A stretch of DNA of 64,000 bases. It comes from Gemmatimonadota bacterium. Lineage in GTDB: Bacteria > Gemmatimonadota > Gemmatimonadetes > Gemmatimonadales > JACORV01. Below the pieces are notes generated by a model. The model saw only the letters and a list, made by a program, of their open reading frames with translations, was not told where the DNA came from and made no database searches. How positions within the stretch are numbered: the first letter of the stretch is position 1; every line of letters starts with the position of its first letter. The stretch is taken from positions 2,798 through 66,797 of the forward strand of contig JBGOSS010000009.1 of NCBI GenBank assembly GCA_041476105.1, written 5' to 3'. A program made the translations under genes and the position numbers. This document shows positions 1 to 64,000 of the stretch, in pieces.

Positions 1-2259
1 CCCGGGACGCCGGTGCACCTCTATCTGCCTGGTCCGCACCGCGGCGTCTGGAACCTCGCAGGCCTCCAAGGCGTGAAGGACGTGATCCTGTGTGAGGCGC
101 TGCTCGATGCGCTGACGTTCTGGGTGGCGGGCGTCCCCCACGTGACGGCGAGCTACGGGATCAACGGGTTCACCGATGAGCTGTTCGAGGCGGTCCGGAG
201 CAGCGGCGCCGAGCGGGTGCTGATCGCCTATGATCGCGACGAAGCCGGCGAGCGCGGGGCGGCCCAGGTGGCGCGCCGGCTCGCGGCCGAGGGACTCAGG
301 TGTTACCGGGTGGTGTTCCCGCAGGGGCTCGATGTGAACGCCCATGCGCTGGCCTATCCGCCGGCCGAGCGGAGTCTGGGGGAGCGGCTGCGGCAGGCGG
401 TGTTCCTGGACCAGGCCGTGGCGCCGGCGCCGCGCCTAACGAGCGAGCCCGCCGCTTCCTTCTTAGCCGCTCCGGTAGTCGCTGACGAGCCAGAAACTGG
501 AGCGAGCGGGGTCGTCGGCGTTGTCGGGGCGCCGCCGCCCCCGCCCGCCGTCACCGCGCAGGTCACGGGCGAAGACGTCACGCTCGCGCTGGGCGACCGG
601 CAGTATCGCATCCGCGGCCTCGGGAAGAACACGTCGCCTGATCTCTTGAAGGTCAACGTGCTGGTGCGCCGGGGCGAGCGGGTGCACGTCGACACGTTGG
701 ACCTCTACGCGGCGCGGCCGCGGGCCGTGTTCGCGGCGCAGGCGGCGGCGGAGCTGGGCGTGGGGCCCGAGGTGGTGAAGAAGGACCTGGGCCAGGTGGT
801 GCTGGAGTGCGAAGCGCTGCTCGCCAATCAACCGAATGCCAGTGCGTCGGAGTCGGCACCGCCGATGAGCGATGCCGAGCGGACGGCGGCGCTGGCGTTG
901 CTGCGCGATCCCGCGTTGCTCGATCGCATCCTGGCTGACTTCACGCGCGCCGGCGTAGTGGGGGAAGAGACCAACAAACTCGTCGGCTACCTGGCGGCGC
1001 TCTCGCGCAAGCTGGCCGAACCGTTGGCGGTGATCGTGCAGAGCGCGTCGGCCGCGGGCAAGACGGCCTTGATGGACGCGGTGCTGGCGCTGGTACCGCC
1101 GGAAGAGCGGATCCAGTACTCCGCCGTGACGGGGCAAGCGCTCTTTTACCTCACCGGCGCCGACCTGCGCCACAAGATCCTCGCGATCGTGGAGGAAGCC
1201 GGTGCCGAGCGGGCGAGCTACGCACTGAAGCTGCTCCAGAGCGAGGGCGAGTTGACGATCGCCTCGACGGGCAAGGATCCCAAGACCGGGAAGCTGATCA
1301 CCCACGCCTACCGGGTCGAAGGGCCGGTGATGGTGTTCCTCACGACGACGGCCGTTGAGGTGGACGAGGAACTGCTGAACCGGGCGCTGGTGCTGACCGT
1401 GGACGAGGACCGCGACCAGACCCGGGCGATCCACGCCGCACAGCGCCAGCGGCGCACGCTGGCGGGCCGGCTCGCCCAGGCGGAGCGGGAGGCGTTGCTG
1501 GCGCTGCACCGCAACGCGCAGCGGCTGATCGAGCCGGTGGCCGTGGTGAACCCCTATGCGCCGCAGCTCACGTTCAGCGACGTGCAGACCCGAGCGCGGC
1601 GCGATCATGAGAAGTATCTCACCCTCATCGACGTGATCGCGCTGTTGCACCAGCACCAGCGGCCGCGGCGGACCGCGGAACGTGACGGCGCCACGCTCTC
1701 CTACATCGAGGTCACGCCGCGCGACGTCGCCCTGGCGAACCGGCTGGCGGCCGCGGTGCTGGGGCACTCGCTGGACGAGCTGCCCCCGCAGACGCGGCGC
1801 TGCCTGACGCGGCTCGACCAGTGGCTCACGGCGCAGTGCGCCGACCACCAGCGGGAGCGCAGCGACGTGCGGCTGTTGGCGCGCGAGGTGCGCGAGATCA
1901 CGGGGCTCGGGCCCACTCAGGTGAAGCTGCACCTGCGCCGGCTGGTGGACCTCGAGTACGTGCTGGTGCACCGGGCACCACGGGGCCAGGGCGTGGCCTA
2001 CGAGCTGGTCTATGAGGGCCAGGGCGTGGACGGGACGCCGTTCCTCACCGGCCTGCTCGATGCTGAGCGGCTGGTGAGCTACGATCGGGAGCGGTCGGGG
2101 TCTGGGGCGCAGCGGTCGGGGCCCGGTCGGCCCCTGGTCGGTGGGGTGTCGGGGGGAGGCCGGAGCCGGTCCGCCGAGCACAGCGTCTCCAACGGCAAGC
2201 AGTTAGGCAGTCCGCGGCTCGTGGCGCTCGAAACCGCACGTCCTGCAGCCGCCTCGTGA
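1..2259 (+). CDS. DNA primase-helicase-like protein (Toprim + P-loop NTPase + probable C-terminal winged helix), 5'-truncated by the window edge
   Basis: Frame 1 is open from base 1 (PGTPVHLYLPGPHRGVWN). Toprim motifs ILCEALLDALT and AYDRDEAG; Walker A-like QSASAAGKT; Walker B-like LAIVEE; C-terminal wHTH-like segment (REVREITGLGPTQVKLHLRRLVDLEY). Confidence 0.8.
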   Translation, partial: PGTPVHLYLPGPHRGVWNLAGLQGVKDVILCEALLDALTFWVAGVPHVTASYGINGFTDELFEAVRSSGAERVLIAYDRDEAGERGAAQVARRLAAEGLRCYRVVFPQGLDVNAHALAYPPAERSLGERLRQAVFLDQAVAPAPRLTSEPAASFLAAPVVADEPETGASGVVGVVGAPPPPPAVTAQVTGEDVTLALGDRQYRIRGLGKNTSPDLLKVNVLVRRGERVHVDTLDLYAARPRAVFAAQAAAELGVGPEVVKKDLGQVVLECEALLANQPNASASESAPPMSDAERTAALALLRDPALLDRILADFTRAGVVGEETNKLVGYLAALSRKLAEPLAVIVQSASAAGKTALMDAVLALVPPEERIQYSAVTGQALFYLTGADLRHKILAIVEEAGAERASYALKLLQSEGELTIASTGKDPKTGKLITHAYRVEGPVMVFLTTTAVEVDEELLNRALVLTVDEDRDQTRAIHAAQRQRRTLAGRLAQAEREALLALHRNAQRLIEPVAVVNPYAPQLTFSDVQTRARRDHEKYLTLIDVIALLHQHQRPRRTAERDGATLSYIEVTPRDVALANRLAAAVLGHSLDELPPQTRRCLTRLDQWLTAQCADHQRERSDVRLLAREVREITGLGPTQVKLHLRRLVDLEYVLVHRAPRGQGVAYELVYEGQGVDGTPFLTGLLDAERLVSYDRERSGSGAQRSGPGRPLVGGVSGGGRSRSAEHSVSNGKQLGSPRLVALETARPAAAS
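449..473 (+). repeat. 25-bp direct repeat, copy 1 (copy 2 at 3225-3249)
   Basis: CCGCCGCTTCCTTCTTAGCCGCTCC versus CCGCCGCTTCTTCCTTAGCCGCTCC, 23/25 identical. Confidence 0.7.
2094..2163 (+). repeat. Helically phased GTCGG repeats (iteron-like)
   Basis: GTCGG starts at 2094, 2115, 2126, 2137 and 2148 (spacings 21, 11, 11, 11), with degenerate GCCGG at 2159. Confidence 0.6.
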
Positions 2260-3242
2260 GTCGCCGTCGTAGCGACGTGCCCGAGCCGCTGGGCTCGCTG
2301 GTGGCCGAGCACGTGCGCGGCCTCCTGGCCCGCCGGTTCGCCGCGAGCACCGTCCGGAGCCGCCGGCGCGACCTGGCGCACTTCGCGGCGTGGTGCGGCC
2401 TGCGCGGGCTCACGCATCCCGGCGAGCTCACGTTGCCCATCCTGGAGCGCTACCGCCAGGCGCTCTACGAGGCGCGCAAGGCGGATGGCCACCCGTTAGG
2501 CTGGGGCGCGCAGGCCCAGAAGCTGGTCGCGGTGAAGCAGTTCCTGCGCTGGGCCACGCGGATGAAGCACGTGCCCTTCGACGCCGGCGCCGCGCTCGAG
2601 CTGCCGCGGCGGCCGCAGCACCTGCCGCGCACCGTGCTCTCGATATCGGAAGTCGAGCAGGTCCTGGCCCAGCCCGATCTCGCGGGCCCGATGGGCGTGC
2701 GCGACCGCGCCATCCTCGAAACCCTCTACTCGACGGGCATGCGCCGGCTGGAACTCCTGCAGCTCACGCTGCCCGACGTCGACGCCGGCCGGGGCGTGGT
2801 GTTCATCCGGGAGGGCAAGGGCCGCAAGGACCGCGTGGTGCCGATCGGCGAGCGGGCCCTGGAGTGGATCGAGCGCTATCGCTGCGACGTGCGGCCGCGG
2901 CTGGTGGTCGAGCCTGATCCGGGGACGGTGTTCCTGACCAGCCGAGGGCGGCCCGTGCGCTCCAACCGGCTCACCGAGCTGGTGCACCACTATGTCGGCC
3001 AGGCGGGCGTGGGGAAGACCGGCAGCTGCCACGTGTTCCGGCACACCATGGCGACGCTGATGCTCGAGGGCGGGGCCGACGTGCGCTACATCCAGGCGAT
3101 GCTGGGCCACGCCCAGCTCTCCACCACCGAGCTCTACACCCGGGTCTCGATCACCGCGCTCAAGGCGGTGCACCAGCGGACCCACCCGGCGCACCGCACC
3201 CGCGCCGAGCGCCAGCGTGCCGAGCCGCCGCTTCTTCCTTAG
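2256..3242 (+). CDS. XerC/XerD-like tyrosine recombinase (integrase)
   Basis: Complete catalytic set: TGMRR (R), GKGRK (K), HVFRH (HxxR), LGH, TELYT (Y). GTGA overlap with the primase stop. Confidence 0.93.
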   Translation: MSRRRSDVPEPLGSLVAEHVRGLLARRFAASTVRSRRRDLAHFAAWCGLRGLTHPGELTLPILERYRQALYEARKADGHPLGWGAQAQKLVAVKQFLRWATRMKHVPFDAGAALELPRRPQHLPRTVLSISEVEQVLAQPDLAGPMGVRDRAILETLYSTGMRRLELLQLTLPDVDAGRGVVFIREGKGRKDRVVPIGERALEWIERYRCDVRPRLVVEPDPGTVFLTSRGRPVRSNRLTELVHHYVGQAGVGKTGSCHVFRHTMATLMLEGGADVRYIQAMLGHAQLSTTELYTRVSITALKAVHQRTHPAHRTRAERQRAEPPLLP

Positions 3243-3249
3243 CCGCTCC
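3225..3249 (+). repeat. 25-bp direct repeat, copy 2, spanning the recombinase stop codon
   Basis: 23/25 identical to 449-473. Confidence 0.7.
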
Positions 3250-3352
3250 TCTACCTCACGAGCGGTGGGCGGGGCCACGCGGCCCAGCGGCGTCCGGACG
3301 GCCGCCTCGCCTGACGGCTCGGATCGGGCCCGTGCCCTCGCGCTGCGCGCTC

Positions 3353-3382
3353 GGTGCGCATAACGGGCCCATTATGCGCACG
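3353..3382. promoter_or_regulatory. Palindrome of two dif XerC-type arms
   Basis: GGTGCGCATAA-cgggccca-TTATGCGCACG. Left arm is identical to the E. coli dif XerC arm (GGTGCGCATAA); right arm is an inverted 10/11 copy; 8-nt spacer. Confidence 0.75.
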
Positions 3383-3413
3383 GGCCCTCGGCCGCCCGGC
3401 CGCTCGCCCGGCG

Positions 3414-3442
3414 GGTTAACATAACCGGGGGTTATGTTAACT
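3414..3442. promoter_or_regulatory. Palindrome of two dif XerD-type arms
   Basis: GGTTAACATAA-ccggggg-TTATGTTAACT. Right arm matches the E. coli dif XerD arm (TTATGTTAAAT) at 10/11; left arm is an inverted 9/11 copy; 7-nt spacer. Confidence 0.75.
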
Positions 3443-3597
3443 GGGCCGCGGGCCCCGCCCCTTCGAGCACGGTGCGTGGCGCCACTCCCCCTCGGAAGTG
3501 CACGTCGGGCCTTCGGAGTTCATATTACGATCAAGAACTGAAGGAGCTCAGCAGCTAAAGAGAAAAAGCGCAGCGGGTTAGAGGCGACAGATCGTAG

Positions 3598-4200
3598 GCC
3601 ACGCGGCCGATCTGGTGCTATCTGACGCAAGATCCGATCGGGCTCGCCGGTGGCGTCAATCTGTACAGTTACGCTGGCGGAAATCCGGTCGCGTTCTCGG
3701 ATCCGTTCGGCTTGGCCTGCAAAGATCGCGACATGCTGTGTCGCTTCCGTCGCGCCGCAAACATCGTGGCTGGAGGCATAGCTGGGGGTCTTGGCGGCGG
3801 AGGCATGGGGACGCTCCTGGGTACGGCTACCTGTGGCCCCCCAGTTTGCACCACAGTCGGCTTTGTTGTTGGAACCGTGTATGGCGCAGTCGGCGGCGCG
3901 GTCGCAGCTGGACGGCAATTCGATGAGTACAATCAGTCCGAGTTCTCCGAGTCGGAGGGGTCCAGCAGCGGCTTTGACAATCGTAGGTTCTTTGACCGCC
4001 GCATAAACAAACAGAAGGTAGAGCTTGACGTCGAACAGCGCGCAACTGGAAGAGTCGTCCAGGTTCGCGTCAATGGAGAAGAGACCATCCTCAATAGCCG
4101 CCAAGACATTGGGAGGCTACCAAAGGGCATCAAGAACGACCAGGCATTCCGCGATGCGGCTGAAAAGGCATTCCGCTACCTCGAAAGGCTCCAGCAATGA
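3598..4200 (+). CDS. Orphan Rhs core fragment plus C-terminal toxin tip (no canonical start before the core motif)
   Basis: Frame upstream of the listed ORF 3712 reads [32 protein letters not shown], the Rhs core end with the PxxxxDPxGL cleavage motif; in-frame TAG at 3595-3597. Tip has a Gly-rich hydrophobic segment and a polar C-terminal domain. Confidence 0.85.
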
Positions 4201-4598
4201 GCGCTCACCATCAGATTGTGGAGATCACACTCGACTATGAGGGCAGGAACGCGAACCAGAGGGGAGGAGTCCCCGTGCGGCCGGCACTAGGCGAGGAGCT
4301 GATGATCGCGATTCGGGATCATCCGGAGTGGGAGCATGAGGCGGGGGAGCCAGTCTACCCCGATAACCCCAGTCAGCTGCAAATACACCTTGTGGGAACT
4401 GCACGGGCGCTCGAGGCTCTCGGAACCTACTTGATCGCGTTGGCGCGTCTTGACACGGAGAATCCTGAGCCGTCCCCCAGCTTGGATGATGTCCACCACG
4501 CTGACGGCGGGACAATCCGCCTTCTACCACGTCGAGTGCAGGAACTGCCCAAGGGCAAGAAACGTGGCTCCGACTATCGCAGCAGGTTTTGCCGGTAG
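4197..4598 (+). CDS. Putative cognate immunity protein (possibly Imm32-like)
   Basis: 133 aa; ATGA overlap with the toxin stop; [21 protein letters not shown] resembles the Imm32 pattern (by eye). Confidence 0.6.
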
Positions 4599-4881
4599 AA
4601 GGTGACTTGGCCGCGGCAGAGCATTGCTTCGGCTGAATTCATGCCCGTCAGCTCTGTCCTTGATTGATCTGCTCCCCTAAGTGCTCCGAGTTCTCGTACC
4701 GCAGGGTCGGAGAGTACCTCGCGCTGCCGCATCGAGATCCCAGTGCTTCGCTCCCCGACGCCTCAATCGGCAGCTGAGGCTTCTCTTGGCAGTGGTGGCC
4801 AAAATCGGTAAGCTTCGCTGCGCGGACGCCCAGCATTCCGAGTGATGTTCGCGCACGGACAACCCTTGGTGGTAGGGTTTC

Positions 4882-5430
4882 ATGGCCGCGAGGCCGATTG
4901 ACGTTGATGTCTTCCCCGATCCCGCCGATCCGCGCGCCTACTTTCACATCGGGCGGGACATCGTCGAGGCGTTGGATATCCAGTCTGCCGTCGAGGCGTT
5001 TGAGCGCCTGATCGCCACGCGCGACATGGCGGAAGCATACTGCGGCCACGTGAGCCTGATCTTCGATGGATACGAGGACGACCCTCTGGATCTCTGGTGC
5101 ATCCCGGCGGTGCGCGCCTTCCTCGCCGACCTGGACAAGGCGTTCCCCTGGTTCTTCTGGTTTCTCGATCCCAAGGGCAGCTCGCTGCTGCTGCTGGCGG
5201 CCTGCTGTTGCGGCACGACGACTTCTGTTGCCGCCAGTGGCAAGACCAGCGTCTCGTTTCCGTCGGTGGTCCTTGAAGCGTTCCTCTTCGCTCATTGCGA
5301 CGCGGCCGAGGTGATTCGCCGGCGCTTTGACTTCGCGGCGGAGGACCTCGGGGCTGTAGTGCGGCCGATCCTGGAGTACTTTCGGGTGCCCCGCGCTGGC
5401 TGGCTCCTGATCGGTCCGCAGCCGGACTGA
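4882..5430 (+). CDS. DUF1817/CRR6-like protein
   Basis: DDPLDLWCIPAVRAFLADLDKAFPWFFWFLD resembles the CRR6/DUF1817 core (DPRELxEIPEVRxWxxxLDxxYPW). Confidence 0.55.
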   Translation: MAARPIDVDVFPDPADPRAYFHIGRDIVEALDIQSAVEAFERLIATRDMAEAYCGHVSLIFDGYEDDPLDLWCIPAVRAFLADLDKAFPWFFWFLDPKGSSLLLLAACCCGTTTSVAASGKTSVSFPSVVLEAFLFAHCDAAEVIRRRFDFAAEDLGAVVRPILEYFRVPRAGWLLIGPQPD

Positions 5431-5485
5431 CGCGCTGCCCCAGGCTGCGCAGCTCACGGCGCGCCTGCGCCCGAGCCGAGCAGGC

Positions 5486-6490
5486 TTAGTCGCCACCACC
5501 CGGTTTGGGATTCCGGTCGGCCCGCAGACAGAGCATCCGCTTTCGCTGCCGCAGCGAGATCCCGTGATCTAGCAACCGGCGATAGAGCGTCGTCCGCCCG
5601 ATGCCGAGATGCTTGGCGATACGCCCCGCATGCCACGCCGATGTTTCGCAGACCGCAAGCAGCGCGGCGCGTTCCTCGACCGCGGCCGACTGGAGGGGCG
5701 GCGTCCCGCTGACCGGACCAATCGACAAGGCGTCCTGAAGGGTCTCGAGGGGAATCTCACGGTCGATTGCCAGCCAGGACGCGCGCTCCATCACGTGGCG
5801 CAGCTCGCGAGCGTTCCCCGGCCAGGTGTACTGGAGGAGCATGTCGGTTGCCGAAGGTGGGAGAAGCTTGCCGCACGTCGCCGCGAACGCCCTGGCGAGC
5901 GGGACAATGTCCTCCCTCCGCTCCGTAAGCGCCGGCAGTTCGATCACGACGCCGGCGATGCGCTGAAGGAGATCGAGCCGGAACGTCCCAGCCGAAACCC
6001 GATCGCCCAGCCGGTCCTGGGTGGCCGCGATCAGACGGAAGTCTACCCGCCGACTGATCGTCTCGCCCACCCGCCGTACGCACATTGTGTCGAGCACACG
6101 CAGGAACTTGATCTGCGCCTCGAGCGGCATGCTGCAAATCTCGTCCAGGAAGACCGTCCCGGCCTCGGCGGCTTCGATCAGGCCGGCTCTCGAGTCCACG
6201 GCACCGCTGAAGGCACCACGGCAGCGGCCAAAGAGCTCCGACTCGATCAGCTCCTTGGGCAGCGCGCCGCAGTTGATGTCGATGAGCGGTCCCGGACGGC
6301 GGCCCCAGACGTGGATGTGCTGCGCCAACAGCTCCTTGCCCGAGCCCGTCGGACCCACGAGGAGGATGGGGACCCTCGACGGAGCGAACCTGCGCCCAAG
6401 CTCGACGGCGCGACGCATCGCCGGTGAATCGCCGATGATGGGCGCGAGCTCCGAATCGGGCGCACCGACCTTCCGGAGCGCCTCGCTCAT
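5486..6490 (-). CDS. Sigma-54-dependent enhancer-binding protein lacking an N-terminal sensor domain
   Basis: GPTGSGKE, ESELFG, GAFSGA, FLDEI, WPGNAREL and Fis-type HTH (LGIGRTTLYRRL); overlaps the gspD stop. Confidence 0.9.
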   Translation of the reverse strand: MSEALRKVGAPDSELAPIIGDSPAMRRAVELGRRFAPSRVPILLVGPTGSGKELLAQHIHVWGRRPGPLIDINCGALPKELIESELFGRCRGAFSGAVDSRAGLIEAAEAGTVFLDEICSMPLEAQIKFLRVLDTMCVRRVGETISRRVDFRLIAATQDRLGDRVSAGTFRLDLLQRIAGVVIELPALTERREDIVPLARAFAATCGKLLPPSATDMLLQYTWPGNARELRHVMERASWLAIDREIPLETLQDALSIGPVSGTPPLQSAAVEERAALLAVCETSAWHAGRIAKHLGIGRTTLYRRLLDHGISLRQRKRMLCLRADRNPKPGGGD

Positions 6491-7959
6491 GGCCGGCCCT
6501 CCCCCGGCAGGCGCGGCGCAGTCACGCTGTCCGCATCGGCGTCCGTCGCCAGGATGCGAGGTGTCAGAAAGAGGTAGAACTCGGTTGACTCTTCCCGGCG
6601 ACTCACGGCGCCGAACAGCCCGCCGAGAATGGGAATGCCGGAGAGAACGGGTACGCCTTGTCGGGAGCGGTCCGACTGTTGATCGCGCAGGCCACCGAGC
6701 ACCACCGTCTGACCGTTGCGCAGCAGCACGCGCGTGCTGGCCTCCCGGGTGGAGATGATGGGCGCTCCGAACTGCGTCTCGGCCGTCGCCGCGCTGACCT
6801 CCTGCTGGATCTGGAGCGACACGTAGCCATCGTGGTTGATCGTGGGCTTGACGATGAGCCGTGTGCCAACATCACGGTACTGCACGACCTGGTCGCGCGT
6901 CGGTGTGTCGGTCGGCAGCGACCGACTCACCTGCACGAAGGGTCGTTGTGAGCCGACCAGCAGCCTGGCTTCGGTATTGTTGGACGCCAGAAGCACCGGC
7001 CGCGACAGGATGGAGAGGTTGCCCCGGCTTTCCGCCGCACGGATTGTGGCGTACAAGTTCGGCCCACCTACGTTGAGCACGCGGATTACCAGGTCGCCGA
7101 GGCCGCCGCCCACGACCTCGCCGTCCGCCGACGCCCCGTGCCCGATGGACTGGGTTGGTACGAACAGGTCGGCGCCAAGGGAGAAGGTGTGGTCGCGGCG
7201 CGCCTCGACGATCAGGACCTCGATCAGGACCTGGAGCGGTCGGATGTCCAGCTCGTCCACCGCCCGCTGGATCACGTCGTAGTCGCGCTGGCCGGCGCGA
7301 ATGAGCAGCGAGTTCGTGATCTCGTCGGGAACGATGGTGAGAGGCCCCGCGAGGTTGGCCGCCGAGCCGGCGGTCGTCGGCGAGCGTTCCGTGGGTGTTC
7401 CGGCGGGCGGGACGTTCATGCGACGCAGTTCATCCGACAGCGTCCCTGCCGAAACGCCGGCCGAGCCCGAGAACTGTCCGCCTCCACCGAACAACTGGTT
7501 GACGGTCGCCGCCACGTCGGCGGCGCGGGCGTGCCGAAGGCGGATCACGAAGAGCCGCGGCTCGCTCTGCACCTGTGCCTGCGTTCGCGCCGCGTCGGGG
7601 AGTGCCGCCGGCGTCGCAAGACTCGTCGCGGGGTGTTCGCGGACGCGCCAGTACGCCGGTTCGTCCACCAGGTCGAGCTGCTGCGACTCAATCAGGCCAC
7701 GCAACAGATCCAGAACGGCGGCGCGCGGAACCGGCACCGGAGTCTGGAACGATACCCGGGTGCCGGGGACCCCGGTCATGAGCATCGGCTTGGAGAGATA
7801 GCGCGCGAGCGCCTGTACCACCCCGCGCAGGTCGGCATCCACAAACTCGACCGTCACGCTGTCGCGGAGCAGCCGCACCGGCTCCGGCAGCTGCGCGCCC
7901 AGGGGCTGCGCACCGCACAGGACGAGACCGAGGAGGAGGGAGGACCACCGAGCCGTCAT
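6487..7959 (-). CDS. gspD: Type II secretion secretin (short form)
   Basis: Signal peptide; N-domain IRLRHARAADVAATV and TNSLLIRA; LDIRPLQVLIEVLIVE; C-domain VPVLSGIPILGGLF and FLTPRI. Start at ATG 7959 (ATGA overlap). Confidence 0.9.
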   Translation of the reverse strand: MTARWSSLLLGLVLCGAQPLGAQLPEPVRLLRDSVTVEFVDADLRGVVQALARYLSKPMLMTGVPGTRVSFQTPVPVPRAAVLDLLRGLIESQQLDLVDEPAYWRVREHPATSLATPAALPDAARTQAQVQSEPRLFVIRLRHARAADVAATVNQLFGGGGQFSGSAGVSAGTLSDELRRMNVPPAGTPTERSPTTAGSAANLAGPLTIVPDEITNSLLIRAGQRDYDVIQRAVDELDIRPLQVLIEVLIVEARRDHTFSLGADLFVPTQSIGHGASADGEVVGGGLGDLVIRVLNVGGPNLYATIRAAESRGNLSILSRPVLLASNNTEARLLVGSQRPFVQVSRSLPTDTPTRDQVVQYRDVGTRLIVKPTINHDGYVSLQIQQEVSAATAETQFGAPIISTREASTRVLLRNGQTVVLGGLRDQQSDRSRQGVPVLSGIPILGGLFGAVSRREESTEFYLFLTPRILATDADADSVTAPRLPGEGRP

Positions 7960-8432
7960 TGCGGTCTCCGAAGCGTGAGGGTCCATGCGGTGTCGAGCCC
8001 GACCACGCGCACCTGGGCCTGTGAGATCGCCACCAGTCGAAGCCCGGCGACGACGTCGCCGACCCTCAGGGAGCGGCTGCCTTCGATCCCCGGCAGGCCC
8101 TCGAGCAGCGCGCGCGAGGTGTCGCCCAGGACGAGCCCTCGAAGCATGAGTTGCGGCCTGGGAGGTGGTGCGAGGGTGGCCGCTCCCTCGCCGAGCGCGG
8201 GTTGGTAGCGGACAGCGGCGGGTCGCCGCTCGAATCGGAACAGATCCCGCGACACGATCCCGAGGGCAAGCGAATCCACCGGGTAGGGCGGGTCACTGAC
8301 TGCGGCTTCCTGCCTTACATCACGGCGTTCCGGAGCAGCGGAATCGATCGGCGACGTGCCGGCGCGCACGCTCGCGCCCACGCCACCCGCGATCAGGAGC
8401 CAAAGGGCCATCTCAAACCACGCCTGCGTCAT
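7956..8432 (-). CDS. GspC-like T2SS component (N-terminal TM, no PDZ)
   Basis: Lies between gspM-like and gspD; TM helix; LRGLVLG...ALLEG...LRVGDVVAGLRLVAI resembles the GspC/PilP HR fold. Confidence 0.55.
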   Translation of the reverse strand: MTQAWFEMALWLLIAGGVGASVRAGTSPIDSAAPERRDVRQEAAVSDPPYPVDSLALGIVSRDLFRFERRPAAVRYQPALGEGAATLAPPPRPQLMLRGLVLGDTSRALLEGLPGIEGSRSLRVGDVVAGLRLVAISQAQVRVVGLDTAWTLTLRRPQ

Positions 8433-8992
8433 GGCGTCTCGCTCCCGCCGACGAACCAGCCGCCGATGGTGACCTCAAGTCGGAGGGTCTCGGTGCCGCC
8501 GGGTCCGCTCGGCTCCAGGGCTGTCATCGCGATCGAGGGAATCGTGAGTACCGGCGTGCGGCCTTCCATGTCCCGAAGGAACTGCGTGATGCCTGCGATG
8601 TCGCCCTCCAGATCGGCGCGAACTCTGACCGGTCGAATCGGCCCGGTTCCGGAGTCGGCAAGCGATTCGGCTCGCCGTACGCGCAGAGCCGCCCGGCTCG
8701 CCACCCCGTTGATCAGGGAGATGAGGGTGGCTGCCGCCTCGGATTGCGTGTGCCCTCCGACCAGCTTCGGCGCAAGCGCGACAAACTCCGTCAGCGCGAG
8801 ACGGAGCGAATCACGCGTCGCCGAGGCTCCCGCGAGGGCCGCGCTGGCTCCGCGGGCCGTCTCCACACGCGTCCGAGTACGCTCCTGGGCCTGCTGCATC
8901 CGAGCACGAAGCGATGGAACCGATCCAGCGAGCACCGTGCCCAACAGCACGACGCCGCCCGCGATCAGCGCGCGGCGATCACGTTCCATCAT
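8429..8992 (-). CDS. gspM: GspM/PilO-like inner membrane platform protein
   Basis: ERDRRALIAGG before a single TM, coiled coil, and ferredoxin-like C-terminus (LEGDIAGITQFLRDME). Confidence 0.65.
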   Translation of the reverse strand: MMERDRRALIAGGVVLLGTVLAGSVPSLRARMQQAQERTRTRVETARGASAALAGASATRDSLRLALTEFVALAPKLVGGHTQSEAAATLISLINGVASRAALRVRRAESLADSGTGPIRPVRVRADLEGDIAGITQFLRDMEGRTPVLTIPSIAMTALEPSGPGGTETLRLEVTIGGWFVGGSETP

Positions 8993-10179
8993 TGCCGGCT
9001 TGCCAGTCGTGCGACGAGGTGGAATTGGTCGCGTTCAACCACGCGAGTGCCGACACTGATCCTTTGGCGGGTTGGTGGGGACTCGAGGTGGACATTGGAC
9101 AATCCCGGCAGGCGCTCGAGGGCTACCACGGCCTGGTCCGCGACTGGTGCGTAACCGCTCAGACGTAGCGTGGAATCCGGGTCGATGCGCAGCGAGGCCA
9201 GCGTGATGGAATCGTTGAGGCTGCGTGTCAGCTCGGCGAGCAGCGAGAGATGGCGGGAGCGCCGGTGCTCGGCCGCCGCCATTGTCCGGAGCGCGCCAGC
9301 GGCCGCGTCGAGATCGCGCCGCACCACCATGATGCCATTCAACCGAGGCGCCAGTGTCGCCAGCTCGGCGGCGGCGGTGCGGTCCGCGGCGCTGTACCGC
9401 AGCGCCGTGATGACGAACGCGCCGGCCCATGTAACCGCAGCGATCGCCGCGAGCCGGAGCAGGCGCGTTGTGCGCCCCCGCTCCGCCCGCTGCCGGGACA
9501 TGACAGGCAGCAGGTCCAGATGGGGTCGCGCCCGCGTAAGGGAGAACGCGGCCGCGTAGAGCGCTGACGTCTCGTGCAACGCTGCGAGCGACGGATGCCA
9601 GGCAGTTTCGCCGGGTTCGTTACCGGTGTGCTGCACGCGCCACGCCCGCCCGCGCGTGAGTTCGACGTGCAAGACACCGCTCGAGGTCGGCAGAACGACA
9701 GAGCCCTCACGGTACGATGTCGCGAATGGCAATGCCTCGAGGGCCGGACCGATACACTCCACGTCGAGTCCGGCCTGCTCGCATCCCGCCACGACTCGCT
9801 TCACGACATCCTCGGATGCGGCGGCCGCGACCAGGACGCGATGCCCTGGCGCAATGCTGACGATTCGCGCGTCGGTGACCAGCGGGCCGTGCCCGTTTCG
9901 GAACAGGCGGTCGCACTCGAGCGCGACATGCCGGCGTGCCTGGGAAGGCCGAAATGGAGGAGCGGGATCCAGAGCCCGAAGTCTGGCGACGTCGGGTCCC
10001 AGGCCGATGCGAGCACGGCGCAGGGGCTCGGGTGCGTCGCTCGCCAAACGCGCGAAGACCTCGACCAGGTCATCTGGACTGCTGTAGGACACGCTCGCGG
10101 CCCAGTGCACCCGGCGCCGATCCGCCAGCAGCGCGTGGACCGCGGTCGTCGTCACACTGATGCCGAGCCGCCGTCTCAC
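8989..10179 (-). CDS. gspL: GspL-like (PilM-like N-terminus, TM, PilN-like C-terminus)
   Basis: LGISV N-terminus, DLLP before the TM, PilN-like LAELTRSL...LRLSGYA; operon position. Confidence 0.65.
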   Translation of the reverse strand: MRRRLGISVTTTAVHALLADRRRVHWAASVSYSSPDDLVEVFARLASDAPEPLRRARIGLGPDVARLRALDPAPPFRPSQARRHVALECDRLFRNGHGPLVTDARIVSIAPGHRVLVAAAASEDVVKRVVAGCEQAGLDVECIGPALEALPFATSYREGSVVLPTSSGVLHVELTRGRAWRVQHTGNEPGETAWHPSLAALHETSALYAAAFSLTRARPHLDLLPVMSRQRAERGRTTRLLRLAAIAAVTWAGAFVITALRYSAADRTAAAELATLAPRLNGIMVVRRDLDAAAGALRTMAAAEHRRSRHLSLLAELTRSLNDSITLASLRIDPDSTLRLSGYAPVADQAVVALERLPGLSNVHLESPPTRQRISVGTRVVERDQFHLVARLASRQ

Positions 10180-10973
10180 GGAAGCCGCCGCCGTATGATT
10201 GCGAGGCGTCCCGGTTGTTCGGTCACGAGCAGGTCGAGCGTTTCGGTGAGACCGTGCGGGGGCTTGCCAGCCGTCCCCGTCGCGGTCAGTCGGAGCACCG
10301 ATGGCTGAAAGTCGAGCGTGCCAGAGAGGTGGGCGTACTCGCGCGCCAGGCTCTCCCGACCGGCCCGCGACAGGAGCCCGCCAAGCTCATCGAGCGAGCC
10401 AAGCGGGCGACGGGCTTCACGGCGCGCCGCGAGAACCGACACTGCCTCACGGCTGAGGCCGGACAATGCCAGCAGCACGGCAGGCGGAGCGTTGACGCTG
10501 ACGGCACCGCGGCCCTCGACTGTGAGGAGTGCGACCAGCTCCGCGGGCAGGTGAATCTCTTCCTCAAGCTGGGCGATGCTCTCGATGGCCTGGCCGGCGC
10601 GAAACCGAACGATGCGATGGGCCCACATCGTGGCGGAACCCGGTCCTACACCGGTCAGCGCGAAGGCTCTTTCTATCGTCGCGCTGTCGGACTGATTGAC
10701 GTTGAGAGCCGCGAAGGGATTCTCCAACCGCCACCGGCAGCTGAGACCGTCCCCGAGCGCCTCCGAGCCGTAGTCTTCAGTCGAGCCTTCCGCTCGCCGG
10801 CCGCGTGCGATCTCGGCGCACGCCTCGGCTGCCCATCGTGCGCGCGCGAGACCTATCCGGTTGCGCGAGGCCCGGTCGCCCATTCGGAGTATGCCCATCC
10901 ACGCCGCGAGCGCACCGGTGAGCGCCGCGATTGTCCAGAGGACTGCCATCAAGGCGAAGCCGTGCTTCGTCAT
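10176..10973 (-). CDS. gspK: Minor pseudopilin GspK
   Basis: Start MTKHG|FALMAVLW (no Glu5, typical of GspK); LNVN motif; ATGA overlap with gspJ. Confidence 0.75.
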   Translation of the reverse strand: MTKHGFALMAVLWTIAALTGALAAWMGILRMGDRASRNRIGLARARWAAEACAEIARGRRAEGSTEDYGSEALGDGLSCRWRLENPFAALNVNQSDSATIERAFALTGVGPGSATMWAHRIVRFRAGQAIESIAQLEEEIHLPAELVALLTVEGRGAVSVNAPPAVLLALSGLSREAVSVLAARREARRPLGSLDELGGLLSRAGRESLAREYAHLSGTLDFQPSVLRLTATGTAGKPPHGLTETLDLLVTEQPGRLAIIRRRLP

Positions 10974-11494
10974 TCGCTCCCCACGAGGAGCAGCAGCGTG
11001 TCTGGCTTCCCCAGGCGCCAGAGCCTGAAACGGATGCCGAGTGGCAGCGAAGTGGGCGACAGGTATCCACGAACCCATGACTCGTTGGCGCCGGCGTGCG
11101 GGAGGTAGTCCAGCGCCAGGCTGTCGACACCGACAGCGACAACCAGCGTATCGAACTGCGATACGACCGCCAGCCCGGGGTCGATTGCAACGACGGTGTA
11201 GGACCGCAGGATCGGCCAGCCGCGGGACCGGCTGCTCCACGCGCTGAAGAGGATCCGATCCCGCTCGCCGTGAAAGGGAATGGCCCCAGGGCTCGCGACG
11301 TCGATGGACTCGACCAGCTTTCCCAGCAACCGGAGGCCATTCGCGTCGCGGTCGAGCCGCTCGCGTCGCTCGGTGAGCCGGCGAGCGTCCTCCGTCACGT
11401 CGCCAAACAGCCGGGCCGCTGTGAGCACCAGGACCGAGCCGATGGTGAGTCCTACGACGAGCTCCAGCAGCGTAAAGCCTCGACTATCGCGCAT
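10970..11494 (-). CDS. gspJ: Minor pseudopilin GspJ-like
   Basis: Prepilin motif RG|FTLLELVVGL. Confidence 0.7.
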   Translation of the reverse strand: MRDSRGFTLLELVVGLTIGSVLVLTAARLFGDVTEDARRLTERRERLDRDANGLRLLGKLVESIDVASPGAIPFHGERDRILFSAWSSRSRGWPILRSYTVVAIDPGLAVVSQFDTLVVAVGVDSLALDYLPHAGANESWVRGYLSPTSLPLGIRFRLWRLGKPDTLLLLVGSE

Positions 11495-11849
11495 CGAGGT
11501 CTTCACGATACACGACAGTCACAAGATCGTCGCGCTGTGGGTTGGCGGCGCGCCGGAGCGCGATGCGGAACAGGGTGCGCGTCGGACGCTGGATACCGAC
11601 CAGGTACGGGCCGACGACCGACACACCCAGCCGCAGCTCCAGGTCGGATCGCGACAGCAGCACGTGGGCCGTAAGGAGGCGATCCTCATCCGCCAGCTCG
11701 GCCTCGCGCTGTTGCGCTTCGGCGAGCGATCGGCTCTCGGCATCCACCAGCCTGACGATGCCAAGACCGGCGACGGCGAGGATGGTCGTCGCGGCCATCA
11801 CCTCCAGCAGCACCACGCCGCGCTCAGCGCTTCGCACGGACGGTCCCAC
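11484..11849 (-). CDS. gspI: Minor pseudopilin GspI-like (start may be GTG 11837)
   Basis: RG|VVLLEVMAA, ~120 aa. Confidence 0.65.
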   Translation of the reverse strand: MGPSVRSAERGVVLLEVMAATTILAVAGLGIVRLVDAESRSLAEAQQREAELADEDRLLTAHVLLSRSDLELRLGVSVVGPYLVGIQRPTRTLFRIALRRAANPQRDDLVTVVYREDLDAR

Positions 11850-12123
11850 TCAACGGGTCCACGACGATGGTGACGCCGTCCGCCGTGAGACGCCCGCCGT
11901 TCGATGACCCGTCCGGAAGGAAACGGATGACGACCGAGCCCGAGTGCCACACCGTTGGTTTGCCGAATCGAATCGCCGACTCGCGGGCATCGAGCACCGC
12001 TCGCAGCGCGGCCGCCGAAGGCGAGGCCATGCTCTGACGCCAGGCCAACCCGCTCAGTCCCGCGATGAGGCCGATGATCGCCAGCGAGACGATCAGCTCG
12101 AGGAGGGTCAAGCCCCTACTCAC
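11824..12123 (-). CDS. gspH: Short minor pseudopilin GspH-like
   Basis: RG|LTLLELIVSLAIIG; IRFLPDGSSNGG typical of GspH/FimT. Confidence 0.7.
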   Translation of the reverse strand: MSRGLTLLELIVSLAIIGLIAGLSGLAWRQSMASPSAAALRAVLDARESAIRFGKPTVWHSGSVVIRFLPDGSSNGGRLTADGVTIVVDPLSGTVRAKR

Positions 12124-13304
12124 GGACCCCCCGGTCTCACGCTGTAGAGCGCCTGGAGCAGGCCAGCCGCGACGAGCGCCACCATCGCGGCAAAGCCGAC
12201 GATGAGGGCGGGTTCGAGGAGGCCGATCAGCGTCCCGATGCGTTGCTCGGCGTTCTGTGCCTCGATCGCGGCCGCCCGGCCGAGGAGTTCCGGCAAGCGG
12301 CCCGCGCCGTCGCCGATTGCGGCCATCTGAAGCGCGAATGGGGTGAAGGCGCGCTCCGCTTCCAGGGCCGCACTAAGCGAGGCGCCCTCCGCCACCCGTT
12401 CGGTGGCGCGTCCGAGGCGCTCCGCGACCAGAGTGTCACCGACGCTCTCCTGTGCAATGCGAATCGCGCGCAGCGCAGGAGTACCCGTGCCGAGCAGGGC
12501 CCCCAGGGCGCGGGCCGCCCGCGCCGTCGCGCGGGCGTGCAGGATCGCTCCGATGATCGGGTACGCGTGCAGAAGGCTCGATGCCCGGGTGCGATGGCTC
12601 CTGCTCCACCGAATGACGGTGGCGGCTCCCAGAACGAAGAGGGTCGCGAGCACCAACCAGTGCGACCGGAGAGTCATCGAGGCGCCGAGCAGCAAGCGCG
12701 TCAGCGGTGGGAGGACCGCATCCACGTCCGCCAGGAGCGCCGCGAAGCGTGGCACCACGAACAGCAGGATTCCGAGAAGTGAAGAACCGCCAACAGTCAG
12801 GAGGATCGCCGGGTAGGCCAGGGCCGCGCGCATCCGGGCGGCGCTCTCGGCGCTCCGCTCAAGCTCGTCGGCCGCCGCGGCGAGTCCGGAGGCGACTCCG
12901 AGCCCGTTCTCCGAAGCGTGCACCAGCCCCACGGCTATGGGGGAAAAGAAGAACGGCTCGGCACTCAGTGCGGCCCCGAGCGACGCTCCTTCGCGGACCC
13001 CGGCCTCGACGCGGGCCAGCGACTCGGCCAGCTGTCCCGACACCGCTCGGCGCGTGGCCTTGAGGGCGAAAGCCAGCGGCACCCCGGCCTCCATCAGCGA
13101 GGCGAGGCTGCGGAACGCAGTCGCCTGCGAGCGGGCGTCAGGACGCCGCCGCCAGCGCTCTAGCGGCGCCGGTTCGACCGCGACAGCGAGCAGCCCGCGG
13201 CGCTCCAGAACGGCGAGGGCTTCGGGTCTGGAGGCGACCTCGAGCCGTCCGCGCACGACGCCACCATCCAACGGGCGCACCGCCTCGAAACGGAATCCGC
13301 TCAC
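12120..13304 (-). CDS. gspF: T2SS inner membrane protein F
   Basis: LASLMEAGVPL, ALAYPAILL, LPPLTRLL, LLEPALIV. Confidence 0.9.
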   Translation of the reverse strand: MSGFRFEAVRPLDGGVVRGRLEVASRPEALAVLERRGLLAVAVEPAPLERWRRRPDARSQATAFRSLASLMEAGVPLAFALKATRRAVSGQLAESLARVEAGVREGASLGAALSAEPFFFSPIAVGLVHASENGLGVASGLAAAADELERSAESAARMRAALAYPAILLTVGGSSLLGILLFVVPRFAALLADVDAVLPPLTRLLLGASMTLRSHWLVLATLFVLGAATVIRWSRSHRTRASSLLHAYPIIGAILHARATARAARALGALLGTGTPALRAIRIAQESVGDTLVAERLGRATERVAEGASLSAALEAERAFTPFALQMAAIGDGAGRLPELLGRAAAIEAQNAEQRIGTLIGLLEPALIVGFAAMVALVAAGLLQALYSVRPGGP

Positions 13305-13732
13305 TGGCTGATGTCCGCGTCTTCACCGACGCCGCCCGGACGTCCGTCGCGCCCGTGCGTCAACAGGTCGTATCCCGCGGGGTTGACCACCCCCGGCCTG
13401 GCGAAGACGTAGGCGTGGCCCCACGGATCAAGCGGGATCGGGCGTCGCAGGTAAGGGCCGCGCCAGTTGCGTGGCGCCGGATCGCCGGCGGGTTGGGCCC
13501 GCAGCGCGTCGAGGCCCTGTGCGGTCGACGGGTAGTAGTCGTTGTCGAGCCGGTATTGATCCAGCGCGAGCGCGAACAACTCCATCTGTGCCTTGGCGGC
13601 CGATACCTTCGCGTCCCCGACATTGCGGAAGACCATTGGCGCAACCAGCCCCGCGAGCATCGCGATCACCACGATCACCACCATGATCTCGATGAGTGTG
13701 AACCCGCCGCGGCCGTCAGTCCTGGGTGACAC
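13301..13732 (-). CDS. gspG: Major pseudopilin GspG
   Basis: GG|FTLIEIMVVIVVI; ALDQYRLDN, YPSTAQGL, WRGPYL, DPWG. GTG start at 13732 preceded by GAGGAAG. Confidence 0.95.
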   Translation of the reverse strand: MSPRTDGRGGFTLIEIMVVIVVIAMLAGLVAPMVFRNVGDAKVSAAKAQMELFALALDQYRLDNDYYPSTAQGLDALRAQPAGDPAPRNWRGPYLRRPIPLDPWGHAYVFARPGVVNPAGYDLLTHGRDGRPGGVGEDADISQ

Positions 13733-15203
13733 GGAGCACTTCCTCGATCGTGGTGATGCCGGCCTGCACCTTGCGCCAGCCGTCGTCACGGAGCGTGACC
13801 ATGCCTTCCCGGCGCGCGATTTCGCGCAGACCGGTGAGGTCGTCGCCGCGCGCCGCCGCCAGCTTCACCCCATCGGTGACCCTGAGGAGCTCGAACAAGC
13901 CGGTGCGGCCGCGGTAACCGGTGTTACGGCACTCGGGGCAGCCCCGACCGCGCTCGAGCGAGACCCGGCCGACGGGCCGGTGTGCCAGAAGCGCGACCGC
14001 CTCGGCATCGGGTCGGTAGCGTTCCCGGCAATGGGCGCACACCCGGCGGACCAGGCGTTGCGCGAGCACGCCCTCGAGCGCGGCGACGACCATGTAGGAC
14101 TGGACCCCCAGATTCGCGAGACGCGTCAGTGCCGATACGGCATCGTTGGTATGAAGCGTCGAAAAGACCAGGTGCCCGGTCATGGCCGCCTGGACGGCGA
14201 TCTGCGCGGTCTCGGTGTCCCGCATTTCGCCCACCATGATGACGTCGGGGTCCTGACGGAGCAGGGAGCGCAACGCGGAGCTGAAGGTCATGCCGGCCCG
14301 GGCATTCACTTGCACCTGGGTCACGCCGTCGAAGTGGTATTCGACTGGATCCTCGACCGTGATGATCTTCTCGGCGCTCGCGCGCCGCAGGCCGAGTGCG
14401 GCGTACAGGGTGGTGGTCTTGCCGCTTCCGGTCGGGCCAGTCGCCAGAATGATGCCGTGTGGCCGCTCCGCGAGCCGGCGAACGGCGGCCAGATCCTCCG
14501 GCGCGAGACCCAGCTCATCGAGACCGACGGGCCGGCCGCCACGATCCAGCAACCGTACGGCCACCGATTCGCCGTACAGCGTGGGTACGGTGGACACCCG
14601 CAGGTCGAGCTCCCGCTCCTCGAGCCGAAGGCGGATCCGGCCGTCCTGGGCGATGCGGCGCTCGGCGATGTCCAGGCCGGCGAGGAGCTTGACCCGGGAC
14701 ACGACCGCCGCTTGGAGCCCCTTGGGCGGACAGGGGACCTCGCTGAGGACGCCGTCCAGGCGGAAGCGTACCCGCAGGCCCTCGCGCGCTGACTCGAGAT
14801 GGATGTCGCTGGCTTGGGACTGGTAGGCTTCGCGGATCAGCAGGTTGACGAAGCGGATGACCGGTGGCTGGCTGGCAAGATCCCGTGCGTCCGCGTACGG
14901 AGCATCGCCCTCTGTGGCTGTCTGGACCGCGTCATTGAGGTCGCGAACCAGCTCGACCACCGACTCCGCTGCGCTGAATGCGCGGCGAATGCCGTCCTCG
15001 AGCTCGATTGCGGTGACTGGCAGTAGATCGAGAGGGATCCCGAACGAAATCTCGAGGTCGTCCAGCACCTCGATGGCGGGTTCGCCCGAGACGGCGACCC
15101 TGAGCCGTTCGTTCGCGATCTCGAGCGGGAGGATCCCGTTGTACTGGAGGTAGGCAGCCTCGAAGGCATCCGGCAGAGGCAGTTTCGATTGAATCTCGGC
15201 CAC
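13716..15203 (-). CDS. gspE: T2SS ATPase GspE
   Basis: ASDIHLE, GPTGSGKTTTLY, TVEDPVE, LRQDPDVIMVGEMRD, TGHLVFSTLHTN, CAHC/CPEC zinc site. Confidence 0.95.
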   Translation of the reverse strand: MAEIQSKLPLPDAFEAAYLQYNGILPLEIANERLRVAVSGEPAIEVLDDLEISFGIPLDLLPVTAIELEDGIRRAFSAAESVVELVRDLNDAVQTATEGDAPYADARDLASQPPVIRFVNLLIREAYQSQASDIHLESAREGLRVRFRLDGVLSEVPCPPKGLQAAVVSRVKLLAGLDIAERRIAQDGRIRLRLEERELDLRVSTVPTLYGESVAVRLLDRGGRPVGLDELGLAPEDLAAVRRLAERPHGIILATGPTGSGKTTTLYAALGLRRASAEKIITVEDPVEYHFDGVTQVQVNARAGMTFSSALRSLLRQDPDVIMVGEMRDTETAQIAVQAAMTGHLVFSTLHTNDAVSALTRLANLGVQSYMVVAALEGVLAQRLVRRVCAHCRERYRPDAEAVALLAHRPVGRVSLERGRGCPECRNTGYRGRTGLFELLRVTDGVKLAAARGDDLTGLREIARREGMVTLRDDGWRKVQAGITTIEEVLRVTQD

Positions 15204-15236
15204 GCTCGACTCCGAAGTCGGAACGCAGGCTGGGGA

Positions 15237-15252
15237 AGCACAAGACGTGCCG
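15237..15252 (-). promoter_or_regulatory. Sigma-54 (-24/-12) promoter upstream of gspE
   Basis: Minus strand CGGCACGTCTTGTGCT: GG-N10-GC with GGCACG and TGCT cores, ~35 nt upstream of the gspE start. Confidence 0.75.
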
Positions 15253-15327
15253 CGGCGGCTCGCGCGCGGTGGGGCGACGCAAGCGCGTGGCGGTAGCCGA
15301 GTTACAGAATCCGGCTTTCACGCAACC

Positions 15328-16410
15328 TCAGGACAGAGACGGATCGCCACGCACATTTCCTTCGGCCGGAATGTGCGCCGGGCCACGCTCGTCCCCGGCC
15401 CGCGCTTCCCGGTCGGCCAGGTATTTCGAGATGGTGTTGCGATGCGCCCCAATCAGGGCGGCCGCTCGATCGATCCGATTCCCCGTGCGCCACAGCGCCC
15501 ATTCGACCACCCGGGCGTTCTCGGAGGGATCGCCATGTGGCTTGAATCGTGGCGCGATGCGGACGTGCGGTGGAAGGTGGTCGAACCGTACCATGGTGTC
15601 CCCGACCGCGTGCAGGTACGCCGCCTCAACAACTCCGCGCAACTCTCGAAGATTGCCTGGCCAGGGCGCCGCTTCGAGAGCGGGCATGACGTCGGGAGAA
15701 AACGCACATGGTCCCGTCACGCCCGTCACTTCGCGACAGGATTCAAGGAAGGTCTGGGCGAATGCGGCAATCACATCGCGTTGGTCCGCCAGCCCCGAAA
15801 CCGTGACAATGCAGTATCCCAATCGGTAGCGAAGATCCGGCAGCAGGTCACCGCGCTCCATCATCTCGTCCGGGCAATCGCGGGTGCAGATGATTACCCG
15901 GCAGAGGATCGGGACATCCCGCTCGCCCCCGAGCGGCAGGTAGACGCCGGTGGACAGCGCGCGCAGAAGGAGGGCCTGAACGCTCGTGGGCAGGAGGTGG
16001 AATTCGTCGAACAGTGCGGTCCCGGAACGCGCGCGCTCGAAGACTCCGTGGCCGCGGCCGACCGCGCCGGTGTAGGCACCCGGCACATGTCCGAACAACT
16101 GGTCGTACGCCATCGATTCCACCAACTCCATGGCGCTGATGGCGACGAAAGGGCTGCCGCATCTGGGTCCCTCGTCGTGCATCCAGCGAGCCAGCGTCGT
16201 CTTCCCGGCGCCCGTCGGGCCGACCAGAATCACAATGCCGCTGGCAGCCACGTACGGCCTGGCCTGCTCATAGGCCTGACTTGTTTGAGAACCGACACGG
16301 ACGATTCTCGCGGACGCGCCGGTGCTGATGGATCGGTGCATTCGAGAGAAACCTTGTTCAAGGAACCGCCAACCTACGGAAGGCGTGTCGGGTTCGTAAC
16401 CTGTCAGCAA
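15328..16410 (-). CDS. Second sensor-less sigma-54 enhancer-binding protein (start uncertain)
   Basis: GPTGAGKT, QLFGHVPGAYTGA, FDEFH, PDLRYRL, WPGNLREL, C-terminal HTH (AAALIGAHRNTISKYL). Confidence 0.85.
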   Translation of the reverse strand: MLTGYEPDTPSVGWRFLEQGFSRMHRSISTGASARIVRVGSQTSQAYEQARPYVAASGIVILVGPTGAGKTTLARWMHDEGPRCGSPFVAISAMELVESMAYDQLFGHVPGAYTGAVGRGHGVFERARSGTALFDEFHLLPTSVQALLLRALSTGVYLPLGGERDVPILCRVIICTRDCPDEMMERGDLLPDLRYRLGYCIVTVSGLADQRDVIAAFAQTFLESCREVTGVTGPCAFSPDVMPALEAAPWPGNLRELRGVVEAAYLHAVGDTMVRFDHLPPHVRIAPRFKPHGDPSENARVVEWALWRTGNRIDRAAALIGAHRNTISKYLADREARAGDERGPAHIPAEGNVRGDPSLS

Positions 16411-16431
16411 TGACAGGGTATCGACCGGCGG

Positions 16432-17289
16432 TCAGGCCCGGCCGGCCAGACTCCGCTCCAGTCCGTCCGCCACCAGGCTGCACGCCAGCACGACCAGCGC
16501 CACCAGCGCCGCCGGCGCCAGCGCGACCCACGGCGCGACCACCAGCGCATCGCGCCCCGCCGCGATCATGTTGCCCCACGAGGGCGTCGGCGGCTGGACG
16601 CCGAGTCCGAGGAAGGAGAGCCCCGCCTCGAGCATGATCGCGCTGCCCACCCCCAACGCCGTGGCGACCAGCGCGGGCCCCACCGCGTGGGGGATCAAGT
16701 GCCGCGCCACCACGCGCCACGCCGGCACGCCGAGCGCGCGCGCGGCCTCGACGAAGAGCCGCTCCTTGAGCGAGCGCACCTCCGCGCGCACCAGCCTGGT
16801 CACCGTCATCCACCCCGTCAGCCCGATGGCGAGCACCGTGACCGCGAGCCCGGGCTGGAACAGCGCCACCAGGAGCAGGAGCAGGGGCACGCGGGGAATC
16901 GCGAGCGCCGAGTCGGTGAGGGCGCTGATGGCGCGGTCCGTTCGCCCGCCCGCGTAACCGGCGATCGAGCCGAGCAGCACGCCCAGCGCGGTGGACACCA
17001 CGGCCGCAATCAACCCCACCGCGAGCGACACCCGCGCCCCGAAGGCGAGCCGCACCAGCAGGTCTCTCCCGAACCGGTCGGTGCCCAGGAGATGAAAGGT
17101 CCCCTCCGGCGTGCGCCCCAGCGGCGCCAGGAATCGCCGGGCCACGATGTCGTTCAGCTCGCTCGATATCGGCCCGTGCAGGAGTGGGATGAGGAGCGCG
17201 ACGACGCCCACGCCGGCAAGCAAGGCGGCGCCGGTGACCAGAGCCCGATTCCACACTCCCACGCCCCCACGCTCCCGCGTTCCCACCAT
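16432..17289 (-). CDS. ABC transporter permease, DppC/OppC family
   Basis: HLLGTDRFGRDLLVRLAFGARVSL, FVEAARALG, LSFLGLGVQPPTPSWG; start ATG 17289. Confidence 0.92.
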   Translation of the reverse strand: MVGTRERGGVGVWNRALVTGAALLAGVGVVALLIPLLHGPISSELNDIVARRFLAPLGRTPEGTFHLLGTDRFGRDLLVRLAFGARVSLAVGLIAAVVSTALGVLLGSIAGYAGGRTDRAISALTDSALAIPRVPLLLLLVALFQPGLAVTVLAIGLTGWMTVTRLVRAEVRSLKERLFVEAARALGVPAWRVVARHLIPHAVGPALVATALGVGSAIMLEAGLSFLGLGVQPPTPSWGNMIAAGRDALVVAPWVALAPAALVALVVLACSLVADGLERSLAGRA

Positions 17290-18281
17290 CAGCGCCGCAG
17301 CCTCGGATCCACCCACGCACTGGCCGCGTCGGCCAGCAGGTTGCCCACCACCACGAGCGCCGCGAACACCGCCGTGGCCGCCATGACGACGGGGTAGTCC
17401 CGCGCGAGCACCGCCTGGACCATGACGCGGCCCATCCCCGGCCACGCGAAGATCGTCTCCACGAAGACCACACCCGAGAAGAGCGCGGGCAGCTGGAGAC
17501 CGGCCAGCGTCACCACCGGGACGAGGGCGTTGCGCAGCGCATGGCGCATCAGGACGCTCCCCTCGCCGAGACCCTTGGCGCGGGCGGTGCGCACCGACGG
17601 CTGGCGCAGCGCTTCGATGGTCGCGGCGCGCACGTAGCGCGCGAGACCCGCGGCACCGATGACGGTGAGGGTCGTGACCGGCAGAACGAGGTGGCGCAGG
17701 CGATCGCCGAGTCGCTGCGCCGGGCTCAGGAGGTCGGCGCCGAAGCTCTCGGCGCCCATGGCCGGGAGCCGCAACGCCTCCGGCCAGCTCCAGAGCGCGG
17801 CGCCGTACGCGAAGATGAGCACCAGCCCGAGCGCGAGGACGTAGGCCGGCACCGCCTGGAATCCCGTCGTCACCACGGTGAGGGCCCAGTCCAGCCCGCT
17901 GCGCCGCCTCGCCGCCTGGACCGCGCCGATCACGATGCCGATCGCGTAGCTCAGAAGAAGGGAGAGGCCGGTCAGCAGCAGCGTGGGTCCGAGCGCCTCG
18001 GCCAGCACCCGGGTCACGGCCCGATGCTGCGCGATGCTGGCGCCCCAGTCGCCGGTGACGAAGCGGCCCAGCCAACGCACGTATTGCTCGGCGACCGACC
18101 GGTCGAGCCCGAGCTGGTGCCGCATCACCTCGGCGGTGGCCGCGTCGGCCGAGGGGCCGAGGTAGAGCCGGACCGGATCACCGGGCGCCAGGTGCAGCCC
18201 CGCGAAAGTCACGGTGAGCACGAGGAGGACGGTGGCGAGGGCGACGAGGGTGCGGCGCAGGGCCAGGGCCATCGCGGTCAA
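17289..18281 (-). CDS. ABC transporter permease, DppB/OppB family
   Basis: PGDP, LGLDRS, VRTARAKGL, HALRNAL, ETIFAWPGMG, RDYPVV, DPR. Confidence 0.92.
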   Translation of the reverse strand: MTAMALALRRTLVALATVLLVLTVTFAGLHLAPGDPVRLYLGPSADAATAEVMRHQLGLDRSVAEQYVRWLGRFVTGDWGASIAQHRAVTRVLAEALGPTLLLTGLSLLLSYAIGIVIGAVQAARRRSGLDWALTVVTTGFQAVPAYVLALGLVLIFAYGAALWSWPEALRLPAMGAESFGADLLSPAQRLGDRLRHLVLPVTTLTVIGAAGLARYVRAATIEALRQPSVRTARAKGLGEGSVLMRHALRNALVPVVTLAGLQLPALFSGVVFVETIFAWPGMGRVMVQAVLARDYPVVMAATAVFAALVVVGNLLADAASAWVDPRLRR

Positions 18282-18320
18282 TCTCGCGCTTGGCGCCGCG
18301 ATTCTCTAGTTTCCCCCGTC

Positions 18321-19859
18321 GTGCACGCCCGCTGGATCACCCTCGCCCTCGTGCTCGCCGGATGCCGCCCCGCGGAGCCCGCGGGCACCGTGTTCTACGC
18401 GTCGGGCGCCGACTTGCAGTCCATCAATCCGCTCCTCACCACGCATCCCCTCGCGAAGCAGGTCCAGCGCTACGTGCTGTTCACGACGCTGGTGCGCTAC
18501 GACAGCGCGCTGGTGCCGCAGCCCTATCTCGCGGCGTCGTGGGAATGGAGCGCGGACCGCCGGGCGCTCACTTTCCGCCTTCGCCCCGACCTGCGCTGGC
18601 AGGACGGGGCCCCCACCACCGCGCGCGACGTCCAGTTCACACTCCAGGCAGCGAAGGACCCGGCGACGGGGTATCCGCGGCAGGCGGAGCTGGCATGCCT
18701 CGAAACGGTGGATGCCACCGCGCCGATACCCGAACCGCGGGTGACACTCACCTTCTGCCGGCCGCAGCAGTCGATTCCCGACGTGCTGACCGACCTCGCG
18801 ATCTTACCGGCACACCTGCTGGAGGCCCTGCCGCGTGGCGAGCTGCGCGCTGCCGCCTTCAACGAGCATCCGGTCGGCAACGGACCCTTCCGGTTCGTCG
18901 AGCATGTGCCCAACCGGCGCTGGGTGTTCGAGGCCAACCCCGGCTTCCCCGCGGCACTGGGCGGGCCGCCGGCCATCAGGCGCTTCGTGCTGGTGGTGGT
19001 GGACGAGGCTACGACCAAGCTTGCCGGTATCGTCGATGGCGAGCTGGACCTCGCCGGGATCAACCCGATGCACGCCGACATCGTGCGGCGGGTGAGCGGC
19101 CGGTCGGTGCTCGAGTATCCGCTGCTCTTCACCTACGGGCTGATCTGGAATACGGCGCGGCCGCCCCTCGACGATCCCCGGCTGCGGCGCGCGTTCACCA
19201 TGGCGCTCGATCGCCGGCAGATGCTCGACGCCTACGTCTACGGCTTCGGCGAGATCGCCGACGGGCCGGTGCCGCCCTCGCATCCCCTCGCCGTGCCGGT
19301 CCCCCACGTGCCCTTCGATCGCGCGGCAGCCCGCGCCTTGCTCGACTCGCTCGGCTGGCGCGTCGGGCCGCGGGGCGTGCGAGAGAATGGGTCGCGGCGG
19401 CTCGCGTTCACCCTGAGCACCGTCGGCTCCTCCGACAACGTCCTGGAGCAGCTGATCCAGGCCGACCTCGGGTCGGTCGGCGTGGAGATGCGGATCCGCC
19501 AGCTCGAGCTCGGTGCGTTCCTGGCGGCGGCGCAGGGCACGCAGCGCGACTACGATGCCCTGGTGACCGGCATCCCGGGCGATCTCGCGCTGGGCTACCT
19601 CGGCGCGCTCTTCGATTCGCGCCGGCGGCGCGAGACGATGCAGTACGCCCAGTACCAGAGCGACGACGTCGACCGCGCCTTGGCCCGCGGCGACCTGGGC
19701 GAGGTCCAGCGCCTCGTTGCCCGCGACCTGCCGATCACCTTCCTCTACCACGCCCGCGGCGTGCAGGGGGCCAATCAGCGGGTGCGCGGCATTCGCATGG
19801 ACCTGCGAGGCGAGCTTGCGACGGTGGGTCGGTGGAGCCTGGGCGGGGGCCGCCCATGA
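18321..19859 (+). CDS. ABC substrate-binding lipoprotein, family 5
   Basis: GTG start; lipobox LAGC; LAASWEWS, FRLRPDLRWQDG, PVGNGPFRF. Confidence 0.88.
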   Translation: MHARWITLALVLAGCRPAEPAGTVFYASGADLQSINPLLTTHPLAKQVQRYVLFTTLVRYDSALVPQPYLAASWEWSADRRALTFRLRPDLRWQDGAPTTARDVQFTLQAAKDPATGYPRQAELACLETVDATAPIPEPRVTLTFCRPQQSIPDVLTDLAILPAHLLEALPRGELRAAAFNEHPVGNGPFRFVEHVPNRRWVFEANPGFPAALGGPPAIRRFVLVVVDEATTKLAGIVDGELDLAGINPMHADIVRRVSGRSVLEYPLLFTYGLIWNTARPPLDDPRLRRAFTMALDRRQMLDAYVYGFGEIADGPVPPSHPLAVPVPHVPFDRAAARALLDSLGWRVGPRGVRENGSRRLAFTLSTVGSSDNVLEQLIQADLGSVGVEMRIRQLELGAFLAAAQGTQRDYDALVTGIPGDLALGYLGALFDSRRRRETMQYAQYQSDDVDRALARGDLGEVQRLVARDLPITFLYHARGVQGANQRVRGIRMDLRGELATVGRWSLGGGRP

Positions 19860-20866
19860 TCCGGGCCCGCGCGCCGATGCGCATCGATCTCGCCGGCGGC
19901 TGGACCGACGTGCCGGCCTATGCGTCGCGCCACGGCGGCGCGGTGGTCAACGTGGCGATCACCCTCTACGCGCACGCCGCGGTGACGCGCGGCGGGCGGG
20001 GCATCACGCTGCGCGCCCTCGACCTCGGCGCCGCGGCGACGGCCCGCCACGTGCAGGACCTGCGCGCCGACGGAGAGCTGGCGCTGGTCAAGGCCGTGGC
20101 GCGGAGCCTCGCGCCCGATGACGGCGGCATCGAGATCGTCACGCGCAGCGACGCACCGGCCGGCTCGGGACTGGGCGGATCGGGCGCGCTGGGGGTGGCC
20201 CTGGTGGCGGCGATGGACCTGCTCAAGGGCGACACCCGGATGCCGATCGAGATCGCCGGTACCGCCTTCACGATCGAGACGCGCGAAGCGGGCATCGTGG
20301 GCGGGAGCCAGGACCAGTACGCGGCGGCGCTGGGGGGATTCCAGTATCTCTCCTTCGGCGAGCCGTCGGTCACCTCGACGCGCCCCGACGTCCCCGCCGC
20401 GTGCCGGCGCGAGCTCGAGCAGGCATTGGTGCTCTGCTACACCGGGGCGTCGCGCTTTTCGGCGGACACCCATCACCGCGTCTGGGACGCCTACGAGCGC
20501 GGCGAGGCCCCCACGCGGCACGCCCTCGACGGGCTGCGCGCTTGCGCGCTGGCGATGCGCACCGCGCTGGAGCAGGGCGCCGTCGGGGACGTGGCCAGGG
20601 TACTCAGCGAGAACTGGCGGCTCCAGCGGGAACTGGTGGAGGGGATGCAGACCGACGCGATGCGACGCATCGAAGCGGCCGCCGCCGCCGCGGGCGCCGA
20701 CGGCGCGAAGGCCTGCGGCGCCGGAGCGGGAGGTTGCCTGGTGCTGCTGGCGAAACCGGGCTGCGAGTTCGACGTCGCCGAGGCGGTGCGCGGAGCCGGC
20801 GGCACCGTGCTGCCCTTCGGGTTCGACATGTTCGGGGTGACGGCGTGGAAAGCGGAAGCTCGGTGA
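19856..20866 (+). CDS. GHMP-family sugar kinase (HddA/fucokinase-like)
   Basis: RAPMRIDLAGGWTD, PAGSGLGGSG, GSQDQYAAALGG, KACGAGAGG. Confidence 0.88.
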   Translation: MIRARAPMRIDLAGGWTDVPAYASRHGGAVVNVAITLYAHAAVTRGGRGITLRALDLGAAATARHVQDLRADGELALVKAVARSLAPDDGGIEIVTRSDAPAGSGLGGSGALGVALVAAMDLLKGDTRMPIEIAGTAFTIETREAGIVGGSQDQYAAALGGFQYLSFGEPSVTSTRPDVPAACRRELEQALVLCYTGASRFSADTHHRVWDAYERGEAPTRHALDGLRACALAMRTALEQGAVGDVARVLSENWRLQRELVEGMQTDAMRRIEAAAAAAGADGAKACGAGAGGCLVLLAKPGCEFDVAEAVRGAGGTVLPFGFDMFGVTAWKAEAR

Positions 20867-23526
20867 CGGTACTCATCGGCTCCGACGACCTGCTCGCGCG
20901 GCGCGCGGCCGCGAAATCGTCCCCCGACCTCGCGGCGCTCGGCGCGCATCTCGAGGCCGACGTCGCGCAGCTGCTCGCGCATCCGCTCCACGTGCCGGAG
21001 TCCAAGGCCCTGCTGTCGCGCTGGGGCGCGCACTGTCGCGACGACGAGGCCGAGCTGGCATTCGATCCTTTTTCGCCCCACGCCCAGCGCTGCACCCGGT
21101 GCGGCCGGGTCTGGTCCACCGAGCAGACGCACCGCTGGTGGGTCTACTGGTATCAGCTCTGGCTCGCCGAGCGCGTGCTGGTCATGGCGCTCCACGCGGG
21201 ACCCGGCGGCAACAGCGCCGCGGAGACGCGCGCCCTCGAGACCCTGGCCCTGCTGACCGAGCGCTATCAGCTCTACCCCAACGCCGACAACGTGCTCGGT
21301 CCCTCGCGGCCCTTCTTCTCCACCTACCTGGAGTCCGTCTGGGTGCTCCAGCTCGCGGCGGCCGCGTCGACGCTCGAGGCGCTGGGACGCCTGCCGGCGG
21401 GACTCGCGACCGACCTGCGCGCCCGGCTCTTCCGGCCGAGCGCGGCGATCATCGCCGACTTTGACGAAGGTGCCTCCAACCGCCAGGTCTGGAATGCGGC
21501 GGCGCTCCTGGCGCTGGGCGGCGTGCTGGGCGACGCGCCGATGCGGGAGCGCGCCGCGCACGGGCCCTCCGGCGTGCTGGCGACGCTGGCGCACGGGCTC
21601 CTCGCCGACGGCCTCTGGTACGAAGGCGAGAACTACCACTGGTTCGCGCTCCGCGGCCTCACCTGGGGCGCGCAACTGCTGCGCCAGGCGGGCGTCGTGG
21701 ACCTGTGGCGGGGCGGGGACGATCACGGCACCCGGTTCCGCGCGGCGTTCCGCGCGCCGGTGCTCACGGCGCTGCCCGACTTCACCTTTCCCGCGCGGCG
21801 CGACAGCAAGTTCGGCGTCTCGCTGCGCCAGCGGCGGATGGCGGAGCTGTGGGAGATCGCGGCCGCGCAATCGCTGGACGGCCAGGGCGCTGCCGGTGCG
21901 GCCTTCTACGCGTCGCTGTTGGGATACCTTTACGACCCCTCAACAGCTGAGGGGAGTGAGTCGCCGGGCTTCATCACCGAGGTCGAGCGCCACGAGACGC
22001 CGGGCGGCGTGCGGCGGACCAGGCTGGGATGGAAGGCCTGGCTGTGGATGATGCCCGCGTTGCCGGAGGCCGACCCGGCGGCGTGGCGCCCCGGCACCGC
22101 GCATCTCGAGGCCACGGGCCTCGCGATCTTCCGGCGCGACGCGGGAAAGAGCTACGTCAGCCTCGACTACGGCGAGCCGGGCGGGGGTCATGGCCATCCC
22201 GACCGGCTGCACGTCTCGGCGGTGCTGCGCGGCGTGCCGTGGCTCGTCGATTTCGGCACCGGATCCTACGTGTCGCCTTCGTTGTCGTGGTACCGCTCGA
22301 CGCTGGCGCATAACGCGCCGCTGGTGGACGGGCACTCCCAGTCCCCCGCGCGGGGCCGCTGCGTCGCCTTCGACGAGCGCGGCGAGTTCGGATGGATCTG
22401 CGCGCTGCTCGCGCCCGACACCGCCTTCGATGGCGCGGCGATCCAGCGGACGCTGGTCGTCACCCCCGGCTACGTCCTCGACGTGGTGCAGCTCCAGAGC
22501 GAGACCCTCGACCGGCAGCTCGCGCTCCCCTGGCACGGCCTCGGGCGTATGCAGGCCGACGAGCAGGGTCTGGTCTTCACACGCGACGACGGCACGCTGC
22601 GGGTGCACCTGTCGGCCCGGCAGCCCTTTCAGGTCCTGGTGCAGCGCGGCCCCGGTCCGCCGGGGCCGTCGGGCGCCGCGGACGATCTCGACTACGCCGT
22701 CGTGATCGGCAGTGGTGAGGCCGTGACGCTCGCGGCGTGTCTCGATCCGGGAGGGCTCGTCACCGACATCGACTGCGTCGACGACGACTTCGTCGTACGG
22801 CTCAAGGACGGCTCGGTCCACATGCACCGCGCGACCGACTACGGCTGGCTGGTGGATCCCGACCGCGGGGACCCGGTCGAGCTCGAGGGTCTGCGCGAAG
22901 TGCCCGAGGAGGCGGCGCCGGCGCTGGAGGAGCAAGGAACCCCGGTGGTGCTCCCCGCCGGCACGCCGATCGCGCTCACCGACGCGGCGCAGTTCCGGCG
23001 CGCCGAAGAGCCCTACGAGGGCGCGGAGCGGTTCTCGGCTCGCGCCGTGCTCTCGGTCCGCGAGGAGGTGCTGCACGTCGAAGTGGACGTGGTGGCGCAG
23101 CACCCCTGGTTTCGCCCGCCCGGCGCGAGCGATCCAGAGTGGGAGAACGAGAACCCCGATACCCACAGCGACGGCCTCCAGGTCTACGTGGACTACGGCG
23201 GCTTCTTCGGATGGCTGATCGTTCCCGATGCCGACAATCAGCATCACCTGCGCGTCTCGGCGGTGCGCGGGACGGACGGCGACCCCGCGATGGTCACCGA
23301 CGGTTGGTGGGAGCCGACGCCACGCGGCTACACGGTGCGCTTCGATCTCGCGTTTCCCGAGCCGTTCACCGGAGACGTAGGATTCGACCTCTACGTGAAT
23401 CGCGCCCGGGAGGACCGGGAGCGGCGCACCGGCCAGCTGGTCTGGTCGGGTGCCCGGGGCGCGCGGCTCTACCTCGCGGGCGATCGCGCCGTGCCGGGCC
23501 CGCTCCAGCGGGTGCGGGTGAAATGA
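20863..23526 (+). CDS. Heparinase II/III-family lyase-like protein with C-terminal CBM9-like domain
   Basis: SNRQVWN, DGLWYEGENYHWF, GHGHPDRL, YRSTLAHNAPLVDG; C-terminal SDGLQVYVD; no obvious signal peptide. Confidence 0.75.
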   Translation: MTVLIGSDDLLARRAAAKSSPDLAALGAHLEADVAQLLAHPLHVPESKALLSRWGAHCRDDEAELAFDPFSPHAQRCTRCGRVWSTEQTHRWWVYWYQLWLAERVLVMALHAGPGGNSAAETRALETLALLTERYQLYPNADNVLGPSRPFFSTYLESVWVLQLAAAASTLEALGRLPAGLATDLRARLFRPSAAIIADFDEGASNRQVWNAAALLALGGVLGDAPMRERAAHGPSGVLATLAHGLLADGLWYEGENYHWFALRGLTWGAQLLRQAGVVDLWRGGDDHGTRFRAAFRAPVLTALPDFTFPARRDSKFGVSLRQRRMAELWEIAAAQSLDGQGAAGAAFYASLLGYLYDPSTAEGSESPGFITEVERHETPGGVRRTRLGWKAWLWMMPALPEADPAAWRPGTAHLEATGLAIFRRDAGKSYVSLDYGEPGGGHGHPDRLHVSAVLRGVPWLVDFGTGSYVSPSLSWYRSTLAHNAPLVDGHSQSPARGRCVAFDERGEFGWICALLAPDTAFDGAAIQRTLVVTPGYVLDVVQLQSETLDRQLALPWHGLGRMQADEQGLVFTRDDGTLRVHLSARQPFQVLVQRGPGPPGPSGAADDLDYAVVIGSGEAVTLAACLDPGGLVTDIDCVDDDFVVRLKDGSVHMHRATDYGWLVDPDRGDPVELEGLREVPEEAAPALEEQGTPVVLPAGTPIALTDAAQFRRAEEPYEGAERFSARAVLSVREEVLHVEVDVVAQHPWFRPPGASDPEWENENPDTHSDGLQVYVDYGGFFGWLIVPDADNQHHLRVSAVRGTDGDPAMVTDGWWEPTPRGYTVRFDLAFPEPFTGDVGFDLYVNRAREDRERRTGQLVWSGARGARLYLAGDRAVPGPLQRVRVK

Positions 23527-23538
23527 GGGCGGCATTCA

Positions 23539-24696
23539 GTGAGTGACCTGATTCGCCGGGCGGCCGATGCTGTCGCGGGCTTCACGTCCACGCGCTCCAA
23601 GGGGCCCGACGCCATGTTCGGTGGCCCGGACGGCCCCTCGCACATGGTGCGCGCCGACGGGTGCCGCGTCGAGACGGCCGACGGACGCACGCTTCTCGAC
23701 TGGACGATGGCGCTGGGCGCCGTCTCGCTCGGCTACGCGCATCCACATGTGAGCGAGGCGGCGTCCCGCGCCGTGCGCGACGGCGCCGTGGGCCCGTTGC
23801 CACCGGCGCTCGAGGTCCGCGTCGCCGAGCGGCTCTGCGAGGTGTATCCGGGCGCCGACCAGGCGCGGTTCTTCAAGAGCGGCGCGGAGGCGGTCCAGGC
23901 GGCGGTGCGCATCGCCCGGACCGCGACCGCGCTGCGGAGCGTGGTGCACTGTGGCTACCACGGCTGGCTCGACGGTCCGACGGCGGGCACCGGCGTGCCC
24001 TCGCCGGTCTCGGACCTCTGGACGGCGGTGCCCTATGGCGACGCCGCGGCGCTCGAGATGGCGGTGCGCGCCGCGCGGCCCGCGGCCATCGTGCTCGAGC
24101 CGTTCATCGAGCGGGAGCCCGGACGCGAGTGGCTGCGCGTGGCCCGCGGGCTCGCCGACGAAACCGGCGCCGTGCTCATCTTCGACGAGATCAAGACCGC
24201 CTTCCGCCTGGCGCGGGGCGGCGCGGCGGAGGCCTGGGGCGTGACGCCCGACCTGGCCTGCCTCGGCAAGGCGATGGCCAACGGGTTTCCGCTCGCGGCG
24301 GTGGTCGGGCGCGCCGACCTGATGGCGCGCTTTCGCGAGACCTGGATCTCGTCCACCCTCGCGACCGAGTTCGTCGCCCTCGCCGCGGCCGACGCGGTGC
24401 TCGACGTCTGGGAAAAGGAAGACGTCGCGGGCCATATCGCGCGCGTCGGGGCGCTGATGTTGAACGGCTTGGCAGCCCTGCCGTCTCACCGCCACGCCGC
24501 CCTGGGCATCCCCGCGATGTTCCTGCTCCGCTTCGCGACGCCGGCCCGGGAGCGCACCTTGCTCCTTGGTTGCGCGGGGCGGGGGGTGTTGCTCAAGCGT
24601 GGCGCGTACAACTTTCCATCGCTGGCCCACGGCGATGAGGAGGTGCGCTTGACGCTGGATGTGGTGCGGGACGTGCTGGCGGAGGTGGGCGCGTGA
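23539..24696 (+). CDS. Class III PLP-dependent aminotransferase (GSA-aminomutase-like)
   Basis: SLGYAHP, FFKSGAEA, GYHGW, LIFDEIKTAFR, GKAMANGFPL. Confidence 0.85.
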   Translation: MSDLIRRAADAVAGFTSTRSKGPDAMFGGPDGPSHMVRADGCRVETADGRTLLDWTMALGAVSLGYAHPHVSEAASRAVRDGAVGPLPPALEVRVAERLCEVYPGADQARFFKSGAEAVQAAVRIARTATALRSVVHCGYHGWLDGPTAGTGVPSPVSDLWTAVPYGDAAALEMAVRAARPAAIVLEPFIEREPGREWLRVARGLADETGAVLIFDEIKTAFRLARGGAAEAWGVTPDLACLGKAMANGFPLAAVVGRADLMARFRETWISSTLATEFVALAAADAVLDVWEKEDVAGHIARVGALMLNGLAALPSHRHAALGIPAMFLLRFATPARERTLLLGCAGRGVLLKRGAYNFPSLAHGDEEVRLTLDVVRDVLAEVGA

Positions 24697-25523
24697 CGCC
24701 GCTCGCGGGCGCCGGGCCGCTGGTGGACGTGCACGTCCATTTCCAGCATGAGGCCTCGGGGCGGAGCGACTGGCGCGAGGCCAACGCGCGTCGTCTCGCC
24801 TATGGCGAGCGCATCGGCATCACGCTGCACATCGCGTCCATCCTGGGCAGCTGGGGTCATACGTCGCCCACCTACGTTCCCTCGCCCGACGACGTGAGCG
24901 AGGGCAACGAGGCGATGCGCGCCATCGCGGTGGAGCATCCCGGGCTGGTGCGTTGCTACACCACGGTCAATCCCAACTTCACCGCCCATGCCCTGAAGGA
25001 GATCGCGGCGGGCGCTGAGCGCGGCGCGCTGGGCATCAAGCTCGCGGCCAGCCGCCGCGCGAGCGACGCGCTGCTCGATCCCATCTGCGAGGAAGCCGCG
25101 CGTCGCGGCGTGCCCATCCTCCAGCACATCTGGCAGCACCGCCGAGGCGAGGTACCAGGCCAGGAGATCTCCGACGCGCTCGACTTGATGGCGCTCGCCG
25201 CCCGGCACCCCACGGTACGGTTCATCCTCGCGCACATCGGTGGCGGCGGCGACTGGGCCCATTCGTTGCGGGCCCTCCCCGACGCGCCGAACATCTGGGT
25301 GGACCTCTCGGGGAGCGGCGTGGATCGGGGTATGCTGGAGCTGGCCGTCGCATCCGTCGGCCCGGGCAGGATCCTCTGGGGGACCGATCTCACGATGGAT
25401 ACCGGGCTCGCCAAGCTGCGCGCGCTGACCTCCATGGGCCTGAGCGAGGACGATCTTGCGTCAATACGATGGAAGAACGCCGCGAAGATCTTCCGTCTCA
25501 CGACCATCAGCCAGCAGCCATGA
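24693..25523 (+). CDS. Amidohydrolase (Amidohydro_2)
   Basis: DVHVH metal motif, ILQH, LAHIGGG, ILWGTD. Confidence 0.85.
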   Translation: MTPLAGAGPLVDVHVHFQHEASGRSDWREANARRLAYGERIGITLHIASILGSWGHTSPTYVPSPDDVSEGNEAMRAIAVEHPGLVRCYTTVNPNFTAHALKEIAAGAERGALGIKLAASRRASDALLDPICEEAARRGVPILQHIWQHRRGEVPGQEISDALDLMALAARHPTVRFILAHIGGGGDWAHSLRALPDAPNIWVDLSGSGVDRGMLELAVASVGPGRILWGTDLTMDTGLAKLRALTSMGLSEDDLASIRWKNAAKIFRLTTISQQP

Positions 25524-26248
25524 GCCACCAGACTCTCACGGACCACAACGCCCTCATTGGCGGCTACCCGTTCCGCGCGCTGCCCGATCCCTCGCCGGCG
25601 CGCCTGGTGGCCGAGATGGACCGCCTCGGCATCGGCGCCGCGTGGACGGGGCATCTGCCCAGCCTCTGGTACCGGGATGCGGCGGCCGGCAACGACGAGC
25701 TGTTCGCCGCGCTCGCGCCGTGGCGGCCCCGCCTCCTTCCGGTGCCGGCCGTGAATCCGGTCTTCCCCGGCTGGGAGCGCGAGATCGAGCGGGCGCACGG
25801 CGAGCGGTGTCCCGCCGTGCGCACCTACCCCTCGCATTTCGGCTTCACCACCGCGGGTGCGGCGATGGGCGAGCTGACCGCGGCGTGCGCCGAGGCCGGC
25901 CTGGTCCTGGTGCTCACGATGCGTCTGGAGGACGGGCGGCAGCGCAGCCGGCTCGACGTGGTGGCGGATCTCATCGGCGCCGACGTGCGCAACACGGTGC
26001 GGTCGCATGACGCCGTCAGGCTCCTCGTTACCAACGCCGATCGGGCGATCGTGGAGGAAGTACACTGGGGCTCGACGCCGGCCGAGTCGTCGCGCATCCG
26101 GTGGGACATCAGCTGGATCTGGGCCGCGCCGGAGGATCATCTCCAGCACCTCTACCGCACCGTGGGCCGCGAGCGCTTTGTTTTCGGCACGCACTTTCCC
26201 CTTCGTCTGCACGAAAACGCGCTCGCGAGGCTGGAGCTCGCCGAATGA
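25520..26248 (+). CDS. Amidohydrolase-fold protein with degenerate metal ligands
   Basis: TIM-barrel pattern (MDRLGI, VNP, FVFGTHFP), but HxH is replaced by DHNALIG. Confidence 0.7.
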   Translation: MSHQTLTDHNALIGGYPFRALPDPSPARLVAEMDRLGIGAAWTGHLPSLWYRDAAAGNDELFAALAPWRPRLLPVPAVNPVFPGWEREIERAHGERCPAVRTYPSHFGFTTAGAAMGELTAACAEAGLVLVLTMRLEDGRQRSRLDVVADLIGADVRNTVRSHDAVRLLVTNADRAIVEEVHWGSTPAESSRIRWDISWIWAAPEDHLQHLYRTVGRERFVFGTHFPLRLHENALARLELAE

Positions 26249-27204
26249 TGCCGCCGGTCCTGCTGGCGGAAATCGGGTTTCCCGGCTGGGACCCGGTCGC
26301 GCTCCACCTGGGCCCGCTCAACATCCGGTGGTACGGCCTCGGCTACCTTGCCGGCTTCCTGATCGCGGGCTGGATCCTCGACAAGGTGGGCCGGGACGGA
26401 TTTGTGGCGCTCACCAAGCACGCCGTCAGCGATCTCATCGGCTGGCTGGTCGTGGGGGTGCTGGTGGGCGGGAGGATAGGCTACGCGCTCTTCTACGAGC
26501 GCGCGCTGCTGGTGCATCCCGGCCAGCTGGTCCAGATCTGGCAGGGCGGCCTCTCGTTCCACGGCGGGCTGCTCGGGGTGATCCTGGCGTCGGCGTATTT
26601 CGCGCGGCGGCGCGGCATCCAGTGGCGCCGGCTCGCCGACGCCCTCTCTCTCTGCATTCCCGCGGGCATCGTCCTGGTGCGCTGCGCGAACTTCGTCAAC
26701 GCCGAGCTCTTCGGCCGCATCGCGCCGGCGTCGCTGCCCTGGGCGATGCGCTTTCCGACCGATCCGGTGGCGCGCGCGCTGTCGCCCGAACTTGCCGGCG
26801 GGGGCTCGCTGCATTGGCACGAAGCATTGGTGCGGCTCAGGGCGAGCGGCGCCTGGGCGCGGCTCGCACCGAACGTCCCGCTGCGTCATCCGTCACAGCT
26901 CTACGAGGCGATCCTCGAGGGCCTCGTCATCGGCGTGGTGCTGTGGGTGGTGTACGTCCGGCGCGGCCCGCGGGGCCCGAAGCCGGGCGCGCTCGCCGCG
27001 CTGTTCCTCGTGCTCTACGCCGTGGCGCGCTTCGCGGTGGAGTTCACCCGGCAGCCCGATGCCCAGCTCGGCCTGGTCCTCGGGCCGCTCAGCATGGGGC
27101 AGCTGCTCAGCATCGGGGTGGTCGCCGGCGCGGTGCTCATCTTCTGGTGGCCGCAGCCCGCGGTGGCCGCACCGGCCGGCGCGACGGCGCCGTCGGGCTT
27201 GTGA
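26245..27204 (+). CDS. lgt: Prolipoprotein diacylglyceryl transferase
   Basis: IRWYGL, GGRIGY, GGLSFHGG, NFVNAELFGR, RHPSQLYE, EFTRQPD, MGQLLS. Confidence 0.95.
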   Translation: MMPPVLLAEIGFPGWDPVALHLGPLNIRWYGLGYLAGFLIAGWILDKVGRDGFVALTKHAVSDLIGWLVVGVLVGGRIGYALFYERALLVHPGQLVQIWQGGLSFHGGLLGVILASAYFARRRGIQWRRLADALSLCIPAGIVLVRCANFVNAELFGRIAPASLPWAMRFPTDPVARALSPELAGGGSLHWHEALVRLRASGAWARLAPNVPLRHPSQLYEAILEGLVIGVVLWVVYVRRGPRGPKPGALAALFLVLYAVARFAVEFTRQPDAQLGLVLGPLSMGQLLSIGVVAGAVLIFWWPQPAVAAPAGATAPSGL

Positions 27205-27285
27205 TTCGTTTCACGAGAGAGTAGAATCTTCGCGGCTTCCCGGGTTCATCGGTTCGCACGCATCAAACTCATCGCCAGGGTCTGG

Positions 27286-27966
27286 ATGAAGCGGAATGGT
27301 GTGGCCATTGCCGGCGGGATCGTGCTGGGTTTCGGTGCGATCCTTGCCGGCGTTTCGCTGGCGAGCGGACAGGGGCCGCAGGCGGCCGGCGATTCGGCGC
27401 GGCCCGCCTCCGACACCACGGGCCCCGTCGCCTGGACCTTCCCGCTCCCGCCGGTGAGCGGCGCGGGGTACGCGGACATCGGCGCGTCGCGTCCCAATGG
27501 TGCCTGGCCCACGCTGCCGGCACGGCTCAAGGGTCCGGTGCAGCCGGTCTTCTACCGCCACGACATCCATGCCGGCCAGTACCGGATTCCCTGCCTCTAC
27601 TGTCACAACAACGCCGCCAACAGCTGGACCGCCAACATTCCCACGGTGCAGACGTGCATCGGCTGCCACCTGGTGATCGCCGCCGCCGACACCGCGGGCG
27701 CGCCTAATCCCGAGATCGCCAAGGTGCGCGCCTACGCCGACAGCGGGCAGTCCATTCCATGGGTGAGGGTCTACAAGATCTCCGAGCACGCGCACTTTCC
27801 GCACATGCGCCACGTGAACGCGGGCCTCGCCTGCCAGACCTGTCACGGCAACGTCCAGCAGCTGCCGCGCGTCTTCGCGGTGCAGGACATCAACAACATG
27901 GGCTGGTGCACCAACTGCCACATGCAACGCGGGGTCACCCGGGATTGTACCGCGTGCCATTTCTAA
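27286..27966 (+). CDS. actA: Alternative complex III pentaheme cytochrome c ActA
   Basis: Five CxxCH motifs (CLYCH, CIGCH, CQTCH, CTNCH, CTACH); QPV..H..HAG; FPHMRH; MGWC. Confidence 0.9.
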   Translation: MKRNGVAIAGGIVLGFGAILAGVSLASGQGPQAAGDSARPASDTTGPVAWTFPLPPVSGAGYADIGASRPNGAWPTLPARLKGPVQPVFYRHDIHAGQYRIPCLYCHNNAANSWTANIPTVQTCIGCHLVIAAADTAGAPNPEIAKVRAYADSGQSIPWVRVYKISEHAHFPHMRHVNAGLACQTCHGNVQQLPRVFAVQDINNMGWCTNCHMQRGVTRDCTACHF

Positions 27967-27971
27967 CTACT

Positions 27972-28066
27972 GAGGTGACAAAGGTGACAAAGGTGACAGA
28001 GGTAACAAGGGGGATGCGAATTCTCCCTGGCGTCCCCTTTGTCACTTTTGTTACCTCTGTTACCTC
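27972..28066. repeat. Inverted arrays of 9-bp tandem repeats forming a long hairpin between actA and actB
   Basis: 4x RAGGTRACA (27972-28007) + AGGGGGATGC ... GCGTCCCCTT + 3x TGTYACYTY (28040-28066). Confidence 0.85.
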
Positions 28067-28075
28067 GGGTCTTTC

Positions 28076-31026
<2,951 letters not shown>

Positions 31027-31030
<4 letters not shown>

Positions 31031-32391
31031 TGGCGGCCATGGCCCAGCCGCTCCGCTCGCACGCCCCCGAGCCCACCTACGCCGAGGTCAACCGGGACAT
31101 TATCCGCACGCTCGATCCGCCCGGCGCGGGCTGGCTGGCGGGGATGGCGGTCATCCTCCTTGGCTTGTCGATCGGCGGCTACAGCTTCGCCAAGCAGCTG
31201 AAGTACGGCCTCGGTGTGACCGGCTATACGCCGCCGGTTTTCTGGGGCACCTACATCACCACCTTCGTCTTCTGGGTCGGCATCGCCCACTCGGGGACGC
31301 TCATCAGCGCGATCCTCTTCCTGTTCCGGTCGGGGTGGCGCGCCGCCGTCTACCGGGCGGCGGAGGCGATGACGGTCTTCGCCGTGATGACGGCCGGGCT
31401 CTTCCCGGTGCTCCACCTGGGCCGCGCCTGGTTCGCCTACTGGGTCGCGCCGTACCCGAACATCCGGGGCCTCTGGTCGAACTTCAAATCGCCCCTGGTG
31501 TGGGACATCTTCGCGATCTCGACCTACCTGACGGTCTCCGCGACGTTCCTGATCATGGGGCTGATCCCCGACGTCGCGGCGATCCGCGACCAGGCGGTCG
31601 GCTGGCGGCGCCGGGTCTACAGCGTCATCGCCCTGGGCTGGCGCAACTCGAACAACGAGTGGCGTCACTTCATGCGGATGTACCTCTTCCTGGCGGGGCT
31701 CTCGACGCCGCTGGTGCTCTCGGTCCACTCGGTCGTGTCGTGGGATTTCGCGATGGCCATCGTGCCGGGGTGGCACGCGACCATCTTCGCGCCGTACTTC
31801 GTGGCCGGCGCGATCTTCTCGGGCTGCGGCATGGTGATCACCATCCTGGTGCCGCTGCGCCGGGGCTTCCACCTCGAGCGCTACCTCGAGATCCGCCACT
31901 TCGAGAACCTGGCCAAGCTCTGCCTGCTGACCTCGACCATCGTCGGCTACTCCTACTTCACCGAGTACTTCATCGCCTGGTACAGCGGCAACCCGATCGA
32001 GCGCGAGAGCTTCTACTACCGCGCCTTCGGGCAGTACTGGTGGGCCACCTGGACGATGATCACCTGCAACGTGTTCATCCCGCTGCTGCTGTGGAACAAG
32101 CAGGTGCGGACCAACCTCACCTGGCTCTTCGTCATCTCGATCTTCATCAACATCGGGATGTGGTTCGAGCGGTTCGTCATCATCTCGACCAGCCTGTCGC
32201 ACGAGTTCGAGCCGTGGCAGTGGGCCTACTACCTGCCCAACCACATCGAGGTCGGCATCATCATCGGCAGCTTCAGCTGGTTCAGCATGTGGTTCATGCT
32301 GTTCATCAAGTTCTTCCCCGCGCTCGCCATCTCCGAGGTGAAGGAGGCGCTGCCGCCGCCCCAGCGCGCGCCGGCGGGAGGGGGGCACTGA
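31027..32391 (+). CDS. actC: ACIII ActC (NrfD family quinol-binding subunit)
   Basis: FVFWVGIAHSGTLISAIL, RAAEAMT, HLGR.W, NFKSPLVWD, SVHSVVSWDFA, GMWFERF. Confidence 0.93.
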
Positions 32392-32915
32392 TGGCCACGC
32401 CCCCCGTGATGGATCCGCGCACCGGCGTGGTCGGGGTCTTCGGCGATCTCGACGGCACGGTGCTCGCGCTGCGCGAGCTGAAGGCCAAGGGCTACGACAG
32501 CATCACCGTCTATTCCCCGGTGCCGCGCCACGAAATCGACGAGGTGCTGGACCAGCCGGTGAGCCCGGTCCGGCTGTTCACGCTGATCGGCGGGCTCACC
32601 GGCTGCGCTTTGGGCTTCGCCTACGCCATCTCGACCTCGCTCGACTGGGAGCTGATCACCGGCGGCAAGCCGATCGTGTCGCTGCCCCCGTTCATCATCA
32701 TCGGCTTCGAGTGCACCATCCTGATCGGCGCCCTGTCGACGGTCGCGGGGATGTTCCTGAACGCGCGGCTGCCGAAGTTCCGCAAGGCCGCGGGCTACGA
32801 TCCCCGCTTCAGCGCCGACAAGTTCGGCGTGCTGGTCTTCGGCGGGCCGGCCCAGGTGTCCGCCGCCGAGCAGATCCTGCGGGCCGCCGGCGCCGAAGAG
32901 GTCAACAATGTCTGA
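32391..32915 (+). CDS. actD: ACIII ActD (DUF3341)
   Basis: YSPVP.H, GGKP, FECTIL, DPRFSADKF; two TMs. Confidence 0.88.
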   Translation: MATPPVMDPRTGVVGVFGDLDGTVLALRELKAKGYDSITVYSPVPRHEIDEVLDQPVSPVRLFTLIGGLTGCALGFAYAISTSLDWELITGGKPIVSLPPFIIIGFECTILIGALSTVAGMFLNARLPKFRKAAGYDPRFSADKFGVLVFGGPAQVSAAEQILRAAGAEEVNNV

Positions 32916-33489
32916 CCTCCGCACCGCGAGCCGCGCACCACGCGCCGTGTGGCTCGTGGCGCTCGCGCTGGGCTCGACGTCCTGCACCACTCTCGACCGG
33001 GCGGTCGGCGCCGTGCCGTGGTTCACCACCATGCGCGATCAGCCGGCGGTGCGCCCCTTCGAGGGGCCGGCGGACTCCACGGGGCGCGCGCCGCGCTTCC
33101 TGCCGCCGGAGGGCAGTGTGCCGGTCACCGGCCGCGAGGATTCGCTGAGCATCTACGAGCCGGCGGGGCTGCGGATCACCGACGCGCTCCACAACCCGGT
33201 ACGCCCGACCGAGGCGTCGCTGGCGCGGGGCGGGAAGATTTTCGGCACCTACTGCGGTGTCTGCCACGGCCCGCAGGGCCGGGGCGACGGCCCGGTGGCC
33301 GGACGACTCGGGTACGTGCCCGACCTCACCCTGGACGTCACCCGGCAGCGCAGCGACGGCTACATCTACGCCGTGCTCCGCCACGGCCGCGGGGTCATGC
33401 CGCGCTACGGCGACAAGATCCGTGACGCCTCCGACCGGTGGAACGTGGTGAACTACCTGCGCAGCCTCCAGGGAGCGCCGGCGCGATGA
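32908..33489 (+). CDS. actE: ACIII ActE monoheme cytochrome c lipoprotein
   Basis: Lipobox-like STSC, M.DQP, CGVCH, MP.Y, RW.VV.YLR.LQ. Confidence 0.88.
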   Translation: MSDLRTASRAPRAVWLVALALGSTSCTTLDRAVGAVPWFTTMRDQPAVRPFEGPADSTGRAPRFLPPEGSVPVTGREDSLSIYEPAGLRITDALHNPVRPTEASLARGGKIFGTYCGVCHGPQGRGDGPVAGRLGYVPDLTLDVTRQRSDGYIYAVLRHGRGVMPRYGDKIRDASDRWNVVNYLRSLQGAPAR

Positions 33490-34793
33490 GCCACGACCAG
33501 GCGATCGACCGCGTCGCGCTGAGCGAAAGCGTCCGCACCCGCCTCCAGCGGCCGCTGCCGGCCTGGATGCGCCCGCTCTTCCTGGCCTGCGCCGGGGCAG
33601 GGTGGCTGACCTTCCTGGTCCTCGCGTTTGGCGTGGATCCCGACCGGGCGTGGCGCATCTACCACGTCAACTGGCTGTTCTGGACCGGCGTCGCGCAGGC
33701 CGGCGTACTCTTCGCCGCGGTGGTCACGGTCGCCAAGGGCCGCTGGGCGACGCCGCTGCGCCGGATGAGCGAGGCGTCGGCGCCCTTTCTCCCGGTCGCG
33801 TTCGTGCTGTTCCTGCTGTCGTGGTTCGGGCGCGCGCATATCTACCCCTGGATCGCACACCCGATCACCGACGTGCCGGTCAAGCAGTTCTGGCTCCGGG
33901 ACTGGTTCCTTTACGCGCGCGTCTCGTTCGCCATGCTGCTGCTGTTCGGCATGAGCGTGTACTTCGTCTACCACGGCGTGCGCCAGGACGTGGCCGACGG
34001 CAAGGACAAGCTGCCGGCCCGCTTCCGGCCCCTCTACGACCGGATCACCGCGGGCTGGCATCCCGAGCAGGGCTTCGCGCTCTCGGGCGAGACCCGCGCG
34101 ACCTCGGCGCCGGTCCTCATCATCCTGTACGCCGTCGTGATGTCGCTGATCGCGTTCGACTGCATCATGTCGCTCGCGCCCTACTGGGTGTCGAACCTCC
34201 TGGGCGGGTTCTTCTTCATGGGCGCGTGGCTCAGCGGGCTGATGGCGCTCGCGCTGCTCGCGATCCTGTGGCGGAAGCACTACGGGCTGGAAGACGTGAT
34301 CACCCCCAGGCACCTGCACGACCTCGGCAAGATGTGCTTCGGCTTCACCGTGTTCTGGGCCTACACCTTCTTCTCCCAGTTCATCGTCATCTGGTACGGC
34401 AACATGCCGGAAGAGACGCACTTCCTCTTCCTGCGCATGACGCGGCCGGAGTGGCGCGGGATCTCGATCGCCATGGTGGTGCTCTGTTTCCTGGTGCCCT
34501 TCTGGGGGCTCATCGGGATCAAACCCAAGAAGACGCCGGCCCTGCTCGGGACCTTCGCGGTCGTCTCCCTCACCGGCCTGTGGGTGGACCGCTTCGTGCT
34601 GACGGTTCCCTCGATCGTGCAGGCGCCGGGACGGCTGCCCCTGGGCTGGCAGGAGATCCTCATCACCGCCGGCTTCTTCGGGCTGTGGGGGCTGTGCTAT
34701 CTCTGGTTCGCCGACCGGTTCCCGCTGGTGAGCCCGGTGCTGATCCGGCATCATGGGGAGCGGCGGGCGCACGCGCATCATTCGGACGCCTGA
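33486..34793 (+). CDS. actF: ACIII ActF (NrfD-like)
   Basis: Polytopic; MSLAP.W.S, HDLGK..FGFTVFWAY.FFSQF..IWYGNMPEET. Confidence 0.9.
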   Translation: MSHDQAIDRVALSESVRTRLQRPLPAWMRPLFLACAGAGWLTFLVLAFGVDPDRAWRIYHVNWLFWTGVAQAGVLFAAVVTVAKGRWATPLRRMSEASAPFLPVAFVLFLLSWFGRAHIYPWIAHPITDVPVKQFWLRDWFLYARVSFAMLLLFGMSVYFVYHGVRQDVADGKDKLPARFRPLYDRITAGWHPEQGFALSGETRATSAPVLIILYAVVMSLIAFDCIMSLAPYWVSNLLGGFFFMGAWLSGLMALALLAILWRKHYGLEDVITPRHLHDLGKMCFGFTVFWAYTFFSQFIVIWYGNMPEETHFLFLRMTRPEWRGISIAMVVLCFLVPFWGLIGIKPKKTPALLGTFAVVSLTGLWVDRFVLTVPSIVQAPGRLPLGWQEILITAGFFGLWGLCYLWFADRFPLVSPVLIRHHGERRAHAHHSDA

Positions 34794-34800
34794 GGAACAA

Positions 34801-34821
34801 GCTGAAGGCTGAAGGCTTCAG
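34801..34821. terminator. Short heptamer-based hairpin between convergent actF and RCC1 gene
   Basis: GCTGAAG GCTGAAG GCTTCAG; CTGAAG and CTTCAG are complementary. Confidence 0.4.
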
Positions 34822-34825
34822 TGCG

Positions 34826-37513
34826 TCAGGGCCTTCCCGGCCTCCGGGGCCTGGGTGCGGGCGTGGGCGCCGGCGCGCGTGCCGGTGCCGGCGCGGGCGT
34901 CATCTGCACGTGCACCTGCGCGCTGTCGGAGATGCCGCCGGCGTTCGCATGAATGATGGTCCGCCCGGTCCGGGCGGCGGTGACGTTGCCCAGGGAATCC
35001 ACTCGCGCGACCTCGGGCTCGCTGCTCGACCAGGCGACCCGGGTCCAGGGCAGCTCGACACCGGAGCCGTCCTTCGCCGTGGCGCGCAGGCGCACCGTCG
35101 GTGCCGCCGCGGTAAGCACTACGGAGTCGGGCTTCACGTCGAGCTTGGCGAGCTGCGGGACCGGCAGGTAGAAGTTGTCGAATCGCGCCGCGAAGTCGCC
35201 GCCGATCCCGCCCACCGAGACCTGGAGGATGGTGTCGGCGCGCGGAGCCGCGTCGCGGATCGTGAAACGCTGTTCGCGCAGCCACTGCCCGGTCGGGACA
35301 TCGCCGCGCGCCACGATGATGACGCTTCCCAGCGTGCGGCTCGCGCCTCCCTGGTCACTGAAGGCGTACCAGATCTCGGACTCCGTCAGGTCGCTGTTCT
35401 TGACGCGCAGCCGGACGATCGCCGGCCAGCTCGCGCAGTTGAGCCCGCACCCGGCGCGCGCGCTGTCGGCGAGGACCTGCACGTCGAACTGCACCTGCGT
35501 GGAGCGCGTCACGGGTATCCGCACCGGCAGCGAAAGCCCCGCGCCGAGCACCCCGCCGTGGGAGCCGCGGCGCGCGACCTCCAGCGCGCCCTCGCGCAGC
35601 GCGAGTCGTACGCCGGCGCTGCTGTCGACGCTCCAGGCGGGCAAAGAGGTCCAGTCGCCGTCGTCGAAGCGCTCGCGAACGGCGGCGGTCGGCTGGAGGC
35701 CCGCCGGTACGGCGCGGGGCGCCGGCCGCACCAGAACCGGCAGGGGCGTCGCGCTGCCGCGCCCGCCGAGGCTGCCGACCTGTCCGTTGGCGTTGGAGCC
35801 CCAGCAGCGGGTGATGCCGTCGGCGGCCATCCCGCAGGAGTGCACGGTGCCGAGGCTGAGCGAACGGAACACGTGGCCGCCCACGACCAGGACCGGCCGG
35901 GGGCTGTCGGCTGCCTGGCCGTTGCCGAGCTGGCCCGAGCGCCCCGCTCCCCAGCAGTAGGCGGCGCCATCCGCCGTCAGACCGCAGGTGTGCGCTTCGC
36001 CGGCCTCGAGGGAGTCGAAGACCAGGCCGCCCGGAACGATCTGCGGGCGCGTGCTCTCGGCGGATCCCTGGGCGACGCCGCCGACCTGCCCGCTGCCATT
36101 GGCGCCCCAGCACACCGGCGTGCCGGCCGAGGCGAGGGCGCAGGTGTGCGCGCCGCCGGCCGTGACCGCGCGGAAGGACGTCGCCGCTTGCACGGCCGTG
36201 GGCGCGCTGGCGTCGCTGGTGGTGCCGGTGCCGATCTGGCCGGCGCCATTCGCGCCCCAGCAGTACACCGAGCCGTTGGAGGCGAGGGCGCAGGTATGTG
36301 ACGTCCCGGCGGAGATCGCGGTGAAGCTCACGCCATTCGGGGCGGCGACCGCTGTCGGCACGTTGCTCGACGCGGCGGTGCGGTTGCCGATCTGGCCGCT
36401 CCGGTTCGTCCCCCAGCAGAAGATCGCCGCGGAGCGGGTGAGCCCGCAGGAGTGGGCGCCGCCGGCGGCGATCTGGACGAAGACCTGCCCGCCGGCTACG
36501 GCGACGGGCGCATTGCTCGACGCATTCTGCCCGTGCCCCAGCTCGCCGTTGGTGCCGAGTCCCCAGCAGTACGCCCGGCCCGCGAGGGTCAGCGCACAGG
36601 CGTGCGTGGCGCCGAGGCTGACGGCCCGGAAGGGTTCGGCGCCGGCGGCGATCGTCACGGGGTTGTGCCAGGCCGAATCGGCGAATCCGCCCCCGAGCTC
36701 TCCCGAGGTGTTGTCGCCCCAGCAGGAAATGCTGCCAGTGTCCAGAACGACGCAGGTGTTGAGGCCCGCCGCGTTCAGCGTCCGGCCCCGCACACCGGGC
36801 AGGCTGGTGGCCGGGGGTGGTGCTGCCGGGCGGCCCGGAGCGCTTCCGGGGACGCTGGACACCGCTGCCGCCACTCTTGGCGTCAGGACGGTCGCAAAGC
36901 CGGGCAGCACCTCGCGGGTGACGGTGAGCGCCGCGGCGCCGCTGCCGGTGATGCGGATGCTGTAGACGCCCGCCGCCACCGTGCGTGACTCGCCCGGCAG
37001 CATGGTGCCGAGGCCTTCCACGACGGCGAGGGCCGACGCCGGTGAGCGCGCGAGGCGGAGCTGGCCGCGCTCGGTCGCGGTCTCGCCGGCCGGCTCGAGC
37101 GTCGTCGCCACCATGCTGTCGGACCCCGGGGCGGACCCGATCGCCGCGCGAGCGGCCATCAGGGTCCGCGCGACGCGCGGCGGGAAGGCGTTGGAGTCGA
37201 TCAGGAACCCGGGCACCGTGCGCGAGGCCCAGCGGGCCCAGAGCATGGCGAGGGAGTCCTTCCCTTGGTCGAGGAGCGCGTCGGCGAGCATGTGGAGGCC
37301 ACTGGTCCATACCGAGTCGCGGGGAACGGCCGCCGAGCTGAGCCCGAAGGCCAGGAGACGAGCCGCGCTGCCATAGTCGACCTGTTCGTAGGCGCGGCGT
37401 CCGGCCGCAAGCGAATCGCGGGGAGACTGCGCGCCGAGGCTGCTGAGCCGGGAGAACAGGAGAACGAGAAGCCAAAACGCCGTCAGAGCCAGGCTGCGGG
37501 GCCGCAGCGTCAC
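34826..37513 (-). CDS. Exported RCC1-repeat protein with C-terminal Ig-like (Big_2) domain
   Basis: GTG start overlaps the kinase stop; signal peptide; ~7 repeats of AG..HTC.L...G..YCWG.N..GQ.G; C-terminal VAWSSSEPEVARVDSLGNVTA. Confidence 0.85.
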   Translation of the reverse strand: MTLRPRSLALTAFWLLVLLFSRLSSLGAQSPRDSLAAGRRAYEQVDYGSAARLLAFGLSSAAVPRDSVWTSGLHMLADALLDQGKDSLAMLWARWASRTVPGFLIDSNAFPPRVARTLMAARAAIGSAPGSDSMVATTLEPAGETATERGQLRLARSPASALAVVEGLGTMLPGESRTVAAGVYSIRITGSGAAALTVTREVLPGFATVLTPRVAAAVSSVPGSAPGRPAAPPPATSLPGVRGRTLNAAGLNTCVVLDTGSISCWGDNTSGELGGGFADSAWHNPVTIAAGAEPFRAVSLGATHACALTLAGRAYCWGLGTNGELGHGQNASSNAPVAVAGGQVFVQIAAGGAHSCGLTRSAAIFCWGTNRSGQIGNRTAASSNVPTAVAAPNGVSFTAISAGTSHTCALASNGSVYCWGANGAGQIGTGTTSDASAPTAVQAATSFRAVTAGGAHTCALASAGTPVCWGANGSGQVGGVAQGSAESTRPQIVPGGLVFDSLEAGEAHTCGLTADGAAYCWGAGRSGQLGNGQAADSPRPVLVVGGHVFRSLSLGTVHSCGMAADGITRCWGSNANGQVGSLGGRGSATPLPVLVRPAPRAVPAGLQPTAAVRERFDDGDWTSLPAWSVDSSAGVRLALREGALEVARRGSHGGVLGAGLSLPVRIPVTRSTQVQFDVQVLADSARAGCGLNCASWPAIVRLRVKNSDLTESEIWYAFSDQGGASRTLGSVIIVARGDVPTGQWLREQRFTIRDAAPRADTILQVSVGGIGGDFAARFDNFYLPVPQLAKLDVKPDSVVLTAAAPTVRLRATAKDGSGVELPWTRVAWSSSEPEVARVDSLGNVTAARTGRTIIHANAGGISDSAQVHVQMTPAPAPARAPAPTPAPRPRRPGRP

Positions 37514-39363
37514 GGCTGGCTCCGCGGACGGATCGTTACCGTAACCGAAGTGGTGTCCTGGCCCGCCTTGACCACGACCGGTTTCGTCACGGTTTCGTAG
37601 CCATCCCGCGTCACGGTGATCAGGTGCGGGCCCGACGAGATCGGTCCGACCCAGCCGCGGCGCTCGGTAATAAGGGGGCGTCCGGGAATGCTGATGTTCG
37701 CGTACGTCGGCGCGATGCTGATCTTGAGAACTCCCATGCGCGCAGCGGGAGCGGCAGCCGGCGTCTCCGGCGCGGCGGCCGGTGCCGACGCCGTGCCTGT
37801 CGCCTGAGTGCTCACCGGTGCGGCGCCCGTCGTAGGTGTGCGTGCCGGCGCGCTGGGCGCGGGCGCCTTGGCGGTCCCGCGGGAGGTATCGCGAGGCGGC
37901 GGCGACTCGCGCTTCGACTCCTGACGCGGAGGCGTGGCCGCCTGGGTGCGTGATGTCGCGGGAGCGGGCGCCACGGCCCGCGGCGGGGGCGCCTTCGTCG
38001 TGCCGGCCGGTCCAGGCGAGGGCTGAGCGGTGCCGGTTGGTCCGGGCGACGGCTGCGCGCCGCCGGGCGCGCCGAGGGTCGGCTGCGCCGCATGGCCCGA
38101 GTCCTCCGAAGGCTGCGCGGCGTGGCCCGTGTCGGCTGGCGGCTGAGATTGCGTGGCGGGGGCCGGGGCCGGGTTGGTGGCCGGGGCGAACGCGACCGAT
38201 CCGGTCGGCGCCTCGCCCCGCGTCCGGTTGTTCAGGTACAGCACGCCGGCGACCAGGCCGCCGATCAGGACCATGCCGCCGACGACGCGCAGCGCGGACG
38301 CCTTGATGGCGGGCGCCTTGTCGAAGGCTGAGGGCCGTCGCGACGCCCGCGGCGCCTGGCGCTTTTCCATCTGGAGCGTCGCATCGGCGGGGACGTTCTT
38401 CATCGCGTTGACGAGCGCCTGGACCGTGGGGAAGCGGTCGGTCGCCTTCTTCGACATGGCGCGCATGATCGCGTTGATCACGTGCTTGGGCAGCCCCGGC
38501 AAGACCTGGTCGAGCGGCGGCGGCGCCTCGGCCACATGCTTGTGAATCACGTCGATCGCGCTGTCGGCCTCGAAGGGCAGTTGCCCGCACACCATCTGGT
38601 ACGCCATCACGCCCAGCGAGTACTGGTCGGCCGCGCCGGTGATGCTCGAGCCGCCGCGGCACTGCTCGGGACTCATGTAGTAGGGCGTGCCCAGGATGGC
38701 GCCCGAGCCGGTGAGCGCCCCCGCCGTCAGCTCCTTGGCGATCCCAAAGTCGGTCACGGTGACGCGTCCATTGACGTCGAGCATCACGTTGCCCGGCTTG
38801 ATGTCCCGGTGCACGACGCTGCGCTGGTGCGCGTAGTCGAGGGCGCTGCCCACCTGCTCGAGGATCGCGATCGTCTCGCTGACGGTGAGCAGGCCCTTCT
38901 CCTGGAGGATCTCGGCCAGCGAGCGGCCCTCGAGGTACTTCATCGCGTACCAGAAAAGTCGGCCGCCGGACGAGATGCGGTGGATCGGGATGATGTTGGG
39001 GTGATCGAGCGCCGCCGCCGTCTTCGCCTCGCGCTGGAAGCGCTCGGAGGCGCCCTTGGTGAACGTCAGCTCGGGGGGCAGAACCTTGATGGCGACCGGA
39101 CGGGAGAGGTGCACTTCGGTCGCGCGGTAGACGACGGCCATGCCCCCGCGCCCCAGCTCGGCGTCGATGACGTATTCGCCCTGCGTCTCGGTCACCAGGA
39201 GCTGCCGCAACTGCATCGCTCCGGAGTCGCTGAGCCGGTCGTGTCGCGCGACCGCCGATGCCACCGTGGGGTTGAGCAGCTCCTGCGACACCGACGCCCC
39301 GCAGCGGCCGCAGTAACGGCTCGAATCGGGGACCGTCTCCCCGCATCGGGGGCAGGAGGTCAT
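37510..39363 (-). CDS. Membrane Ser/Thr protein kinase with N-terminal zinc ribbon and C-terminal PEGA-like domain
   Basis: CPRC...CGRC; GRGGMAVVY, VAIK, HRDIKPGN, DFG, GTPYYMSPE; one TM; Pro/Ala/Thr linker; H.ITVTRDGYE. Confidence 0.93.
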   Translation of the reverse strand: MTSCPRCGETVPDSSRYCGRCGASVSQELLNPTVASAVARHDRLSDSGAMQLRQLLVTETQGEYVIDAELGRGGMAVVYRATEVHLSRPVAIKVLPPELTFTKGASERFQREAKTAAALDHPNIIPIHRISSGGRLFWYAMKYLEGRSLAEILQEKGLLTVSETIAILEQVGSALDYAHQRSVVHRDIKPGNVMLDVNGRVTVTDFGIAKELTAGALTGSGAILGTPYYMSPEQCRGGSSITGAADQYSLGVMAYQMVCGQLPFEADSAIDVIHKHVAEAPPPLDQVLPGLPKHVINAIMRAMSKKATDRFPTVQALVNAMKNVPADATLQMEKRQAPRASRRPSAFDKAPAIKASALRVVGGMVLIGGLVAGVLYLNNRTRGEAPTGSVAFAPATNPAPAPATQSQPPADTGHAAQPSEDSGHAAQPTLGAPGGAQPSPGPTGTAQPSPGPAGTTKAPPPRAVAPAPATSRTQAATPPRQESKRESPPPRDTSRGTAKAPAPSAPARTPTTGAAPVSTQATGTASAPAAAPETPAAAPAARMGVLKISIAPTYANISIPGRPLITERRGWVGPISSGPHLITVTRDGYETVTKPVVVKAGQDTTSVTVTIRPRSQP

Positions 39364-39490
39364 CGCGGCTTCGTTTGGCATGGACCTGAAGGCGTTGATA
39401 CTAGCGAGTTTCCGCCACTCGTGGAAGAGCAAAGGGGGGAAAACCCCTGCATCTTGGCTATCTGCCTCCCCTGCCATAGCTTGGAGCCCC

Positions 39491-40693
39491 ATGGCGGACC
39501 TCCATTACGTGATCGTCGGCGGCGGCCTCGCCGCGGCCAGTGCCGTCGAGGGAATCCGGGAGCTGGATCCCAAAGGGCCCATCACCTTGCTCGGGCTGGA
39601 ACGCGAGCTTCCCTACCACCGACCCCCCTTGTCCAAGACTTTCCTGGCCGGCAAGGACAGCGTCGAGTCCGTGCGGGTGCACGACGCGTCCTGGTACCGC
39701 GGCCTGAAGGTGCGGGTCCGGCTGGGGCAGCAGGCGAAGTCCATCCATATCGGCAAGCAGAGCGTGGCGCTGGAGAATGGTGAGCGGGTCAACTACGACC
39801 GTCTGCTGGTCGCGAGCGGGAGTGCGGCGCGCCGGCTCCAGGTACCGGGCGCCGAGAGCCCGGGCATCCTCTATCTGCGCACGCTGGCCGACTGCTACAC
39901 GCTGCGCAGCACGCTCAAGCCCGGCACCAGGCTCGTGGTGGTGGGCGGCGGGTTCGTCGGCATGGAGGTGGCCGCCACGGCGCGGCACCTGGGCGCGAGC
40001 GTCACCGTGCTGGAGCAGGGGCCGGTGGTCTATCGCGGCTTCGCGAGCCCGGAGATTTCGGCGTTCTTCCAGGGCGTGCTCCAGAGCCAGGGCGTGGAAG
40101 TGAAGACCAACACCCGCGTGGCGCGTTTCGTCGCGGCCGGCGGCCGCCTCTCGGCGGTGCAGACCGAGGACGGCGAGCAGATCCCGGCCGAAGTCGCCCT
40201 CGTCGGTGTGGGCTCCGAGCCCAACACCGAGTGGCTCGCCACCAGCGGCTTCTCGATCGACCGGGGGGCGCTGATCGTGAACGTGCGGCTCGAGACACCG
40301 GGCAAGAACGTCTGGGCGGCAGGCGACGTGACCCGCTTTCCGGATCCGGTGTCGAAGCAGCCGCGCCGGCTCGAGCACTGGGACAATGCGCAGGCGCAGG
40401 GCAAGCAGGCCGGCCGCAACATGGCGGGCGCGAACGAGCCGTTCAGCCACCAGGCAGCCTACTTCTCGGACCTGTTCGACATCACCGTCAACATCCTGGG
40501 CGACACCGACGCTCCCACCACGGTGGAGATCCGGGGCTCGACCGACGCGGCGATGCCGAATTTCACGGGGCTCTACCTGCGCGGATCCAAGCTCACGGGC
40601 GCGGTGATGGTGAATCTGAGTGCTGAGGATCGTGCGGCCGAGTTCGGGAAGCTCCAGCAGGCGATCGCGGCGGGCAAGACGCCTGACGACTGA
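39491..40693 (+). CDS. FAD-dependent NAD(P)H oxidoreductase (ferredoxin reductase/AIF-like)
   Basis: IVGGGLAA, PYHRPPLSK, VVGGGFVGME, AAGDV, RLEHW. Confidence 0.88.
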   Translation: MADLHYVIVGGGLAAASAVEGIRELDPKGPITLLGLERELPYHRPPLSKTFLAGKDSVESVRVHDASWYRGLKVRVRLGQQAKSIHIGKQSVALENGERVNYDRLLVASGSAARRLQVPGAESPGILYLRTLADCYTLRSTLKPGTRLVVVGGGFVGMEVAATARHLGASVTVLEQGPVVYRGFASPEISAFFQGVLQSQGVEVKTNTRVARFVAAGGRLSAVQTEDGEQIPAEVALVGVGSEPNTEWLATSGFSIDRGALIVNVRLETPGKNVWAAGDVTRFPDPVSKQPRRLEHWDNAQAQGKQAGRNMAGANEPFSHQAAYFSDLFDITVNILGDTDAPTTVEIRGSTDAAMPNFTGLYLRGSKLTGAVMVNLSAEDRAAEFGKLQQAIAAGKTPDD

Positions 40694-40704
40694 TCAGCAG
40701 GCGT

Positions 40705-42168
40705 TCAGCGTACTCGCGCCGTCAGCGACCGCAACGAATCCACGCTCGCGTTCCCCGTCAGGCTCAGCCAGAACTTCCGATCGACCCATCGCACCCGCGT
40801 CCCGCCGGTCTCGGTGGTGGTGACCAGGGTGTCGCCCTGCATGAGGCCGGCGAACGAGCCGGTGTGTACGTCGCCCACCTGCTGTTCGAGGACCAGCCGC
40901 GACCCGTGCGCGTCGGTGTAGGTCACCCGCACCACGTCGCGGGCGGGGTCCGCGCCAGGGACCTGGGTGCCGTTGGCGGCCTCCACCCGGGACGGCTGCA
41001 TGCCGTCGATCAGGCGGATACTGCCGCTGAGCAGGCGCACCGCCTCCTCCAGCGAGATGCGACGCAGCGAGGCGGTCGCGGCGAGTCGCGAGACGGGGGG
41101 CGCTTCCTCCTGCGCGTTGCGGAAGCGCGGGGCGCTCGCGGCCCCGGCGGCGCCCAGAGCATTGCGCGACGCGTCGGCGGACGCGGCGTCGGCCAGCGGC
41201 GCCGCCCCCACCGCGGGTGCGTGCTGGGCCGGCGCCAAGGCGGGAGCGGGCGCGGCGGCGCGCGTCTCCACGCCGGGGGAAGGCGGAGACGGCGTCGGGG
41301 TCGGGATAGTCGCCGCCAGCTCGTCGTGGGGCCGCTGCGCGAAGGGCGGGGCCGGCTTGGTCGCCCCCCGGCCGCTTGGCTTGACGCTCGGCGCTCCCGC
41401 CGCAATGCGTCCCTCGTCGGCCCGGGCGGCGGCGCCTTCGGCACGCTCGGGCTCGCGCCGTGCCGGCGGCCGCAAAGCAACCTGGCGGCTGCTCGACAGG
41501 TCAGCCGTCGGCGTCGCGGTCCCGGATCTGCGAGCTGCTCCCGACGCAGCGGGCTGGGAGAGGGCCGCCTCGGCCGGGGCGGCGGCGGGAAGGGCGGCGA
41601 GGGTCTGCCGTTCCGTCTTCAGGTGGTAGACCTCGTTGGCGAGATAGCCCACCCCGACGCAGAGGATCAGACTTGCCGCCCACGCGAGTTTCTCGAGATC
41701 GGGCAGCTGCCACGGGCGCTTGGGCGCAGCAGGCACTTCGCCACGCCGGACCGGACGGATAGCCGGTGTCATGGCCGTCCGGCCGTCGATACTGACGGCG
41801 ATCTCCTTCGACGTCTTGGCGATCGCGGGCTCGCTGACCCGCTCCTTCCGGGTGGATCCCGACGCCCCGGGCCCGCGCGCCAGCGGCGCGACGATCGGCG
41901 GGTCTCCATCGGCCGGGGACCCGGGAAGCGTCGTGGCGACCGGGGGCGGCGCGGTGGAGGCGGGTGACGCCGCCACCGGCGGAACCACGAGTCCCGGTGA
42001 GAGGGCGGTGAGCAGCTCGCCCGCTTCCGCCAGGAAGACACGGGCTTCCTCCAGCCGGCGGGCGCATTCGGCGCACACCGCCAGGTGCTCCTGGACCGAG
42101 CGCGCCTCGTCCGGCGTGAGCTCGCCGTCGAGCAGGGCGTTCAGCTGGCCATCGTCAACGTGCGGCAT
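40705..42168 (-). CDS. Zinc-binding (zf-HC2) anti-sigma factor
   Basis: LLDGEL...HLAVCAEC; single TM (WAASLILCVGVGY); directly follows the ECF sigma gene. Confidence 0.85.
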   Translation of the reverse strand: MPHVDDGQLNALLDGELTPDEARSVQEHLAVCAECARRLEEARVFLAEAGELLTALSPGLVVPPVAASPASTAPPPVATTLPGSPADGDPPIVAPLARGPGASGSTRKERVSEPAIAKTSKEIAVSIDGRTAMTPAIRPVRRGEVPAAPKRPWQLPDLEKLAWAASLILCVGVGYLANEVYHLKTERQTLAALPAAAPAEAALSQPAASGAARRSGTATPTADLSSSRQVALRPPARREPERAEGAAARADEGRIAAGAPSVKPSGRGATKPAPPFAQRPHDELAATIPTPTPSPPSPGVETRAAAPAPALAPAQHAPAVGAAPLADAASADASRNALGAAGAASAPRFRNAQEEAPPVSRLAATASLRRISLEEAVRLLSGSIRLIDGMQPSRVEAANGTQVPGADPARDVVRVTYTDAHGSRLVLEQQVGDVHTGSFAGLMQGDTLVTTTETGGTRVRWVDRKFWLSLTGNASVDSLRSLTARVR

Positions 42169-42664
42169 CGCCCGATCCTTCCCCTCGTTCCCGTTCGTGG
42201 AACGCTTCCACCAGTCGGCGCCGTGCGCGGGCCAGGGTGGTGCCGATGGAGCCCCGCGCGAGGCCGGTGGCCGCGGCGATCTCGTCGTAGCTCAACCCTT
42301 CGGCCTTCATCAGCAGCACGGCGCGGTCCTGCTCGGCCAGCTCGTCGAGCGCCTCGCGGACCACCAGGCGACGCTCGTCCCGTTCCAGCTCCTCGTCGGG
42401 CGCCGGTGCAGCCGCCCCCTCCATCTCGCCCTTGAGCAGCTGGAGCCGGTGCTGCCGCCGCACGGTTTGACGGCCGTCGTCGCGCGCCAGATTGAGTGCC
42501 ACGGCGAAGAGCCACGGCTTCGCGTTCTTCGGCGGGGCTTCCAGCACGCGGACAAACACTTCCTGCGCCAGGTCTTCCGCGCGCTCACGGTCGCCCGTCC
42601 GGCGATAGAGCATCCGGACGAGCGAGCCGTGATAGAGCGCATACAGCTCAGCGATTTCCTGCGT
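42155..42664 (-). CDS. ECF RNA polymerase sigma factor (5' end anomalous; see findings)
   Basis: Region 2 AEDLAQEVF...WLFAVALNLARD; region 4 GLSYDEIA...GSIGTTLARARRRL; frame open back to 42664 (TQEIAELYALYH). Confidence 0.85.
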   Translation of the reverse strand, partial: TQEIAELYALYHGSLVRMLYRRTGDRERAEDLAQEVFVRVLEAPPKNAKPWLFAVALNLARDDGRQTVRRQHRLQLLKGEMEGAAAPAPDEELERDERRLVVREALDELAEQDRAVLLMKAEGLSYDEIAAATGLARGSIGTTLARARRRLVEAFHERERGEGSGDAAR

Positions 42665-44890
42665 TCATGCTCCCCGGTATGCCCGTACGGCGGCGTCCAA
42701 CTCACCCGGCCGCCAGGTGGACATGCCTCCCGTGCTGAAGCGGATACTGGCGCGGCGGCCCGCGACGAGCACGCGATCGCCCGTCTTCAGGTAGGGCGCG
42801 ATCTCCGGCAGCGCGCGCACCAGCTGGAAGTACGCCTCGCTGAACGGGGCGACTTCGTAGACCCTCAAGCTCGCTTGATGAGCGGCGTCCGTCCAGACGC
42901 TGTCGTGCTCGACGAAGAGCTTGCCCGCGACGCGGCGCATGGCGGCCGCGCGGCCGGAGCCGGCGGAAGCCTCCTCCATGGCATTCGTCGCCGCCTGGTC
43001 GGCGGAGGCGAGGTTGCCCGCGCCCATGAGGGCGGAGCTGGAGCGGGCGCGCGCCACGGCGCCGGCGCCGGACTGCGCGGACGGGGCCACGGCGGCCGGT
43101 GCCTGCGCGCGCATCCGATCCATCATCGGCATCGGCCGGCCTGACACCGAAACCGGTTCCTGCACCAGGTACGAGGTGTACTCGGTGAGGATGCCATAGC
43201 GCAGACCCAGGTCGCGGATCTCGGCGACCAGCGTCGGGTTGGTCCCCTCGATCCGGATCTGCCGCGTCAACTCGCCGATGCGGCGGGACGCCCAGAGCCG
43301 CGGGATGAAGGCGTTCTCGTTCTCGCTGGCGGGGAAGGCCACGTCGGTGGTGAAGCGCTCGGTGCGGCCGTTGCGCTGGCCGGTGACGGTGACCCGACCC
43401 TGGCCGGTGCCGTGATAGCGGCCGAAGACCACCAGTTCCTCGCCGAAGAAGACGTCGGGCAGGCGCGAGGGATAGGTCTGCACCAGCTCGACCGGCGCCT
43501 CCTCGTCGATGCGCAGGCTCACCAGTGCTGGATGCCGGACCTTGTTCATCAGCGAGCCGATCGCCTGCTCGACGCTCGCGTCCTGCGCGACGTACTGCGC
43601 CGTTCCGCGGCCCTCCTGGGCGAGGCGGTCGAGGAGATAGGTGTTGACGTCGGCGCCCACACCGAAGGTGAAGACCCGCGCGCGGCCGATGTGCGCGCCG
43701 GCTTCCTGCGCGATGCGCTCCGGCGACTGCTCACCGACGCTGGGGATGCCGTCGGTCAGGAAGACGACGATGGGTACCCGCTCTTCGGCCACGGTGCCGG
43801 CGAGCGCGGCGTCGAGGGCGCCGGCGATGTTGGTTCCGCCGTCGGCCACCAAGCCGTCCACCCAGCGGCGTCCCGCGTCCACGTTCTCGGCGGTCGCGGG
43901 CGTGTAGCCGTCGCGGAAGTTGGTCACCCGGTTCGAGAAGCTGATGAGCCGGAACCGGTCGCCGGCGCCCAACCCGCCGAGGGCCTGCCGGAGCGCGGCC
44001 TTGGCCTGCTCGATCTTGTCGCCGGACATGGAGCCGGAGACGTCCACGACCAGGGTCAGGTCCTTGGCGAGCGCGGTGGCGTCGTCGCTCTGGGCGGGCG
44101 AGATGAGCAGCATGAAGTAGCCGTCCTCGCCGCCCGGCGCGTAGGTGCTCACGCTGGTGCCGACCAGGCCGCGGCGCAGGGGCAGGTACAGCTCGACGTC
44201 GCCGGTGGCCGTGGAGTCGAGGGAGACCAGCAGCGTCTCGCCCTCGCGGCGCGTGGTGATCCGGTGCGTCGGCGAGTACGGTGTGCCGTAGGTCTCGGCG
44301 TTGGGCAGCGTGACGCGGAAGCGGAACTGGTCGCCGGAGCCCGGCGGCTGGTTGAGCGCGCCGTTGGCGAGAGGGCCGCGCTGGCCGATGGCGTAACGCA
44401 GCCGCAGGGCGTCGCCGTCGCGCTGGAGCAGCTGGGTGTAGCGCAGCACCACGCGCCGGGTCTCACCGGGCTGGATGGGGAAGACGCGCGCCCGGACCAG
44501 CCCATGCCCTTCCAGGGTGAGCAGGGCGGGGTCGCGAAGCCGGCGCACGATTTCCTCGTAGACGCCGCGCGCCTGGTCGGCGTTCATCATCTCGCCGCGG
44601 ACCTCGGTCTCGCCCATCCAGAGCGAGAAGTTCTGGAAGACGGCTTCACCCGGCAGGGGATAGAGATACGTCCCCTCGGCGATGCCGCCGCCCGAATTCC
44701 GGAACTGCTCTTCGACCTCGACCGTCGCCACCCGCCCTTCGACGCGGGTGCGCACGTTCGAGGAAATGCGGAAGACGCTGGTATTGACCGCGATGCCCGG
44801 CCGCCGCTCGATGTCGATCCAGCCCTGGGCCCTCAGGGTCGAGGTGGCGCCTGCCAGAACACCTGCCGCCAGAAGCGCTTTCGTGAACAC
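42665..44890 (-). CDS. Exported VIT + vWA domain protein
   Basis: GTG start after GGAGG; signal peptide; VIT (VEEQFRN...EG.YLYPLP, DPALL); MIDAS DVSGSM, GGTN, FLTDG. Confidence 0.88.
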   Translation of the reverse strand: MFTKALLAAGVLAGATSTLRAQGWIDIERRPGIAVNTSVFRISSNVRTRVEGRVATVEVEEQFRNSGGGIAEGTYLYPLPGEAVFQNFSLWMGETEVRGEMMNADQARGVYEEIVRRLRDPALLTLEGHGLVRARVFPIQPGETRRVVLRYTQLLQRDGDALRLRYAIGQRGPLANGALNQPPGSGDQFRFRVTLPNAETYGTPYSPTHRITTRREGETLLVSLDSTATGDVELYLPLRRGLVGTSVSTYAPGGEDGYFMLLISPAQSDDATALAKDLTLVVDVSGSMSGDKIEQAKAALRQALGGLGAGDRFRLISFSNRVTNFRDGYTPATAENVDAGRRWVDGLVADGGTNIAGALDAALAGTVAEERVPIVVFLTDGIPSVGEQSPERIAQEAGAHIGRARVFTFGVGADVNTYLLDRLAQEGRGTAQYVAQDASVEQAIGSLMNKVRHPALVSLRIDEEAPVELVQTYPSRLPDVFFGEELVVFGRYHGTGQGRVTVTGQRNGRTERFTTDVAFPASENENAFIPRLWASRRIGELTRQIRIEGTNPTLVAEIRDLGLRYGILTEYTSYLVQEPVSVSGRPMPMMDRMRAQAPAAVAPSAQSGAGAVARARSSSALMGAGNLASADQAATNAMEEASAGSGRAAAMRRVAGKLFVEHDSVWTDAAHQASLRVYEVAPFSEAYFQLVRALPEIAPYLKTGDRVLVAGRRASIRFSTGGMSTWRPGELDAAVRAYRGA

Positions 44891-44998
44891 GGTTCCTCCC
44901 ATTGTTGGGGTTCTGTATGGGAGACGACCGAGGGTGGGGAAGTTGCACATGGTGAGGCGAGTCACCAAGGCAGACGGCTTCTTGCCCTGAACCAGGAA

Positions 44999-45018
44999 GG
45001 GCCCCGATTTCGGGGCCC
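44999..45018 (-). terminator. GC-rich hairpin, probable terminator of the 45046-46923 gene
   Basis: GGGCCCCG-ATTT-CGGGGCCC; only a weak U-tract. Confidence 0.5.
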
Positions 45019-45045
45019 CTCTCGAAGGCGTCCAGGTTCCAGGTT

Positions 45046-46923
45046 CTAGTAGTCTACCGCAATCACTCCGATGTCCTTCTGCTTCCGGGTCGGCTCGAGC
45101 CGGAAGACGCCCGGGTCGCCGCGGACCGTGAGGTGGGTCATGTTGGGCGGCTTGCTGCCCTCGGGGGCGAGCAGGGCAAGCTGATAGTAGCCGTCGCGCA
45201 GGCCGGTGAAGGCGAAGCGCCCGTCGGGGCCGACGTCCTGGGCGGCGACCATGGCCGAGAGCACCTGGCTCTCGCCGCGCGGCGCGTTGAGGGTCGGGTC
45301 GGCGCCGCTGGTGGGGTCGGGCGCAGACAGCAGGCCGACGCGCCACCCGCTCTTGGAGGACTGGACGCGGCCGCCGAGGCTGCCGTCGGTGTAGGCGGGA
45401 CGCGCCAGCATCGACGCCATCGAGGCGGAGGCGGTGGGCTGGATGATGCGCTGGCGCCAGGACGCTTCCAGGCTGCTGTCGCCGGCGATGCGGGCGAGGT
45501 CGGCGAAGCGCTGGGCGGCGTCGCTGCCGTGCAGGTAGCGCGAGGTGTCGGAGAGGGCGCGCAGCAGGCGGCTGAGCGCGGCCGGCGTGGCGCTGGAGAC
45601 GTTGGGCGCGGCCAGGTAATAGGTCAGGGCGCCGACCCGCTCGGGGCGCGCCGAGAGGAAGATGCCTTCGCGCGCGGGGACCGGGTCCCAGCGCAGCGCC
45701 TGGAGGGAGGCGCGGCAGGAAGCGACGCGGATGGAAGCGCCACTAACCTCGCCGCCGTGCGAGTCGAGCCAGGCGCCGAGCCGCTGCACGTTGGCCGCGG
45801 TCGCCGCCGGCAGCTCACGCTCGTCGCCGGACTGGTGCATGCAGTCGTCGGCGGTGGCCGAGGGGATGATCGGCATGCGCGAGACCCGCTGGTTGGCCGG
45901 TGTGGCCGGGCCGGCCAGGAGGACGACGGCGCGGGCCGGCGCGGTCTTGTCGAGATGCAGCGAGTCGGTGGCGTTGAAGGTGATGGTGTTGGCGCGGGTC
46001 CGCGTCACGCTGTAGGTGGTGAGCGAGACGACCGCGAGGAAGGCGCCGAGTATGGCGCCGAAGAGGGCCGAGCCGCGCCGGTTGCCGGGGCCCAGCGACT
46101 GGGGTGCCGTGACGATGAGCATGACGCCGGCGACGGCCATGGCGACCGCCGCGGTGAGGATGTCGGTCGACATCGCCCAGCCCGCGGTGGCGCCGGCGCC
46201 GTGGTTGGCGGCATCCACCGTCAGCAGGGTGTAGAACGAGTCGAGCGAGCTCGAGAGGAAGGCCCGCGGCTGGCTGGAGAGCATGGTGGCGAAGGTGATG
46301 GCGCCCCAGACGGCGAGGCCGCCCAGCGCGCCGTGCGAGATGCGCAGGGGGATGCGCCGGCCGAAGTCCTTCGGGCCGATGAAGCTCCATACCCCGCCGA
46401 ACAGGATGACCGAGATGGCCGCGTAGCCGACCAGCTGCCGACGCGCCCCGTCGGGATCGCTGCTGAGGGTGGAGCCGAAGAGGTCGTCGATCCGGCTCAC
46501 GCCGACGTAGATGATGAAGGCCAGGACGAAGGCAATGCCCACGGTGGTGATGCGCCGCGCGGGCGAGACGTACTGCGGCCCCTGGCGCGAGAGGATGTCG
46601 GGGTGCATGACGATGACCAGCGCGACGGCCAGGACGATCACCGCGATCACCGACAGCGTCGTTTCGGCGTGCGCCGCCGCGATCCGTGCCGGCCAGGTGG
46701 ACGCGCCCGACCAGGCGGCCGGCGCGATGCCCCACCCCCGGGGGAACGCGAACCCGAACACCGGGTCCGTCGACGCCGAGAGGTCGGGCGGCGCGGCGCC
46801 GGCCGCGCGGGCCAGCGCGTAGAGCGCGCCGAACACGGCGAACAGCGCCGCGACGACGGCGCCGCGACGGGCCTCGCGCCCGGGCGTAGACGGATTCAGG
46901 ACGGGCAGATCGGCGAGGGTCAT
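45046..46923 (-). CDS. Polytopic membrane protein with large extracytoplasmic C-terminal region (unknown function)
   Basis: ~7 hydrophobic segments; C-terminal DGRFAFTGLRDGYYQL is prealbumin/carboxypeptidase-regulatory-like; GGAG before ATG 46923. Confidence 0.65.
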   Translation of the reverse strand: MTLADLPVLNPSTPGREARRGAVVAALFAVFGALYALARAAGAAPPDLSASTDPVFGFAFPRGWGIAPAAWSGASTWPARIAAAHAETTLSVIAVIVLAVALVIVMHPDILSRQGPQYVSPARRITTVGIAFVLAFIIYVGVSRIDDLFGSTLSSDPDGARRQLVGYAAISVILFGGVWSFIGPKDFGRRIPLRISHGALGGLAVWGAITFATMLSSQPRAFLSSSLDSFYTLLTVDAANHGAGATAGWAMSTDILTAAVAMAVAGVMLIVTAPQSLGPGNRRGSALFGAILGAFLAVVSLTTYSVTRTRANTITFNATDSLHLDKTAPARAVVLLAGPATPANQRVSRMPIIPSATADDCMHQSGDERELPAATAANVQRLGAWLDSHGGEVSGASIRVASCRASLQALRWDPVPAREGIFLSARPERVGALTYYLAAPNVSSATPAALSRLLRALSDTSRYLHGSDAAQRFADLARIAGDSSLEASWRQRIIQPTASASMASMLARPAYTDGSLGGRVQSSKSGWRVGLLSAPDPTSGADPTLNAPRGESQVLSAMVAAQDVGPDGRFAFTGLRDGYYQLALLAPEGSKPPNMTHLTVRGDPGVFRLEPTRKQKDIGVIAVDY

Positions 46924-47026
46924 GGCTTCTCCGGTTGGGTACCTGGCAAGACAGGGTGAGAAGCTCACATCTGGCGCCCCGTGCGTCAACCATTAGCTTC
47001 CCGCCCGACCGTTCCCGGAAGGGCCC

Positions 47027-48127
47027 ATGGCCACGTCCGCCAGCGACAAGCAGCTTATCGAGGTCCGCCGCCGGCTGCGCAACGCCGCGCTGGCGGCGCT
47101 GGGCACGCTGGTCGTGGGCACCGGCGGCTACATGATCCTGGGCCGCGGCCGGCACGGGTTCGTGGACGCGCTCTACATGACCGTCATCTCCCTGACGACG
47201 GTCGGTTACGGCGAGATCATCCCCCTCGAAGGCCACCCGTGGGGCCGGGTCTTCACCATGGTCCTGCTGGTCTTCGGCCTGGGCCTGCTGACCTATTTTG
47301 TCTCGACGATGACGGTGTTCGTCTTCGAGGGACACCTGGGCCAGGTGTTCTGGAGGCAGCGTATGCACAAGGCAATCGGAGAGCTGAAGGAGCACTACAT
47401 CGTGTGCGGCGACCGGATGGTCGCGGCGCATGTGATCGACGAGCTGCGGCGCGTCCAGCGCGCGGTGGTGTCGGTCGTGCCGGCCGGCTGCGAGCTGCAC
47501 CCCCTGGCGACCGAGGGGGAGCTGCTCCAGGTGGAGGGCGATCCGGCCGACGAGGACATCCTGCGCGAGGCCGGCATCATGCGCGCCGCCGGGCTGGTCT
47601 CGGCGATGGAGTCCGACCGCGAGAACGTGCTGGTCACCCTCACCGCCCGGCAGACCAACCCGATCATGCGGATCGTCTCGATGCTCATCGAGGTGAAGAA
47701 CGACGCGAAGCTGCGGCGCGCCGGCGCCGATGCGGTGGTCAACACCTCGATGATCGGGGGCCTGCGGGTAGCCTCCGAGATGATCCGCCCTTCAGTCGTG
47801 ACCTTCCTCGATTCGATGCTCCGGGACCGGGACAAGAACCTTCGCATCGACGAGATCACGATCGAGCCCGGCTCCCCCGCGATCGGCCAGCCGATCGGCT
47901 CCCTGCGGGTCAACGCGATGTCGGGGTTGCTCCTCCTGGCGTACGTCGCGGCCAACGGCAAGGACCGGCACTTCAAGCCCGACGAGGCCATGATCGTGGA
48001 GCAGCACGGCACGCTGCTGGTGATGGGTGGTCCCGATGCGGTGACGCAGCTGCGCACCCGCTACGGTGGGCAGCACGCCGGCAGCCTCAAGACGACGACG
48101 GAGTCCCCGATCCCAAGGCGCGCCTGA
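47027..48127 (+). CDS. 2-TM potassium channel with RCK (TrkA-N/TrkA-C) domains
   Basis: Selectivity filter TTVGYG; GRVFT; GDPADEDIL..AGI..A; L.RAGAD.VV. Confidence 0.93.
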   Translation: MATSASDKQLIEVRRRLRNAALAALGTLVVGTGGYMILGRGRHGFVDALYMTVISLTTVGYGEIIPLEGHPWGRVFTMVLLVFGLGLLTYFVSTMTVFVFEGHLGQVFWRQRMHKAIGELKEHYIVCGDRMVAAHVIDELRRVQRAVVSVVPAGCELHPLATEGELLQVEGDPADEDILREAGIMRAAGLVSAMESDRENVLVTLTARQTNPIMRIVSMLIEVKNDAKLRRAGADAVVNTSMIGGLRVASEMIRPSVVTFLDSMLRDRDKNLRIDEITIEPGSPAIGQPIGSLRVNAMSGLLLLAYVAANGKDRHFKPDEAMIVEQHGTLLVMGGPDAVTQLRTRYGGQHAGSLKTTTESPIPRRA

Positions 48128-48959
48128 GCGGGTCGGCGAGCGCGCAGAGCAGGGCGCCGAGAATCGCGCCCGCGATCGCGTCCACGGCGTAGTGGAACTG
48201 CCCGTAGACGGTTCCCACGGCGAGTCCCACGGCGACCGGCGCCAGCAGCAGCGCCAGCCAGCGCGCGTCGCGCCAGAGCGCGAACACCGCGCACCAGGTC
48301 GCGGCCACGTGGGACGAGGGAAACGCGGTCCCGATCGCCGAGCCACCCTCGATCAGCCAGTGCTCGAAGCGCGCCGTCGCCACCTCGGCGATCGGCCCGG
48401 TGGCGTTGCCATAGAAGTAGCGCGGGCCGGCGACCGGGAAGAGCGCGAAGATCACGTAGCAGACGTAGAACCCGAGCGTCAGCAGGAAGCCGGAGCGCTC
48501 GAAGGCGTCGCGCGAGCGGCGGAAGTAGAGAAAGAGCGGGCTGAGCAGCAGGATCCAGTAATACGATCCGTAGCAGAAGTGGAGGACGAAGGAGAGCGCC
48601 AGGTTGGGCATCCGCTGGTGCCAGGTGACGCTCACCTGCTCCCCGAACACCGCCAGCTCCCAGCGCTGCACCGTCGCGTCGTACAGCCGGCCCACGTCGA
48701 GGCTGATCAGACCGAGCTGGGTGTAGAATGAGGCGGTGAGCAGCACGGTGTAGGCGCCGCCGACGAAGGTGACGAGCCGGGTCATCGGCGCCCGCGCGAG
48801 CAGCGCAACCAGCAGCACGGCGAGCGCGTTGCCCGCCAGCAGCCACGGCCAGCTCGCCACCTCGCGGGCATGCCACAGCAGGACCGCGGTATTGATGACC
48901 AGGTAGCCGAGAAAGACCTTGTCGGTCGCGGTCACGCCGCGCACCGGGGCTTCGCTCAT
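48087..48959 (-). CDS. PAP2_3 / Aur1 (IPC synthase)-like membrane phosphotransferase or phosphatase
   Basis: Polytopic; FPVAGPRY, AFPSSHVA, HYAVD; lacks the KxxxxxxRP motif of canonical PAP2. Confidence 0.75.
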   Translation of the reverse strand: MSEAPVRGVTATDKVFLGYLVINTAVLLWHAREVASWPWLLAGNALAVLLVALLARAPMTRLVTFVGGAYTVLLTASFYTQLGLISLDVGRLYDATVQRWELAVFGEQVSVTWHQRMPNLALSFVLHFCYGSYYWILLLSPLFLYFRRSRDAFERSGFLLTLGFYVCYVIFALFPVAGPRYFYGNATGPIAEVATARFEHWLIEGGSAIGTAFPSSHVAATWCAVFALWRDARWLALLLAPVAVGLAVGTVYGQFHYAVDAIAGAILGALLCALADPLRRALGSGTPSSS

Positions 48960-48984
48960 CGGGCGGCCGGCGTCGGTTGGAGCG

Positions 48985-49959
48985 TCAGATCCACCCCTGC
49001 TCCCGATACCACGCCCCGGTCAACCCCATGCCTTCCGCCATGCCGCGCCGCGCCGTCCAGCCGAGCATTCGCTCGGCCTTGGTCGCGTCCAGCAGCCACG
49101 ATGGGGCGAGGAACTCGGCCATCCGGTCGGCGTTGAGGGGGGTATACCAGCCCATCGCCGCCGCGGCGCGGCCGACGACGCCGGCGATCGCGGATGCCAG
49201 CAGGCCGGGCACCGGCACCACGATCGGTGAGGAGCCGATGGCCAGGCCCGCCGCGCGGCTGACCTCGCGGCTCAGCACCACCTCGCGGTGCGCGGCGTGG
49301 AAGACCTGCCGCTCGGCGGCCGGATGCGTACCGGCCTGCACGATGGCCGCAGCCAGGTCCGCCACGTAGACCAGAGACAACTCCTGGGTCCCCGCGCCGA
49401 AGACCGGCGCGATGCCCCGGCGCACGATGCGAAAGAGCTGAAGAAAGGCGCGATCGCGAGGGCCATACACCGCGGGCGGGCGGACGACGCTCCAGGGCAG
49501 ACCCGACGCGCGCACCGCCAGCTCGCCGGCCAGCTTGCTCCGGCCGTAGGCCGTCACCGGCCGGCACTCGGCGTCTTCGGTGAACGGTTTGCCGGCCGCC
49601 GAGGGACCCAGCGCGGCCTGCGACGAGACGTAAACGAAGCGGGTGAGCCGGGGGGCGGCCTCGCGCACCGCGTCGAGCAGGCGGCGCGTGCCCCCCTCAT
49701 TGACGGCGAAGAACTCCGCCTCGCCGCGCGCGAAGGTCGCCCCGGCGACGTGATAGACAGTCTGCACACCCGCGAGCGCGGCGGCGAGGGTGCGGGGGCT
49801 CTCGAGCGAGCCGGAGATCGGCGTCGCTCCGAGCCGGGCCAGTGCGGCGTGCTGATCGGGACGGCGGGCGAGCGCGACGACGGTGTCTCCGCGCGCCACG
49901 AGGGCCTCGGCGAGATGGCTCCCGACGAAGCCGGTGGCGCCGGTGACGAGCGACTTCAC
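48985..49959 (-). CDS. NAD-dependent epimerase/dehydratase; candidate ceramide reductase (CerR-like)
   Basis: VTGATGFVG, YVSS, YGRSK, RPPAVYGP; GTGA overlap with the GNAT gene. Confidence 0.75.
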   Translation of the reverse strand: MKSLVTGATGFVGSHLAEALVARGDTVVALARRPDQHAALARLGATPISGSLESPRTLAAALAGVQTVYHVAGATFARGEAEFFAVNEGGTRRLLDAVREAAPRLTRFVYVSSQAALGPSAAGKPFTEDAECRPVTAYGRSKLAGELAVRASGLPWSVVRPPAVYGPRDRAFLQLFRIVRRGIAPVFGAGTQELSLVYVADLAAAIVQAGTHPAAERQVFHAAHREVVLSREVSRAAGLAIGSSPIVVPVPGLLASAIAGVVGRAAAAMGWYTPLNADRMAEFLAPSWLLDATKAERMLGWTARRGMAEGMGLTGAWYREQGWI

Positions 49960-51086
49960 AGCGCCTTGTCGTACATCCGAAGTGTCTTGTAGGCCCGGAA
50001 CCCCATCTTCTCCATGCCGTTGCGGATGGCGGCGTTGGTTTCGAGGAGCCAGCTCGCCTCGCCCCAGTTGAGGCCGCGCTTCTTGCTTTCCCGCCAGGTC
50101 CACTCGTACATCAGCGCGTCGGCGCCGGTCCGGCGGTACTCCGGGATCACGCCCAGGATCAGCGTCCGGATGCGGCCCAGCTTCCGGCGGTACCAGAGGA
50201 TCTTCAGGAGCCCGAAGGGAAAAAGGCGCCCCGACGGATTGTGCTTGAGCGCCACGTTGAAGTCGGGAATGCTGACCCCCATCCCGATGAGTTTGCCCTC
50301 GATCTCGGCGAAGACGACCAGCTCGGGTATGACGACCGGCTTGAGCCCCTTCGCGAGCACGTCGACCTCGGCGTCGGTCATGGGAATGAAACCCCAGTTC
50401 TTCTCCCACGCCGCATTGTAGACCTGCTTGACCTTGGCGACTTCTTCCTCGAAGCGCGACATGTCGAGCTTGCGCAGCGTGATCTTGTAGCGCTCGGCCA
50501 GCTTCCGTGCGCCCTCGATCAGCCGCTGGGGAGGAGGCGCCTCGTCCCCACCGCCCTCGTAGCAGAGGAGGTCCATCACCTTCGCGAATCCGGCGCGTTC
50601 GACCAGGCCGACGTAGTAGCGCGGATTGTGCGGGTTCATGATCACCGGCGGGGTGTCGAAACCGTCCACCAGCAGCCCGCACTCGTCGTTGGTGCTGAAC
50701 GACGCCGGCCCGCGCATCACCGTCAGCCCCTCGGCCCGCAACCACTGCGCGGTGACGCGGAAGAGCTCATCGGCGACCGCCTGGTCGTCGACACACTCGA
50801 AGAAGCCGAAGAAGCCGACCTGCTTCTCGTCGGGGTGGTACTGACCGTGCGCGTCGTTGCGGATCGCGGCGATGCGGCCCGCCACGGCGCCGCCCCGCTC
50901 GGCGAGGAAGTACTCGGCCTTGCCGTGCTCGAAGAAGGGGTTCGTCCCGCGGTCGAGGAGCTTGCGGACGTCCATGCGCAACGGGGCGACCCACATGGGA
51001 TCGCCCCGGTGCAGCCGGTACGGAAAGTCGATGAACCGGCGCAGGTCGGCCGGTGTGCTCACCGGCCGGACGGCGACCGAGGTCAG
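49956..51086 (-). CDS. Tandem GNAT acyltransferase; candidate bacterial ceramide synthase (bCerS-like)
   Basis: FIDFPYRLH..DP.WV.PL, NPFFEH, GRIAA, GFFGFFEC, GLLVDGF, PHNP.YY, WEKNWGF.P, EASWLLETN; start CTG 51086 or GTG 51062. Confidence 0.75.
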   Translation of the reverse strand: MTSVAVRPVSTPADLRRFIDFPYRLHRGDPMWVAPLRMDVRKLLDRGTNPFFEHGKAEYFLAERGGAVAGRIAAIRNDAHGQYHPDEKQVGFFGFFECVDDQAVADELFRVTAQWLRAEGLTVMRGPASFSTNDECGLLVDGFDTPPVIMNPHNPRYYVGLVERAGFAKVMDLLCYEGGGDEAPPPQRLIEGARKLAERYKITLRKLDMSRFEEEVAKVKQVYNAAWEKNWGFIPMTDAEVDVLAKGLKPVVIPELVVFAEIEGKLIGMGVSIPDFNVALKHNPSGRLFPFGLLKILWYRRKLGRIRTLILGVIPEYRRTGADALMYEWTWRESKKRGLNWGEASWLLETNAAIRNGMEKMGFRAYKTLRMYDKAL

Positions 51087-52294
51087 GCGAGAACCTCGAG
51101 GTCGCGGCCGATCTTCTGGAATGCGCTCAGCGCGAAATCGATCTGGTCGGCGGTATGCGTCGCCATCAGGCTGGTCCGGAGCCGGCACTGCGACGGCGGC
51201 ACGGCCGGCGGTACCACCGGGTTGGTGAAGACGCCGGCGTCGAACAGCTTCCGCCAGAAGACGAAGGTCTTTTCGAGCGGGCCGATGAGGACCGGCACGA
51301 TCGGCGTTTCGGTCGGGCCGATGTCGTAGCCCATCGAGCGCAGGCCCGCCTGGAGCCGCCGGGTGTTTTCCCACAGGGCGGCGCGGCGCTCCGGCTCGCT
51401 GCGCAGGATTTCGAGCGCCGCAAGCACGCCCGCGGTGTTCGAAGCCGGCAGGGCAGCCGTGAAGATGAGCGGCCGCGAGTGGTGCTTGAGGTAGTGGATG
51501 ACGTACTCGTCGCCGGCCACGTAGCCGCCGATCGATGCCAGCGACTTGGAGAAGGTCCCGACGGTCAGGTCGACTTCCGCGGTCATGCCGAAGTGGTCGG
51601 CGGTGCCGGCGCCGGTCGGACCCAGGACGCCGATCGAATGGGCGTCGTCCACCGCCAGCGCGGCGCCGTAGCGATGCGCGATCGGGACCAGCTTCGCCAG
51701 GTCGGCGATGTCGCCTTCCATGGAGAAGACGCCATCCACGATGATCATCGCGCCCTTGGTGCGCTCCGCCGCGAGCTTGCACTCCAGGCCCGCCAGGTCG
51801 CCGTGGTTGAACCGGACGACCTCGCCATACGACAGCTTGGCGCCGTCCACGATCGAGGCATGATCGAGCTTGTCGAGGAACACCGTCTCGCCGCGGCCGA
51901 CCAGCCCCGAGACGACGCCCAGGTTGGCCTGGTATCCGGTCGAGAAGACGAGGCACGACTCCTTGCCGAGGAACTCGGCGAGTGCGGTCTCGAGCTGCTC
52001 ATGGAGGTCGAGCGTTCCGTTCAGGAACCTGCTGCCGGTGCATCCCGAGCCGTACTTGTGCAGCGCCGCTTCCGCCGCCGCCAGCACCTTCGGGTGGTGG
52101 GTGAGGCCGAGGTAGTTGTTCGACCCCATCATCACCTTGGACTTCCCGTCGATCTTGACGACGGTGTCCTCGGATTCCTGGATAGGCGTGAAATAGGGGT
52201 ACAGCCCCATGGCCTGAACTTCTTTGGCACGCGTGAAGTTTCTGCACTTTTCGAACAGCGCGACGTGACGTTCAGTCTGGACTGTGGTGGCCAA
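51083..52294 (-). CDS. spt: Serine palmitoyltransferase (alpha-oxoamine synthase family)
   Basis: GLYPYF, GSNNYLGL, GCTGSRFLNGT, DHASI.DG, DDAH, PLP lysine in GTFSKSLASIGG, SRPLIFTAA; TTG start after GGGGGAAG; context favours Spt over BioF/Kbl. Confidence 0.8.
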   Translation of the reverse strand: MATTVQTERHVALFEKCRNFTRAKEVQAMGLYPYFTPIQESEDTVVKIDGKSKVMMGSNNYLGLTHHPKVLAAAEAALHKYGSGCTGSRFLNGTLDLHEQLETALAEFLGKESCLVFSTGYQANLGVVSGLVGRGETVFLDKLDHASIVDGAKLSYGEVVRFNHGDLAGLECKLAAERTKGAMIIVDGVFSMEGDIADLAKLVPIAHRYGAALAVDDAHSIGVLGPTGAGTADHFGMTAEVDLTVGTFSKSLASIGGYVAGDEYVIHYLKHHSRPLIFTAALPASNTAGVLAALEILRSEPERRAALWENTRRLQAGLRSMGYDIGPTETPIVPVLIGPLEKTFVFWRKLFDAGVFTNPVVPPAVPPSQCRLRTSLMATHTADQIDFALSAFQKIGRDLEVLA

Positions 52295-52333
52295 CGGACT
52301 TCCCCCTGACAAAGGCATTCGGTAAAGTTACCT

Positions 52334-53101
52334 ATGATACGGTCGCTTATCAAGTTACGTCGCTTGCCGCCAATGCTGGCGCCGCTGCTGGCGATTGCGC
52401 CAAATACCGGTGCGGCTCAGGCAATCCCGGCGGTGCCAGCCCCGGTCCGCTATTCCATCAGAATGGGCGACGCGGTGGTGTTCGGGGCCGCCGGTCTGGT
52501 CGGGGCGGTGCCGACGCTGGCCGGCACGAGACTGCCCTACGCACGCTGCGCTCCCTGCGATTCAACCCGCCTCTGGCCGCTCGATCGGCGCACGATCGGG
52601 CTGCCCAGGGAGGGCGTCTCGATGGGCAGCACGCTCGTCATGGGCGCGACCTTCGCGGGGGCCGGTGCGCTGATCGCGCTGTCGAGGCGCGGTGAGCCAG
52701 CGGCCGGCACGGCCGCATGGGAGGATCTCGCGATCCTGGCCGAGGCAGTCGAGATCGACGAGCTGGCCACGCAATGGGCGAAAGTGCTCTTCCACAGGGC
52801 GCGGCCGGTGCTGTATACGTCCGCGGCGTCCCAGAACCCCACGGTGGACGCGGGCCGCTCGTTTCCGTCGGGGCACGCCAGCTTCGCCTTCGCATCGGCG
52901 GCGGCCGCCGCATCCATCCTTCAGCGCCGTCACGAGCTGGGCCGGCACAAGGTCGAGGTGGTCCTGCTCTTCGCGGGCGCGACCGCGACGTCGGTGCTGC
53001 GTGTCGCCGCGCACAAGCACTTTCCCACCGACGTGGTGGCCGGCGCGGTGTTGGGAACGGCCGTCGGCTGGGTGCTGCCTCAGCTGCATCACGTCCACTG
53101 A
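52334..53101 (+). CDS. Canonical PAP2 lipid phosphatase (start uncertain)
   Basis: C1 KVLFHRARP, C2 FPSGH, C3 RVAAHKHFPTD. Confidence 0.85.
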   Translation: MIRSLIKLRRLPPMLAPLLAIAPNTGAAQAIPAVPAPVRYSIRMGDAVVFGAAGLVGAVPTLAGTRLPYARCAPCDSTRLWPLDRRTIGLPREGVSMGSTLVMGATFAGAGALIALSRRGEPAAGTAAWEDLAILAEAVEIDELATQWAKVLFHRARPVLYTSAASQNPTVDAGRSFPSGHASFAFASAAAAASILQRRHELGRHKVEVVLLFAGATATSVLRVAAHKHFPTDVVAGAVLGTAVGWVLPQLHHVH

Positions 53102-53185
53102 CCGGATGGTGTGACCCGCGTCACATGGCGCAACGTCTCTGCGCCCTATTCGGCGCCGGGCGGGATACTTACCTTGGGGAACAGC

Positions 53186-55477
53186 ATGTCCATACCCTTT
53201 TCCCGGCGTGCGGCCGTCATGGCCGTGCTCGCCCTTGGCGCGGCGGTCAGCCCGCGCGCCCTGCCGGCCCAGGACGGGCCGGTCCGGGAATGGGAGCCGC
53301 GCGGCTTCGATTTCACGCCGGACGGAGTGTGGAGGCGGAAGGCCGCGGCGGTGGCGGCCGCGCGTGCGGCGGCGCTGGCGCGTGGTGACTTCGCGTCGCT
53401 CAATGCGCCGATGGCGATGGCTGCCAACGTCCTCGCCCCGGGAGCGGTGCCATTCGCCTCGATGATGGCGGTGAGCGGCGTGCTGCGTGAGCCGGTCTTC
53501 ATCGTGCGCTTCAAGAACACCGACACCACCCAGCTCCACACACCCGCCGAATACAACGACGACCTGCTGAACGTGACGCCGATGCTGGGGCGGCCCTACA
53601 CCGTCAACAGTTTCTACGATGAAATGTCGAACCACTTGCTCTCCATCCAGGGCCAGATCCTGGGCTGGGTAACGCTGGACAGCACCAACGGCTGGTACGC
53701 CGGGAACTGTAATGGGCTCTGCACTTCCGGCCACGTAGCCGGCCTCATGGCCGAGGCTGTGACCAAGTCCGATACCACGGTGGATTTTGGCCAGTTTGAC
53801 AACGATGGCCCCGACGGCATTCCCAACTCCGGAGACGACGACGGGTTTGTGGACCTCGCCGTCTTCATCCATCCCGAGCTGGATGGCGCGTGCGGGCCCA
53901 GCCAGGCCGCGAATCCCGACATCTGGTCGCACCGCTTTTACTATGCCGGCTGGACCGGCGGCTTCCTGACCACGAACGACACGTCGTGGGCCAACATGGC
54001 GCACACCGTGATGAAGGGCCTCATCCGGGTCAACAACTACACGATCCAGAGCGGTGTCGGCGGCGCGACGGCCTGTGACCCGTCGAACATCATGGCGATC
54101 GGGACCATGGCGCACGAAACGGGGCACGCGTTCGGGCTCCCCGACTTCTACGACACCAATCCCACCGACGGCGACAACTCCGAGGGCATCGGGCATTGGG
54201 GGCTGATGAGCTCCGGCAACTACATGGTGCCGCCGAGCCCCGCGCACATGGAAGGCTTCTCGCGGATGCAGCTGGGGTGGGTGACGGTGCGGGACCTGGC
54301 CGCCAACGGGACGTACACGCTGGGGCCGTACACCGTCGGTGACACGATCTTCCGGATCACGCCTCCCGGCACGGCAAACTCGCGCGGCGAGTACTACCTC
54401 ATTGAGAACCGCCAGGGCACGCTCGGCGACTCCGCACTGGTGAATGCGTTCTACACCCAGAACGGCAAGCCGAAAGGGCCAGGCCTTCTCGTCTGGCACG
54501 TGGATCCGGTGCAGTACGCCAACGGACTCGGGCTGAACCAGATCAACACCGGTCCGATCCACGCTCTCAAGCTCGAGCAGGCCGACGGGCTCGACAATCT
54601 GGGCAGCAGCGTCTCCGGGATCCGCAATCGCGGGGACGGTGGGGACCCCTATCCCGGCAGCGGCAACAACCCCTCGTTCGGGACGAGCTCGACACCGCGC
54701 GCCATGCTCAACAGCGGCAACTACGCGGGGTTCGTGCTCGATTCGATCCGGCAGGTGGTGAGCGGGGGCGAGATGGCGTTCCGCCTCCGCTTCGGCTTCC
54801 CGGTCTTCTTCGCCACCAGCGGCTCGGGGACGGTGACCGCTTCGAACGCGATGGCGAGCGGCGATCTCCTGCCGGTGAACGACAGCGTGACGCTGACGTC
54901 GAGCGCCGGGGCCGGCCTGACGTTCGGCGGCTGGACCGGCGACACCACGACGAACAACGCCGTGCTGAAGCTGCGCACGACGCACGGCTGGACGGTGACG
55001 GCGGTCTTCCAGAGCGCGATCGCGGTGCTCGACTCCGCGCTGCGCGCGCCGAGGATGGGCGTGTCGTACCTCGACACCCTCACCATGTCGGGCGGCAACG
55101 GCTTCTTCAACTTCACGCTGCAGAGCGGCAGCACGCTGCCGCCCGGACTCACCCTGGCGCCCACCGGCGTCGTGTTCGGCGTGCCCGCGAAGGACAGCAC
55201 CTACACCTTCACGGTGCACGTCACGTCGGGACCGCAGTCGTCGGACCTCGCGCTGCGCCTGGCGGTGAGCGCGCCGACTCTGACGGTCACCAACGTGGTG
55301 AACCAGCTGCTGGGGGTCGCGGCTCCGCTGACTTCCGATGAGGTGCGCTACCTCGACCTGCTGGGCAACAGGAACAACCAGTTCGATCTGGGAGATTTCA
55401 TGGCCTGGCTCGACCATACCGGCAACATGGTGAGCGCCGACGTGACGCGACGCATCATGACGCGGAGCGGGCGGTGA
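53186..55477 (+). CDS. Secreted M6-family (immune inhibitor A-like) metalloprotease with C-terminal beta-sandwich/Ig domains
   Basis: Signal peptide; FDNDGPDG, IWSH, HETGHAFGLPDFYD, WGLMSSG, EYYLIENRQ, GLLVWHVD; LPPGLTL..TG...GVP putative Ig. Confidence 0.9.
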   Translation: MSIPFSRRAAVMAVLALGAAVSPRALPAQDGPVREWEPRGFDFTPDGVWRRKAAAVAAARAAALARGDFASLNAPMAMAANVLAPGAVPFASMMAVSGVLREPVFIVRFKNTDTTQLHTPAEYNDDLLNVTPMLGRPYTVNSFYDEMSNHLLSIQGQILGWVTLDSTNGWYAGNCNGLCTSGHVAGLMAEAVTKSDTTVDFGQFDNDGPDGIPNSGDDDGFVDLAVFIHPELDGACGPSQAANPDIWSHRFYYAGWTGGFLTTNDTSWANMAHTVMKGLIRVNNYTIQSGVGGATACDPSNIMAIGTMAHETGHAFGLPDFYDTNPTDGDNSEGIGHWGLMSSGNYMVPPSPAHMEGFSRMQLGWVTVRDLAANGTYTLGPYTVGDTIFRITPPGTANSRGEYYLIENRQGTLGDSALVNAFYTQNGKPKGPGLLVWHVDPVQYANGLGLNQINTGPIHALKLEQADGLDNLGSSVSGIRNRGDGGDPYPGSGNNPSFGTSSTPRAMLNSGNYAGFVLDSIRQVVSGGEMAFRLRFGFPVFFATSGSGTVTASNAMASGDLLPVNDSVTLTSSAGAGLTFGGWTGDTTTNNAVLKLRTTHGWTVTAVFQSAIAVLDSALRAPRMGVSYLDTLTMSGGNGFFNFTLQSGSTLPPGLTLAPTGVVFGVPAKDSTYTFTVHVTSGPQSSDLALRLAVSAPTLTVTNVVNQLLGVAAPLTSDEVRYLDLLGNRNNQFDLGDFMAWLDHTGNMVSADVTRRIMTRSGR

Positions 55478-55869
55478 GCCGCCGGCCTCTGCGGTCGCTC
55501 GCGCTCGCCGGCGCGCTGGCGCTCGCCGCCGGGTGCGCCGGCAGCACCGAGCCGACCGGCGGACTGGTGTCGGTCATCCTCCAGGGGCCCGCGCCCGCCC
55601 GCGCCGTGCTGTTCCGTCTTGTCGGTCCGCACCAGGCAATCACGGTGCCTTCCGGGTATCCGTTCCGCGTCTACCCGACACCGGGCACCGGGGACACGGT
55701 CATCGTCGCGGTGGTCGCGAACCAGGGTCAGCTGTTGACGGGTGCGATCGTCACGACGCAGGTGCCGAACGTGAGGACTCCGCCTACATTCACGCTGCTC
55801 CAGGTTGCGGCTGCCGACTATTCGCTGCCCAACGCGGCGCTGTATTCCGTGGTGATCCACACTCCCTAG
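55474..55869 (+). CDS. Small beta-rich lipoprotein
   Basis: Lipobox LAAGC; GTGA overlap with the protease stop. Confidence 0.7.
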   Translation: MSRRPLRSLALAGALALAAGCAGSTEPTGGLVSVILQGPAPARAVLFRLVGPHQAITVPSGYPFRVYPTPGTGDTVIVAVVANQGQLLTGAIVTTQVPNVRTPPTFTLLQVAAADYSLPNAALYSVVIHTP

Positions 55870-55887
55870 ACGGAACCGGAGATCGGC

Positions 55888-58218
55888 ATGAGAGCAGCCC
55901 ACTCGGCGGGCGTGACCGGAGTCCTCGTGGTCGCGCTCGCCGCTTCGCTTGAGGCGCAGCAGGCCCCCGCACGGGCGGATGCGGCGCCCTTCGATCTGTC
56001 CATCGACAACATCATGCGCGGCCCCGAGCTCTACGGCACCGCCCCCTCGCTGGTCCGGTTCTCCGACGACTCGCGCTGGGTCTGGTTCCGGTGGCGCAAG
56101 CCCGGCGTCGACACCACCGACCGGTTCTACCGCGTGGCCGTGCCGGGCGGAGAGGCCGAAGTCGCCAGCGACACGGCGGCGGACTCGTTGTACCCGCAGC
56201 CGGGCGCCTGGTCGCGTGACCGCCGCCTCAAGGTGTTCGCGCAGCGCGGCGATGTCTGGCTTTGGGACGCGGCCCGGGGTGCGCGGCGGCGGCTCACCCG
56301 GACGCCGGCCGCCGAGAGCTCCCCTTCGCTCGCGCCCGACGGGCGCACCGTGTATTTCGTCCGCGACGACAACCTCTTCGCGCTCGCCCTGGGTGACGCG
56401 ATGCTGCGCCAGCTCACCGACGTGCGCCGCGGGCTCGCACCGCGCGGGCTCGCGGCGCGCGACACCACCGGCCAGCGCGGCTTCCTGCGCGGCGAGCAGC
56501 GCCGCCTCTTCGAGTTTCTCCGGCGCCCCCCGCAGAGCGACAACGCCAACCCGTTCGCGCCGCGCCCCGGCGACTCCACGCTGCCCAAACCGCTCTACCT
56601 GGAGGAACGGCAGTCGATCCGGTCGTGGGACGTCTCGCCCGACGGCCGCTTTGCGCTCCTCACCGTCTTCGAGCGGGCCGCCAACGCGCAGGTACAGACG
56701 CTGCCGATCTGGGTGACGGCGACCGGCTACATCGAGACCCAGCCCAACCGCACCAAGGTCGGCGACGAGCAGGGCACCTCGAAGGCCGCGCTCCTGGAGC
56801 TCGAGACCGGCGCGCTGACCTGGCTGGACGTCGGACTCGGGCGCCGGCTGGTGGACGTGACCACGGTCGACTGGTCGTCGAGCGGCCGGTTCGCGCTGTT
56901 GCGCGGTACCTCGAGGGACGTCGAGGACCGCTGGCTCTGGACCGTCGAGCTGCCGGCCGTCACGGTGCGCATGGTGGACGCGCTCCACGACAGCGCTTGG
57001 GTGGCCCAGCTCTCGCAGAGCGCCGGCTGGCTGCCCAACGCCGACACCGTCTGGTTCACGTCGGAGCGCACCGGCTGGGCGCACCTGTACACGGTGCCCG
57101 CGACGGGAGCCGAGCAGCCGCACGCGGTGACGCCCGCGGACCGGCCCTACGAGGTGCGCCAGGTCGAGCCGTCGGCCGACGGCCGCCGCTTCACCTATCA
57201 CAGCAACGAGACGCACTTCGGCGAGCAGCACGCCTTCTCGATCGCCACCGACGGGTCGGGGGGCGCCCAGCTCACCCACTCCGACGGGCGCGAGGACGCC
57301 GTGGTCAGCCCCGACGAGCGTTGGCTGGCGGTGCTCCACTCGACGGCGAATCACCCGCCCGAGCTGTACATCCAGCCGAACCGCGCCGGCGCGGCGTGGC
57401 GGAAGGTGACCGAGTCCACGACCGAGGAGTTCCGCCGCTACCCGTGGCGGATCCCGGAGCTGGTCATGGTGCCGGCGCGGGACGGTGCCCAGGTTCCCGC
57501 GCGCCTCTACCGGCCGGCGCGGCCCAACGGCGCCGCGGTGATCTTCGTGCACGGCGCCGGCTACCTCCAGAATGCCCACAAGTGGTGGTCGAGCTACTCG
57601 CGCGAGTACCTGTTCAACCACCTCCTCGCCGAACGCGGCTACGCGGTGCTCGACATGGACTACCGCGCGAGCGCCGGCCTCGGCCGCAACTGGCGGGCGG
57701 CCATCTACCGGTACATGGGCGGCGTCGATCTCACCGATCACGTGGATGGCGCGCGCTGGCTGGTGCGCAATCTGGGCGTCGACAGCGCGCGCATCGGGAT
57801 CTACGGCGGCAGCTACGGCGGCTTCATCACGCTGATGGCGATGTTCACCACGCCCGGGGTGTTCCGTGCCGGCGCGGCGCTGCGTCCCGTGACCGACTGG
57901 GCGCACTACAACCACGGCTACACCTCCGCCATCCTGAACGAGCCGCAGGACGACAGCGCGGCCTACCGCCGCAGCTCGCCGATCTACTTCGCCGACGGGC
58001 TGCGCGGCAACCTGCTCATCGCCCACGGGATGGTCGACGACAACGTCAACTTCCAGGACGCCGTGATGCTGGTCCAGCGCCTGATCGAGCTGCGCAAGGA
58101 GAACTGGGAGCTCGCCGTCTACCCGGTGGAGCCCCACGGTTTCCGGATGGCCACGAGCTGGGCCGACGAGTACAAGCGGATCTTCCGGCTCTTCGAGACC
58201 AACCTGGCCCGGCCGTGA
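55888..58218 (+). CDS. S9-family (DPP IV-like) serine peptidase
   Basis: Beta-propeller SPDG repeats; GGSYGG nucleophile, DDNV Asp, HGF His. Confidence 0.92.
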   Translation: MRAAHSAGVTGVLVVALAASLEAQQAPARADAAPFDLSIDNIMRGPELYGTAPSLVRFSDDSRWVWFRWRKPGVDTTDRFYRVAVPGGEAEVASDTAADSLYPQPGAWSRDRRLKVFAQRGDVWLWDAARGARRRLTRTPAAESSPSLAPDGRTVYFVRDDNLFALALGDAMLRQLTDVRRGLAPRGLAARDTTGQRGFLRGEQRRLFEFLRRPPQSDNANPFAPRPGDSTLPKPLYLEERQSIRSWDVSPDGRFALLTVFERAANAQVQTLPIWVTATGYIETQPNRTKVGDEQGTSKAALLELETGALTWLDVGLGRRLVDVTTVDWSSSGRFALLRGTSRDVEDRWLWTVELPAVTVRMVDALHDSAWVAQLSQSAGWLPNADTVWFTSERTGWAHLYTVPATGAEQPHAVTPADRPYEVRQVEPSADGRRFTYHSNETHFGEQHAFSIATDGSGGAQLTHSDGREDAVVSPDERWLAVLHSTANHPPELYIQPNRAGAAWRKVTESTTEEFRRYPWRIPELVMVPARDGAQVPARLYRPARPNGAAVIFVHGAGYLQNAHKWWSSYSREYLFNHLLAERGYAVLDMDYRASAGLGRNWRAAIYRYMGGVDLTDHVDGARWLVRNLGVDSARIGIYGGSYGGFITLMAMFTTPGVFRAGAALRPVTDWAHYNHGYTSAILNEPQDDSAAYRRSSPIYFADGLRGNLLIAHGMVDDNVNFQDAVMLVQRLIELRKENWELAVYPVEPHGFRMATSWADEYKRIFRLFETNLARP

Positions 58219-58976
58219 ACGCACGGCCGCTCGGTGCGGCCTGTATCGGCGTCGGGGGCGCGGCGCTGCTGCGGCTGGGCGGCTCGTCGCTGCCGGTCTC
58301 GGTGCTGGGCGGCCTGGGCGCGACCACCTTCGCGGCCTGGCGCACCGTGCCCGGCGCCTTGGTGGCATATGGCCTGCTCCTCTTCGGCGCACTCGCGGCC
58401 TGGCCGGCCGCAGGGTCGCCCGGCGCCACCTCGCGCGCGCTACCGGTCCTGGCGGCGCTCGAGGCGTTCGGCCTGGCCACGATCGCGGCCACGATCTTCG
58501 CCAGCGCGTCCCGGCGCGTCAGCCGCCGGATGCTGGGCGCCTGGCTGGCGTCGTCGGGCTGCATCGTCCTGGGGCTGGTGCTCGACGCGGCCGTGCCGAC
58601 CGGTGGCCTGGGGAGCGCGCTGATCGCGGGCGGACTGGCGTACAAGCTCGGCGTCGTGCCGGCCTTCGCCTGGGCGCCGCTCCTGCTGCGCCATGCCTCG
58701 ACCCGGATCACGGCCCTCGGCGTGGCGGCCTTCCCGCTCACGCTGGCGGCGCTATGGACCGTCGTGCCGACGCTCTCCCAGCCGGACGACGCCATGGCCG
58801 CCCTGCTGGTGCTGAGCGTGGTCACCGTGCCCTGGGCGCTGTGGCACGTCGCGCATCAATGGCGGACCGACGCCCGCTGCGCCCGGTCGTACGGCGCGGT
58901 CCTCGCCGCGGCGTGCCTGCTGGTCGCGCTGGTCATGCAGGCGCGCCGCCTGCCGATCCTGTCGCTCTTGCGATAA
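58215..58976 (+). CDS. Membrane protein resembling an internal fragment of NuoN/Mrp antiporter-like subunits
   Basis: GTGA overlap; ALEAFGLA (TM5-like Glu) and GLAYKLGVVPAFAWAP (cf. GLxFKLxxxPFHxWxP). Confidence 0.55.
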   Translation: MNARPLGAACIGVGGAALLRLGGSSLPVSVLGGLGATTFAAWRTVPGALVAYGLLLFGALAAWPAAGSPGATSRALPVLAALEAFGLATIAATIFASASRRVSRRMLGAWLASSGCIVLGLVLDAAVPTGGLGSALIAGGLAYKLGVVPAFAWAPLLLRHASTRITALGVAAFPLTLAALWTVVPTLSQPDDAMAALLVLSVVTVPWALWHVAHQWRTDARCARSYGAVLAAACLLVALVMQARRLPILSLLR

Positions 58977-59039
58977 GATCCAGCACTCCATCACGTCCTA
59001 CGCAGCCGAACCTGTGACCGCCGGCCCAAGGGAGACCCC

Positions 59040-59567
59040 ATGCGTCCGCTGATCGTCCTCGCCGTGCTGGCCGCCGCCGCCGCTCCGCTCGCCGCCCAGA
59101 CCGATGCGCGCGCGACGATACTCGCCGACTGGCAGCGCAACCGCGACAACGTGCTGCGCTACATCGACGCGATGCCGGAATCGTCGCTCGGGTACCGGCC
59201 GACGCCGGGCGTACGCAATTTCGCCGAGCAGATGGAGCACATCGTCAGCACCAATACCGACGTGGCGGCGCTCGCGGTCCGCGGCCTCGCCCGCACGCCG
59301 CAGCTCGGTGACAGCACGCGGTTCCTGCACAGCAAGGCGGCGCTGCGGGCGCACGTGGCCGAGTCCTACGACTACCTGGTGAGCGCGCTGCGCGATGCGA
59401 CGCCGGCCCAGCTGGCCCGCCGCTCATCGATGTACGGCCAGCCCGAGGCGCCGGCCACCCGCTGGCTGGATCTCTCGCTCGAGCACTCGGTCTGGACGCT
59501 GGGGCAGGTGGTGCCGTACCTGCGGCTCAACGGCGTCACGCCGCCGGCGTACTCGATGCCCTTCTAG
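59040..59567 (+). CDS. Exported DinB-family protein
   Basis: Signal peptide; AMPE...YRPTPGVRNFAEQMEH, EH...LGQ...YLRLNGVTPP. Confidence 0.85.
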   Translation: MRPLIVLAVLAAAAAPLAAQTDARATILADWQRNRDNVLRYIDAMPESSLGYRPTPGVRNFAEQMEHIVSTNTDVAALAVRGLARTPQLGDSTRFLHSKAALRAHVAESYDYLVSALRDATPAQLARRSSMYGQPEAPATRWLDLSLEHSVWTLGQVVPYLRLNGVTPPAYSMPF

Positions 59568-59572
59568 GGGCA

Positions 59573-59607
59573 GAGGATCGAGGATGGAGGATCGTCCTCT
59601 ATCCTCT
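59573..59607. repeat. Heptamer tandem/inverted repeat hairpin upstream of the tRNA
   Basis: GAGGATC GAGGATG GAGGATC followed by GTCCTCT ATCCTCT. Confidence 0.6.
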
Positions 59608-59623
59608 TAGTTTTCAGTCGTCG

Positions 59624-59696
59624 GGGGCGGTAGCTCAGTTGGGAGAGCACCTGCTTTGCAAGCAGGGGGTCACCGGTTCGATCCCGGTCCGCTCCA
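59624..59696 (+). tRNA. tRNA-Ala(UGC); CCA not encoded
   Basis: Acceptor GGGGCGG/CCGCTCC with G3:U70; D arm TAGCTCAGTTGGGAGAGC; anticodon stem CCTGC-TTTGCAA-GCAGG; T loop GGTTCGATCC. Confidence 0.97.
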
Positions 59697-59702
59697 TCCT
59701 CC

Positions 59703-60035
59703 ATGGACGCACTCGTCGTCGAGCAATACGGGTACCTGCTGGCCGTGCTCGTCGGCGCTCTCGCCGCGGGCTCGGTCCTCGTGCTGATCCTCAACGGGCG
59801 CGCCGCGGCAACCAGGGCCGGCGCGGACGAGGCGGCGGTCGCCCGGCCGCGGAATCTTCCGAACGTGATGATGCTGCTCGTCGCGCTTGCGGTCGGCGCC
59901 GGCATCCTGCTGCTGCTGCCCGCGGCGATGGTCCTGCGGTACTTCCCGCATTGGCGGGTGGGCGCGCTCCTGATGGGCGCGGCTGTGATCCTCGGCGCAC
60001 CGCTGCTCTACGCCTGGCGCGCGCGGCCCCGCTGA
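59703..60035 (+). CDS. Diverged NuoA-like 3-TM protein
   Basis: 110 aa, three TMs; LLLPAAMV ~ FLYPWAV and LLYAWR ~ LxYxWxKG; lacks YECG and FDVE. Confidence 0.6.
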   Translation: MDALVVEQYGYLLAVLVGALAAGSVLVLILNGRAAATRAGADEAAVARPRNLPNVMMLLVALAVGAGILLLLPAAMVLRYFPHWRVGALLMGAAVILGAPLLYAWRARPR

Positions 60036-60036
60036 C

Positions 60037-60741
60037 ATGAGCGTCCGCGCACCGCGCGCCGTGACCATCGGCCAGGCCGGGCTGACCGCGGGCGCTCTCG
60101 TCGTGGCGACGCTCGTTCCGCTGGCGCCCGACCAGCCGTTCCCCTCGCTGCCCCTTGGCCTGCTCATCGCCGTCGCGGGGTTCGGCTTCCTCGGCCTCGC
60201 CCTCGCGGCATACGCCGCGGCCGCGGGCGAGCCCGCCAGGGCCGCCGAGCGACTCGATGCGGCCGCGCTCTGGTCCGGCTGCGCCCTCGCCGGACTTGGC
60301 GCCCTCGCCGCCGTGGCCGCGACCGCCGAATCGCTGGAGCCCCTGAACATCGTCCTCGCGCAGCGCAACACCTCGCTCTACGTCGTGAGGCAGCCGGTCG
60401 CGGCGTGGATCTACCTCGTGGCACTTGCGCTCGCCGGCCAGGAGTCGGCGCTTCTCGCGGTGCTCGGCCCGCCGTCCCGGGCGCGGTCCCTCGCGCTGGT
60501 GTCGGTCACCATTTCGCTCGCGGCACTGGGCGCGACGGCCTTCCTGGGCGGATTCGACGGCCCGCATCTGCCCGGGAGCGCCTGGGTCGCGATCAAGACC
60601 GGTGTCGTCGCCCTGGCCGTGATCGCGATCCGCTTCGCGCTGCGCGGCCTGACGGCGGGCGGGCGCCTCGCCATCGCGTGGGCGGCCGCGGGGGTCGGAG
60701 TGCTGAACCTCATCATGACGCTGGCCCTGGCGATGCGGTGA
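60037..60741 (+). CDS. Diverged, shortened NuoH-like membrane protein
   Basis: NIVLAQ...VVRQPVAAWIY and FLGGFDGP.LPG.AW..IKT match NuoH landmarks; N-terminal part and the acidic PFDLxEAExEL loop are absent. Confidence 0.65.
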   Translation: MSVRAPRAVTIGQAGLTAGALVVATLVPLAPDQPFPSLPLGLLIAVAGFGFLGLALAAYAAAAGEPARAAERLDAAALWSGCALAGLGALAAVAATAESLEPLNIVLAQRNTSLYVVRQPVAAWIYLVALALAGQESALLAVLGPPSRARSLALVSVTISLAALGATAFLGGFDGPHLPGSAWVAIKTGVVALAVIAIRFALRGLTAGGRLAIAWAAAGVGVLNLIMTLALAMR

Positions 60742-61235
60742 ACTGGACCGGCGTGGTGTTCGGCGTCTCGATCGCCCTGGCGCTCATCGGCGGAGTGGGC
60801 GCGGCCTTCGCGCAGCGGCCGCGCGCGTCGGTGTATTGCCTCGCCATCGCGATGCTCGGCATCGCGGGCATCTGCCTCGCCCTCGGCAACGATCTGCTGG
60901 CGATTCTCGTCGCCACGGTGCTCGGGGCGGGCGTGCCGTCGGCTTTTCTGGTCGCGCTCCTGCTGGCGCCGGCGCCGGAACCCGACGTGCACGCGGAGCG
61001 GGGGCGCGTCCTGGTAACTCTGGCCGGCATCACCGCCGGCTTCGCGGCACTCGGGTGGCTCCTCAGCCGCACGCCGTGGCTGCCGGCCGGCGGGACGCGG
61101 CAGAACGCCATCGAGTGGTTGGGGTCGCGCTTCCTGACCGACCACCTGCTCACCCTCGATCTGCTGGCGGCGCTCCTCGCGACGGCCGCGCTGGGCGCCG
61201 TGGCCCTGCTGCGGGGCCGGAGCCGGCGCGCGTGA
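60738..61235 (+). CDS. Diverged NuoJ-like membrane protein
   Basis: 165 aa; C-terminal IEWLGSRFLTDHLLTLDLLAALLATAALGAVAL ~ NuoJ IGxxLFTxYLLPFExxSxLLLxAxIGAIxL. Confidence 0.7.
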   Translation: MNWTGVVFGVSIALALIGGVGAAFAQRPRASVYCLAIAMLGIAGICLALGNDLLAILVATVLGAGVPSAFLVALLLAPAPEPDVHAERGRVLVTLAGITAGFAALGWLLSRTPWLPAGGTRQNAIEWLGSRFLTDHLLTLDLLAALLATAALGAVALLRGRSRRA

Positions 61236-61525
61236 CGCTCGACATCGTGGCCGTCGTCGCGGCGCTCCTGCTGCTCCTGGGCCTGGGCGCCACGCTCCTG
61301 CGACGCTCGCTGATCGGGTTCCTGGTCGGGATCGAGCTGGGCACCGGGGCGCTGGTCCTGCTGACCACGGTGCTGTTCGACCTGTCGGGTACCGTGACCA
61401 GCACCGGCCAGGTGATCGCCGCCGCGGCGATCGTGTTCGGTGTCGCCGCCGGGGTGCTGGTGGTCGCCCTCCATCTCGCGGCCGTCAGGGCCGGCCGCCG
61501 GACCGCGGACCTCGAGCCGTGGTGA
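61232..61525 (+). CDS. Diverged NuoK-like membrane protein
   Basis: 97 aa; LGL..TLLRRSLI..LVGIEL and GQVIA match NuoK; the TM3 AAE glutamate is missing. Confidence 0.72.
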   Translation: MTLDIVAVVAALLLLLGLGATLLRRSLIGFLVGIELGTGALVLLTTVLFDLSGTVTSTGQVIAAAAIVFGVAAGVLVVALHLAAVRAGRRTADLEPW

Positions 61526-62202
61526 TGCCGCGCGCCGCGTCCCTGGCCGTCGAGGCCTGTCTCGGCGTCGCGGCGCTGGTGGCGTTCGTCGCCCTCCTCG
61601 CCGGGAGCGCGCGAGCCGGCCGCGCCGCGCGGCGCGCCGCGTGCTGGGGCGCGGCGGCGGCGCTGGTGGCCGCGCTCGCCACCATCACCTCGGACGCCGT
61701 CTGGTTCTTCGAGGCGCTGCGCGTGGACGCCTCCACGCAGGCGATGAAGGCGGTCGTCGCGGCCGGCTTGCTGCTCTCGATGCTCCGGCGCGAGCGCGCC
61801 GGCTTCGCGCAGTCCAGCGCCGTGGGGCCGTTCTTCGCATTGGTGTGCGCGGCCGCGCTGGCGCTGGCGGCCAGCGCCGGGGACCTGCTGGTCCTGTGGA
61901 TCGCGCTCGAGATCGGCAGCGCCGCGCTGCTGATCGCCGTCGCGGCGGGCGGAAGCTGGAGCACGCGCGAAGCCCTGGTGCGGCGGCTGGTCTCATCCTG
62001 GCTGCCCACGTCGCTGGTGCTGTTGCTGGGCACGGTCCTCCTCGCCGCGATCGCCGGCGCCACGCGCTTGGCCGATCTCGAGACCCTGCTCCCGGACCTG
62101 CGTCGCGAGCCCGTCGTGGTGACGGGCATGGTGCTGATCGTCGGCGCCATCTTCGCGCGCGCCGTCCGGTTCGTCGCCATCTTGGCTGGCAGCCCGGGTT
62201 GA
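61522..62202 (+). CDS. Truncated NuoN-like protein (N-terminal half only)
   Basis: LRVDA.T..MK, SAGDLLVLWIALEIGS, STREALVR, LLLGTVLL...AGAT.L follow NuoN; ends where GLxFK (TM7) should begin. Confidence 0.65.
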   Translation: MMPRAASLAVEACLGVAALVAFVALLAGSARAGRAARRAACWGAAAALVAALATITSDAVWFFEALRVDASTQAMKAVVAAGLLLSMLRRERAGFAQSSAVGPFFALVCAAALALAASAGDLLVLWIALEIGSAALLIAVAAGGSWSTREALVRRLVSSWLPTSLVLLLGTVLLAAIAGATRLADLETLLPDLRREPVVVTGMVLIVGAIFARAVRFVAILAGSPG

Positions 62203-62220
62203 TCAGCAGGTGCGCGCTCG

Positions 62221-62264
62221 CCTTCAGCCTTTAGCCTTCAGCCATCAGCCATCAGCCATCAGCC
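62221..62264 (+). repeat. Six tandem heptamers CC(T/A)TYAG
   Basis: CCTTCAG CCTTTAG CCTTCAG CCATCAG CCATCAG CCATCAG CC. Confidence 0.9.
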
Positions 62265-62307
62265 AACTCATGGTTAGCTTCCCTCACCATTTCATCGGAG
62301 AGTCCTG

Positions 62308-62766
62308 ATGCCCCCCGTCGTCGGCCAGCCGGCCCCTGACTTCACCCTGCCATCCACCGCCGGACCAGAGGTCACGCTGTCGAGCTTCCGGGGCAAGGCG
62401 AACGCCCTGGTCGCCTTCTTTCCAGCGGCTTTCACCGGGGTGTGCACGGCCGAGCTCTGTTCGTTCAGCGAGAATCTCGACCGCTTCGCCTCGACCGAGA
62501 CCCAGGTGCTTCCGGTCAGCGTGGACAACGTCCCGTCGCTGAAAGAGTTCAAGGCGAAGGAGAAGATGAAGGTCAACCTGCTGTCGGATTTCAAGCGCCA
62601 GGTTTCCCGCGCCTACGGCGTGCTCGACGAGGACAAGTTCCTCTCGCGGCGCTCGTACTTCCTGGTGGACAAGAGCGGCATGCTGCGCTGGAGCTACGTC
62701 GAGGAGCACAACGGCCTGCGGCGCCCCGACGACGAGCTGATCGCGGAGATCAGGAAACTGCAGTAA
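62308..62766 (+). CDS. Peroxiredoxin (AhpE/BCP-like)
   Basis: GQPAPDFTL, FFPAAFTGVCTAELC (PxxxTxxC), LLSDF, R..FLVDK.G; GGAG RBS. Confidence 0.92.
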   Translation: MPPVVGQPAPDFTLPSTAGPEVTLSSFRGKANALVAFFPAAFTGVCTAELCSFSENLDRFASTETQVLPVSVDNVPSLKEFKAKEKMKVNLLSDFKRQVSRAYGVLDEDKFLSRRSYFLVDKSGMLRWSYVEEHNGLRRPDDELIAEIRKLQ

Positions 62767-62776
62767 TCTCTGCCCC

Positions 62777-64000
62777 ATGACCGCCCCGCTCGACGCCCTC
62801 GCCCGCTCCGACAAATGGTACCTCTCGGCCGGCGAGGGGTTGATCTGGGCGCCGCCGTTCCCGGCGTGGCTCGAGACGCCGGGCTTCTGGGACGAGGCCC
62901 ACCTCTTCGAGTACGCCCTCGCGCCGCTGTTCACCGTGTCGTTCGTGGATGACAACGGCCGCGAAATCCGGCTCCATCCCCGGCCCGGCGAACGGCGCTG
63001 GACGCCGGCCGCGCTCGAGGTGCCCTACTCGACCAACGCGGGGCTGGAGCTGGTCGAGGCCCGCATGGTGCTGCCCGGCTTCGTGCTCGGCAGCGAATGG
63101 CAGATACTCAACGTGGGCGCCCTGCCGATCCGCCTCCATGCGGTCGCGTGGACCACGGCGCCGGGCGAGGAGGTCGAGCCCGGCGAGGTCTCCTTTAACG
63201 AGGCCGAGCTGGAGTGGGCGCGGGTGCTCGAGGACCACAAGGGCCACGCGCTGCCGGTCCAGCTCCAGCTCGCCATGGCGCGCGGCACCGACAGCTGGGG
63301 CGCGGTGCGGGCCGAGCGCACGGCCGACCAGCCGCGCTTCATTCTCACGCCGTTCTGGGATCGCTGGGATCCGCTGCACGCCGGCCTGCGCAGCGCGGCC
63401 GAGCTCGAGGGACTCTCGAACACGGGCCTGGTCTATCTCGGCGTGCACCGCGCCGTGGAGATCGAGCCCGGGGCGACGGCGCGGCTGGCGGTCGCGTTGC
63501 GCGCCGTCCCCGACCTGGTGGAGTCGGCCACGCGGGTCGAGCAGCCGGCGGCCCGCAAGGCGTCGAGCTTCCACGCCGCGAGCCGGGCCTCGTGGGAGAG
63601 CTTCTTCGATTCGGTGCCCGCCTTCCGCTGCTCCGACCCGTACTTCGAGCGCATCTGGTCGTACCGCTGGTACGGGCTGCGGCTCAACGGCATCGCGGCG
63701 GGGTGGGGCAACTACGTTGCGCCGACCGTTGCCGAGGGGATCGGATACTTCCATCAGCCGGTCACCTACAGCGCCCAGTGCCACCTGCGCGAGCTGCGCT
63801 GGTCGAAGGACCCGGAGTGGGCGCGCGGCGTGCTGCGCACCTTCGTCGCGCACCAGAAGCCCGACGGGTCGTTCCACGGCCGCCTGTACGCGAATCACTT
63901 CGACGGTACCGACTTCTACCACGCCGACTGGGGCGGCGCGCTGCGCGCGCTCGACGCGGTACATCCCTCCGACGCCTTTCTGCGCGAGGTGCTGCCGGCG
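62777..64000 (+). CDS. MGH1/GH63-like glycoside hydrolase, 3'-truncated by the window edge
   Basis: Open frame absent from the ORF track (runs off the end): MTAPLDALARSDKWYL...VPAFRCSDPYFERIWSYRWYGLRLN...HLRELRW. Confidence 0.65.
   Translation, partial: MTAPLDALARSDKWYLSAGEGLIWAPPFPAWLETPGFWDEAHLFEYALAPLFTVSFVDDNGREIRLHPRPGERRWTPAALEVPYSTNAGLELVEARMVLPGFVLGSEWQILNVGALPIRLHAVAWTTAPGEEVEPGEVSFNEAELEWARVLEDHKGHALPVQLQLAMARGTDSWGAVRAERTADQPRFILTPFWDRWDPLHAGLRSAAELEGLSNTGLVYLGVHRAVEIEPGATARLAVALRAVPDLVESATRVEQPAARKASSFHAASRASWESFFDSVPAFRCSDPYFERIWSYRWYGLRLNGIAAGWGNYVAPTVAEGIGYFHQPVTYSAQCHLRELRWSKDPEWARGVLRTFVAHQKPDGSFHGRLYANHFDGTDFYHADWGGALRALDAVHPSDAFLREVLPA

Follow-up and report, generated by a model that had tools for sequence, protein, structure and literature searches.

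A putative Rhs tip-exchanging integrative element with its own Xer-type recombinase in a Gemmatimonadota genome

The 3′ end of an rhs gene in a Gemmatimonadota bacterium holds a 5,699-bp unit that lies between two direct copies of a 23-bp sequence at the DPIG codons and carries a tip, a likely immunity gene, an HTH regulator, a primase-helicase and a PRK01287-type Xer recombinase. We regard it as probable that this unit is an integrative element lodged in conserved rhs core codons, one that, as a circle, likely uses its own Xer-type recombinase to integrate site-specifically, whereby the host Rhs gains the tip of the element and the resident tip, with its immunity gene, ends up downstream of the recombinase. 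A preliminary description of this DNA had proposed that an integrative element seeks out rhs genes and reprograms their toxin tip; in support of this proposal, an rhs gene and a copy of the core repeat lie at the left boundary, homologues are enriched for downstream Rhs cores and E. coli offers two pairs of empty and filled sites.

Organization of the unit

The window analysed here is a stretch of 64,000 nucleotides whose coordinates equal those of contig JBGOSS010000009.1 (C9) minus 2797. The locus reads rhs, tip 1, immunity gene 1, HTH, primase, recombinase, core repeat, tip 2 and immunity gene 2, and the element begins ~2,080 nt before window position 1 and ends at position 3621, so that positions 1–3621 (forward strand) are its window part and the remainder lies on C9. 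Extension to the left recovered the 3′ end of the host rhs gene with its own tip 1 (C9 ~150–1247), the left copy of the 23-bp core repeat (attL, C9 720–742), a partner gene that is the likely immunity gene 1 (C9 1256–1546), a divergent HTH regulator on the minus strand (C9 1584–1949) and the start of the primase gene (C9 2146). The 5′ part of the host rhs gene was looked for and not located; the whole genome gave eight rhs core matches.

The open reading frame at 1–2259 (forward strand) has a Toprim_2 match (E 1.8e-15), a weak P-loop match and Walker A/B-like motifs at residues 347 and 393; it forms the 3′ portion of a zinc-finger-Toprim-helicase gene beginning ~650 nt left of the window. The gene carries a +1 frameshift ~300 nt left of the window (near C9 2500), and, judged from the sequence, the Gemmatimonadota copy is likely replication-defective. 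The start of the recombinase gene (2256–3242, forward strand) overlaps the primase stop (GTGA); its product matches Phage_integrase, scores above the curated NF002331/PRK01287 cut-off (409.7 versus 371 bits) and retains all of the R-K-H-R-H-Y catalytic motifs. Assignment as a housekeeping XerC or XerD was rejected, with scores below TIGR02224 (217.8 versus 335 bits) and TIGR02225 (225.4 versus 330), as was assignment as an integron integrase (IntI; 108 versus 265 bits, with a split match). Other Xer-like genes elsewhere in the same genome share 34–37% identity with the recombinase, and Photorhabdus has several copies of the family.

Downstream of the recombinase lie two palindromes with dif-like arms, at 3354–3381 (8-nt spacer) and 3415–3441 (7-nt spacer), which are among only nine loosely similar arm pairs in the 4.03-Mb genome; an Rfam search of 3150–3750 gave no match. 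The non-coding right end of the element (3480–3621, forward strand) is ~79% alike to remnants in two same-genus genomes. It is followed by attR, the second 23-bp repeat copy (3622–3644, forward strand), from which core similarity runs on to 3710 (85% over 89 bp), with synonymous-site differences separating the two cores past the repeats. The junction sits within core codons 180–270 nt right of the palindromes, which the preliminary description had called recombination-site-like; the empty and filled junctions described below map to toxin codons and rule the palindromes out as the att site. Integration at a dif site, as by an element exploiting host Xer, does not describe these junctions either, and our best guess is that the paired dif-like sites are accessory and resolve multimers or tandem copies.

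The start-less Rhs core end at 3622 passes TIGR03696 (38.1 versus 32.5 bits) and continues into tip 2, which stops at 4200 (forward strand). The tip is coupled (ATGA) to a 133-aa gene at 4197–4598 (forward strand), which resembles Imm32 immunity proteins (Atlas match 0.93, 219/256 features, with Imm32 on 29% of the matching cluster) and is likely the immunity gene for tip 2. For tip 2 itself we found no Pfam match, an Atlas match under 0.9, no longer homologue and no fold match (best Z 5.5, from a single-sequence model with pLDDT 72); because the tip has no family, the label of toxin rests on its position and partner. By its genes alone, this is the layout of an Rhs orphan toxin-immunity module. 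Profile matches, overlaps and motifs thereby confirm the replication gene, coupled tyrosine recombinase, palindromes, and start-less core end with tip and coupled small gene that had been read from the sequence. The earlier delimitation of the element as 1–4598, with the window tip as cargo, is likely wrong: the tip that the element brings would be the one to the left of the window, and the element ends at 3621.

A PHROGs scan of five unit proteins returned primase, integrase, regulator and rhs-like matches and left immunity protein 1 without assignment. Among the genes of the 5,699-bp unit none could be recognised as serving packaging or transfer, no relative of the element was found in viral contigs, and no empty site was found among six same-genus genomes.

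Empty and filled sites and element junctions

In E. coli JNE151685 the rhs locus is without the element and the tip is fused to rhs, whereas E2 holds at this locus a 16,714-bp insert of two units with a 15-bp repeat, and the JNE151685 tip is orphaned; the flanks of the two strains are 99.3% and 99.7% identical. In 3 of the 60 records listed, the match starts exactly with the repeat's first base. A second pair concerns CdiA: strain 1303 is empty, and C11 carries one 7,782-bp unit with a 13-bp repeat at the VENN motif of cdiA, followed by 10,973 bp of downstream sequence that is 99.7% identical between the two. One empty/filled pair alone does not fix the direction, insertion or loss. Both pairs place the new tip upstream and leave the old tip as an orphan behind the recombinase; by this analogy, the pair in the window (3622–4598) is likely the displaced resident pair rather than cargo. 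The direct repeat at both element ends measures 12–23 bp across cases, and repeats of 13–15 bp fall below the normal need of RecA.

EC77 against E2 was dropped as a two-unit insertion: EC77 is full of frameshifts and is chimeric with an rhsC-locus array, the chimerism with another rhs locus extending over 15.7 kb, which fits homologous recombination or misassembly. R12 is without one unit of MP1, and its break lies 706–770 bp upstream of the DPIG junction; therefore, loss of a unit need not use the att site. Homologous recombination, too, reshuffles the arrays.

A same-strand Rhs core was detected by HMM within 4 kb downstream of homologous units in 10 of 17 genomes, compared with 0 of 6 for distant integrases, in line with the enrichment expected of the proposed element. 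The count rises to 12 of 17 when other toxin motifs are included, and the remaining five had no known toxin motif downstream. The family inserts in rhs, as had been suggested, but rhs is not its sole target, since it is also found in cdiA at VENN.

The tip modules recur in both contexts. A module that JNE120442 carries fused to rhs is found behind an element end in a metagenome contig, the two copies matching at 96.6% over 4,784 bp from the DPIG codon. In an order-level relative (G035) the expressed tip block likewise recurs behind an element end (99.8%, 2,359 bp), and one G035 pair differs at core position +9. E. coli, Lonsdalea and Buttiauxella have their element ends joined at one identical codon, three differing left contexts join at one and the same base, and core variants move with the tip from base 13–16 onward. 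Near-identical units bear different tips, and orphan cassettes without a primase retain the element end. Genes for type II TA or SymE are present in many units, and many arrays contain decayed units and IS insertions.

In the enterobacterial junctions, the element end is an imperfect inverted copy of the target, with 6 bp between the two; the cores of tyrosine recombinases are likewise inverted repeats around a short centre. No clean inverted repeat was seen at the junction in the window (fold z values of −2.1 and −0.4 for the two strands), and a junction hairpin as a general guide was judged weak, with z values of +0.6 to −3.5 over both strands of ten element-end junctions. Both junctions of a circular 11,289-bp Lonsdalea record are of the element-end type; an 8,758-bp Shigella circle, which closes inside the primase and may be a collapsed repeat, was set aside. 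Eight runs yielded no circle or excised junction at the repeats of the E. coli unit, six being contig sets that drop rare forms and two being raw-read runs that do not contain the unit (last bin only, or no coverage), and 18 metagenome contigs had no exact terminal repeats.

Proposed mechanism and alternatives

As in Campbell-type integration, the unit has direct repeats and its own recombinase with intact catalytic residues, the empty sites being those of the E. coli homologues only. We infer that the recombinase makes the junction. The mobile form would be a circle of core end, tip, immunity gene, HTH, primase and recombinase, replicated by the primase-helicase, and repeated insertion would build tandem arrays in which the cell retains the old immunity genes. 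Excision would bring back the old tip. Lineages differ in the conserved motif that they target, namely Rhs DPIG, CdiA VENN or others.

It is unlikely, in our estimate, that the element simply brings a core-homology arm with which host RecA exchanges tips, as in the model of Jackson et al. 2009 (PMC2935791), with the recombinase limited to acting at the dif-like sites, where it would resolve multimers formed by the replicating circle. Homology long enough for RecA exists in the lineages L110 and L008 (~190–350 bp of core), with a long arm also in L012, and the 85% identity at our own locus, the mosaic right ends, the EC77 chimera and the single R12 event, whose break falls in a 65-bp tract that holds a dif-like site and makes up ~2% of the identical sequence, are all compatible with such exchange. 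Identity, however, amounts to merely 13 bp at the CdiA insertion and 15 bp at the Rhs insertion, and the tip-linked core variants and the joining base shared by three left contexts argue against homologous exchange as well. We give a rather smaller chance to a purely selfish element for which conserved toxin motifs are no more than safe and plentiful att sites, with tip exchange a by-product and the tip-immunity pair serving only for host addiction or for mending the gene end. The TA and SymE genes, the decayed and IS-bearing arrays and the frameshift in our own copy accord with this, but different tips on near-identical units and the element end kept by primase-less cassettes fit ongoing tip traffic. 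The selfish reading is compatible with the integrative element preferred here, sharing its mechanism and differing in the selective interpretation.

That host XerC/XerD move the unit at the dif-like sites, as in Xer-exploiting elements, with the element's own recombinase accessory, appears highly improbable: although dif-like arms occur in 12 of 34 units (0.47 expected; 0 of 34 primase-region controls), form inverted pairs with odd spacers and lie in a region that folds as a single strand (z −4.3), the empty/filled junctions fall in toxin codons, 22 of the 34 units have no match, and the arms in our window pair like with like.

Significance and relation to known systems

Since 2009 it has been asked how Rhs and CdiA gain new tips while old ones accumulate downstream, and the episomal circle proposed then had no known vehicle or enzyme; the present unit is a candidate for the vehicle, the enzyme and a 12–15-bp site, which, together with E. 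coli strains paired for an empty and a filled site, makes the question directly testable. More broadly, these data point to a recombinase family with lineage-specific targets within coding motifs, and ‘xerC’ annotations under NF002331 are suggested to mark such elements rather than chromosome-segregation genes. We advance tentatively, at somewhat below an even chance, the wider proposal of a cross-phylum family of self-replicating integrative elements that would act as a dedicated engine of polymorphic-toxin diversification, in which each lineage would have adapted one recombinase of Xer type to a conserved toxin motif (Rhs DPIG, CdiA VENN, others), and which would swap the weapon on integration, restore it on excision, mobilise primase-less cassettes in trans and account for many orphan modules that start exactly at those motifs.

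P4-like satellites and PICIs are integrative elements with a primase-helicase, and some elements rebuild the 3′ end of the gene into which they insert. Common to such elements and our unit are a regulator divergent from the primase-helicase, a tyrosine recombinase and a short att repeat inside a gene, but the 3′ end restored by our unit encodes a different toxin.

In the model of Jackson et al. 2009 (PMC2935791) for displacement of Rhs C-terminal ends, a circle with core end and tip enters rhs by a single crossover and shunts the old tip downstream, which resembles our scheme in circle insertion and displacement. Arrays of displaced tip-immunity pairs are also common to the orphan cdiA-CT/cdiI and rhs-CT/rhsI modules (PMC4927057, PMC3150448). 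Ruhe et al. 2016 (PMC4927057) describe orphan cdiA-CT/cdiI arrays with integrase genes in between and suggest site-specific recombination, the text compared defining no element, att site or primase; in Poole et al. 2011 (PMC3150448), a term search of the available text found no mention of integrase, primase, recombinase or Xer. The literature searched gave no description of such an element, Martinkus et al. 2026 being beyond that search's reach. The Xer-dependent systems beside Rhs poly-immunity arrays of Xenorhabdus and Photorhabdus (Martinkus et al. 2026, as cited in 10.64898/2026.07.13.738213) possibly involve the same recombinase family, as do the Rhs-associated integrases of bee gut bacteria (PMC5727410), whose role that paper, in the portion seen, leaves open. 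The rAID of Bacteroidales, a recombinase with an array of orphan immunity genes (Azhieh et al. 2025, 10.1101/2025.05.03.651265), and the XerC/D genes beside polyimmunity loci (Zhang et al. 2012, PMC3482391) share with our unit a tyrosine recombinase next to interbacterial immunity genes and conserved intergenic motifs. Identity with an rAID was rejected, since our unit has core, tip and immunity gene downstream and a primase upstream in place of a toxin-less, co-oriented immunity array. The stated definition of rAID includes neither a primase nor insertion in Rhs, whereas the Gemmatimonadota unit appears to enter the toxin gene itself and change the weapon.

The element and its host gene

Within the window, positions 1-2259 (+ strand) code for the Toprim primase of the element, which by domain matches also has a P-loop region and to which a tyrosine recombinase is coupled (2256-3242, +) that exceeds the NF002331/PRK01287 profile cut-off and falls under those of XerC, XerD and the integron integrases. 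Two palindromes (3354-3381 and 3415-3441) precede a start-less Rhs core end, found with the core profile from position 3622 (+), which runs into a tip without known family; this orphan tip is coupled to an Imm32-like gene (together 3622-4598), and GC content drops from ~72% to 57-62% across the two. The gene layout of the preliminary description is therefore real, and the rhs gene and core repeat that it had predicted at the left boundary were found there. To the left of the window, 2.8 kb of sequence carries an rhs 3′ end (full core, different tip) followed by a small partner gene; a divergently oriented HTH gene and the beginning of the primase gene also lie there. The two Rhs cores flanking the element are 85% identical over 89 bp and fully identical in their first 23 bp, and the distance between the repeats gives a unit of 5,699 bp.

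A repeat common to four contig ends cuts off the 5′ part of the host rhs at the start of contig C9 (the window is C9, 2798-66797); this part was not found, and the gene is known here from its 3′ part only. The end of this repeat (C9, 1-139), which interrupts the host rhs, recurs with differing flanks at the ends of contigs C27, C57 and C72, and is likely an insertion sequence. The element primase has a +1 frameshift past its zinc finger, likely genuine rather than an assembly artefact, as the 141-bp contig-end overlaps of this assembly (a 4.03-Mb draft, 84% complete, likely from Gemmatimonadota judging by the most similar full-length match of the recombinase and by the Atlas cluster of the Imm32-like gene) are typical for short reads. 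Elsewhere in the genome, at a contig end (C69, 13640-19571), a long rhs with tip, a partner gene and a frameshifted HTH gene ~50% like that of the element may mark where a second, decayed unit begins.

The motif TTAGCCGC or its near complement occurs at 463-470, 3239-3246 and 3551-3558 in the window and also in loci L001, L003, L018, L021 and L053, often close to the element right end; 19 copies of this type occur across the entire genome. It is a possible arm-type or origin site. Directly after the Imm32-like gene lies a 182-aa ORF (4882-5430, +) with a Crr6-like match (Pfam E 4.5e-6), perhaps another orphan gene of the immunity type. Beyond it (5486-15200, -) follow a Sigma-54 activator, named by domain match, and a type II secretion-like cluster (secretin, pseudopilins, ATPase), named by ORF inspection.

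Cargo and displaced tips

This is a genuine integrative element from a widespread family; insertion of its members gives rhs or cdiA a different toxin tip. At the ansP-pptA locus of E. coli JNE151685, rhs is fused to one tip and the element is absent, and in E. coli E2, 15-bp repeats beginning at the D codon of DPIG enclose an insertion of 16,714 bp; the E2 rhs bears a new tip, and the JNE151685-type old tip is orphaned behind the last recombinase. For cdiA, E. coli strain 1303 is without the element, and E. coli C11 has one 7,782-bp unit at the VENN codons (13 bp in common), a new tip on cdiA and, behind the unit, the old tip with 10,973 bp of array that matches strain 1303 at 99.7% identity. 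The module fused to rhs in JNE120442 lies behind an element end in a metagenome contig, and the expressed tip block of the relative G035 is found again behind an element end. From these pairs, the JNE120442 module and the G035 tip block, we conclude that the tip located upstream of the HTH gene came in as cargo and that the one behind the recombinase was displaced.

By comparative genomics, the outcome of insertion is visible as a tip change, and the tip reprogramming on integration put forward in the preliminary description stands for the E. coli pairs. The tip within the window, which had been taken for the delivered one, instead reads as displaced: by analogy, we infer that the pair at 3622-4598 was the former resident, and no empty site for this locus was found in six same-genus genomes.

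Formation and remodelling of the junction

Enterobacterial junctions contain an imperfect inverted repeat around 6 bp, and core variants switch directly past a short fixed junction, which together suggest that the element's own recombinase acts by site-specific recombination. An identity of 13-15 bp is less than RecA usually needs. Homologous recombination too remodels the arrays, as is evident from R12, a genome that lost one unit by crossing over at a position 706-770 bp upstream from the junction, from a chimeric insertion in EC77 and from the long homology carried in some lineages. Other lineages, seen in L001 (10210), L003 (3200 and 12140), L004 (7613), L021 and L024, have their joins elsewhere, either behind LAQSQ codons or close to GYTG at the core start. 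Several orphan cdiA modules (L059, L171), set apart from any recombinase, start exactly at VENN and have the same few bases upstream of it as the element end.

The arms of the palindromic sites resemble Neisseria dif as presented in PMC10210955. A search for dif-like sites, with a pattern chosen after examples had been viewed, matched 12 of 34 units where 0.47 would be expected, and none of 34 controls; the R12 break, a single event, falls within a tract containing one such site. These sites are accessory and likely serve resolution. A Lonsdalea circular record (11,289 bp) contains both expected junctions, and a circle would be the mobile form; replication of the element is predicted from domain content alone. 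Eight runs compared with the E. coli unit (six contig sets and two raw-read runs without the unit) contained no circle or excised junction. A Leptospira noguchii circular record (L169, 13,148 bp) carries a recombinase and a broken primase, and tblastn found no Rhs core in it.

Distribution and related systems

A single homologue scan returned 42 loci across many phyla. Seventeen genomes, one locus each, had a primase-coupled recombinase and at least 2 kb of downstream sequence; three loci at contig ends, six distant integrases (used as controls) and others without visible primase or duplicates were left out. A core HMM (28 seeds from homologue loci and the own genome; threshold 12; reversed sequence at most 1.0), with 8 matches in the whole own genome, placed a same-strand Rhs core within 4 kb downstream of the recombinase in 10 of 17 genomes versus 0 of 6 control loci, in agreement with the predicted enrichment of downstream Rhs fragments. 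A core end found by eye (L014) and a PT-VENN domain (L029) bring those with a toxin motif to 12 of 17; three others have a different fixed junction in common with variable ORFs behind, and two are unexplained. Occurrence is patchy: 13/401 and 7/400 genomes in two proteobacterial samples and 7/301 in the own phylum (seed genome counted in each), 60 of 5,426 E. coli genomes and 35 plasmid records. Tandem arrays of units are common.

Rhs cores are also found next to family recombinases that lack an adjoining primase (L007, L013, L035-L037, L120-L122, L131), in some cases on the other strand. Prophage genes immediately upstream of the recombinase of E. coli GTEN_24 (L115), where the primase is expected, suggest a prophage inserted into one unit. 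Orphan Rhs cassettes with an E. coli-type element end and no primase nearby (L082, L083, L088, L092) are candidate non-autonomous cassettes. Right-end remnants, ~79% alike, occur in G005 (L166, C304, 2819-2919) and G004 (L167, C11, 3395-3468); neither contig carries a primase, a recombinase or an Rhs core.

A full-text literature search, with most subscription papers and all supplements outside it, returned no description of the element. In the accessible portions of earlier work, a circle was predicted without an integrase (Jackson 2009, PMC2935791), site-specific recombination was suggested (Ruhe 2016, PMC4927057), and recombinases adjoining such loci were noted (Zhang 2012, PMC3482391; a bee-gut study, PMC5727410). 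The definition of rAID, in the available part of its preprint (bioRxiv 10.1101/2025.05.03.651265), differs from that of the element. The Xer-dependent systems adjoining Rhs poly-immunity arrays that Martinkus 2026 reports, as cited in bioRxiv 10.64898/2026.07.13.738213, may overlap with the element.

Follow-up and report, generated by a model that had tools for sequence, protein, structure and literature searches.

Two self-palindromic, dif-like sequences follow a tyrosine recombinase gene in a Gemmatimonadota bacterium, raising the question of what kind of site they form and which enzyme reads it. The locus lies in a 64,000-nucleotide stretch of contig JBGOSS010000009.1 (assembly GCA_041476105.1), here called the window. 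A preliminary description treated it as a dif site split into one palindrome of XerC arms and one of XerD arms, recombining as folded single-stranded DNA or as a hairpin-ended linear form through the element's own recombinase and/or host XerCD. The integron attC site is likewise a folded single-strand site, read by the integrase, and palindromic hairpin telomeres are known from protelomerase systems. In CTX attP(+), two inverted dif-like half-sites fold into one XerC/XerD site, according to the parts consulted of PMC3442271, PMC4246890, and PMC5357621. We present here an analysis of this locus, its homologs, and the Rhs toxin genes in which it resides.

Results

The unit consists, in order, of an XRE gene, a primase-helicase gene, a recombinase gene, the paired site, and an Rhs tip with an immunity gene (Table 1). 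The XRE gene is divergent and lies upstream of the Toprim-helicase gene. The primase CHC2 zinc finger is located upstream of the window (contig C9:2149 onward; E 5e-23), and between the CHC2 and Toprim parts, also upstream of the window, the frame shifts once in this assembly (L164:2460-2500, contig C9), so that the window's copy of the element may be inactive; the change may be a real inactivation or an assembly error. The helicase part groups with PF27228 DNA-primase-family clusters, and no solved relative of it was found by sequence.

The recombinase retains all six catalytic residues and has PF00589 as its sole Pfam match; no protelomerase gene was found. It scores below the cut-offs of true XerC and XerD and is therefore not the host XerC or XerD. 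The host xer homologs lie on contigs C70 and C22, and the single candidate dif is likewise on another contig. Against the IntI integrase model TIGR02249, the recombinase scores 108 bits, with a cut-off of 265. Its solved relatives are XerD, XerA, IntI4, and XerH; the enzyme is XerD-like, with 1a0p as its best solved relative.

The unit sits between an Rhs core carrying one tip (C9:60-1244) and an orphan core end carrying another, 31 of whose 32 core residues match the upstream core. The 23-bp block carrying the codons L-T-Q-D-P-I-G is a short direct repeat at both ends of the element inside the target gene, as in tyrosine-integrase elements that restore the 3' end of the gene they enter, and would be the attachment core that bounds the element. 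No Pfam family was found for the tip, and family searches with the candidate immunity gene gave no match. Beyond that gene, an open reading frame at 4882-5430 matches the CRR6 family barely above the Pfam cut-off (26.9 versus 25 bits). Directly downstream of the element, on the minus strand (5486-16410), is a type II secretion-like cluster between two sigma-54 activator genes, with a secretin, pseudopilins, an ATPase, and a GspF-like protein recognized from the translations.

Table 1. Features of the element within the window
Feature	Position	Strand	Details
Primase-helicase gene, 3' part (Toprim and P-loop helicase)	1..2259	+	Toprim_2, E 1.8e-15
(Y)nTTAGCNGC, copy 1	460..470	+	In primase gene, on rare TTA codon
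Three CGGTCGG repeats at primase 3' end	2092..2130	+	
Tyrosine recombinase, PRK01287/NF002331 subfamily	2256..3242	+	409.7 bits, cut-off 371
(Y)nTTAGCNGC, copy 2	3235..3246	+	
Outer inverted repeat	Left arm 3267..3287, right arm 3441-3461	+ (left arm)	21 nt, 81% complementary
XerC-type arm palindrome	3353..3382	.	8-nt spacer
CCCTCGG	3385..3391	+	Complementary to relatives' D spacer CCGAGGG
XerD-type arm palindrome	3414..3442	.	7-nt spacer
(Y)nTTAGCNGC, copy 3	3551..3562	-	Inverted relative to copy 2
Orphan Rhs core end and C-terminal tip	3622..4200	+	TIGR03696, E 1.8e-4, below cut-off
23-bp block, Rhs L-T-Q-D-P-I-G codons	3622..3644	+	Identical to contig C9:720-742
Candidate immunity gene	4197..4598	+	By position only; overlaps the tip's stop codon

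The recombinase stop codon is followed after 110 nt by GGTGCGCATAA-N8-TTATGCGCACG, a XerC-type arm pair, and after a further gap of 31 nt by GGTTAACATAA-N7-TTATGTTAACT, a XerD-type arm pair. Direct rereading bore out the sequences, spacers, and distances first given for both palindromes. Their description as AT-rich islands holds for the arms but not for the spacers, which are G/C-rich. The names C and D denote likeness to the arms of E. coli dif and of candidate host dif sites found by pattern; the comparison with the host candidates agrees with an Xer type, the right arm of the D palindrome being identical to the candidate host D arm at 10 of 11 bases. The pattern CATAA-N6..10-TTATG occurs twice in the window, both times at the palindromes, a number reached in none of 100 shuffles. 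Across the genome, CATAA-N5..12-TTATG has three matches, two of them at the paired site. Public contigs of runs X1 (maybe the source sample) and X3 reproduce both palindromes without difference, which rules out an assembly artifact, and one contig of run X4 also covers the second. One contig joint in run X3 skips the D palindrome and probably comes from a related element.

An outer inverted repeat, absent from the preliminary description, encloses both palindromes. None of 100 shuffles folds as well as the surrounding 301-nt region (z -4.6); in the predicted fold each palindrome forms its own hairpin within the outer stem, and both predicted folds of the site favor separate hairpins. By inspection, there was no continuous pairing of the outer with the inner arms in a nested manner, nor between the two spacers as a loop-loop duplex. 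In 7 of 7 window-type sites, the CCCTCGG sequence, which the preliminary description also lacks, has an offset of 13 relative to the right C arm. Rfam matched nothing at positions 3000-3800.

From 118 recombinase matches, 91 distinct loci were kept, including the window. A paired site lies behind the recombinase in 40 of them; the site is conserved next to homologous recombinases. None was found in 39 of the 79 loci with at least 1.4 kb of downstream sequence (displaced or gapped in two of the 39), so the site is dispensable; 12 further loci were too short. The site matrix was trained on the first sites found, which are among those scored. Its threshold was reached by 3 of 182 shuffles, and four nested calls score 26 to 29, within the shuffle range.

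The commoner arrangement, D-spacer-C ... C-spacer-D, is a nested isomer found in 34 of the 40 paired sites, including two that the script labeled otherwise because of variant C arms. The other six have the window's C-C/D-D order (the window, L054, L056, L059, and two G035 variants), and two more such sites (L055 and L057) are on contigs without a recombinase. The C-C/D-D order is thus real but is not the rule of the family. It is common to lineages whose recombinases are only 57% identical and is known from few independent lineages. By this comparison, the window's palindromes are best read as a rearranged, lineage-specific isomer of a conserved double dif-like site. G035 has 12 Rhs cores and three paired sites, one behind each recombinase, and one Enterobacter element has its nested site upstream of the XRE gene instead. 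At L066:15341-15371, the first XRE gene is preceded by a single D-D site in place of the complete nested site seen in later units, as if recombination or slippage between similar arm ends had deleted the rest.

Covariation was scored in 28 unique nested sites against shuffled controls. Their half-sites are 13 to 93 nt apart, with spacers of 5 to 10 and 6 to 7 nt that are mostly unequal in length (equal in 7 of 28). The first three D-side spacer bases pair in 28, 28, and 22 of the 28 sites (shuffled, 13.2, 24.3, and 12.6); the corresponding counts for the C side are 22, 20, and 11. Position -4 of the C arm pairs in all 28, with four pair types (shuffled, 10.3), and the outer D bases are unpaired. 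With one site per host or lineage, both best positions pair in 20 of 20, compared with 10.3 and 6.3 after shuffling. Slid controls for the first D-side spacer base and C-arm -4 gave 1.5 and 2.3, i.e., chance, and the control for the third D-side base was mildly raised. The earlier suggestion of a folded single-strand substrate has good support, above all from this covariation, and the nested isomer very probably acts as a folded strand.

In the window-type isomer, all nine inner positions of the C stem pair in all seven sequences, with one two-sided change, and the D stem has two two-sided changes as well as mismatches; the two-sided changes are at C-9, D-7, and D-9. Mismatches interrupt the G035 D hairpin, and the arm core of one copy contains an additional base. 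The D spacer reads CC-NNN-GG in 7 of 7 sites, with CC:GG closing the loop. We consider it reasonably likely that this isomer also acts folded, as one C hairpin and one D hairpin, presumably working like the nested isomer.

The toxin genes, a context that the preliminary description did not recognize, record a second kind of exchange. In aligned Rhs core ends, element-type upstream DNA meets the core at the first DP codon or immediately ahead of it. Three same-tip pairs differ upstream as far as -13, -13, and -1 from that codon and have 0 to 1 mismatches in the 90 nt after the junction, compared with at least 9 in 90 nt for different tips. Where the upstream DNA is the same (eleven pairs), divergence begins at +2 to +14; the junction pairs of both kinds are not mutually independent. 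The 12 bp of VENN codons are common to cdiA and seven orphan junctions in an Enterobacter CDI array, with no longer match found by blastn. Shared cores are 12 to 14 bp in the E. coli and Enterobacter arrays and 23 bp in the window, so that tip exchanges map to Rhs DPxG or CdiA VENN codons with 12 to 23 bp shared. Such cores are shorter than RecA normally needs. Exchange at cores this short suggests that the element's own recombinase integrates site-specifically. The simplest reading is that integration would swap the 3' end of the gene for a new tip, and the core alignments make it quite probable that this recombinase acts at DPxG or VENN.

The arrays also undergo homologous recombination, as indicated by long fragments of the Rhs type (484 bp, 95%) and by a Shigella circle. 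The latter is an 8.8-kb circular record equal to one repeat unit. It was rejected as proof of excision at the paired site because its crossover lies elsewhere, in a tract of approximately 190 bp in the 5' end of the recombinase gene. A Lonsdalea circular record contains two element-type DP junctions. In E. coli EC77 (L145:14124-14270; an assembly with many frameshifts), a partly duplicated Rhs core end seems to have its junction at the second DP motif and may reflect off-target insertion.

Candidate replication signals accompany the site. The strict motif (Y)5TTAGCHGC occurs three times in the 4.03-Mb genome, each time in this element, and the looser form (Y)nTTAGCNGC recurs at the same places in related elements. 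Copies 2 and 3 of the looser form bracket the paired site in inverted order, and inverted TTAGCNGC signals do so both in the window and in G035. The (Y)nTTAGCNGC motif is a candidate priming or binding signal, and the CGGTCGG repeats are candidate origin iterons. The primase 3' ends of L003, L012, L021, L039, L061, L066, and L092 contain clusters of short direct and inverted repeats, likewise candidate iterons, that, read by eye, differ in sequence between elements. An E. coli repeat block at this position is duplicated over 155 bp. An AAA(A/C)(G/T)GCAC(G/A)TC-like motif with TACGA/TCGTA words, noted by eye at 3495-3510 and 2228-2245 of the window, recurs in relatives before DP/VENN cores and at the primase 3' end.

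The same gene order was found in relatives of the host and in E. coli, Enterobacter, Paraburkholderia, and Lonsdalea. The copies occupy Rhs, CdiA, or hemagglutinin loci, where two to four units often stand in tandem, with a tip and immunity gene after each one. Presence is patchy: 8 of 151 relatives of the host; 8, 11, and 7 of 201 genomes in three proteobacterial orders; and 54 of 5426 complete E. coli genomes. The recombinase family comprises at least 6470 clusters. No recombinase relative was found in phage records at E 1e-50, and IMG/VR searches with the recombinase protein and the D palindrome returned none; 17 IMG/VR pattern matches have no recombinase or primase match and were rejected as unrelated or single dif-like sites. 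A plasmid search with the site DNA gave chance matches only, and no RNA data set was listed as containing the sequence. A metagenome pattern scan yielded eight loci, five of which have both palindromes beside a recombinase or Rhs core; L053, L058, and L060 have no D palindrome and no recombinase or Rhs core and were dropped.

Several further arrangements were observed. A 13-kb circular Leptospira record (L146) contains a primase-helicase, a recombinase, and a ParA-like open reading frame, and no dif-like pair was found in it. In the G327 array (L150-L151), four units alternate two site subtypes (D-side TGC and CGC), and small open reading frames with the common leader SGEIRL...RQMPVLAQSQ, which are another toxin or secreted class, replace Rhs cores. 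Remnants of SymE/XRE genes lie beside orphan tips without primase and recombinase (L092:34019-34195, L093:18749-18991, and L061-L063), which suggests that many orphan cassettes are relics of the element.

To identify the reader, the arms were compared with the dif sites of eight hosts, which are candidates found by pattern. The unusual host D arm of G325 is matched fully or almost fully by that of the element (20 to 21 of 22, versus at most 17 for other hosts). The elements of G035 also fit their own host best (17, versus at most 16), as do the C arms of G630 (13, versus at most 11). G000 and G344 give no more than a tie, as does one of the two elements of G420, and in G327 and G624 the elements mostly fit other hosts better. 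Arms thus track host dif in three of eight hosts and tie or fail in five. The D arm TTATGTTAA(G/C)T is found in 62 of 121 genomes of the host's order, and the window's is the same. In one family of that order (f2; L156-L158), the candidate dif D arm is TTATGTAAACT, unlike those of families f1 and f3.

Among 78 aligned recombinases, the six catalytic residues are kept with or without a site, and site presence is scattered over the recombinase tree. The helix that aligns with the recognition helix of XerD is variable. With arms that follow dif in the three hosts with unusual arms and a site that is patchy across clades, host XerCD is probably the reader.

Discussion

The locus contains a feature that is real and conserved, a CTX-like folded Xer site in a new isomer. 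In the scheme that we propose, the element recombinase would excise the unit and insert it at the DPxG codons of Rhs genes, swapping tips; the primase-helicase would copy the unit, exposing single strands; host XerCD would bind the folded site on this single-stranded DNA; and one D-side strand exchange between like copies would release or monomerize unit circles. The parts differ in strength. That the unit replicates is likely. The chain as a whole, with a folded, XerCD-read self-site resolving units alongside tip swapping by the element's own recombinase, has about an even chance of being correct, and we are slightly less confident of a single D-side exchange between like copies that releases or monomerizes circles during replication.

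Host XerCD is likelier than the element recombinase as the reader, so of the two enzymes first suggested the host's is favored, and the main rival is a hybrid. By that account, which we consider unlikely, the folded site is recombined by the element enzyme, acting by itself or in place of XerC with host XerD as partner, as integron integrase recombines attC. The site mostly lies directly behind the recombinase gene; the C arm core varies between lineages and the D core is nearly fixed, which fits an element enzyme paired with host XerD; and the window's C arms fit their own host worst among the eight (14 of 22). Yet in G325 recombinases of different clades precede nearly one and the same site, two E. 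coli MP1 recombinase genes that are 79% identical have near-identical sites, many intact enzymes have no site found beside them, and the enzyme has another candidate target in DPxG/VENN.

Less likely again is that the hairpins bind XerCD without recombining, as an origin, terminator, or segregation signal, or that the window isomer is a relic of a nested site. The inverted signals that bracket the site in the window and in G035 would suit such a role, and no crossover at the site was found; polymorphisms among seven E. coli and Shigella units, compared by eye, show no clear break there. Against this, pairing adjoins the predicted cleavage position, as ligation needs according to the part of PMC3442271 consulted, and the window isomer has been kept with two-sided changes between lineages with such divergent recombinases.

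Of nearly the same low probability is a hairpin-ended linear replicon, in which a cruciform would undergo exchange between top and bottom strands to give hairpin-capped ends of the excised element. The invariant CC-NNN-GG of the D spacer suits hairpinning, and both isomers would offer two C and two D stems if both strands fold. Such a replicon needs no spacer-spacer pairing, yet in nested sites this pairing is near perfect; small element records are annotated as circular; and the right end of the window isomer would be without a C arm. The hairpin-ended form raised in the preliminary description is also unsupported by the contigs of four runs, for which no strand-change joint was listed, contigs being prone to drop rare forms.

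Least probable, to the point of being remote, is that the element is an IMEX whose folded site integrates at host dif via XerC, as CTX does: the nested isomer has the same architecture as attP(+) and, among the sites compared, the first C-side spacer base equals that of host dif in 12 of 17, but all three bases match in only 1 of 17 on the C side (L101) and 0 of 17 on the D side, the window fails on both sides, and no copy adjoins a candidate dif in the eight hosts compared (several of these assemblies being fragmented), copies sitting instead in toxin loci. With spacers unlike host dif and no copy at dif, the partner of the folded site that XerCD would read is more likely another copy of the site.

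Among known systems, CTX attP(+) is the closest in form. Its attP1 and attP2 half-sites lie up to approximately 90 nt apart, usually with unequal spacers (PMC4246890, in the part consulted), and the nested isomer likewise has inverted half-sites, unequal spacers, and imperfect arm pairing and would undergo a single strand exchange. Relative to the CTX descriptions consulted, the best-paired side of the nested isomer is D instead of C, and the window's self-palindromic isomer has no counterpart in those descriptions. The element also has a spacer unlike host dif, with no copy found at dif, and in place of a phage it carries a primase-helicase gene and a recombinase gene of its own. Of the IMEX traits, inverted half-sites that fold into one are present in the nested isomer and, by analogy only, in the window isomer; three-base homology to dif next to the XerC cleavage position was confined to 1 of 17 sites, integration at dif was not found in the eight hosts compared, and the element does have its own recombinase.

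Integrons resemble the element in having a folded site with compensatory changes, exchangeable cassette arrays, and an adjacent tyrosine recombinase. Here, however, the enzyme is not IntI, there is one folded site per unit rather than per cassette, and the joints of the cassettes fall at toxin codons rather than at the folded site. Protelomerase systems share the palindromic arm pairs and a short, partly self-complementary center, whereas the element has a XerD-like enzyme, short palindromes that do not reach into the flanks, and no fold-back form in contigs. By the tests run, the element is not a member of the IMEX, integrons, or protelomerase replicons.

In the Rhs displacement model, a circular intermediate with a core fragment and tip pushes the old tip downstream, and Jackson 2009, Koskiniemi 2014, and Hagan 2023 ascribe tip exchange to homologous recombination, in the parts consulted of these papers (PMC2935791, PMC3967940, and PMC10539506). 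The consulted part of Jackson 2009 (PMC2935791) states that no integrase was known with Rhs. In the element, by contrast, an integrase and replicon travel with the tip, and the joints lie at short cores. Parts of this neighborhood have been described: Kawano 2007 (PMC1891008) reported SymE-cHTH-Prim-Hel, i.e., a helix-turn-helix gene and DnaG-type primase-helicase with Rhs/hemagglutinin genes, and Zhang 2012 (PMC3482391) reported XerC/D genes beside polyimmunity loci; the consulted parts of both describe no integrating recombinase-primase element, dif-like site, or crossover core. Martinkus 2026 (Curr Biol 36:176), as cited in the consulted part of bioRxiv 10.64898/2026.07.13.738213, describes Xer-dependent systems beside Rhs poly-immunity arrays in Xenorhabdus and Photorhabdus, which may overlap with this element. 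XafT activates XerD (PMC6744903, in the part consulted). Recombinase terms are absent from Poole 2011 (PMC3150448), and the Neisseria paper PMC10210955 covers host dif only. No description of the element, site, or cores was found in the openly accessible literature searched.

How Rhs and CdiA genes acquire new tips is a standing question, for which the prior model, in the parts of its sources consulted, is homologous recombination of a hypothetical episome. With this element family, tip exchange gains a replicon, an integrase, and a crossover core that can be mapped; the family's frequency among complete E. coli genomes, together with the number of recombinase clusters, makes the tip-swap question testable in laboratory E. 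coli. More tentatively, these elements may form a cross-phylum class of self-replicating toxin-tip shuttles, with an integrase acting at the tip-boundary codons of polymorphic toxins (Rhs DPxG, CdiA VENN, and others) to load new tip-immunity pairs, primase-helicase copying via single-stranded DNA, and XerCD resolution at a folded self-site. Through the paired site, the range of folded-strand Xer recombination grows to include more than the integration of phages at dif. The window's isomer, a single XerC hairpin with a single XerD hairpin, would, if active, be a new shape of Xer substrate, with a geometry new to the CTX/Xer literature examined.

Follow-up and report, generated by a model that had tools for sequence, protein, structure and literature searches.

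Yeast Aur1 is the catalytic subunit of IPC synthase (PDB 9vj4, 9ivc; PMC13133130), and its residues H255, H294 and D298 are described in that report as essential. A bacterial homologue, BT_1522 of Bacteroides thetaiotaomicron, was found by its homology to AUR1, and its deletion is reported to remove inositol phosphoceramide (PMC9246714, PMC8791184). A eukaryote-like route to phosphosphingolipids, which an earlier sequence-only reading of the DNA studied here had put forward for bacteria, has thus already been published for BT_1522 in these two reports. Caulobacter crescentus is described as using the three core gene types Spt, bCerS and CerR that we also find here (PMC11087976, PMC11324152), and the CerR step is reported to be periplasmic (PMC11087976). 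In this bacterium, the CC_1152-1161 genes lead to ceramide phosphoglycerate via a CDP-alcohol transferase, nucleotidyltransferases and a ceramide kinase, and neither PAP2 nor AUR1 appears in the main text of that report (PMC11324152). Our literature search, which covered main texts and few subscription papers, found nothing on the sphingolipids of Gemmatimonadota or on the Aur1-like family described below.

The window, i.e. the whole stretch of 64,000 nucleotides that was analysed, contains an operon of four co-oriented genes in the order spt, bcerS-like, cerR-like and Aur1-like (Table 1). The arrangement noticed in the sequence-only reading was confirmed: the Aur1-like gene is the fourth and last of the ceramide operon, separated from the cerR-like gene by 25 bp, and a separate PAP2 gene, divergent from spt, carries all three phosphatase motifs (C1 KVLFHRARP, C2 PSGH and a C3 with Arg). 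The latter is barely alignable to the Aur1-like family (24 columns, E 0.055). The probable CTG start of the bcerS-like gene overlaps the spt stop codon, the GTG start of the cerR-like gene overlaps the bcerS-like stop, and the K+ channel gene overlaps the 3' end of the Aur1-like gene by 41 bp. The Aur1-like ORF itself runs from an ATG to a TGA and has a coding-type GC3 (GC by codon position 0.66/0.49/0.93). Contigs of all four sediment runs examined contain near-identical DNA in which no indels are listed, so that an assembly artefact is unlikely. The source genome is 84% complete and belongs to a Gemmatimonadales bin judging by its relatives, since 77 of the 80 nearest loci (the best 80 of 514 genome loci) are named Gemmatimonad-. 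A scan for promoters and terminators gave chance-level results, no plasmid match was found for the Aur1-like protein, and PgpA was not found in the 84% of the source genome that is available.

Table 1. Coordinates of the ceramide operon, of the motifs of its last gene and of the flanking genes, numbered within the window.
Feature	Position	Strand	Remark
Aur1-like PAP2_3 membrane protein, candidate ceramide phospho-head-group transferase	48087..48959	-	290 aa, 8 predicted transmembrane helices
FPVAGPRY, residues 174-181, degenerate C1 position	48417..48440	-	aligned to Aur1 FPAAPPWY
AFPSSH, residues 212-217, C2	48309..48326	-	H217 = Aur1 H255
HYAVD, residues 256-260, C3	48180..48194	-	H256, D260 = Aur1 H294, D298
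Y134, position of Aur1 H157 (aureobasidin A pocket)	48558..48560	-	alignment
Extended SDR/epimerase-family protein, inferred CerR (ceramide reductase)	48985..49959	-	identity from context
bCerS-like acyltransferase; homologues annotated GNAT/N-acetyltransferase	49956..51086	-	probable CTG start
spt, serine palmitoyltransferase	51083..52318	-	best PDB matches = SPT, E 4e-130
Divergent canonical PAP2 phosphatase	52334..53101	+	C1/C2/C3 intact
TrkA-domain K+ channel	47027..48127	+	convergent with Aur1-like gene

Its homology to Aur1, its predicted fold, the loss of the residues that bind phosphomonoesters and its conserved linkage to spt, bcerS and cerR together make it probable that the Aur1-like protein is a ceramide head-group transferase. 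In Pfam, the protein scores 72.8 bits on PAP2_3 (PF14378, Aur1-like), above the gathering threshold (cut-off 27), 32.6 on PAP2 and 18.2 on PAP2_C (PF14360), below the cut-off of 27, and it has AFPSSH in place of a CGDxxxSGHT motif. The motifs FPxAGPxY, AFPSSH and HYxxD, noted earlier as occurring without the phosphatase motif KxxxxxxRP, are present as described, in the form FPVAGPRY, AFPSSH and HYAVD and with no K-x6-RP. Because H217, H256 and D260 are intact in 119/119 close homologues and in 141/149 representatives (that is, in all 141 with residues in those three columns), the motifs are not due to chance. The phosphatase positions have been replaced, those of C1 by F171 and G178 and that of the C3 Arg by T250; the C1 Lys/Arg and the C3 Arg are missing throughout the family, and the K-x6-RP pattern, sought anywhere in the sequence, was found in one of the 119 close homologues and one of the 149 representatives. 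PDB searches with the single sequence or with a narrow profile gave no matches. With a profile of 42 diverse family members, yeast Aur1 was matched with an E value of 2e-14 over positions 10-280 of 294, and the phosphatases PgpB, YodM and LpxE aligned only over the last 70-80 positions (C2-C3), with a best E value of 5e-7. The two histidines are spaced by 39 in both the Aur1-like protein and yeast Aur1, and both have a Thr (T288 in Aur1, T250 here) where C3 of B. subtilis and E. coli PgpB carries an Arg.

The AF2 model of the Aur1-like protein (pLDDT 91, pTM 0.89) matches the full-length, eight-helix Aur1 fold. Two Aur1 entries came first in Foldseek (E 5e-4, TM 0.64 and 0.61), and VIA-align superposed 257-263 residues on the Aur1 structures (9vj4, Z 16.8, rmsd 4.2, 257/290 aligned; 9ivc, Z 16.2), the best non-Aur1 match being LpxE with Z 12.8 over 162 residues. 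A search of the ESM Atlas returned PAP2_3 clusters only. The wider family comprises 4447 clusters at E values up to 0.001, with named relatives in Eisenbacteria, Poribacteria, TA06, Fidelibacterota, Chlorobi and Bacteroidota bins.

The His/His/Asp triad is also common to phosphatases (PMC13133130), and the protein could in principle be a hydrolase of the operon's pathway with water as the acceptor, either a phosphatase or a PLC-type enzyme acting on ceramide phosphate, sphinganine phosphate or a phosphosphingolipid. Transfer is not proved by the loss of C1 as such, since FIT2, which is without C1, is nonetheless a hydrolase, reported to act on acyl-CoA (PMC7659722); SMSr and SMS2 are likewise reported to hydrolyse glycerophospholipids, and the weak NCBIfam matches of our protein to phosphatases equal its BT_1522-type match in strength. 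Set against this are the family-wide loss of all three basic residues that mark phosphatases, a fold and a full-length homology that indicate Aur1, and the presence of a canonical PAP2 phosphatase, a frequent but inconstant neighbour, already beside the operon in 31 of the 56 Gemmatimonadales loci described below. Moreover, one would not expect a biosynthetic operon to end in a tightly linked gene for a catabolic enzyme. We therefore regard a hydrolase as unlikely.

The genomic context argues for ceramide as the acceptor of the proposed transferase. Linkage was counted in the best 80 of 514 genome loci, of which 56 have at least 5 kb of upstream sequence; the 24 shorter loci were set aside. 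Co-occurrence with spt-bcerS had been suggested as a check in the sequence-only reading and was borne out, with spt and a cerR-type SDR in the same order in 56/56 of these Gemmatimonadales loci and bcerS in 54/56; association with spt clusters, whose absence was to count against that reading, was found in Gemmatimonadales, Acidobacteriota and metagenomes. A profile search of 161 Gemmatimonadota genomes, G153 included, matched 91, from which four weak matches were set aside. A bcerS homologue is present in all 87 genomes with a strong Aur1-like homologue, and the Aur1-like gene in none of the 56 genomes without bcerS, both counts being of kin rather than of independent genomes. Because of this kinship and the dominance of one gene order, the co-occurrence in Gemmatimonadota is one or a few events.

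Independent backing for the ceramide link is provided by the Acidobacteriota and metagenome loci. In a sample of 121 Acidobacteriota genomes (the phylum of a Vicinamibacteria bin; G188 included), 48 matched, and 11 of the 40 loci fetched lie directly behind ceramide genes. All 11 of these genomes have bcerS, and four of the 11 loci contain the full four-gene operon, with 30-34% identity. Distant members used as seeds for a metagenome scan yielded at least 80 loci, 39 of them of at least 8 kb; among the matches listed, spt or bcerS is present in 28 of these 39 loci, and 18 of the 27 clusters obtained by merging at 70% identity are ceramide-linked. The metagenome linkage occurs in at least two gene orders, one of them with bcerS convergent downstream.

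The Acidobacteriota count was lowered from 12 to 11 by rejecting the 'spt' beside locus L166, which matches the genome's Kbl-like paralogue at 53% versus 36%; the locus is nonetheless counted among the four outgroup 'SB' loci of the loop/topology analysis. L061 (a Vicinamibacteria bin, on a 4.9-kb contig) and L151, the latter one of the 11 linked loci, fall among or closely match Gemmatimonadales sequences and may be mis-binned or transferred. Two FastTree runs (midpoint root, support down to 0.36) disagreed on the deep branches, and we therefore claim no origin or direction of transfer.

The wider family is not confined to ceramide operons. Ceramide genes are missing from the vicinity of 29 of the 40 Acidobacteriota loci, neither spt nor bcerS nor an SDR gene adjoins 15 of the 20 extra copies in Gemmatimonadota, and several Acidobacteriota genomes with unlinked homologues gave no bcerS match, from which we conclude that the wider family has other acceptors. 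The enzyme of the operon might then also be a phosphotransferase with a different acceptor, such as a glycosylated ceramide or another membrane lipid. Yeast Ipt1 transfers a phospho-head group onto a glycosylated ceramide and presumably belongs to the same Pfam family as the Aur1-like protein, which we count in favour of this alternative, as we do the many homologues found at a distance from ceramide genes, within SDR-pap-SDR trios or next to PIPS-MIPS. On the other hand, the operon has no glycosyltransferase, and in Gemmatimonadales the operon copy is linked, with very few exceptions, to spt/cerR, so that a different acceptor appears improbable for this copy. Moreover, glycosyltransferases of type GT4 are seen not next to the Aur1-like gene but in its absence: GT4 and LPG_synthase_TM adjoin the ceramide genes in two Gemmatimonadota operons without the Aur1-like gene (G093 and G048), and GT4 does so in a third (G046). 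On a Rubrobacter plasmid, the fourth place of the ceramide operon is taken by an LTA-synthase-family gene. Judging by these substitutions, the fourth operon gene behaves like an exchangeable tailoring step.

The case for transfer to ceramide also depends on the product of the first three genes. The Spt protein scores 527.8 bits on NF047600, below the equivalog cut-off of 640, the bcerS-like gene has no Pfam or NCBIfam match, and the best curated model for the SDR is HpnA, below its cut-off; the identities of bCerS and CerR are accordingly assigned from context rather than from a curated model. The bcerS-like protein is 35% identical to a Sphingomonas N-acetyltransferase encoded near spt-like and lptF/G genes. 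These scores would also be compatible with an operon whose product is a different amino-lipid, such as a 1-deoxy or sulfono analogue, with a correspondingly different substrate for the last enzyme. This is very improbable, however, given that the closest structural relatives of Spt are bona fide SPTs (438 bits, and at most 307 for others, Kbl/BioF and cysteate acyltransferase among them), that the Kbl-like paralogue of the source genome is a gene separate from the operon spt, and that the spt-bcerS-cerR trio recurs in the same order in Rubrobacter and Streptomyces records.

The nature of the head group is less clear-cut. The sequence-only reading of an Aur1-type ceramide phosphotransferase stands as far as sequence, fold, loss of C1/C3 residues and linkage are concerned, inositol being one candidate head group among others. 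Phosphatidylinositol would be the single likeliest donor in the source genome, roughly in balance with PE or PG, and the donor may differ by lineage. In favour of PI, the genome has a PIP-synthase-like gene directly before MIPS on contig C43, the operon being on C9, and this gene scores 149.5 bits on NF045883 (cut-off 170). PE and PG should be available too, given the pssA-like/psd and pgsA-like genes of the same genome. No MIPS or strong PIPS match was found in the 80 related loci (best 80 of 514). Also in favour of PI, one genome that is 99% complete (G039) has spt-bcerS-cerR and lacks the Aur1-like gene, MIPS and PIPS altogether; all three are equally absent from G093, which has GT4 instead. 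Against PI as a rule for the family, four other genomes (G106, G140, G149 and G150) lost the Aur1-like gene from the operon and kept MIPS. In four metagenome loci, which form one 70% cluster, a PIPS-like gene comes directly after a homologue, and MIPS comes next in three of them; this pap-PIPS-MIPS operon resembles the Bacteroides inositol cluster and favours PI, but the inositol-linked branch lies outside the clade of the Aur1-like protein in both trees (clade support 0.998 and 1.0), which speaks against it.

Three Acidobacteriota genomes (G183, G240 and G216) have the full four-gene operon, and neither MIPS nor PIPS was found in them when searched for with two Pfam models and one protein query, which again speaks against PI as the rule; all three have a PS decarboxylase. 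Their retention of the operon without inositol genes found is the basis for a tentative and rather doubtful alternative, in which the Aur1-like family would be, in some lineages, a non-inositol ceramide head-group transferase that uses PE or PG as a source of phosphoethanolamine or phosphoglycerol. Were this true, phosphosphingolipids would be supplied in many soil and sediment phyla by a single family whose donor can switch. MIPS is present in 8 of the 11 ceramide-linked Acidobacteriota genomes and in 77 of the 121 overall, with no clear enrichment. We rejected G026 as an example of the gene occurring in the absence of MIPS, its PIPS-like gene being cut at a contig end where MIPS would follow. 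Variation between Gly and Leu in the TM7-TM8 loop, which seemed to go along with inositol genes, was rejected as a marker of them, since Aur1 itself has Leu there. Members from Bacteroidales/Bacteroidota bins score 130-154 bits on the profile of the Aur1-like family with no match to the BT_1522 model, and are therefore a second Aur1-like family in that phylum. PMC8791184 (2022) names no candidate for the Bacteroides ethanolamine-phosphoceramide synthase.

The activity, acceptor, donor and topology that we infer for the Aur1-like protein could be combined as follows. Spt, bCerS and CerR would make ceramide, to which the Aur1-like enzyme would pass the phospho-head group of a glycerophospholipid. 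By analogy with Aur1, D260 would activate H256 for attack on the phosphodiester of the donor with release of diacylglycerol, and H217 would activate the 1-OH of ceramide, which would then accept the phospho-head group. The short, Arg-rich loops 2-3, 4-5 and 6-7 and the Arg-rich C-terminus suggest, by the positive-inside rule, that the triad faces the periplasm. This predicted location is consistent with the periplasmic CerR step described in Caulobacter (PMC11087976), and the active site would thus lie on the membrane side on which CerR completes ceramide in that bacterium.

It is well supported that this uncharacterised Aur1-fold subfamily is tied to ceramide operons in several phyla. If our reading is right, a head-group enzyme can be named for the sphingolipids of abundant, mostly uncultured bacteria of soils and sediments (Gemmatimonadales and some Acidobacteriota), part of the environmental phosphoceramide signal is predicted to be bacterial, and the operon is a compact four-gene module that could be rebuilt in E. 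coli.

Among known systems, PAP2 phosphatases such as PgpB, LpxE and LPP1 share the LPT core fold (Z 8-13) and the C2/C3 His and Asp with the Aur1-like protein; the C1 KxxxxxxRP and the C3 Arg of these enzymes are missing from it, and only its C-terminal part aligns. SMS/SMSr (PF14360; PDB 8ijq, Z 11.0) have the His/His/Asp triad and phosphodiester-transfer chemistry in common with it, but its topology is of the Aur1 rather than the SMS type. With yeast Aur1, the profile homology is full-length, despite an identity of 16-18%, and the two have in common a predicted eight-helix fold, an equally spaced H-H-D triad, the FPxxxP and AFPSxH motifs and Thr for the C3 Arg. They differ in the drug pocket, where H157/F158 of Aur1 are Tyr/Trp, and in the motifs described for fungal enzymes, IPCS1 D-h-h-n-W-x2-Y-x3-H-x3-P and IPCS2 Y-x3-G-x3-GL-x-R-x-D (PMC11402645): only the Tyr of IPCS1 is kept (Y130), its D, W and H being replaced by S123, H127 and Y134, and the IPCS2 loop is shorter, with its motif absent. 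The fungal enzyme moreover has a regulatory subunit, Kei1, a partner that the Aur1-like protein is not known to have. The Tyr at the H157 position is found in 115 of the 119 close homologues, and since H157Y is reported to confer strong aureobasidin resistance on yeast Aur1 (PMC13133130), sensitivity to aureobasidin A is probably uninformative as a test of the Aur1-like protein.

BT_1522 and the Aur1-like protein are both bacterial Aur1 homologues proposed to act in the transfer of a phospho-head group to (dihydro)ceramide, and they resemble each other weakly (E 3e-4). On NF052609, the model of the BT_1522 PI-DHC synthase, the Aur1-like protein scores 20.2 bits against a cut-off of 480, and the same model found no match across the whole source genome, the control in B. 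thetaiotaomicron being matched. BT_1522 clusters with genes for PIPS, PIP phosphatase and MIPS, whereas the Aur1-like gene clusters with spt-bcerS-cerR. On the strength of the 20 bits versus 480, the Aur1-like protein is classed by sequence as a member of a separate sister family and not as a BT_1522 orthologue. The principle of a bacterial Aur1-type enzyme was already established by that work, which limits the surprise; the family of the Aur1-like protein is separate from it and widespread.

The canonical PAP2 gene divergent from spt, the serine palmitoyltransferase gene, adjoins it in 31 of the 56 Gemmatimonadales loci with at least 5 kb of upstream sequence, drawn from the best 80 of 514. 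As called, the PAP2 and spt starts lie just 15 bp apart, so that the true start of one or both is probably more internal. No PgpA was found in this genome (84% complete), and we speculate that the divergent PAP2 could provide the PIP or PGP phosphatase step, which in Bacteroides is the role of the phosphatase BT_1525. At the other end of spt, a CTG that overlaps the spt stop (window 51084-51086, minus strand) is the apparent start codon of the bcerS-like acyltransferase gene; ATG, GTG and TTG are all absent at the position matching where its homologues begin. Eight loci carry spt-cerR-pap operons without bcerS (L016, L017, L022, L023, L024, L159, L165 and L173), and the checked genomes with such operons have elsewhere only a distant bcerS homologue (29-32%) or a closer, unlinked one.

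Coordinates of neighbouring and related genes
Feature	Location	Strand
Canonical PAP2, divergent from spt	window 52334-53101	+
647-aa membrane protein	window 45046-46989	-
PIP-synthase-like gene and MIPS	L089:8140-10242 (contig C43, same genome)	

The 647-aa membrane protein is without a Pfam or NCBIfam match, and a close homologue occupies the same position in genome G065 (L106). PAP2_3 paralogues are found near a radical SAM gene in L107 and L119, as its immediate neighbour in L119; G065 lacks the operon copy of the PAP2_3 gene, and its distant copy of this kind has one in-frame TGA. A second conserved arrangement in Gemmatimonadota is SDR-PAP2_3 paralogue-SDR (L118, followed by a CAAX-protease-like gene, L120, L124, L125 and L132), with neither spt nor bcerS nearby. 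L251 and L279 each hold two divergent PAP2_3 genes, one nearer (46 bits) the model of BT_1522, the Bacteroides Aur1 homologue, and the other of the 48087..48959 family. In an unusual cluster of sphingolipid type in G073 (L111:11-10619), AMP-ligase, acyl-CoA dehydrogenase, ACP and Spt-like domains are fused into a single 1512-aa protein, encoded near PAP2_3, UDP-GlcNAc 2-epimerase, bcerS and MBOAT genes. Cultured Actinomycetota carry spt-bcerS-cerR-type trios on plasmids of Rubrobacter radiotolerans (L280:5704-11296) and a Streptomyces (L281:5766-10292), followed by an LTA-synthase-family or condensation-domain gene.

The MIPS type of contig C43 is present in 139 of the 161 Gemmatimonadota genomes searched, which suggests that inositol lipids are widespread in the phylum, with or without ceramide genes. 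Four metagenome loci (L232, L234, L250 and L261) have a PAP2_3-PIP synthase-MIPS operon, MIPS being present in three and L234 ending before its position. This operon resembles the Bacteroides inositol-lipid cluster, but its PAP2_3 comes from the family of the 48087..48959 gene.

Follow-up and report, generated by a model that had tools for sequence, protein, structure and literature searches.

Trimmed paralogs of five complex I membrane subunits form a separate gene cluster in one family of Gemmatimonadota

INTRODUCTION

Why a genome would encode part of the membrane arm of complex I apart from the rest of the enzyme is the question raised by a locus in a Gemmatimonadota bacterium. The locus lies in a stretch of 64,000 nucleotides (here, the window). 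A first-pass annotation, made from the letters alone, had read it as a miniature, redox-less module kept by selection for a new function. Literature searches turned up no description of such a cluster.

RESULTS

What the five genes encode. Five open reading frames, all hydrophobic and all on one strand, lie 3' of a tRNA-Ala gene and are tightly coupled, with a 1-nt gap between A' and H', overlaps of 4 nt at both H'/J' and J'/K', and an overlap between K' and N' (Table 1). Their codon use resembles that of neighboring genes, and no sigma-70-type promoter was found. J' passes the Pfam model Oxidored_q3 (E 2.5e-13), and H', K', and N' match the NuoH, NuoK, and NuoN models short of the cutoff (E 4e-7, 1.9e-5, and 3e-11, respectively). 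A' alone matched nothing in profile searches; a profile of seven A' rows nevertheless aligned with a profile of nine parent NuoA rows (hhalign P 98.5, E 2.8e-15). One A' search alignment included parent rows and returned mostly parent-type NuoA, and thus was uninformative on the range of A'. The models of H' and N' resemble the E. coli NuoH and NuoN folds (TM score 0.79 and about 0.70, respectively), with full-length parent rows present in both folding alignments. No gene for subunits B to G, I, L, or M was found inside the cluster. We conclude that the five genes are trimmed paralogs of NuoA, H, J, K, and N, and the first-pass description of intact, coupled membrane frames in nuo order, Nuo-derived by profile, is borne out. 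An assembly artifact is ruled out, as the cluster is present in seven genomes and a contig from another run crosses the N' stop without a gap.

Table 1. Features of the cluster and its upstream flank, in window positions
Feature	Position	Strand	Description
nuoN'' (sixth gene)	58215-58976	+	253 aa; antiporter-like fragment, about TM5-TM10
terminator-like hairpin	59580-59606	+	between dinB and tRNA; consensus match only
tRNA-Ala(TGC)	59624-59696	+	
nuoA'	59703-60035	+	110 aa, 3 TM; lacks the TM1-2 loop motif and the acids of TM2/TM3
nuoH'	60037-60741	+	234 aa, 7 TM (TM2-TM8); deletions remove TM1, the amphipathic helix, and the acidic loop of TM5-6; lacks Glu157 and TM5 Glu, retains Lys274
nuoJ'	60738-61235	+	165 aa, 5 TM; lacks the TM3 Tyr; Pro67 of TM3 is new and invariant
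nuoK'	61232-61525	+	97 aa, 3 TM; has Glu36 here, lacks Glu72; His81 is new and invariant
nuoN'	61519-62202	+	227 aa from GTG, 225 aa from ATG 61525; about 6-7 TM; TM1 to TM7a only

Where the cluster came from. The cluster is not the only nuoAHJKN set of its genome, which also carries, complete and separate as the first-pass annotation had asked to see, a canonical nuo operon and an 11-subunit nuoABCDHIJKLMN operon (contigs C71 and C21), plus a separate Hyf-like operon on C21. In G000, contig C71 begins within nuoB and no canonical nuoA was found; four of five relatives tested did have one. Of 27 genomes of one family, 7 encode mini H', across three genera and with all five genes in order each time, and a search of 401 genomes of the order found the cluster in no other family. 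Pattern scans of genome and metagenome contigs returned mostly full NuoH, with minis only in L034, L078, L079, and L122. The Q-module genes nuoB, C, D, and I are in none of the seven clusters and were seen only in a separate or upstream parent operon. The minis form one clade (UFBoot 100, on a long branch of the raw tree) whose nearest branch is the 11-subunit parent. Moreover, the cluster occupies the ancestral slot of that operon; tRNA-Ala(TGC) likewise precedes an intact 11-subunit nuoA in 16 family genomes. Full and mini operons stand in tandem in G010 and L122, where a mini with full-length N' lies directly 3' of nuoLMN. We conclude that the minis have a single origin from the family's 11-subunit operon, with loss of B, C, D, I, L, and M, and we infer a tandem duplication at tRNA-Ala followed by loss or relocation of the intact copy.

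No parent operon was found in G002 (76% complete) or G004 (90%), and in G007 it is reduced to a 95-codon nuoN stub; all three carry the cluster. Conversely, the cluster is missing from 13 of 13 g3 and 2 of 2 g4 genomes, all of which carry the parent operon. At this locus G003 carries neither of the two. Because the cluster persists where no parent was found and the parent where the cluster is missing, the 11-subunit enzyme does not need the cluster, nor does the cluster depend on that enzyme.

A sixth gene, N'', is separated from the cluster by dinB. It nests with the N' clade and keeps the TM5 Glu (6/6) and a broken TM7 motif, K/R-xxxxP-xxxW-xP. A search of the ESM Atlas with N'' gave only antiporter-like leads scoring below 0.9. 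N'' is an N'-derived fragment covering TM5 to TM10. It is not the missing C-terminal half of N', as both cover TM5 to TM7a and N'' exists without the cluster in four genomes (G001, G019, G024, and G025).

Whether the minis are kept or lost. The cluster might be a duplicate that is slowly whittled down, or retained by constructive neutral processes, with frames left open mainly because they sit inside a tRNA-Ala-to-ahpC transcript in which polar effects or defective membrane proteins would carry a cost. Several observations fit. N' lengths are graded (474, 470, 467, 326, 323, 227, and 224 aa) and the shortest are derived. A' of G007 carries a frameshift, which, like cluster loss in G003, speaks against full function; G002 has lost the first helix of both A' and H'. 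The nuoA' ATG is 6 nt after the CCA of tRNA-Ala here, with no Shine-Dalgarno sequence ahead of it, and in four of five genomes and L078 the start lies 5 to 9 nt past the CCA without one, compared with 33 to 55 nt in parents (n = 16). Finally, residues of the predicted H' interface are no more conserved than the rest (P = 0.74).

Other observations argue against decay. All five frames are open in six of seven genomes. In one close pair, the only pair compared and one having full-length N', dN/dS was 0.35 for the minis (43 synonymous and 35 nonsynonymous changes; P = 5e-6 versus neutral) and 0.26 for the adjacent full operon (P = 0.58). On the other side, per-gene values, with few changes each, were not clearly below 1 for H' (0.68) and J' (0.85), and the evolutionary rate of the minis is about 4 times that of parents. 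Faster decay where no parent was found was not seen in the four genomes compared (mini/GH terminal branch ratios of 3.7 and 2.6 without the parent and 3.3 and 4.9 with it). Identity of minis between genomes (49 to 65%) is like that of ordinary accessory neighbors (lipoprotein, 48%). There are 17 clusters at 50% identity (E < 1e-30), the whole ones spanning 224 to 236 aa. The loss took out cleanly and precisely the noncontiguous subunits, and residues fixed only in minis have appeared, each in 8 of 8: W79, R150, and R210 in H', P67 and P78 in J', and G29 and H81 in K'. In addition, nine metagenome proteins join A' to H' in frame, the A' profile matching eight of the nine and none of 31 unfused H'; when 401 genomes were searched with the fusion alignment, none yielded a fusion gene, which leaves the fusions without a taxon or gene neighborhood here. 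We conclude that the minis are under purifying selection in one close pair, and we consider decay unlikely. The first-pass preference for selection over decay stands in part, on shared deletions and a dN/dS in that pair that is not near 1; one of the functions proposed with it fares worse.

Whether the module could conduct. That function, an ion channel or transporter, was read from two glutamates, K' Glu36 and N' Glu133 of TM5. Both are present in this genome, as stated, but they vary in relatives: Glu36 is Gln in two of eight and Glu133 is Asp or Cys in two of seven. Moreover, in E. coli E133A is wild-type-like, while K247A and K395A are severely impaired (excerpt of PMC13073174), and N' keeps the essential Lys247 in 0/7, Lys217 in 0/7, and Lys395 in 1/7. 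The losses listed for the other subunits hold throughout. TM1, the amphipathic helix, and the acidic TM5-6 loop of H', which serve quinone entry and peripheral-arm contact, are missing in 31 of 31 H', with loop Glu216/218/220 deleted in all, and Glu157 and the TM5 Glu are each found in 0/31. The J' TM3 Tyr and K' Glu72 are each found in 0/8. Both NuoA motifs are gone from A', as claimed, although in the parent they read YESG and AVDV rather than YECG and FDVE. In N' here, the TM7 Lys is Arg and TM8 to TM14 are missing. Thus, no unbroken central axis (H Glu157, A Asp79, J Tyr59, K Glu36/Glu72, and N Glu133/Lys217/Lys247/Lys395) remains in the minis.

A conduit of another kind might nonetheless have arisen: a stand-alone passive path for ions or small solutes from the E-channel region, in which the J' TM3 proline would hold the gate helix in a single state and a new route would be lined by K' Glu36, N' Glu133, H' Lys274, and K' His81. 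The cluster's independence of the parent operon is consistent with such a path, as are the invariant new proline at the NuoJ TM3 gate (gate role per an excerpt of PMC10212512), the invariant His81, and Lys274, which 29 of 31 H' and all nine fusions keep. So is N'', which retains its TM5 Glu and stands alone in cluster-free genomes. The chain of charged residues, however, is interrupted at every step, its two glutamates vary among relatives, and the second half-channel of N' is gone in four of seven genomes. We regard a conduit as improbable.

Whether the products assemble. A complex model that left out N' places H' on A'/J' with a score of 0.67 (best of three controls, 0.01), runs sharing at least 88% of contacts and partner pLDDT being at least 78. 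The mark used is reached by 116 of 157 solved pairs and 2 of 215 mismatched pairs, and the pass may reflect likeness to complex I, whose structure is solved. As in complex I, TM3, TM4, and TM8 of H' are predicted to pack against TM2-3 of A' and TM3 of J'. Together, the A'-H' fusions and the model, the multimer prediction that the first-pass annotation had called for, suggest a physical module.

Such a module might borrow NuoM and NuoL from the 11-subunit enzyme and act as an alternative proximal module in a redox-free, Mrp-like antiporter. Basal minis do have full-length N' with a TM12 motif, where G010 has Lys395 and both G007 and G011 have Arg, and the position directly after nuoLMN in G010 and L122 would suit such sharing. 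Against it, N' stops at TM7a or TM10 in four of seven genomes, this one included, and with that the face for NuoM is gone; the TM8 Lys is Trp even in long N'; no MrpE/F/G-like gene was recognized among the genes called around the cluster; and parent L and M were not found in G004 and G007. We think sharing of this kind very doubtful.

DISCUSSION

What the cluster does is best explained, with something short of even confidence, by a selected, noncatalytic pseudo-module of complex I, probably a scaffold that would hold the place of membrane-arm subunits, or be a sink for them, and would neither pump nor conduct. Against this reading stand the cluster's independence of the parent operon, the faster evolution of the minis, the frameshift and losses seen in relatives, and a predicted H' interface that is no more conserved than the rest. 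Five trimmed subunits, devoid of quinone-site, peripheral-arm, and central proton-path residues, would pack into one predicted membrane module. It would leave exposed the side of N' that meets NuoM, in long forms only, and the J'/K'/N' groove, which in complex I geometry seats the NuoL C-terminal helix. More broadly, a respiratory core may have been recast: after operon duplication, NuoH-A-J-K-N lost redox coupling, gained fixed residues of its own and subunit fusions, and freed a half-antiporter gene. It may now act apart from complex I, either as an assembly or storage scaffold built from dead core paralogs, which would be the first for bacterial complex I, or as a passive conduit of a new kind in the membrane, a proposal that we advance tentatively and with rather more doubt than belief.

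How the cluster relates to known systems is clearest for its parent. The 11-subunit complex I (nuoABCDHIJKLMN; Moparthi and Hagerhall 2011, excerpt of PMC3144371) has the gene order, chromosomal slot, and nearest tree branch in common with the cluster, which, in contrast, lacks the Q-module (B, C, D, and I), L, and M, has an H without TM1 and acidic loop, and has lost the coupling residues. Instead of three antiporter-like subunits, L, M, and N, there is one N', often cut. The proximal module NuoH-A-J-K-N of complex I (E-channel; excerpt of PMC10212512) has the same five subunits, folds, and predicted H-A-J packing. The cluster differs in being encoded alone, in lacking the E-channel glutamates, NuoJ TM3 Tyr, NuoK Glu72, and NuoN TM8 Lys, in an N that often ends at TM7, and in the occasional fusion of A and H.

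Reduced membrane complexes are known elsewhere. The Mrp Na+/H+ antiporter is likewise a redox-free membrane complex of complex I-homologous subunits. It has two intact antiporter-like subunits (MrpA and MrpD) and MrpE/F/G and is not known to have a NuoH or NuoA homolog, whereas the cluster has an H and one degenerate N and lacks two intact antiporter-like subunits with TM7/TM8/TM12 charges. Mrp subunits are listed as MrpA to MrpG in an excerpt of PMC3144371. Ehr/Hyf-type hydrogenase-related complexes also use reduced sets of complex I-like membrane subunits but retain, besides a complete NuoH homolog, intact antiporter subunits and a NuoD/NuoB-like head; the cluster has no hydrogenase-like large or small subunits. 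Mitochondrial ND2-module assembly intermediates and their factors provide a precedent for membrane-arm subassemblies and noncatalytic helpers. Those factors are unrelated proteins, whereas the candidates here are dead core-subunit paralogs.

Complex I is thought to be modular in origin, and here one module appears to be leaving the enzyme while kept by selection. Intermediates survive in living genomes, as tandem full and mini operons, long and short N', A'-H' fusions, and a freed N fragment. The cluster is a naturally redox-free counterpart of the NuoH-A-J-K-N region, in which the coupling mechanism is debated. If expressed, it could indicate the role of that region without quinone chemistry, which interfaces are enough for assembly, and whether dead paralogs serve bacteria as assembly helpers; if the recasting proposed above is true, the N' series from 474 to 224 aa would define the minimal self-assembling membrane-arm core. 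Absent from the first-pass annotation were the 11-subunit parent operon, the stepwise shortening of N', the association with tRNA-Ala, and the N'-derived sixth gene. Finally, some sources annotate mini H' proteins as plain NuoH, a label that calls for caution.

Results

Behind tRNA-Ala the window carries five open, coupled reading frames, trimmed paralogs of NuoA, NuoH, NuoJ, NuoK and NuoN (A', H', J', K' and N'; such a cluster is called a mini), and the coordinates re-read in the window agree with the first-pass annotation. Its assignment to Nuo families also held: J' scored above the Pfam NuoJ cut-off, and H', K' and N' matched the NuoH, NuoK and NuoN models, each below cut-off. A' as a single sequence matched no model, and its likeness emerged in profile-profile comparison, where seven A' proteins were set against nine NuoA proteins of the parent, the family's 11-subunit nuoABCDHIJKLMN operon (probability 98.5). 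Moreover, AlphaFold models of H' and N' (pLDDT 83.7 and 84.1, from alignments containing full-length rows) resembled E. coli NuoH (TM 0.79) and NuoN (TM about 0.70). The early N' stop was crossed gap-free by a contig from a separate run. A 7-nt short tandem repeat lies between nuoN' and ahpC (62219-62270), and very-high-depth contigs mapped to the bin in four runs.

Coordinates of the cluster genes and of the sixth gene, N'', in the window
Gene	Position	Reading frame	Remarks
N''	58215-58976		overlaps S9 peptidase stop; weak NuoN match
A'	59703-60035	open	
H'	60037-60741	open	
J'	60738-61235	open	
K'	61232-61525	open	
N'	61519-62202	open	

The genome holding the window (G000; 84% complete) encodes separate nuo operons, as the annotation had asked to be confirmed: a canonical nuoB-N operon on C71, a contig that begins within nuoB, and the 11-subunit operon on C21. 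A Hyf/Ehr-like operon is also present. The five genes therefore come in addition to these sets, and the possibility that they are the genome's only nuoAHJKN is ruled out. Their nearest relatives are the 11-subunit set. The relocated intact operon is divergent from pyruvate:ferredoxin oxidoreductase, accompanied by a dihydroorotate-dehydrogenase-like gene, in G000:C21 (L030, L031) and G011:C129 (L193); the two are a candidate electron donor route. The window also holds an alternative complex III-like cluster with a molybdopterin/Fe-S subunit and NrfD (27286-34793).

Profile search found the short H' in 7 of 27 family genomes (genus g1, 4/7, G000 counted; g2, 2/4; g5, 1/1; g3, 0/13; g4, 0/2), and all seven carry the five genes in order. 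It was absent from a sample of 374 genomes of the order, two other families, at E 1e-42 with seven candidates scored per genome. The same tRNA-Ala precedes an intact nuoA in 16 family genomes, and no mini lay behind nuoN in the seven such loci read to the nuoN end. Full operon and mini stand in tandem in G010 and metagenome locus L122, whereas G000, G006 and G011 keep the mini at the tRNA, with the intact operon at another site. All that is left of the parent in G007 (98% complete) is a nuoN stub of 95 codons that follows unrelated DNA, and G003 carries neither operon at this locus. Searches did not recover the parent in G002 (76% complete) or G004 (90%), where absence from a fragmented genome weighs little; that of G005, missed by earlier searches, was found by a later one.

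A tree was built from the columns of H, J, K and N (8 minis, 10 parents and 1 canonical set; A and L122 omitted). In its raw form the minis formed one clade (UFBoot 100), in which long N' branch at the base and the shortest N' are derived. We infer one tandem duplication followed by three clean block deletions (BCD, I and LM), after which the intact copy would have been lost or relocated lineage by lineage. The tRNA-Ala looks like an integration site. An insert of about 1.5 kb of low-GC DNA separates it from nuoA' in G006 (L026:1520-2997), with further low-GC DNA upstream. In the window, nuoA' starts 6 nt past the tRNA CCA (59696-59703) without a Shine-Dalgarno sequence; the spacing is 5-9 nt in G007, G011, G002 and L078, 21 in G004 and 33-55 nt for intact nuoA, which suggests either that translation is leaderless once the tRNA has been processed or that expression is weak. 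Elsewhere, 13-15203 looks like an integrated element, with Toprim primase, integrase, sigma-54 activator, secretin and type II secretion genes and partly lower GC.

The annotation had proposed selection rather than decay, and dN/dS bore this out for one pair, both with long N': between G010 and L122 the mini differs by 43 synonymous and 35 nonsynonymous changes (Nei-Gojobori dN/dS 0.35; p 5e-6 against neutral), and the adjacent full operon gave 0.26 (difference p 0.58). By gene, the values were 0.09 (A'), 0.68 (H'), 0.85 (J'), 0.22 (K') and 0.27 (N'); H' and J' singly, on few changes, are not clearly constrained. Slow or neutral decay within a tRNA-ahpC transcript is an unlikely alternative. 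Minis evolve about 4 times faster than parents at longer distances, G007 A' is frameshifted, G002 A' and H' each lack the first helix, and G003 has wholly lost the cluster. Mini pace is nevertheless that of ordinary accessory neighbours (G000/G006 identity 49-65% vs 48% for a lipoprotein and 72-80% for enzymes), and rates were no higher in genomes without a parent (four genomes compared). An exhaustive profile search returned 17 clusters at 50% identity (E below 1e-30), whole ones of 224-236 aa. In G007 (L028:6691-9113) the S9 peptidase gene is in pieces and nuoA' is frameshifted, from either decay or assembly indels. We conclude that the cluster is real, confined to one lineage and at least partly under selection.

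Discussion

The cluster lies outside complex I, Mrp and Ehr by the features that define those systems, and is a new version of the complex I proximal module, made of dead paralogs. As the annotation had supposed, full-text search found no such cluster described, in a literature from which subscription papers are mostly missing; such genes may be listed in the supplements of PMC12361115 and PMC9426454. Two clade C isozymes are reported in Gemmatimonas aurantiaca (excerpt of PMC4453560). PMC12361115 sorts variants by subunit presence and leaves 'incomplete' sets unresolved, and the available part of its main text does not mention Gemmatimonads.

How the cluster acts is constrained by what it has lost. 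We take the K', J' and A' positions to be Glu36, Tyr59 and Asp79. NuoH numbering follows the E. coli alignment; NuoN numbers and NuoK Glu72, located by motif, follow the available text of PMC13073174. All 31 H' sequences (23 once pairs >70% identical were removed) lack TM1 and loop Glu216/218/220, and none has Glu157 or the TM5 Glu; Glu241 remains in 16 and Lys274 in 29. A' lacks the parental YESG, TM2 Asp and TM3 Glu, and the J' Tyr and K' Glu72 are each 0/8. The quinone site, head-piece contact and continuous charged axis are all gone, and redox-driven pumping is therefore excluded on sequence grounds.

The annotation had stressed the NuoK TM2 and NuoN TM5 glutamates. Both are present in the window, but among minis they persist in 6/8 (Glu36) and 5/7 (Glu133), and they carry little weight because E. 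coli NuoN E133A is wild-type-like, whereas K247A and K395A cause severe impairment (PMC13073174, as far as available). In N' (474, 470, 467, 326, 323, 227 and 224 aa), Lys217 is 0/7 (Arg in 6), Lys247 0/7 and Lys395 1/7. An antiporter sharing NuoL/M is quite improbable: the essential NuoN lysine is missing even from long N', and short N' is unable to present the NuoM face. A passive conduit is unlikely. The E-channel water wire forms or breaks as NuoJ TM3 rotates (PMC10212512, in part), and J' P67, which sits in that helix, is among residues found in 8/8 minis and not in parents (J' P67 and P78; K' G29 and H81; H' W79, R150 and R210). Conserved mini-specific Cys/His residues are H' C82, J' C46 and K' H81.

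Our preferred reading, possible rather than probable, is that the cluster is a self-assembling, non-catalytic scaffold: selection has retained a physically contiguous five-subunit block, which may hold or buffer membrane-arm subunits. A four-chain model (A', J', K' and partner H'; N' not included) scored 0.67 against 0.01 for the best control, with agreement between runs on at least 88% of contacts and a partner pLDDT of 78 or more. Among solved pairs 116 of 157 attained the mark, compared with 2 of 215 among mismatched pairs. Docking as predicted for H' may mean likeness rather than binding, because a structure of complex I already exists and parent rows were included in the J and K alignments. 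Modelled-interface H' residues are no more conserved than the rest (p 0.74). The modelled H' interface comprises J' TM3 and A' TM2-3, the A' segment kept in partial fusions. Nine metagenome proteins, known as protein records, unite A' with H'. Four are full fusions of 353-356 aa (P0153 and P0287-P0289; three are 52-55% identical to the fourth; three sources), and five are partial (219-266 aa; P0152, P0154, P0157, P0158 and P0164), with A' TM2-3 in place of H' TM2-3. An A'-only profile matched 8/9 fusions and 0/31 unfused H'; no A'-H' fusion gene occurred among 401 phylum genomes. In P0156 (162 aa), a single record and possibly an assembly artefact, H'-like sequence continues into J'-like sequence. 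The weak step of the scaffold reading is its putative partner. Genomes of g3 and g4 do without the cluster, and it persists without the parent; the partner there would therefore be either the canonical enzyme or an unrelated component.

N'' aligns across about TM5-TM10 and groups with the N' clade (support 100 once labels were read for re-rooting). Its extent overlaps that of N', so it is rejected as the missing half and is a daughter copy. The TM5 Glu is present in 6/6 N'', which retain a broken TM7 motif absent from short N'. Of the 26 other family genomes, 5 have strong homologs; four of these lack the cluster, and N'' stands alone there at other loci (G001, G019, G024 and G025). In G000 and L078 N'' precedes the tRNA, and in G006 it lies between the same lipoprotein and dinB genes. 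Of these three, two have the shortest N', and in L078 the contig ends within N'.
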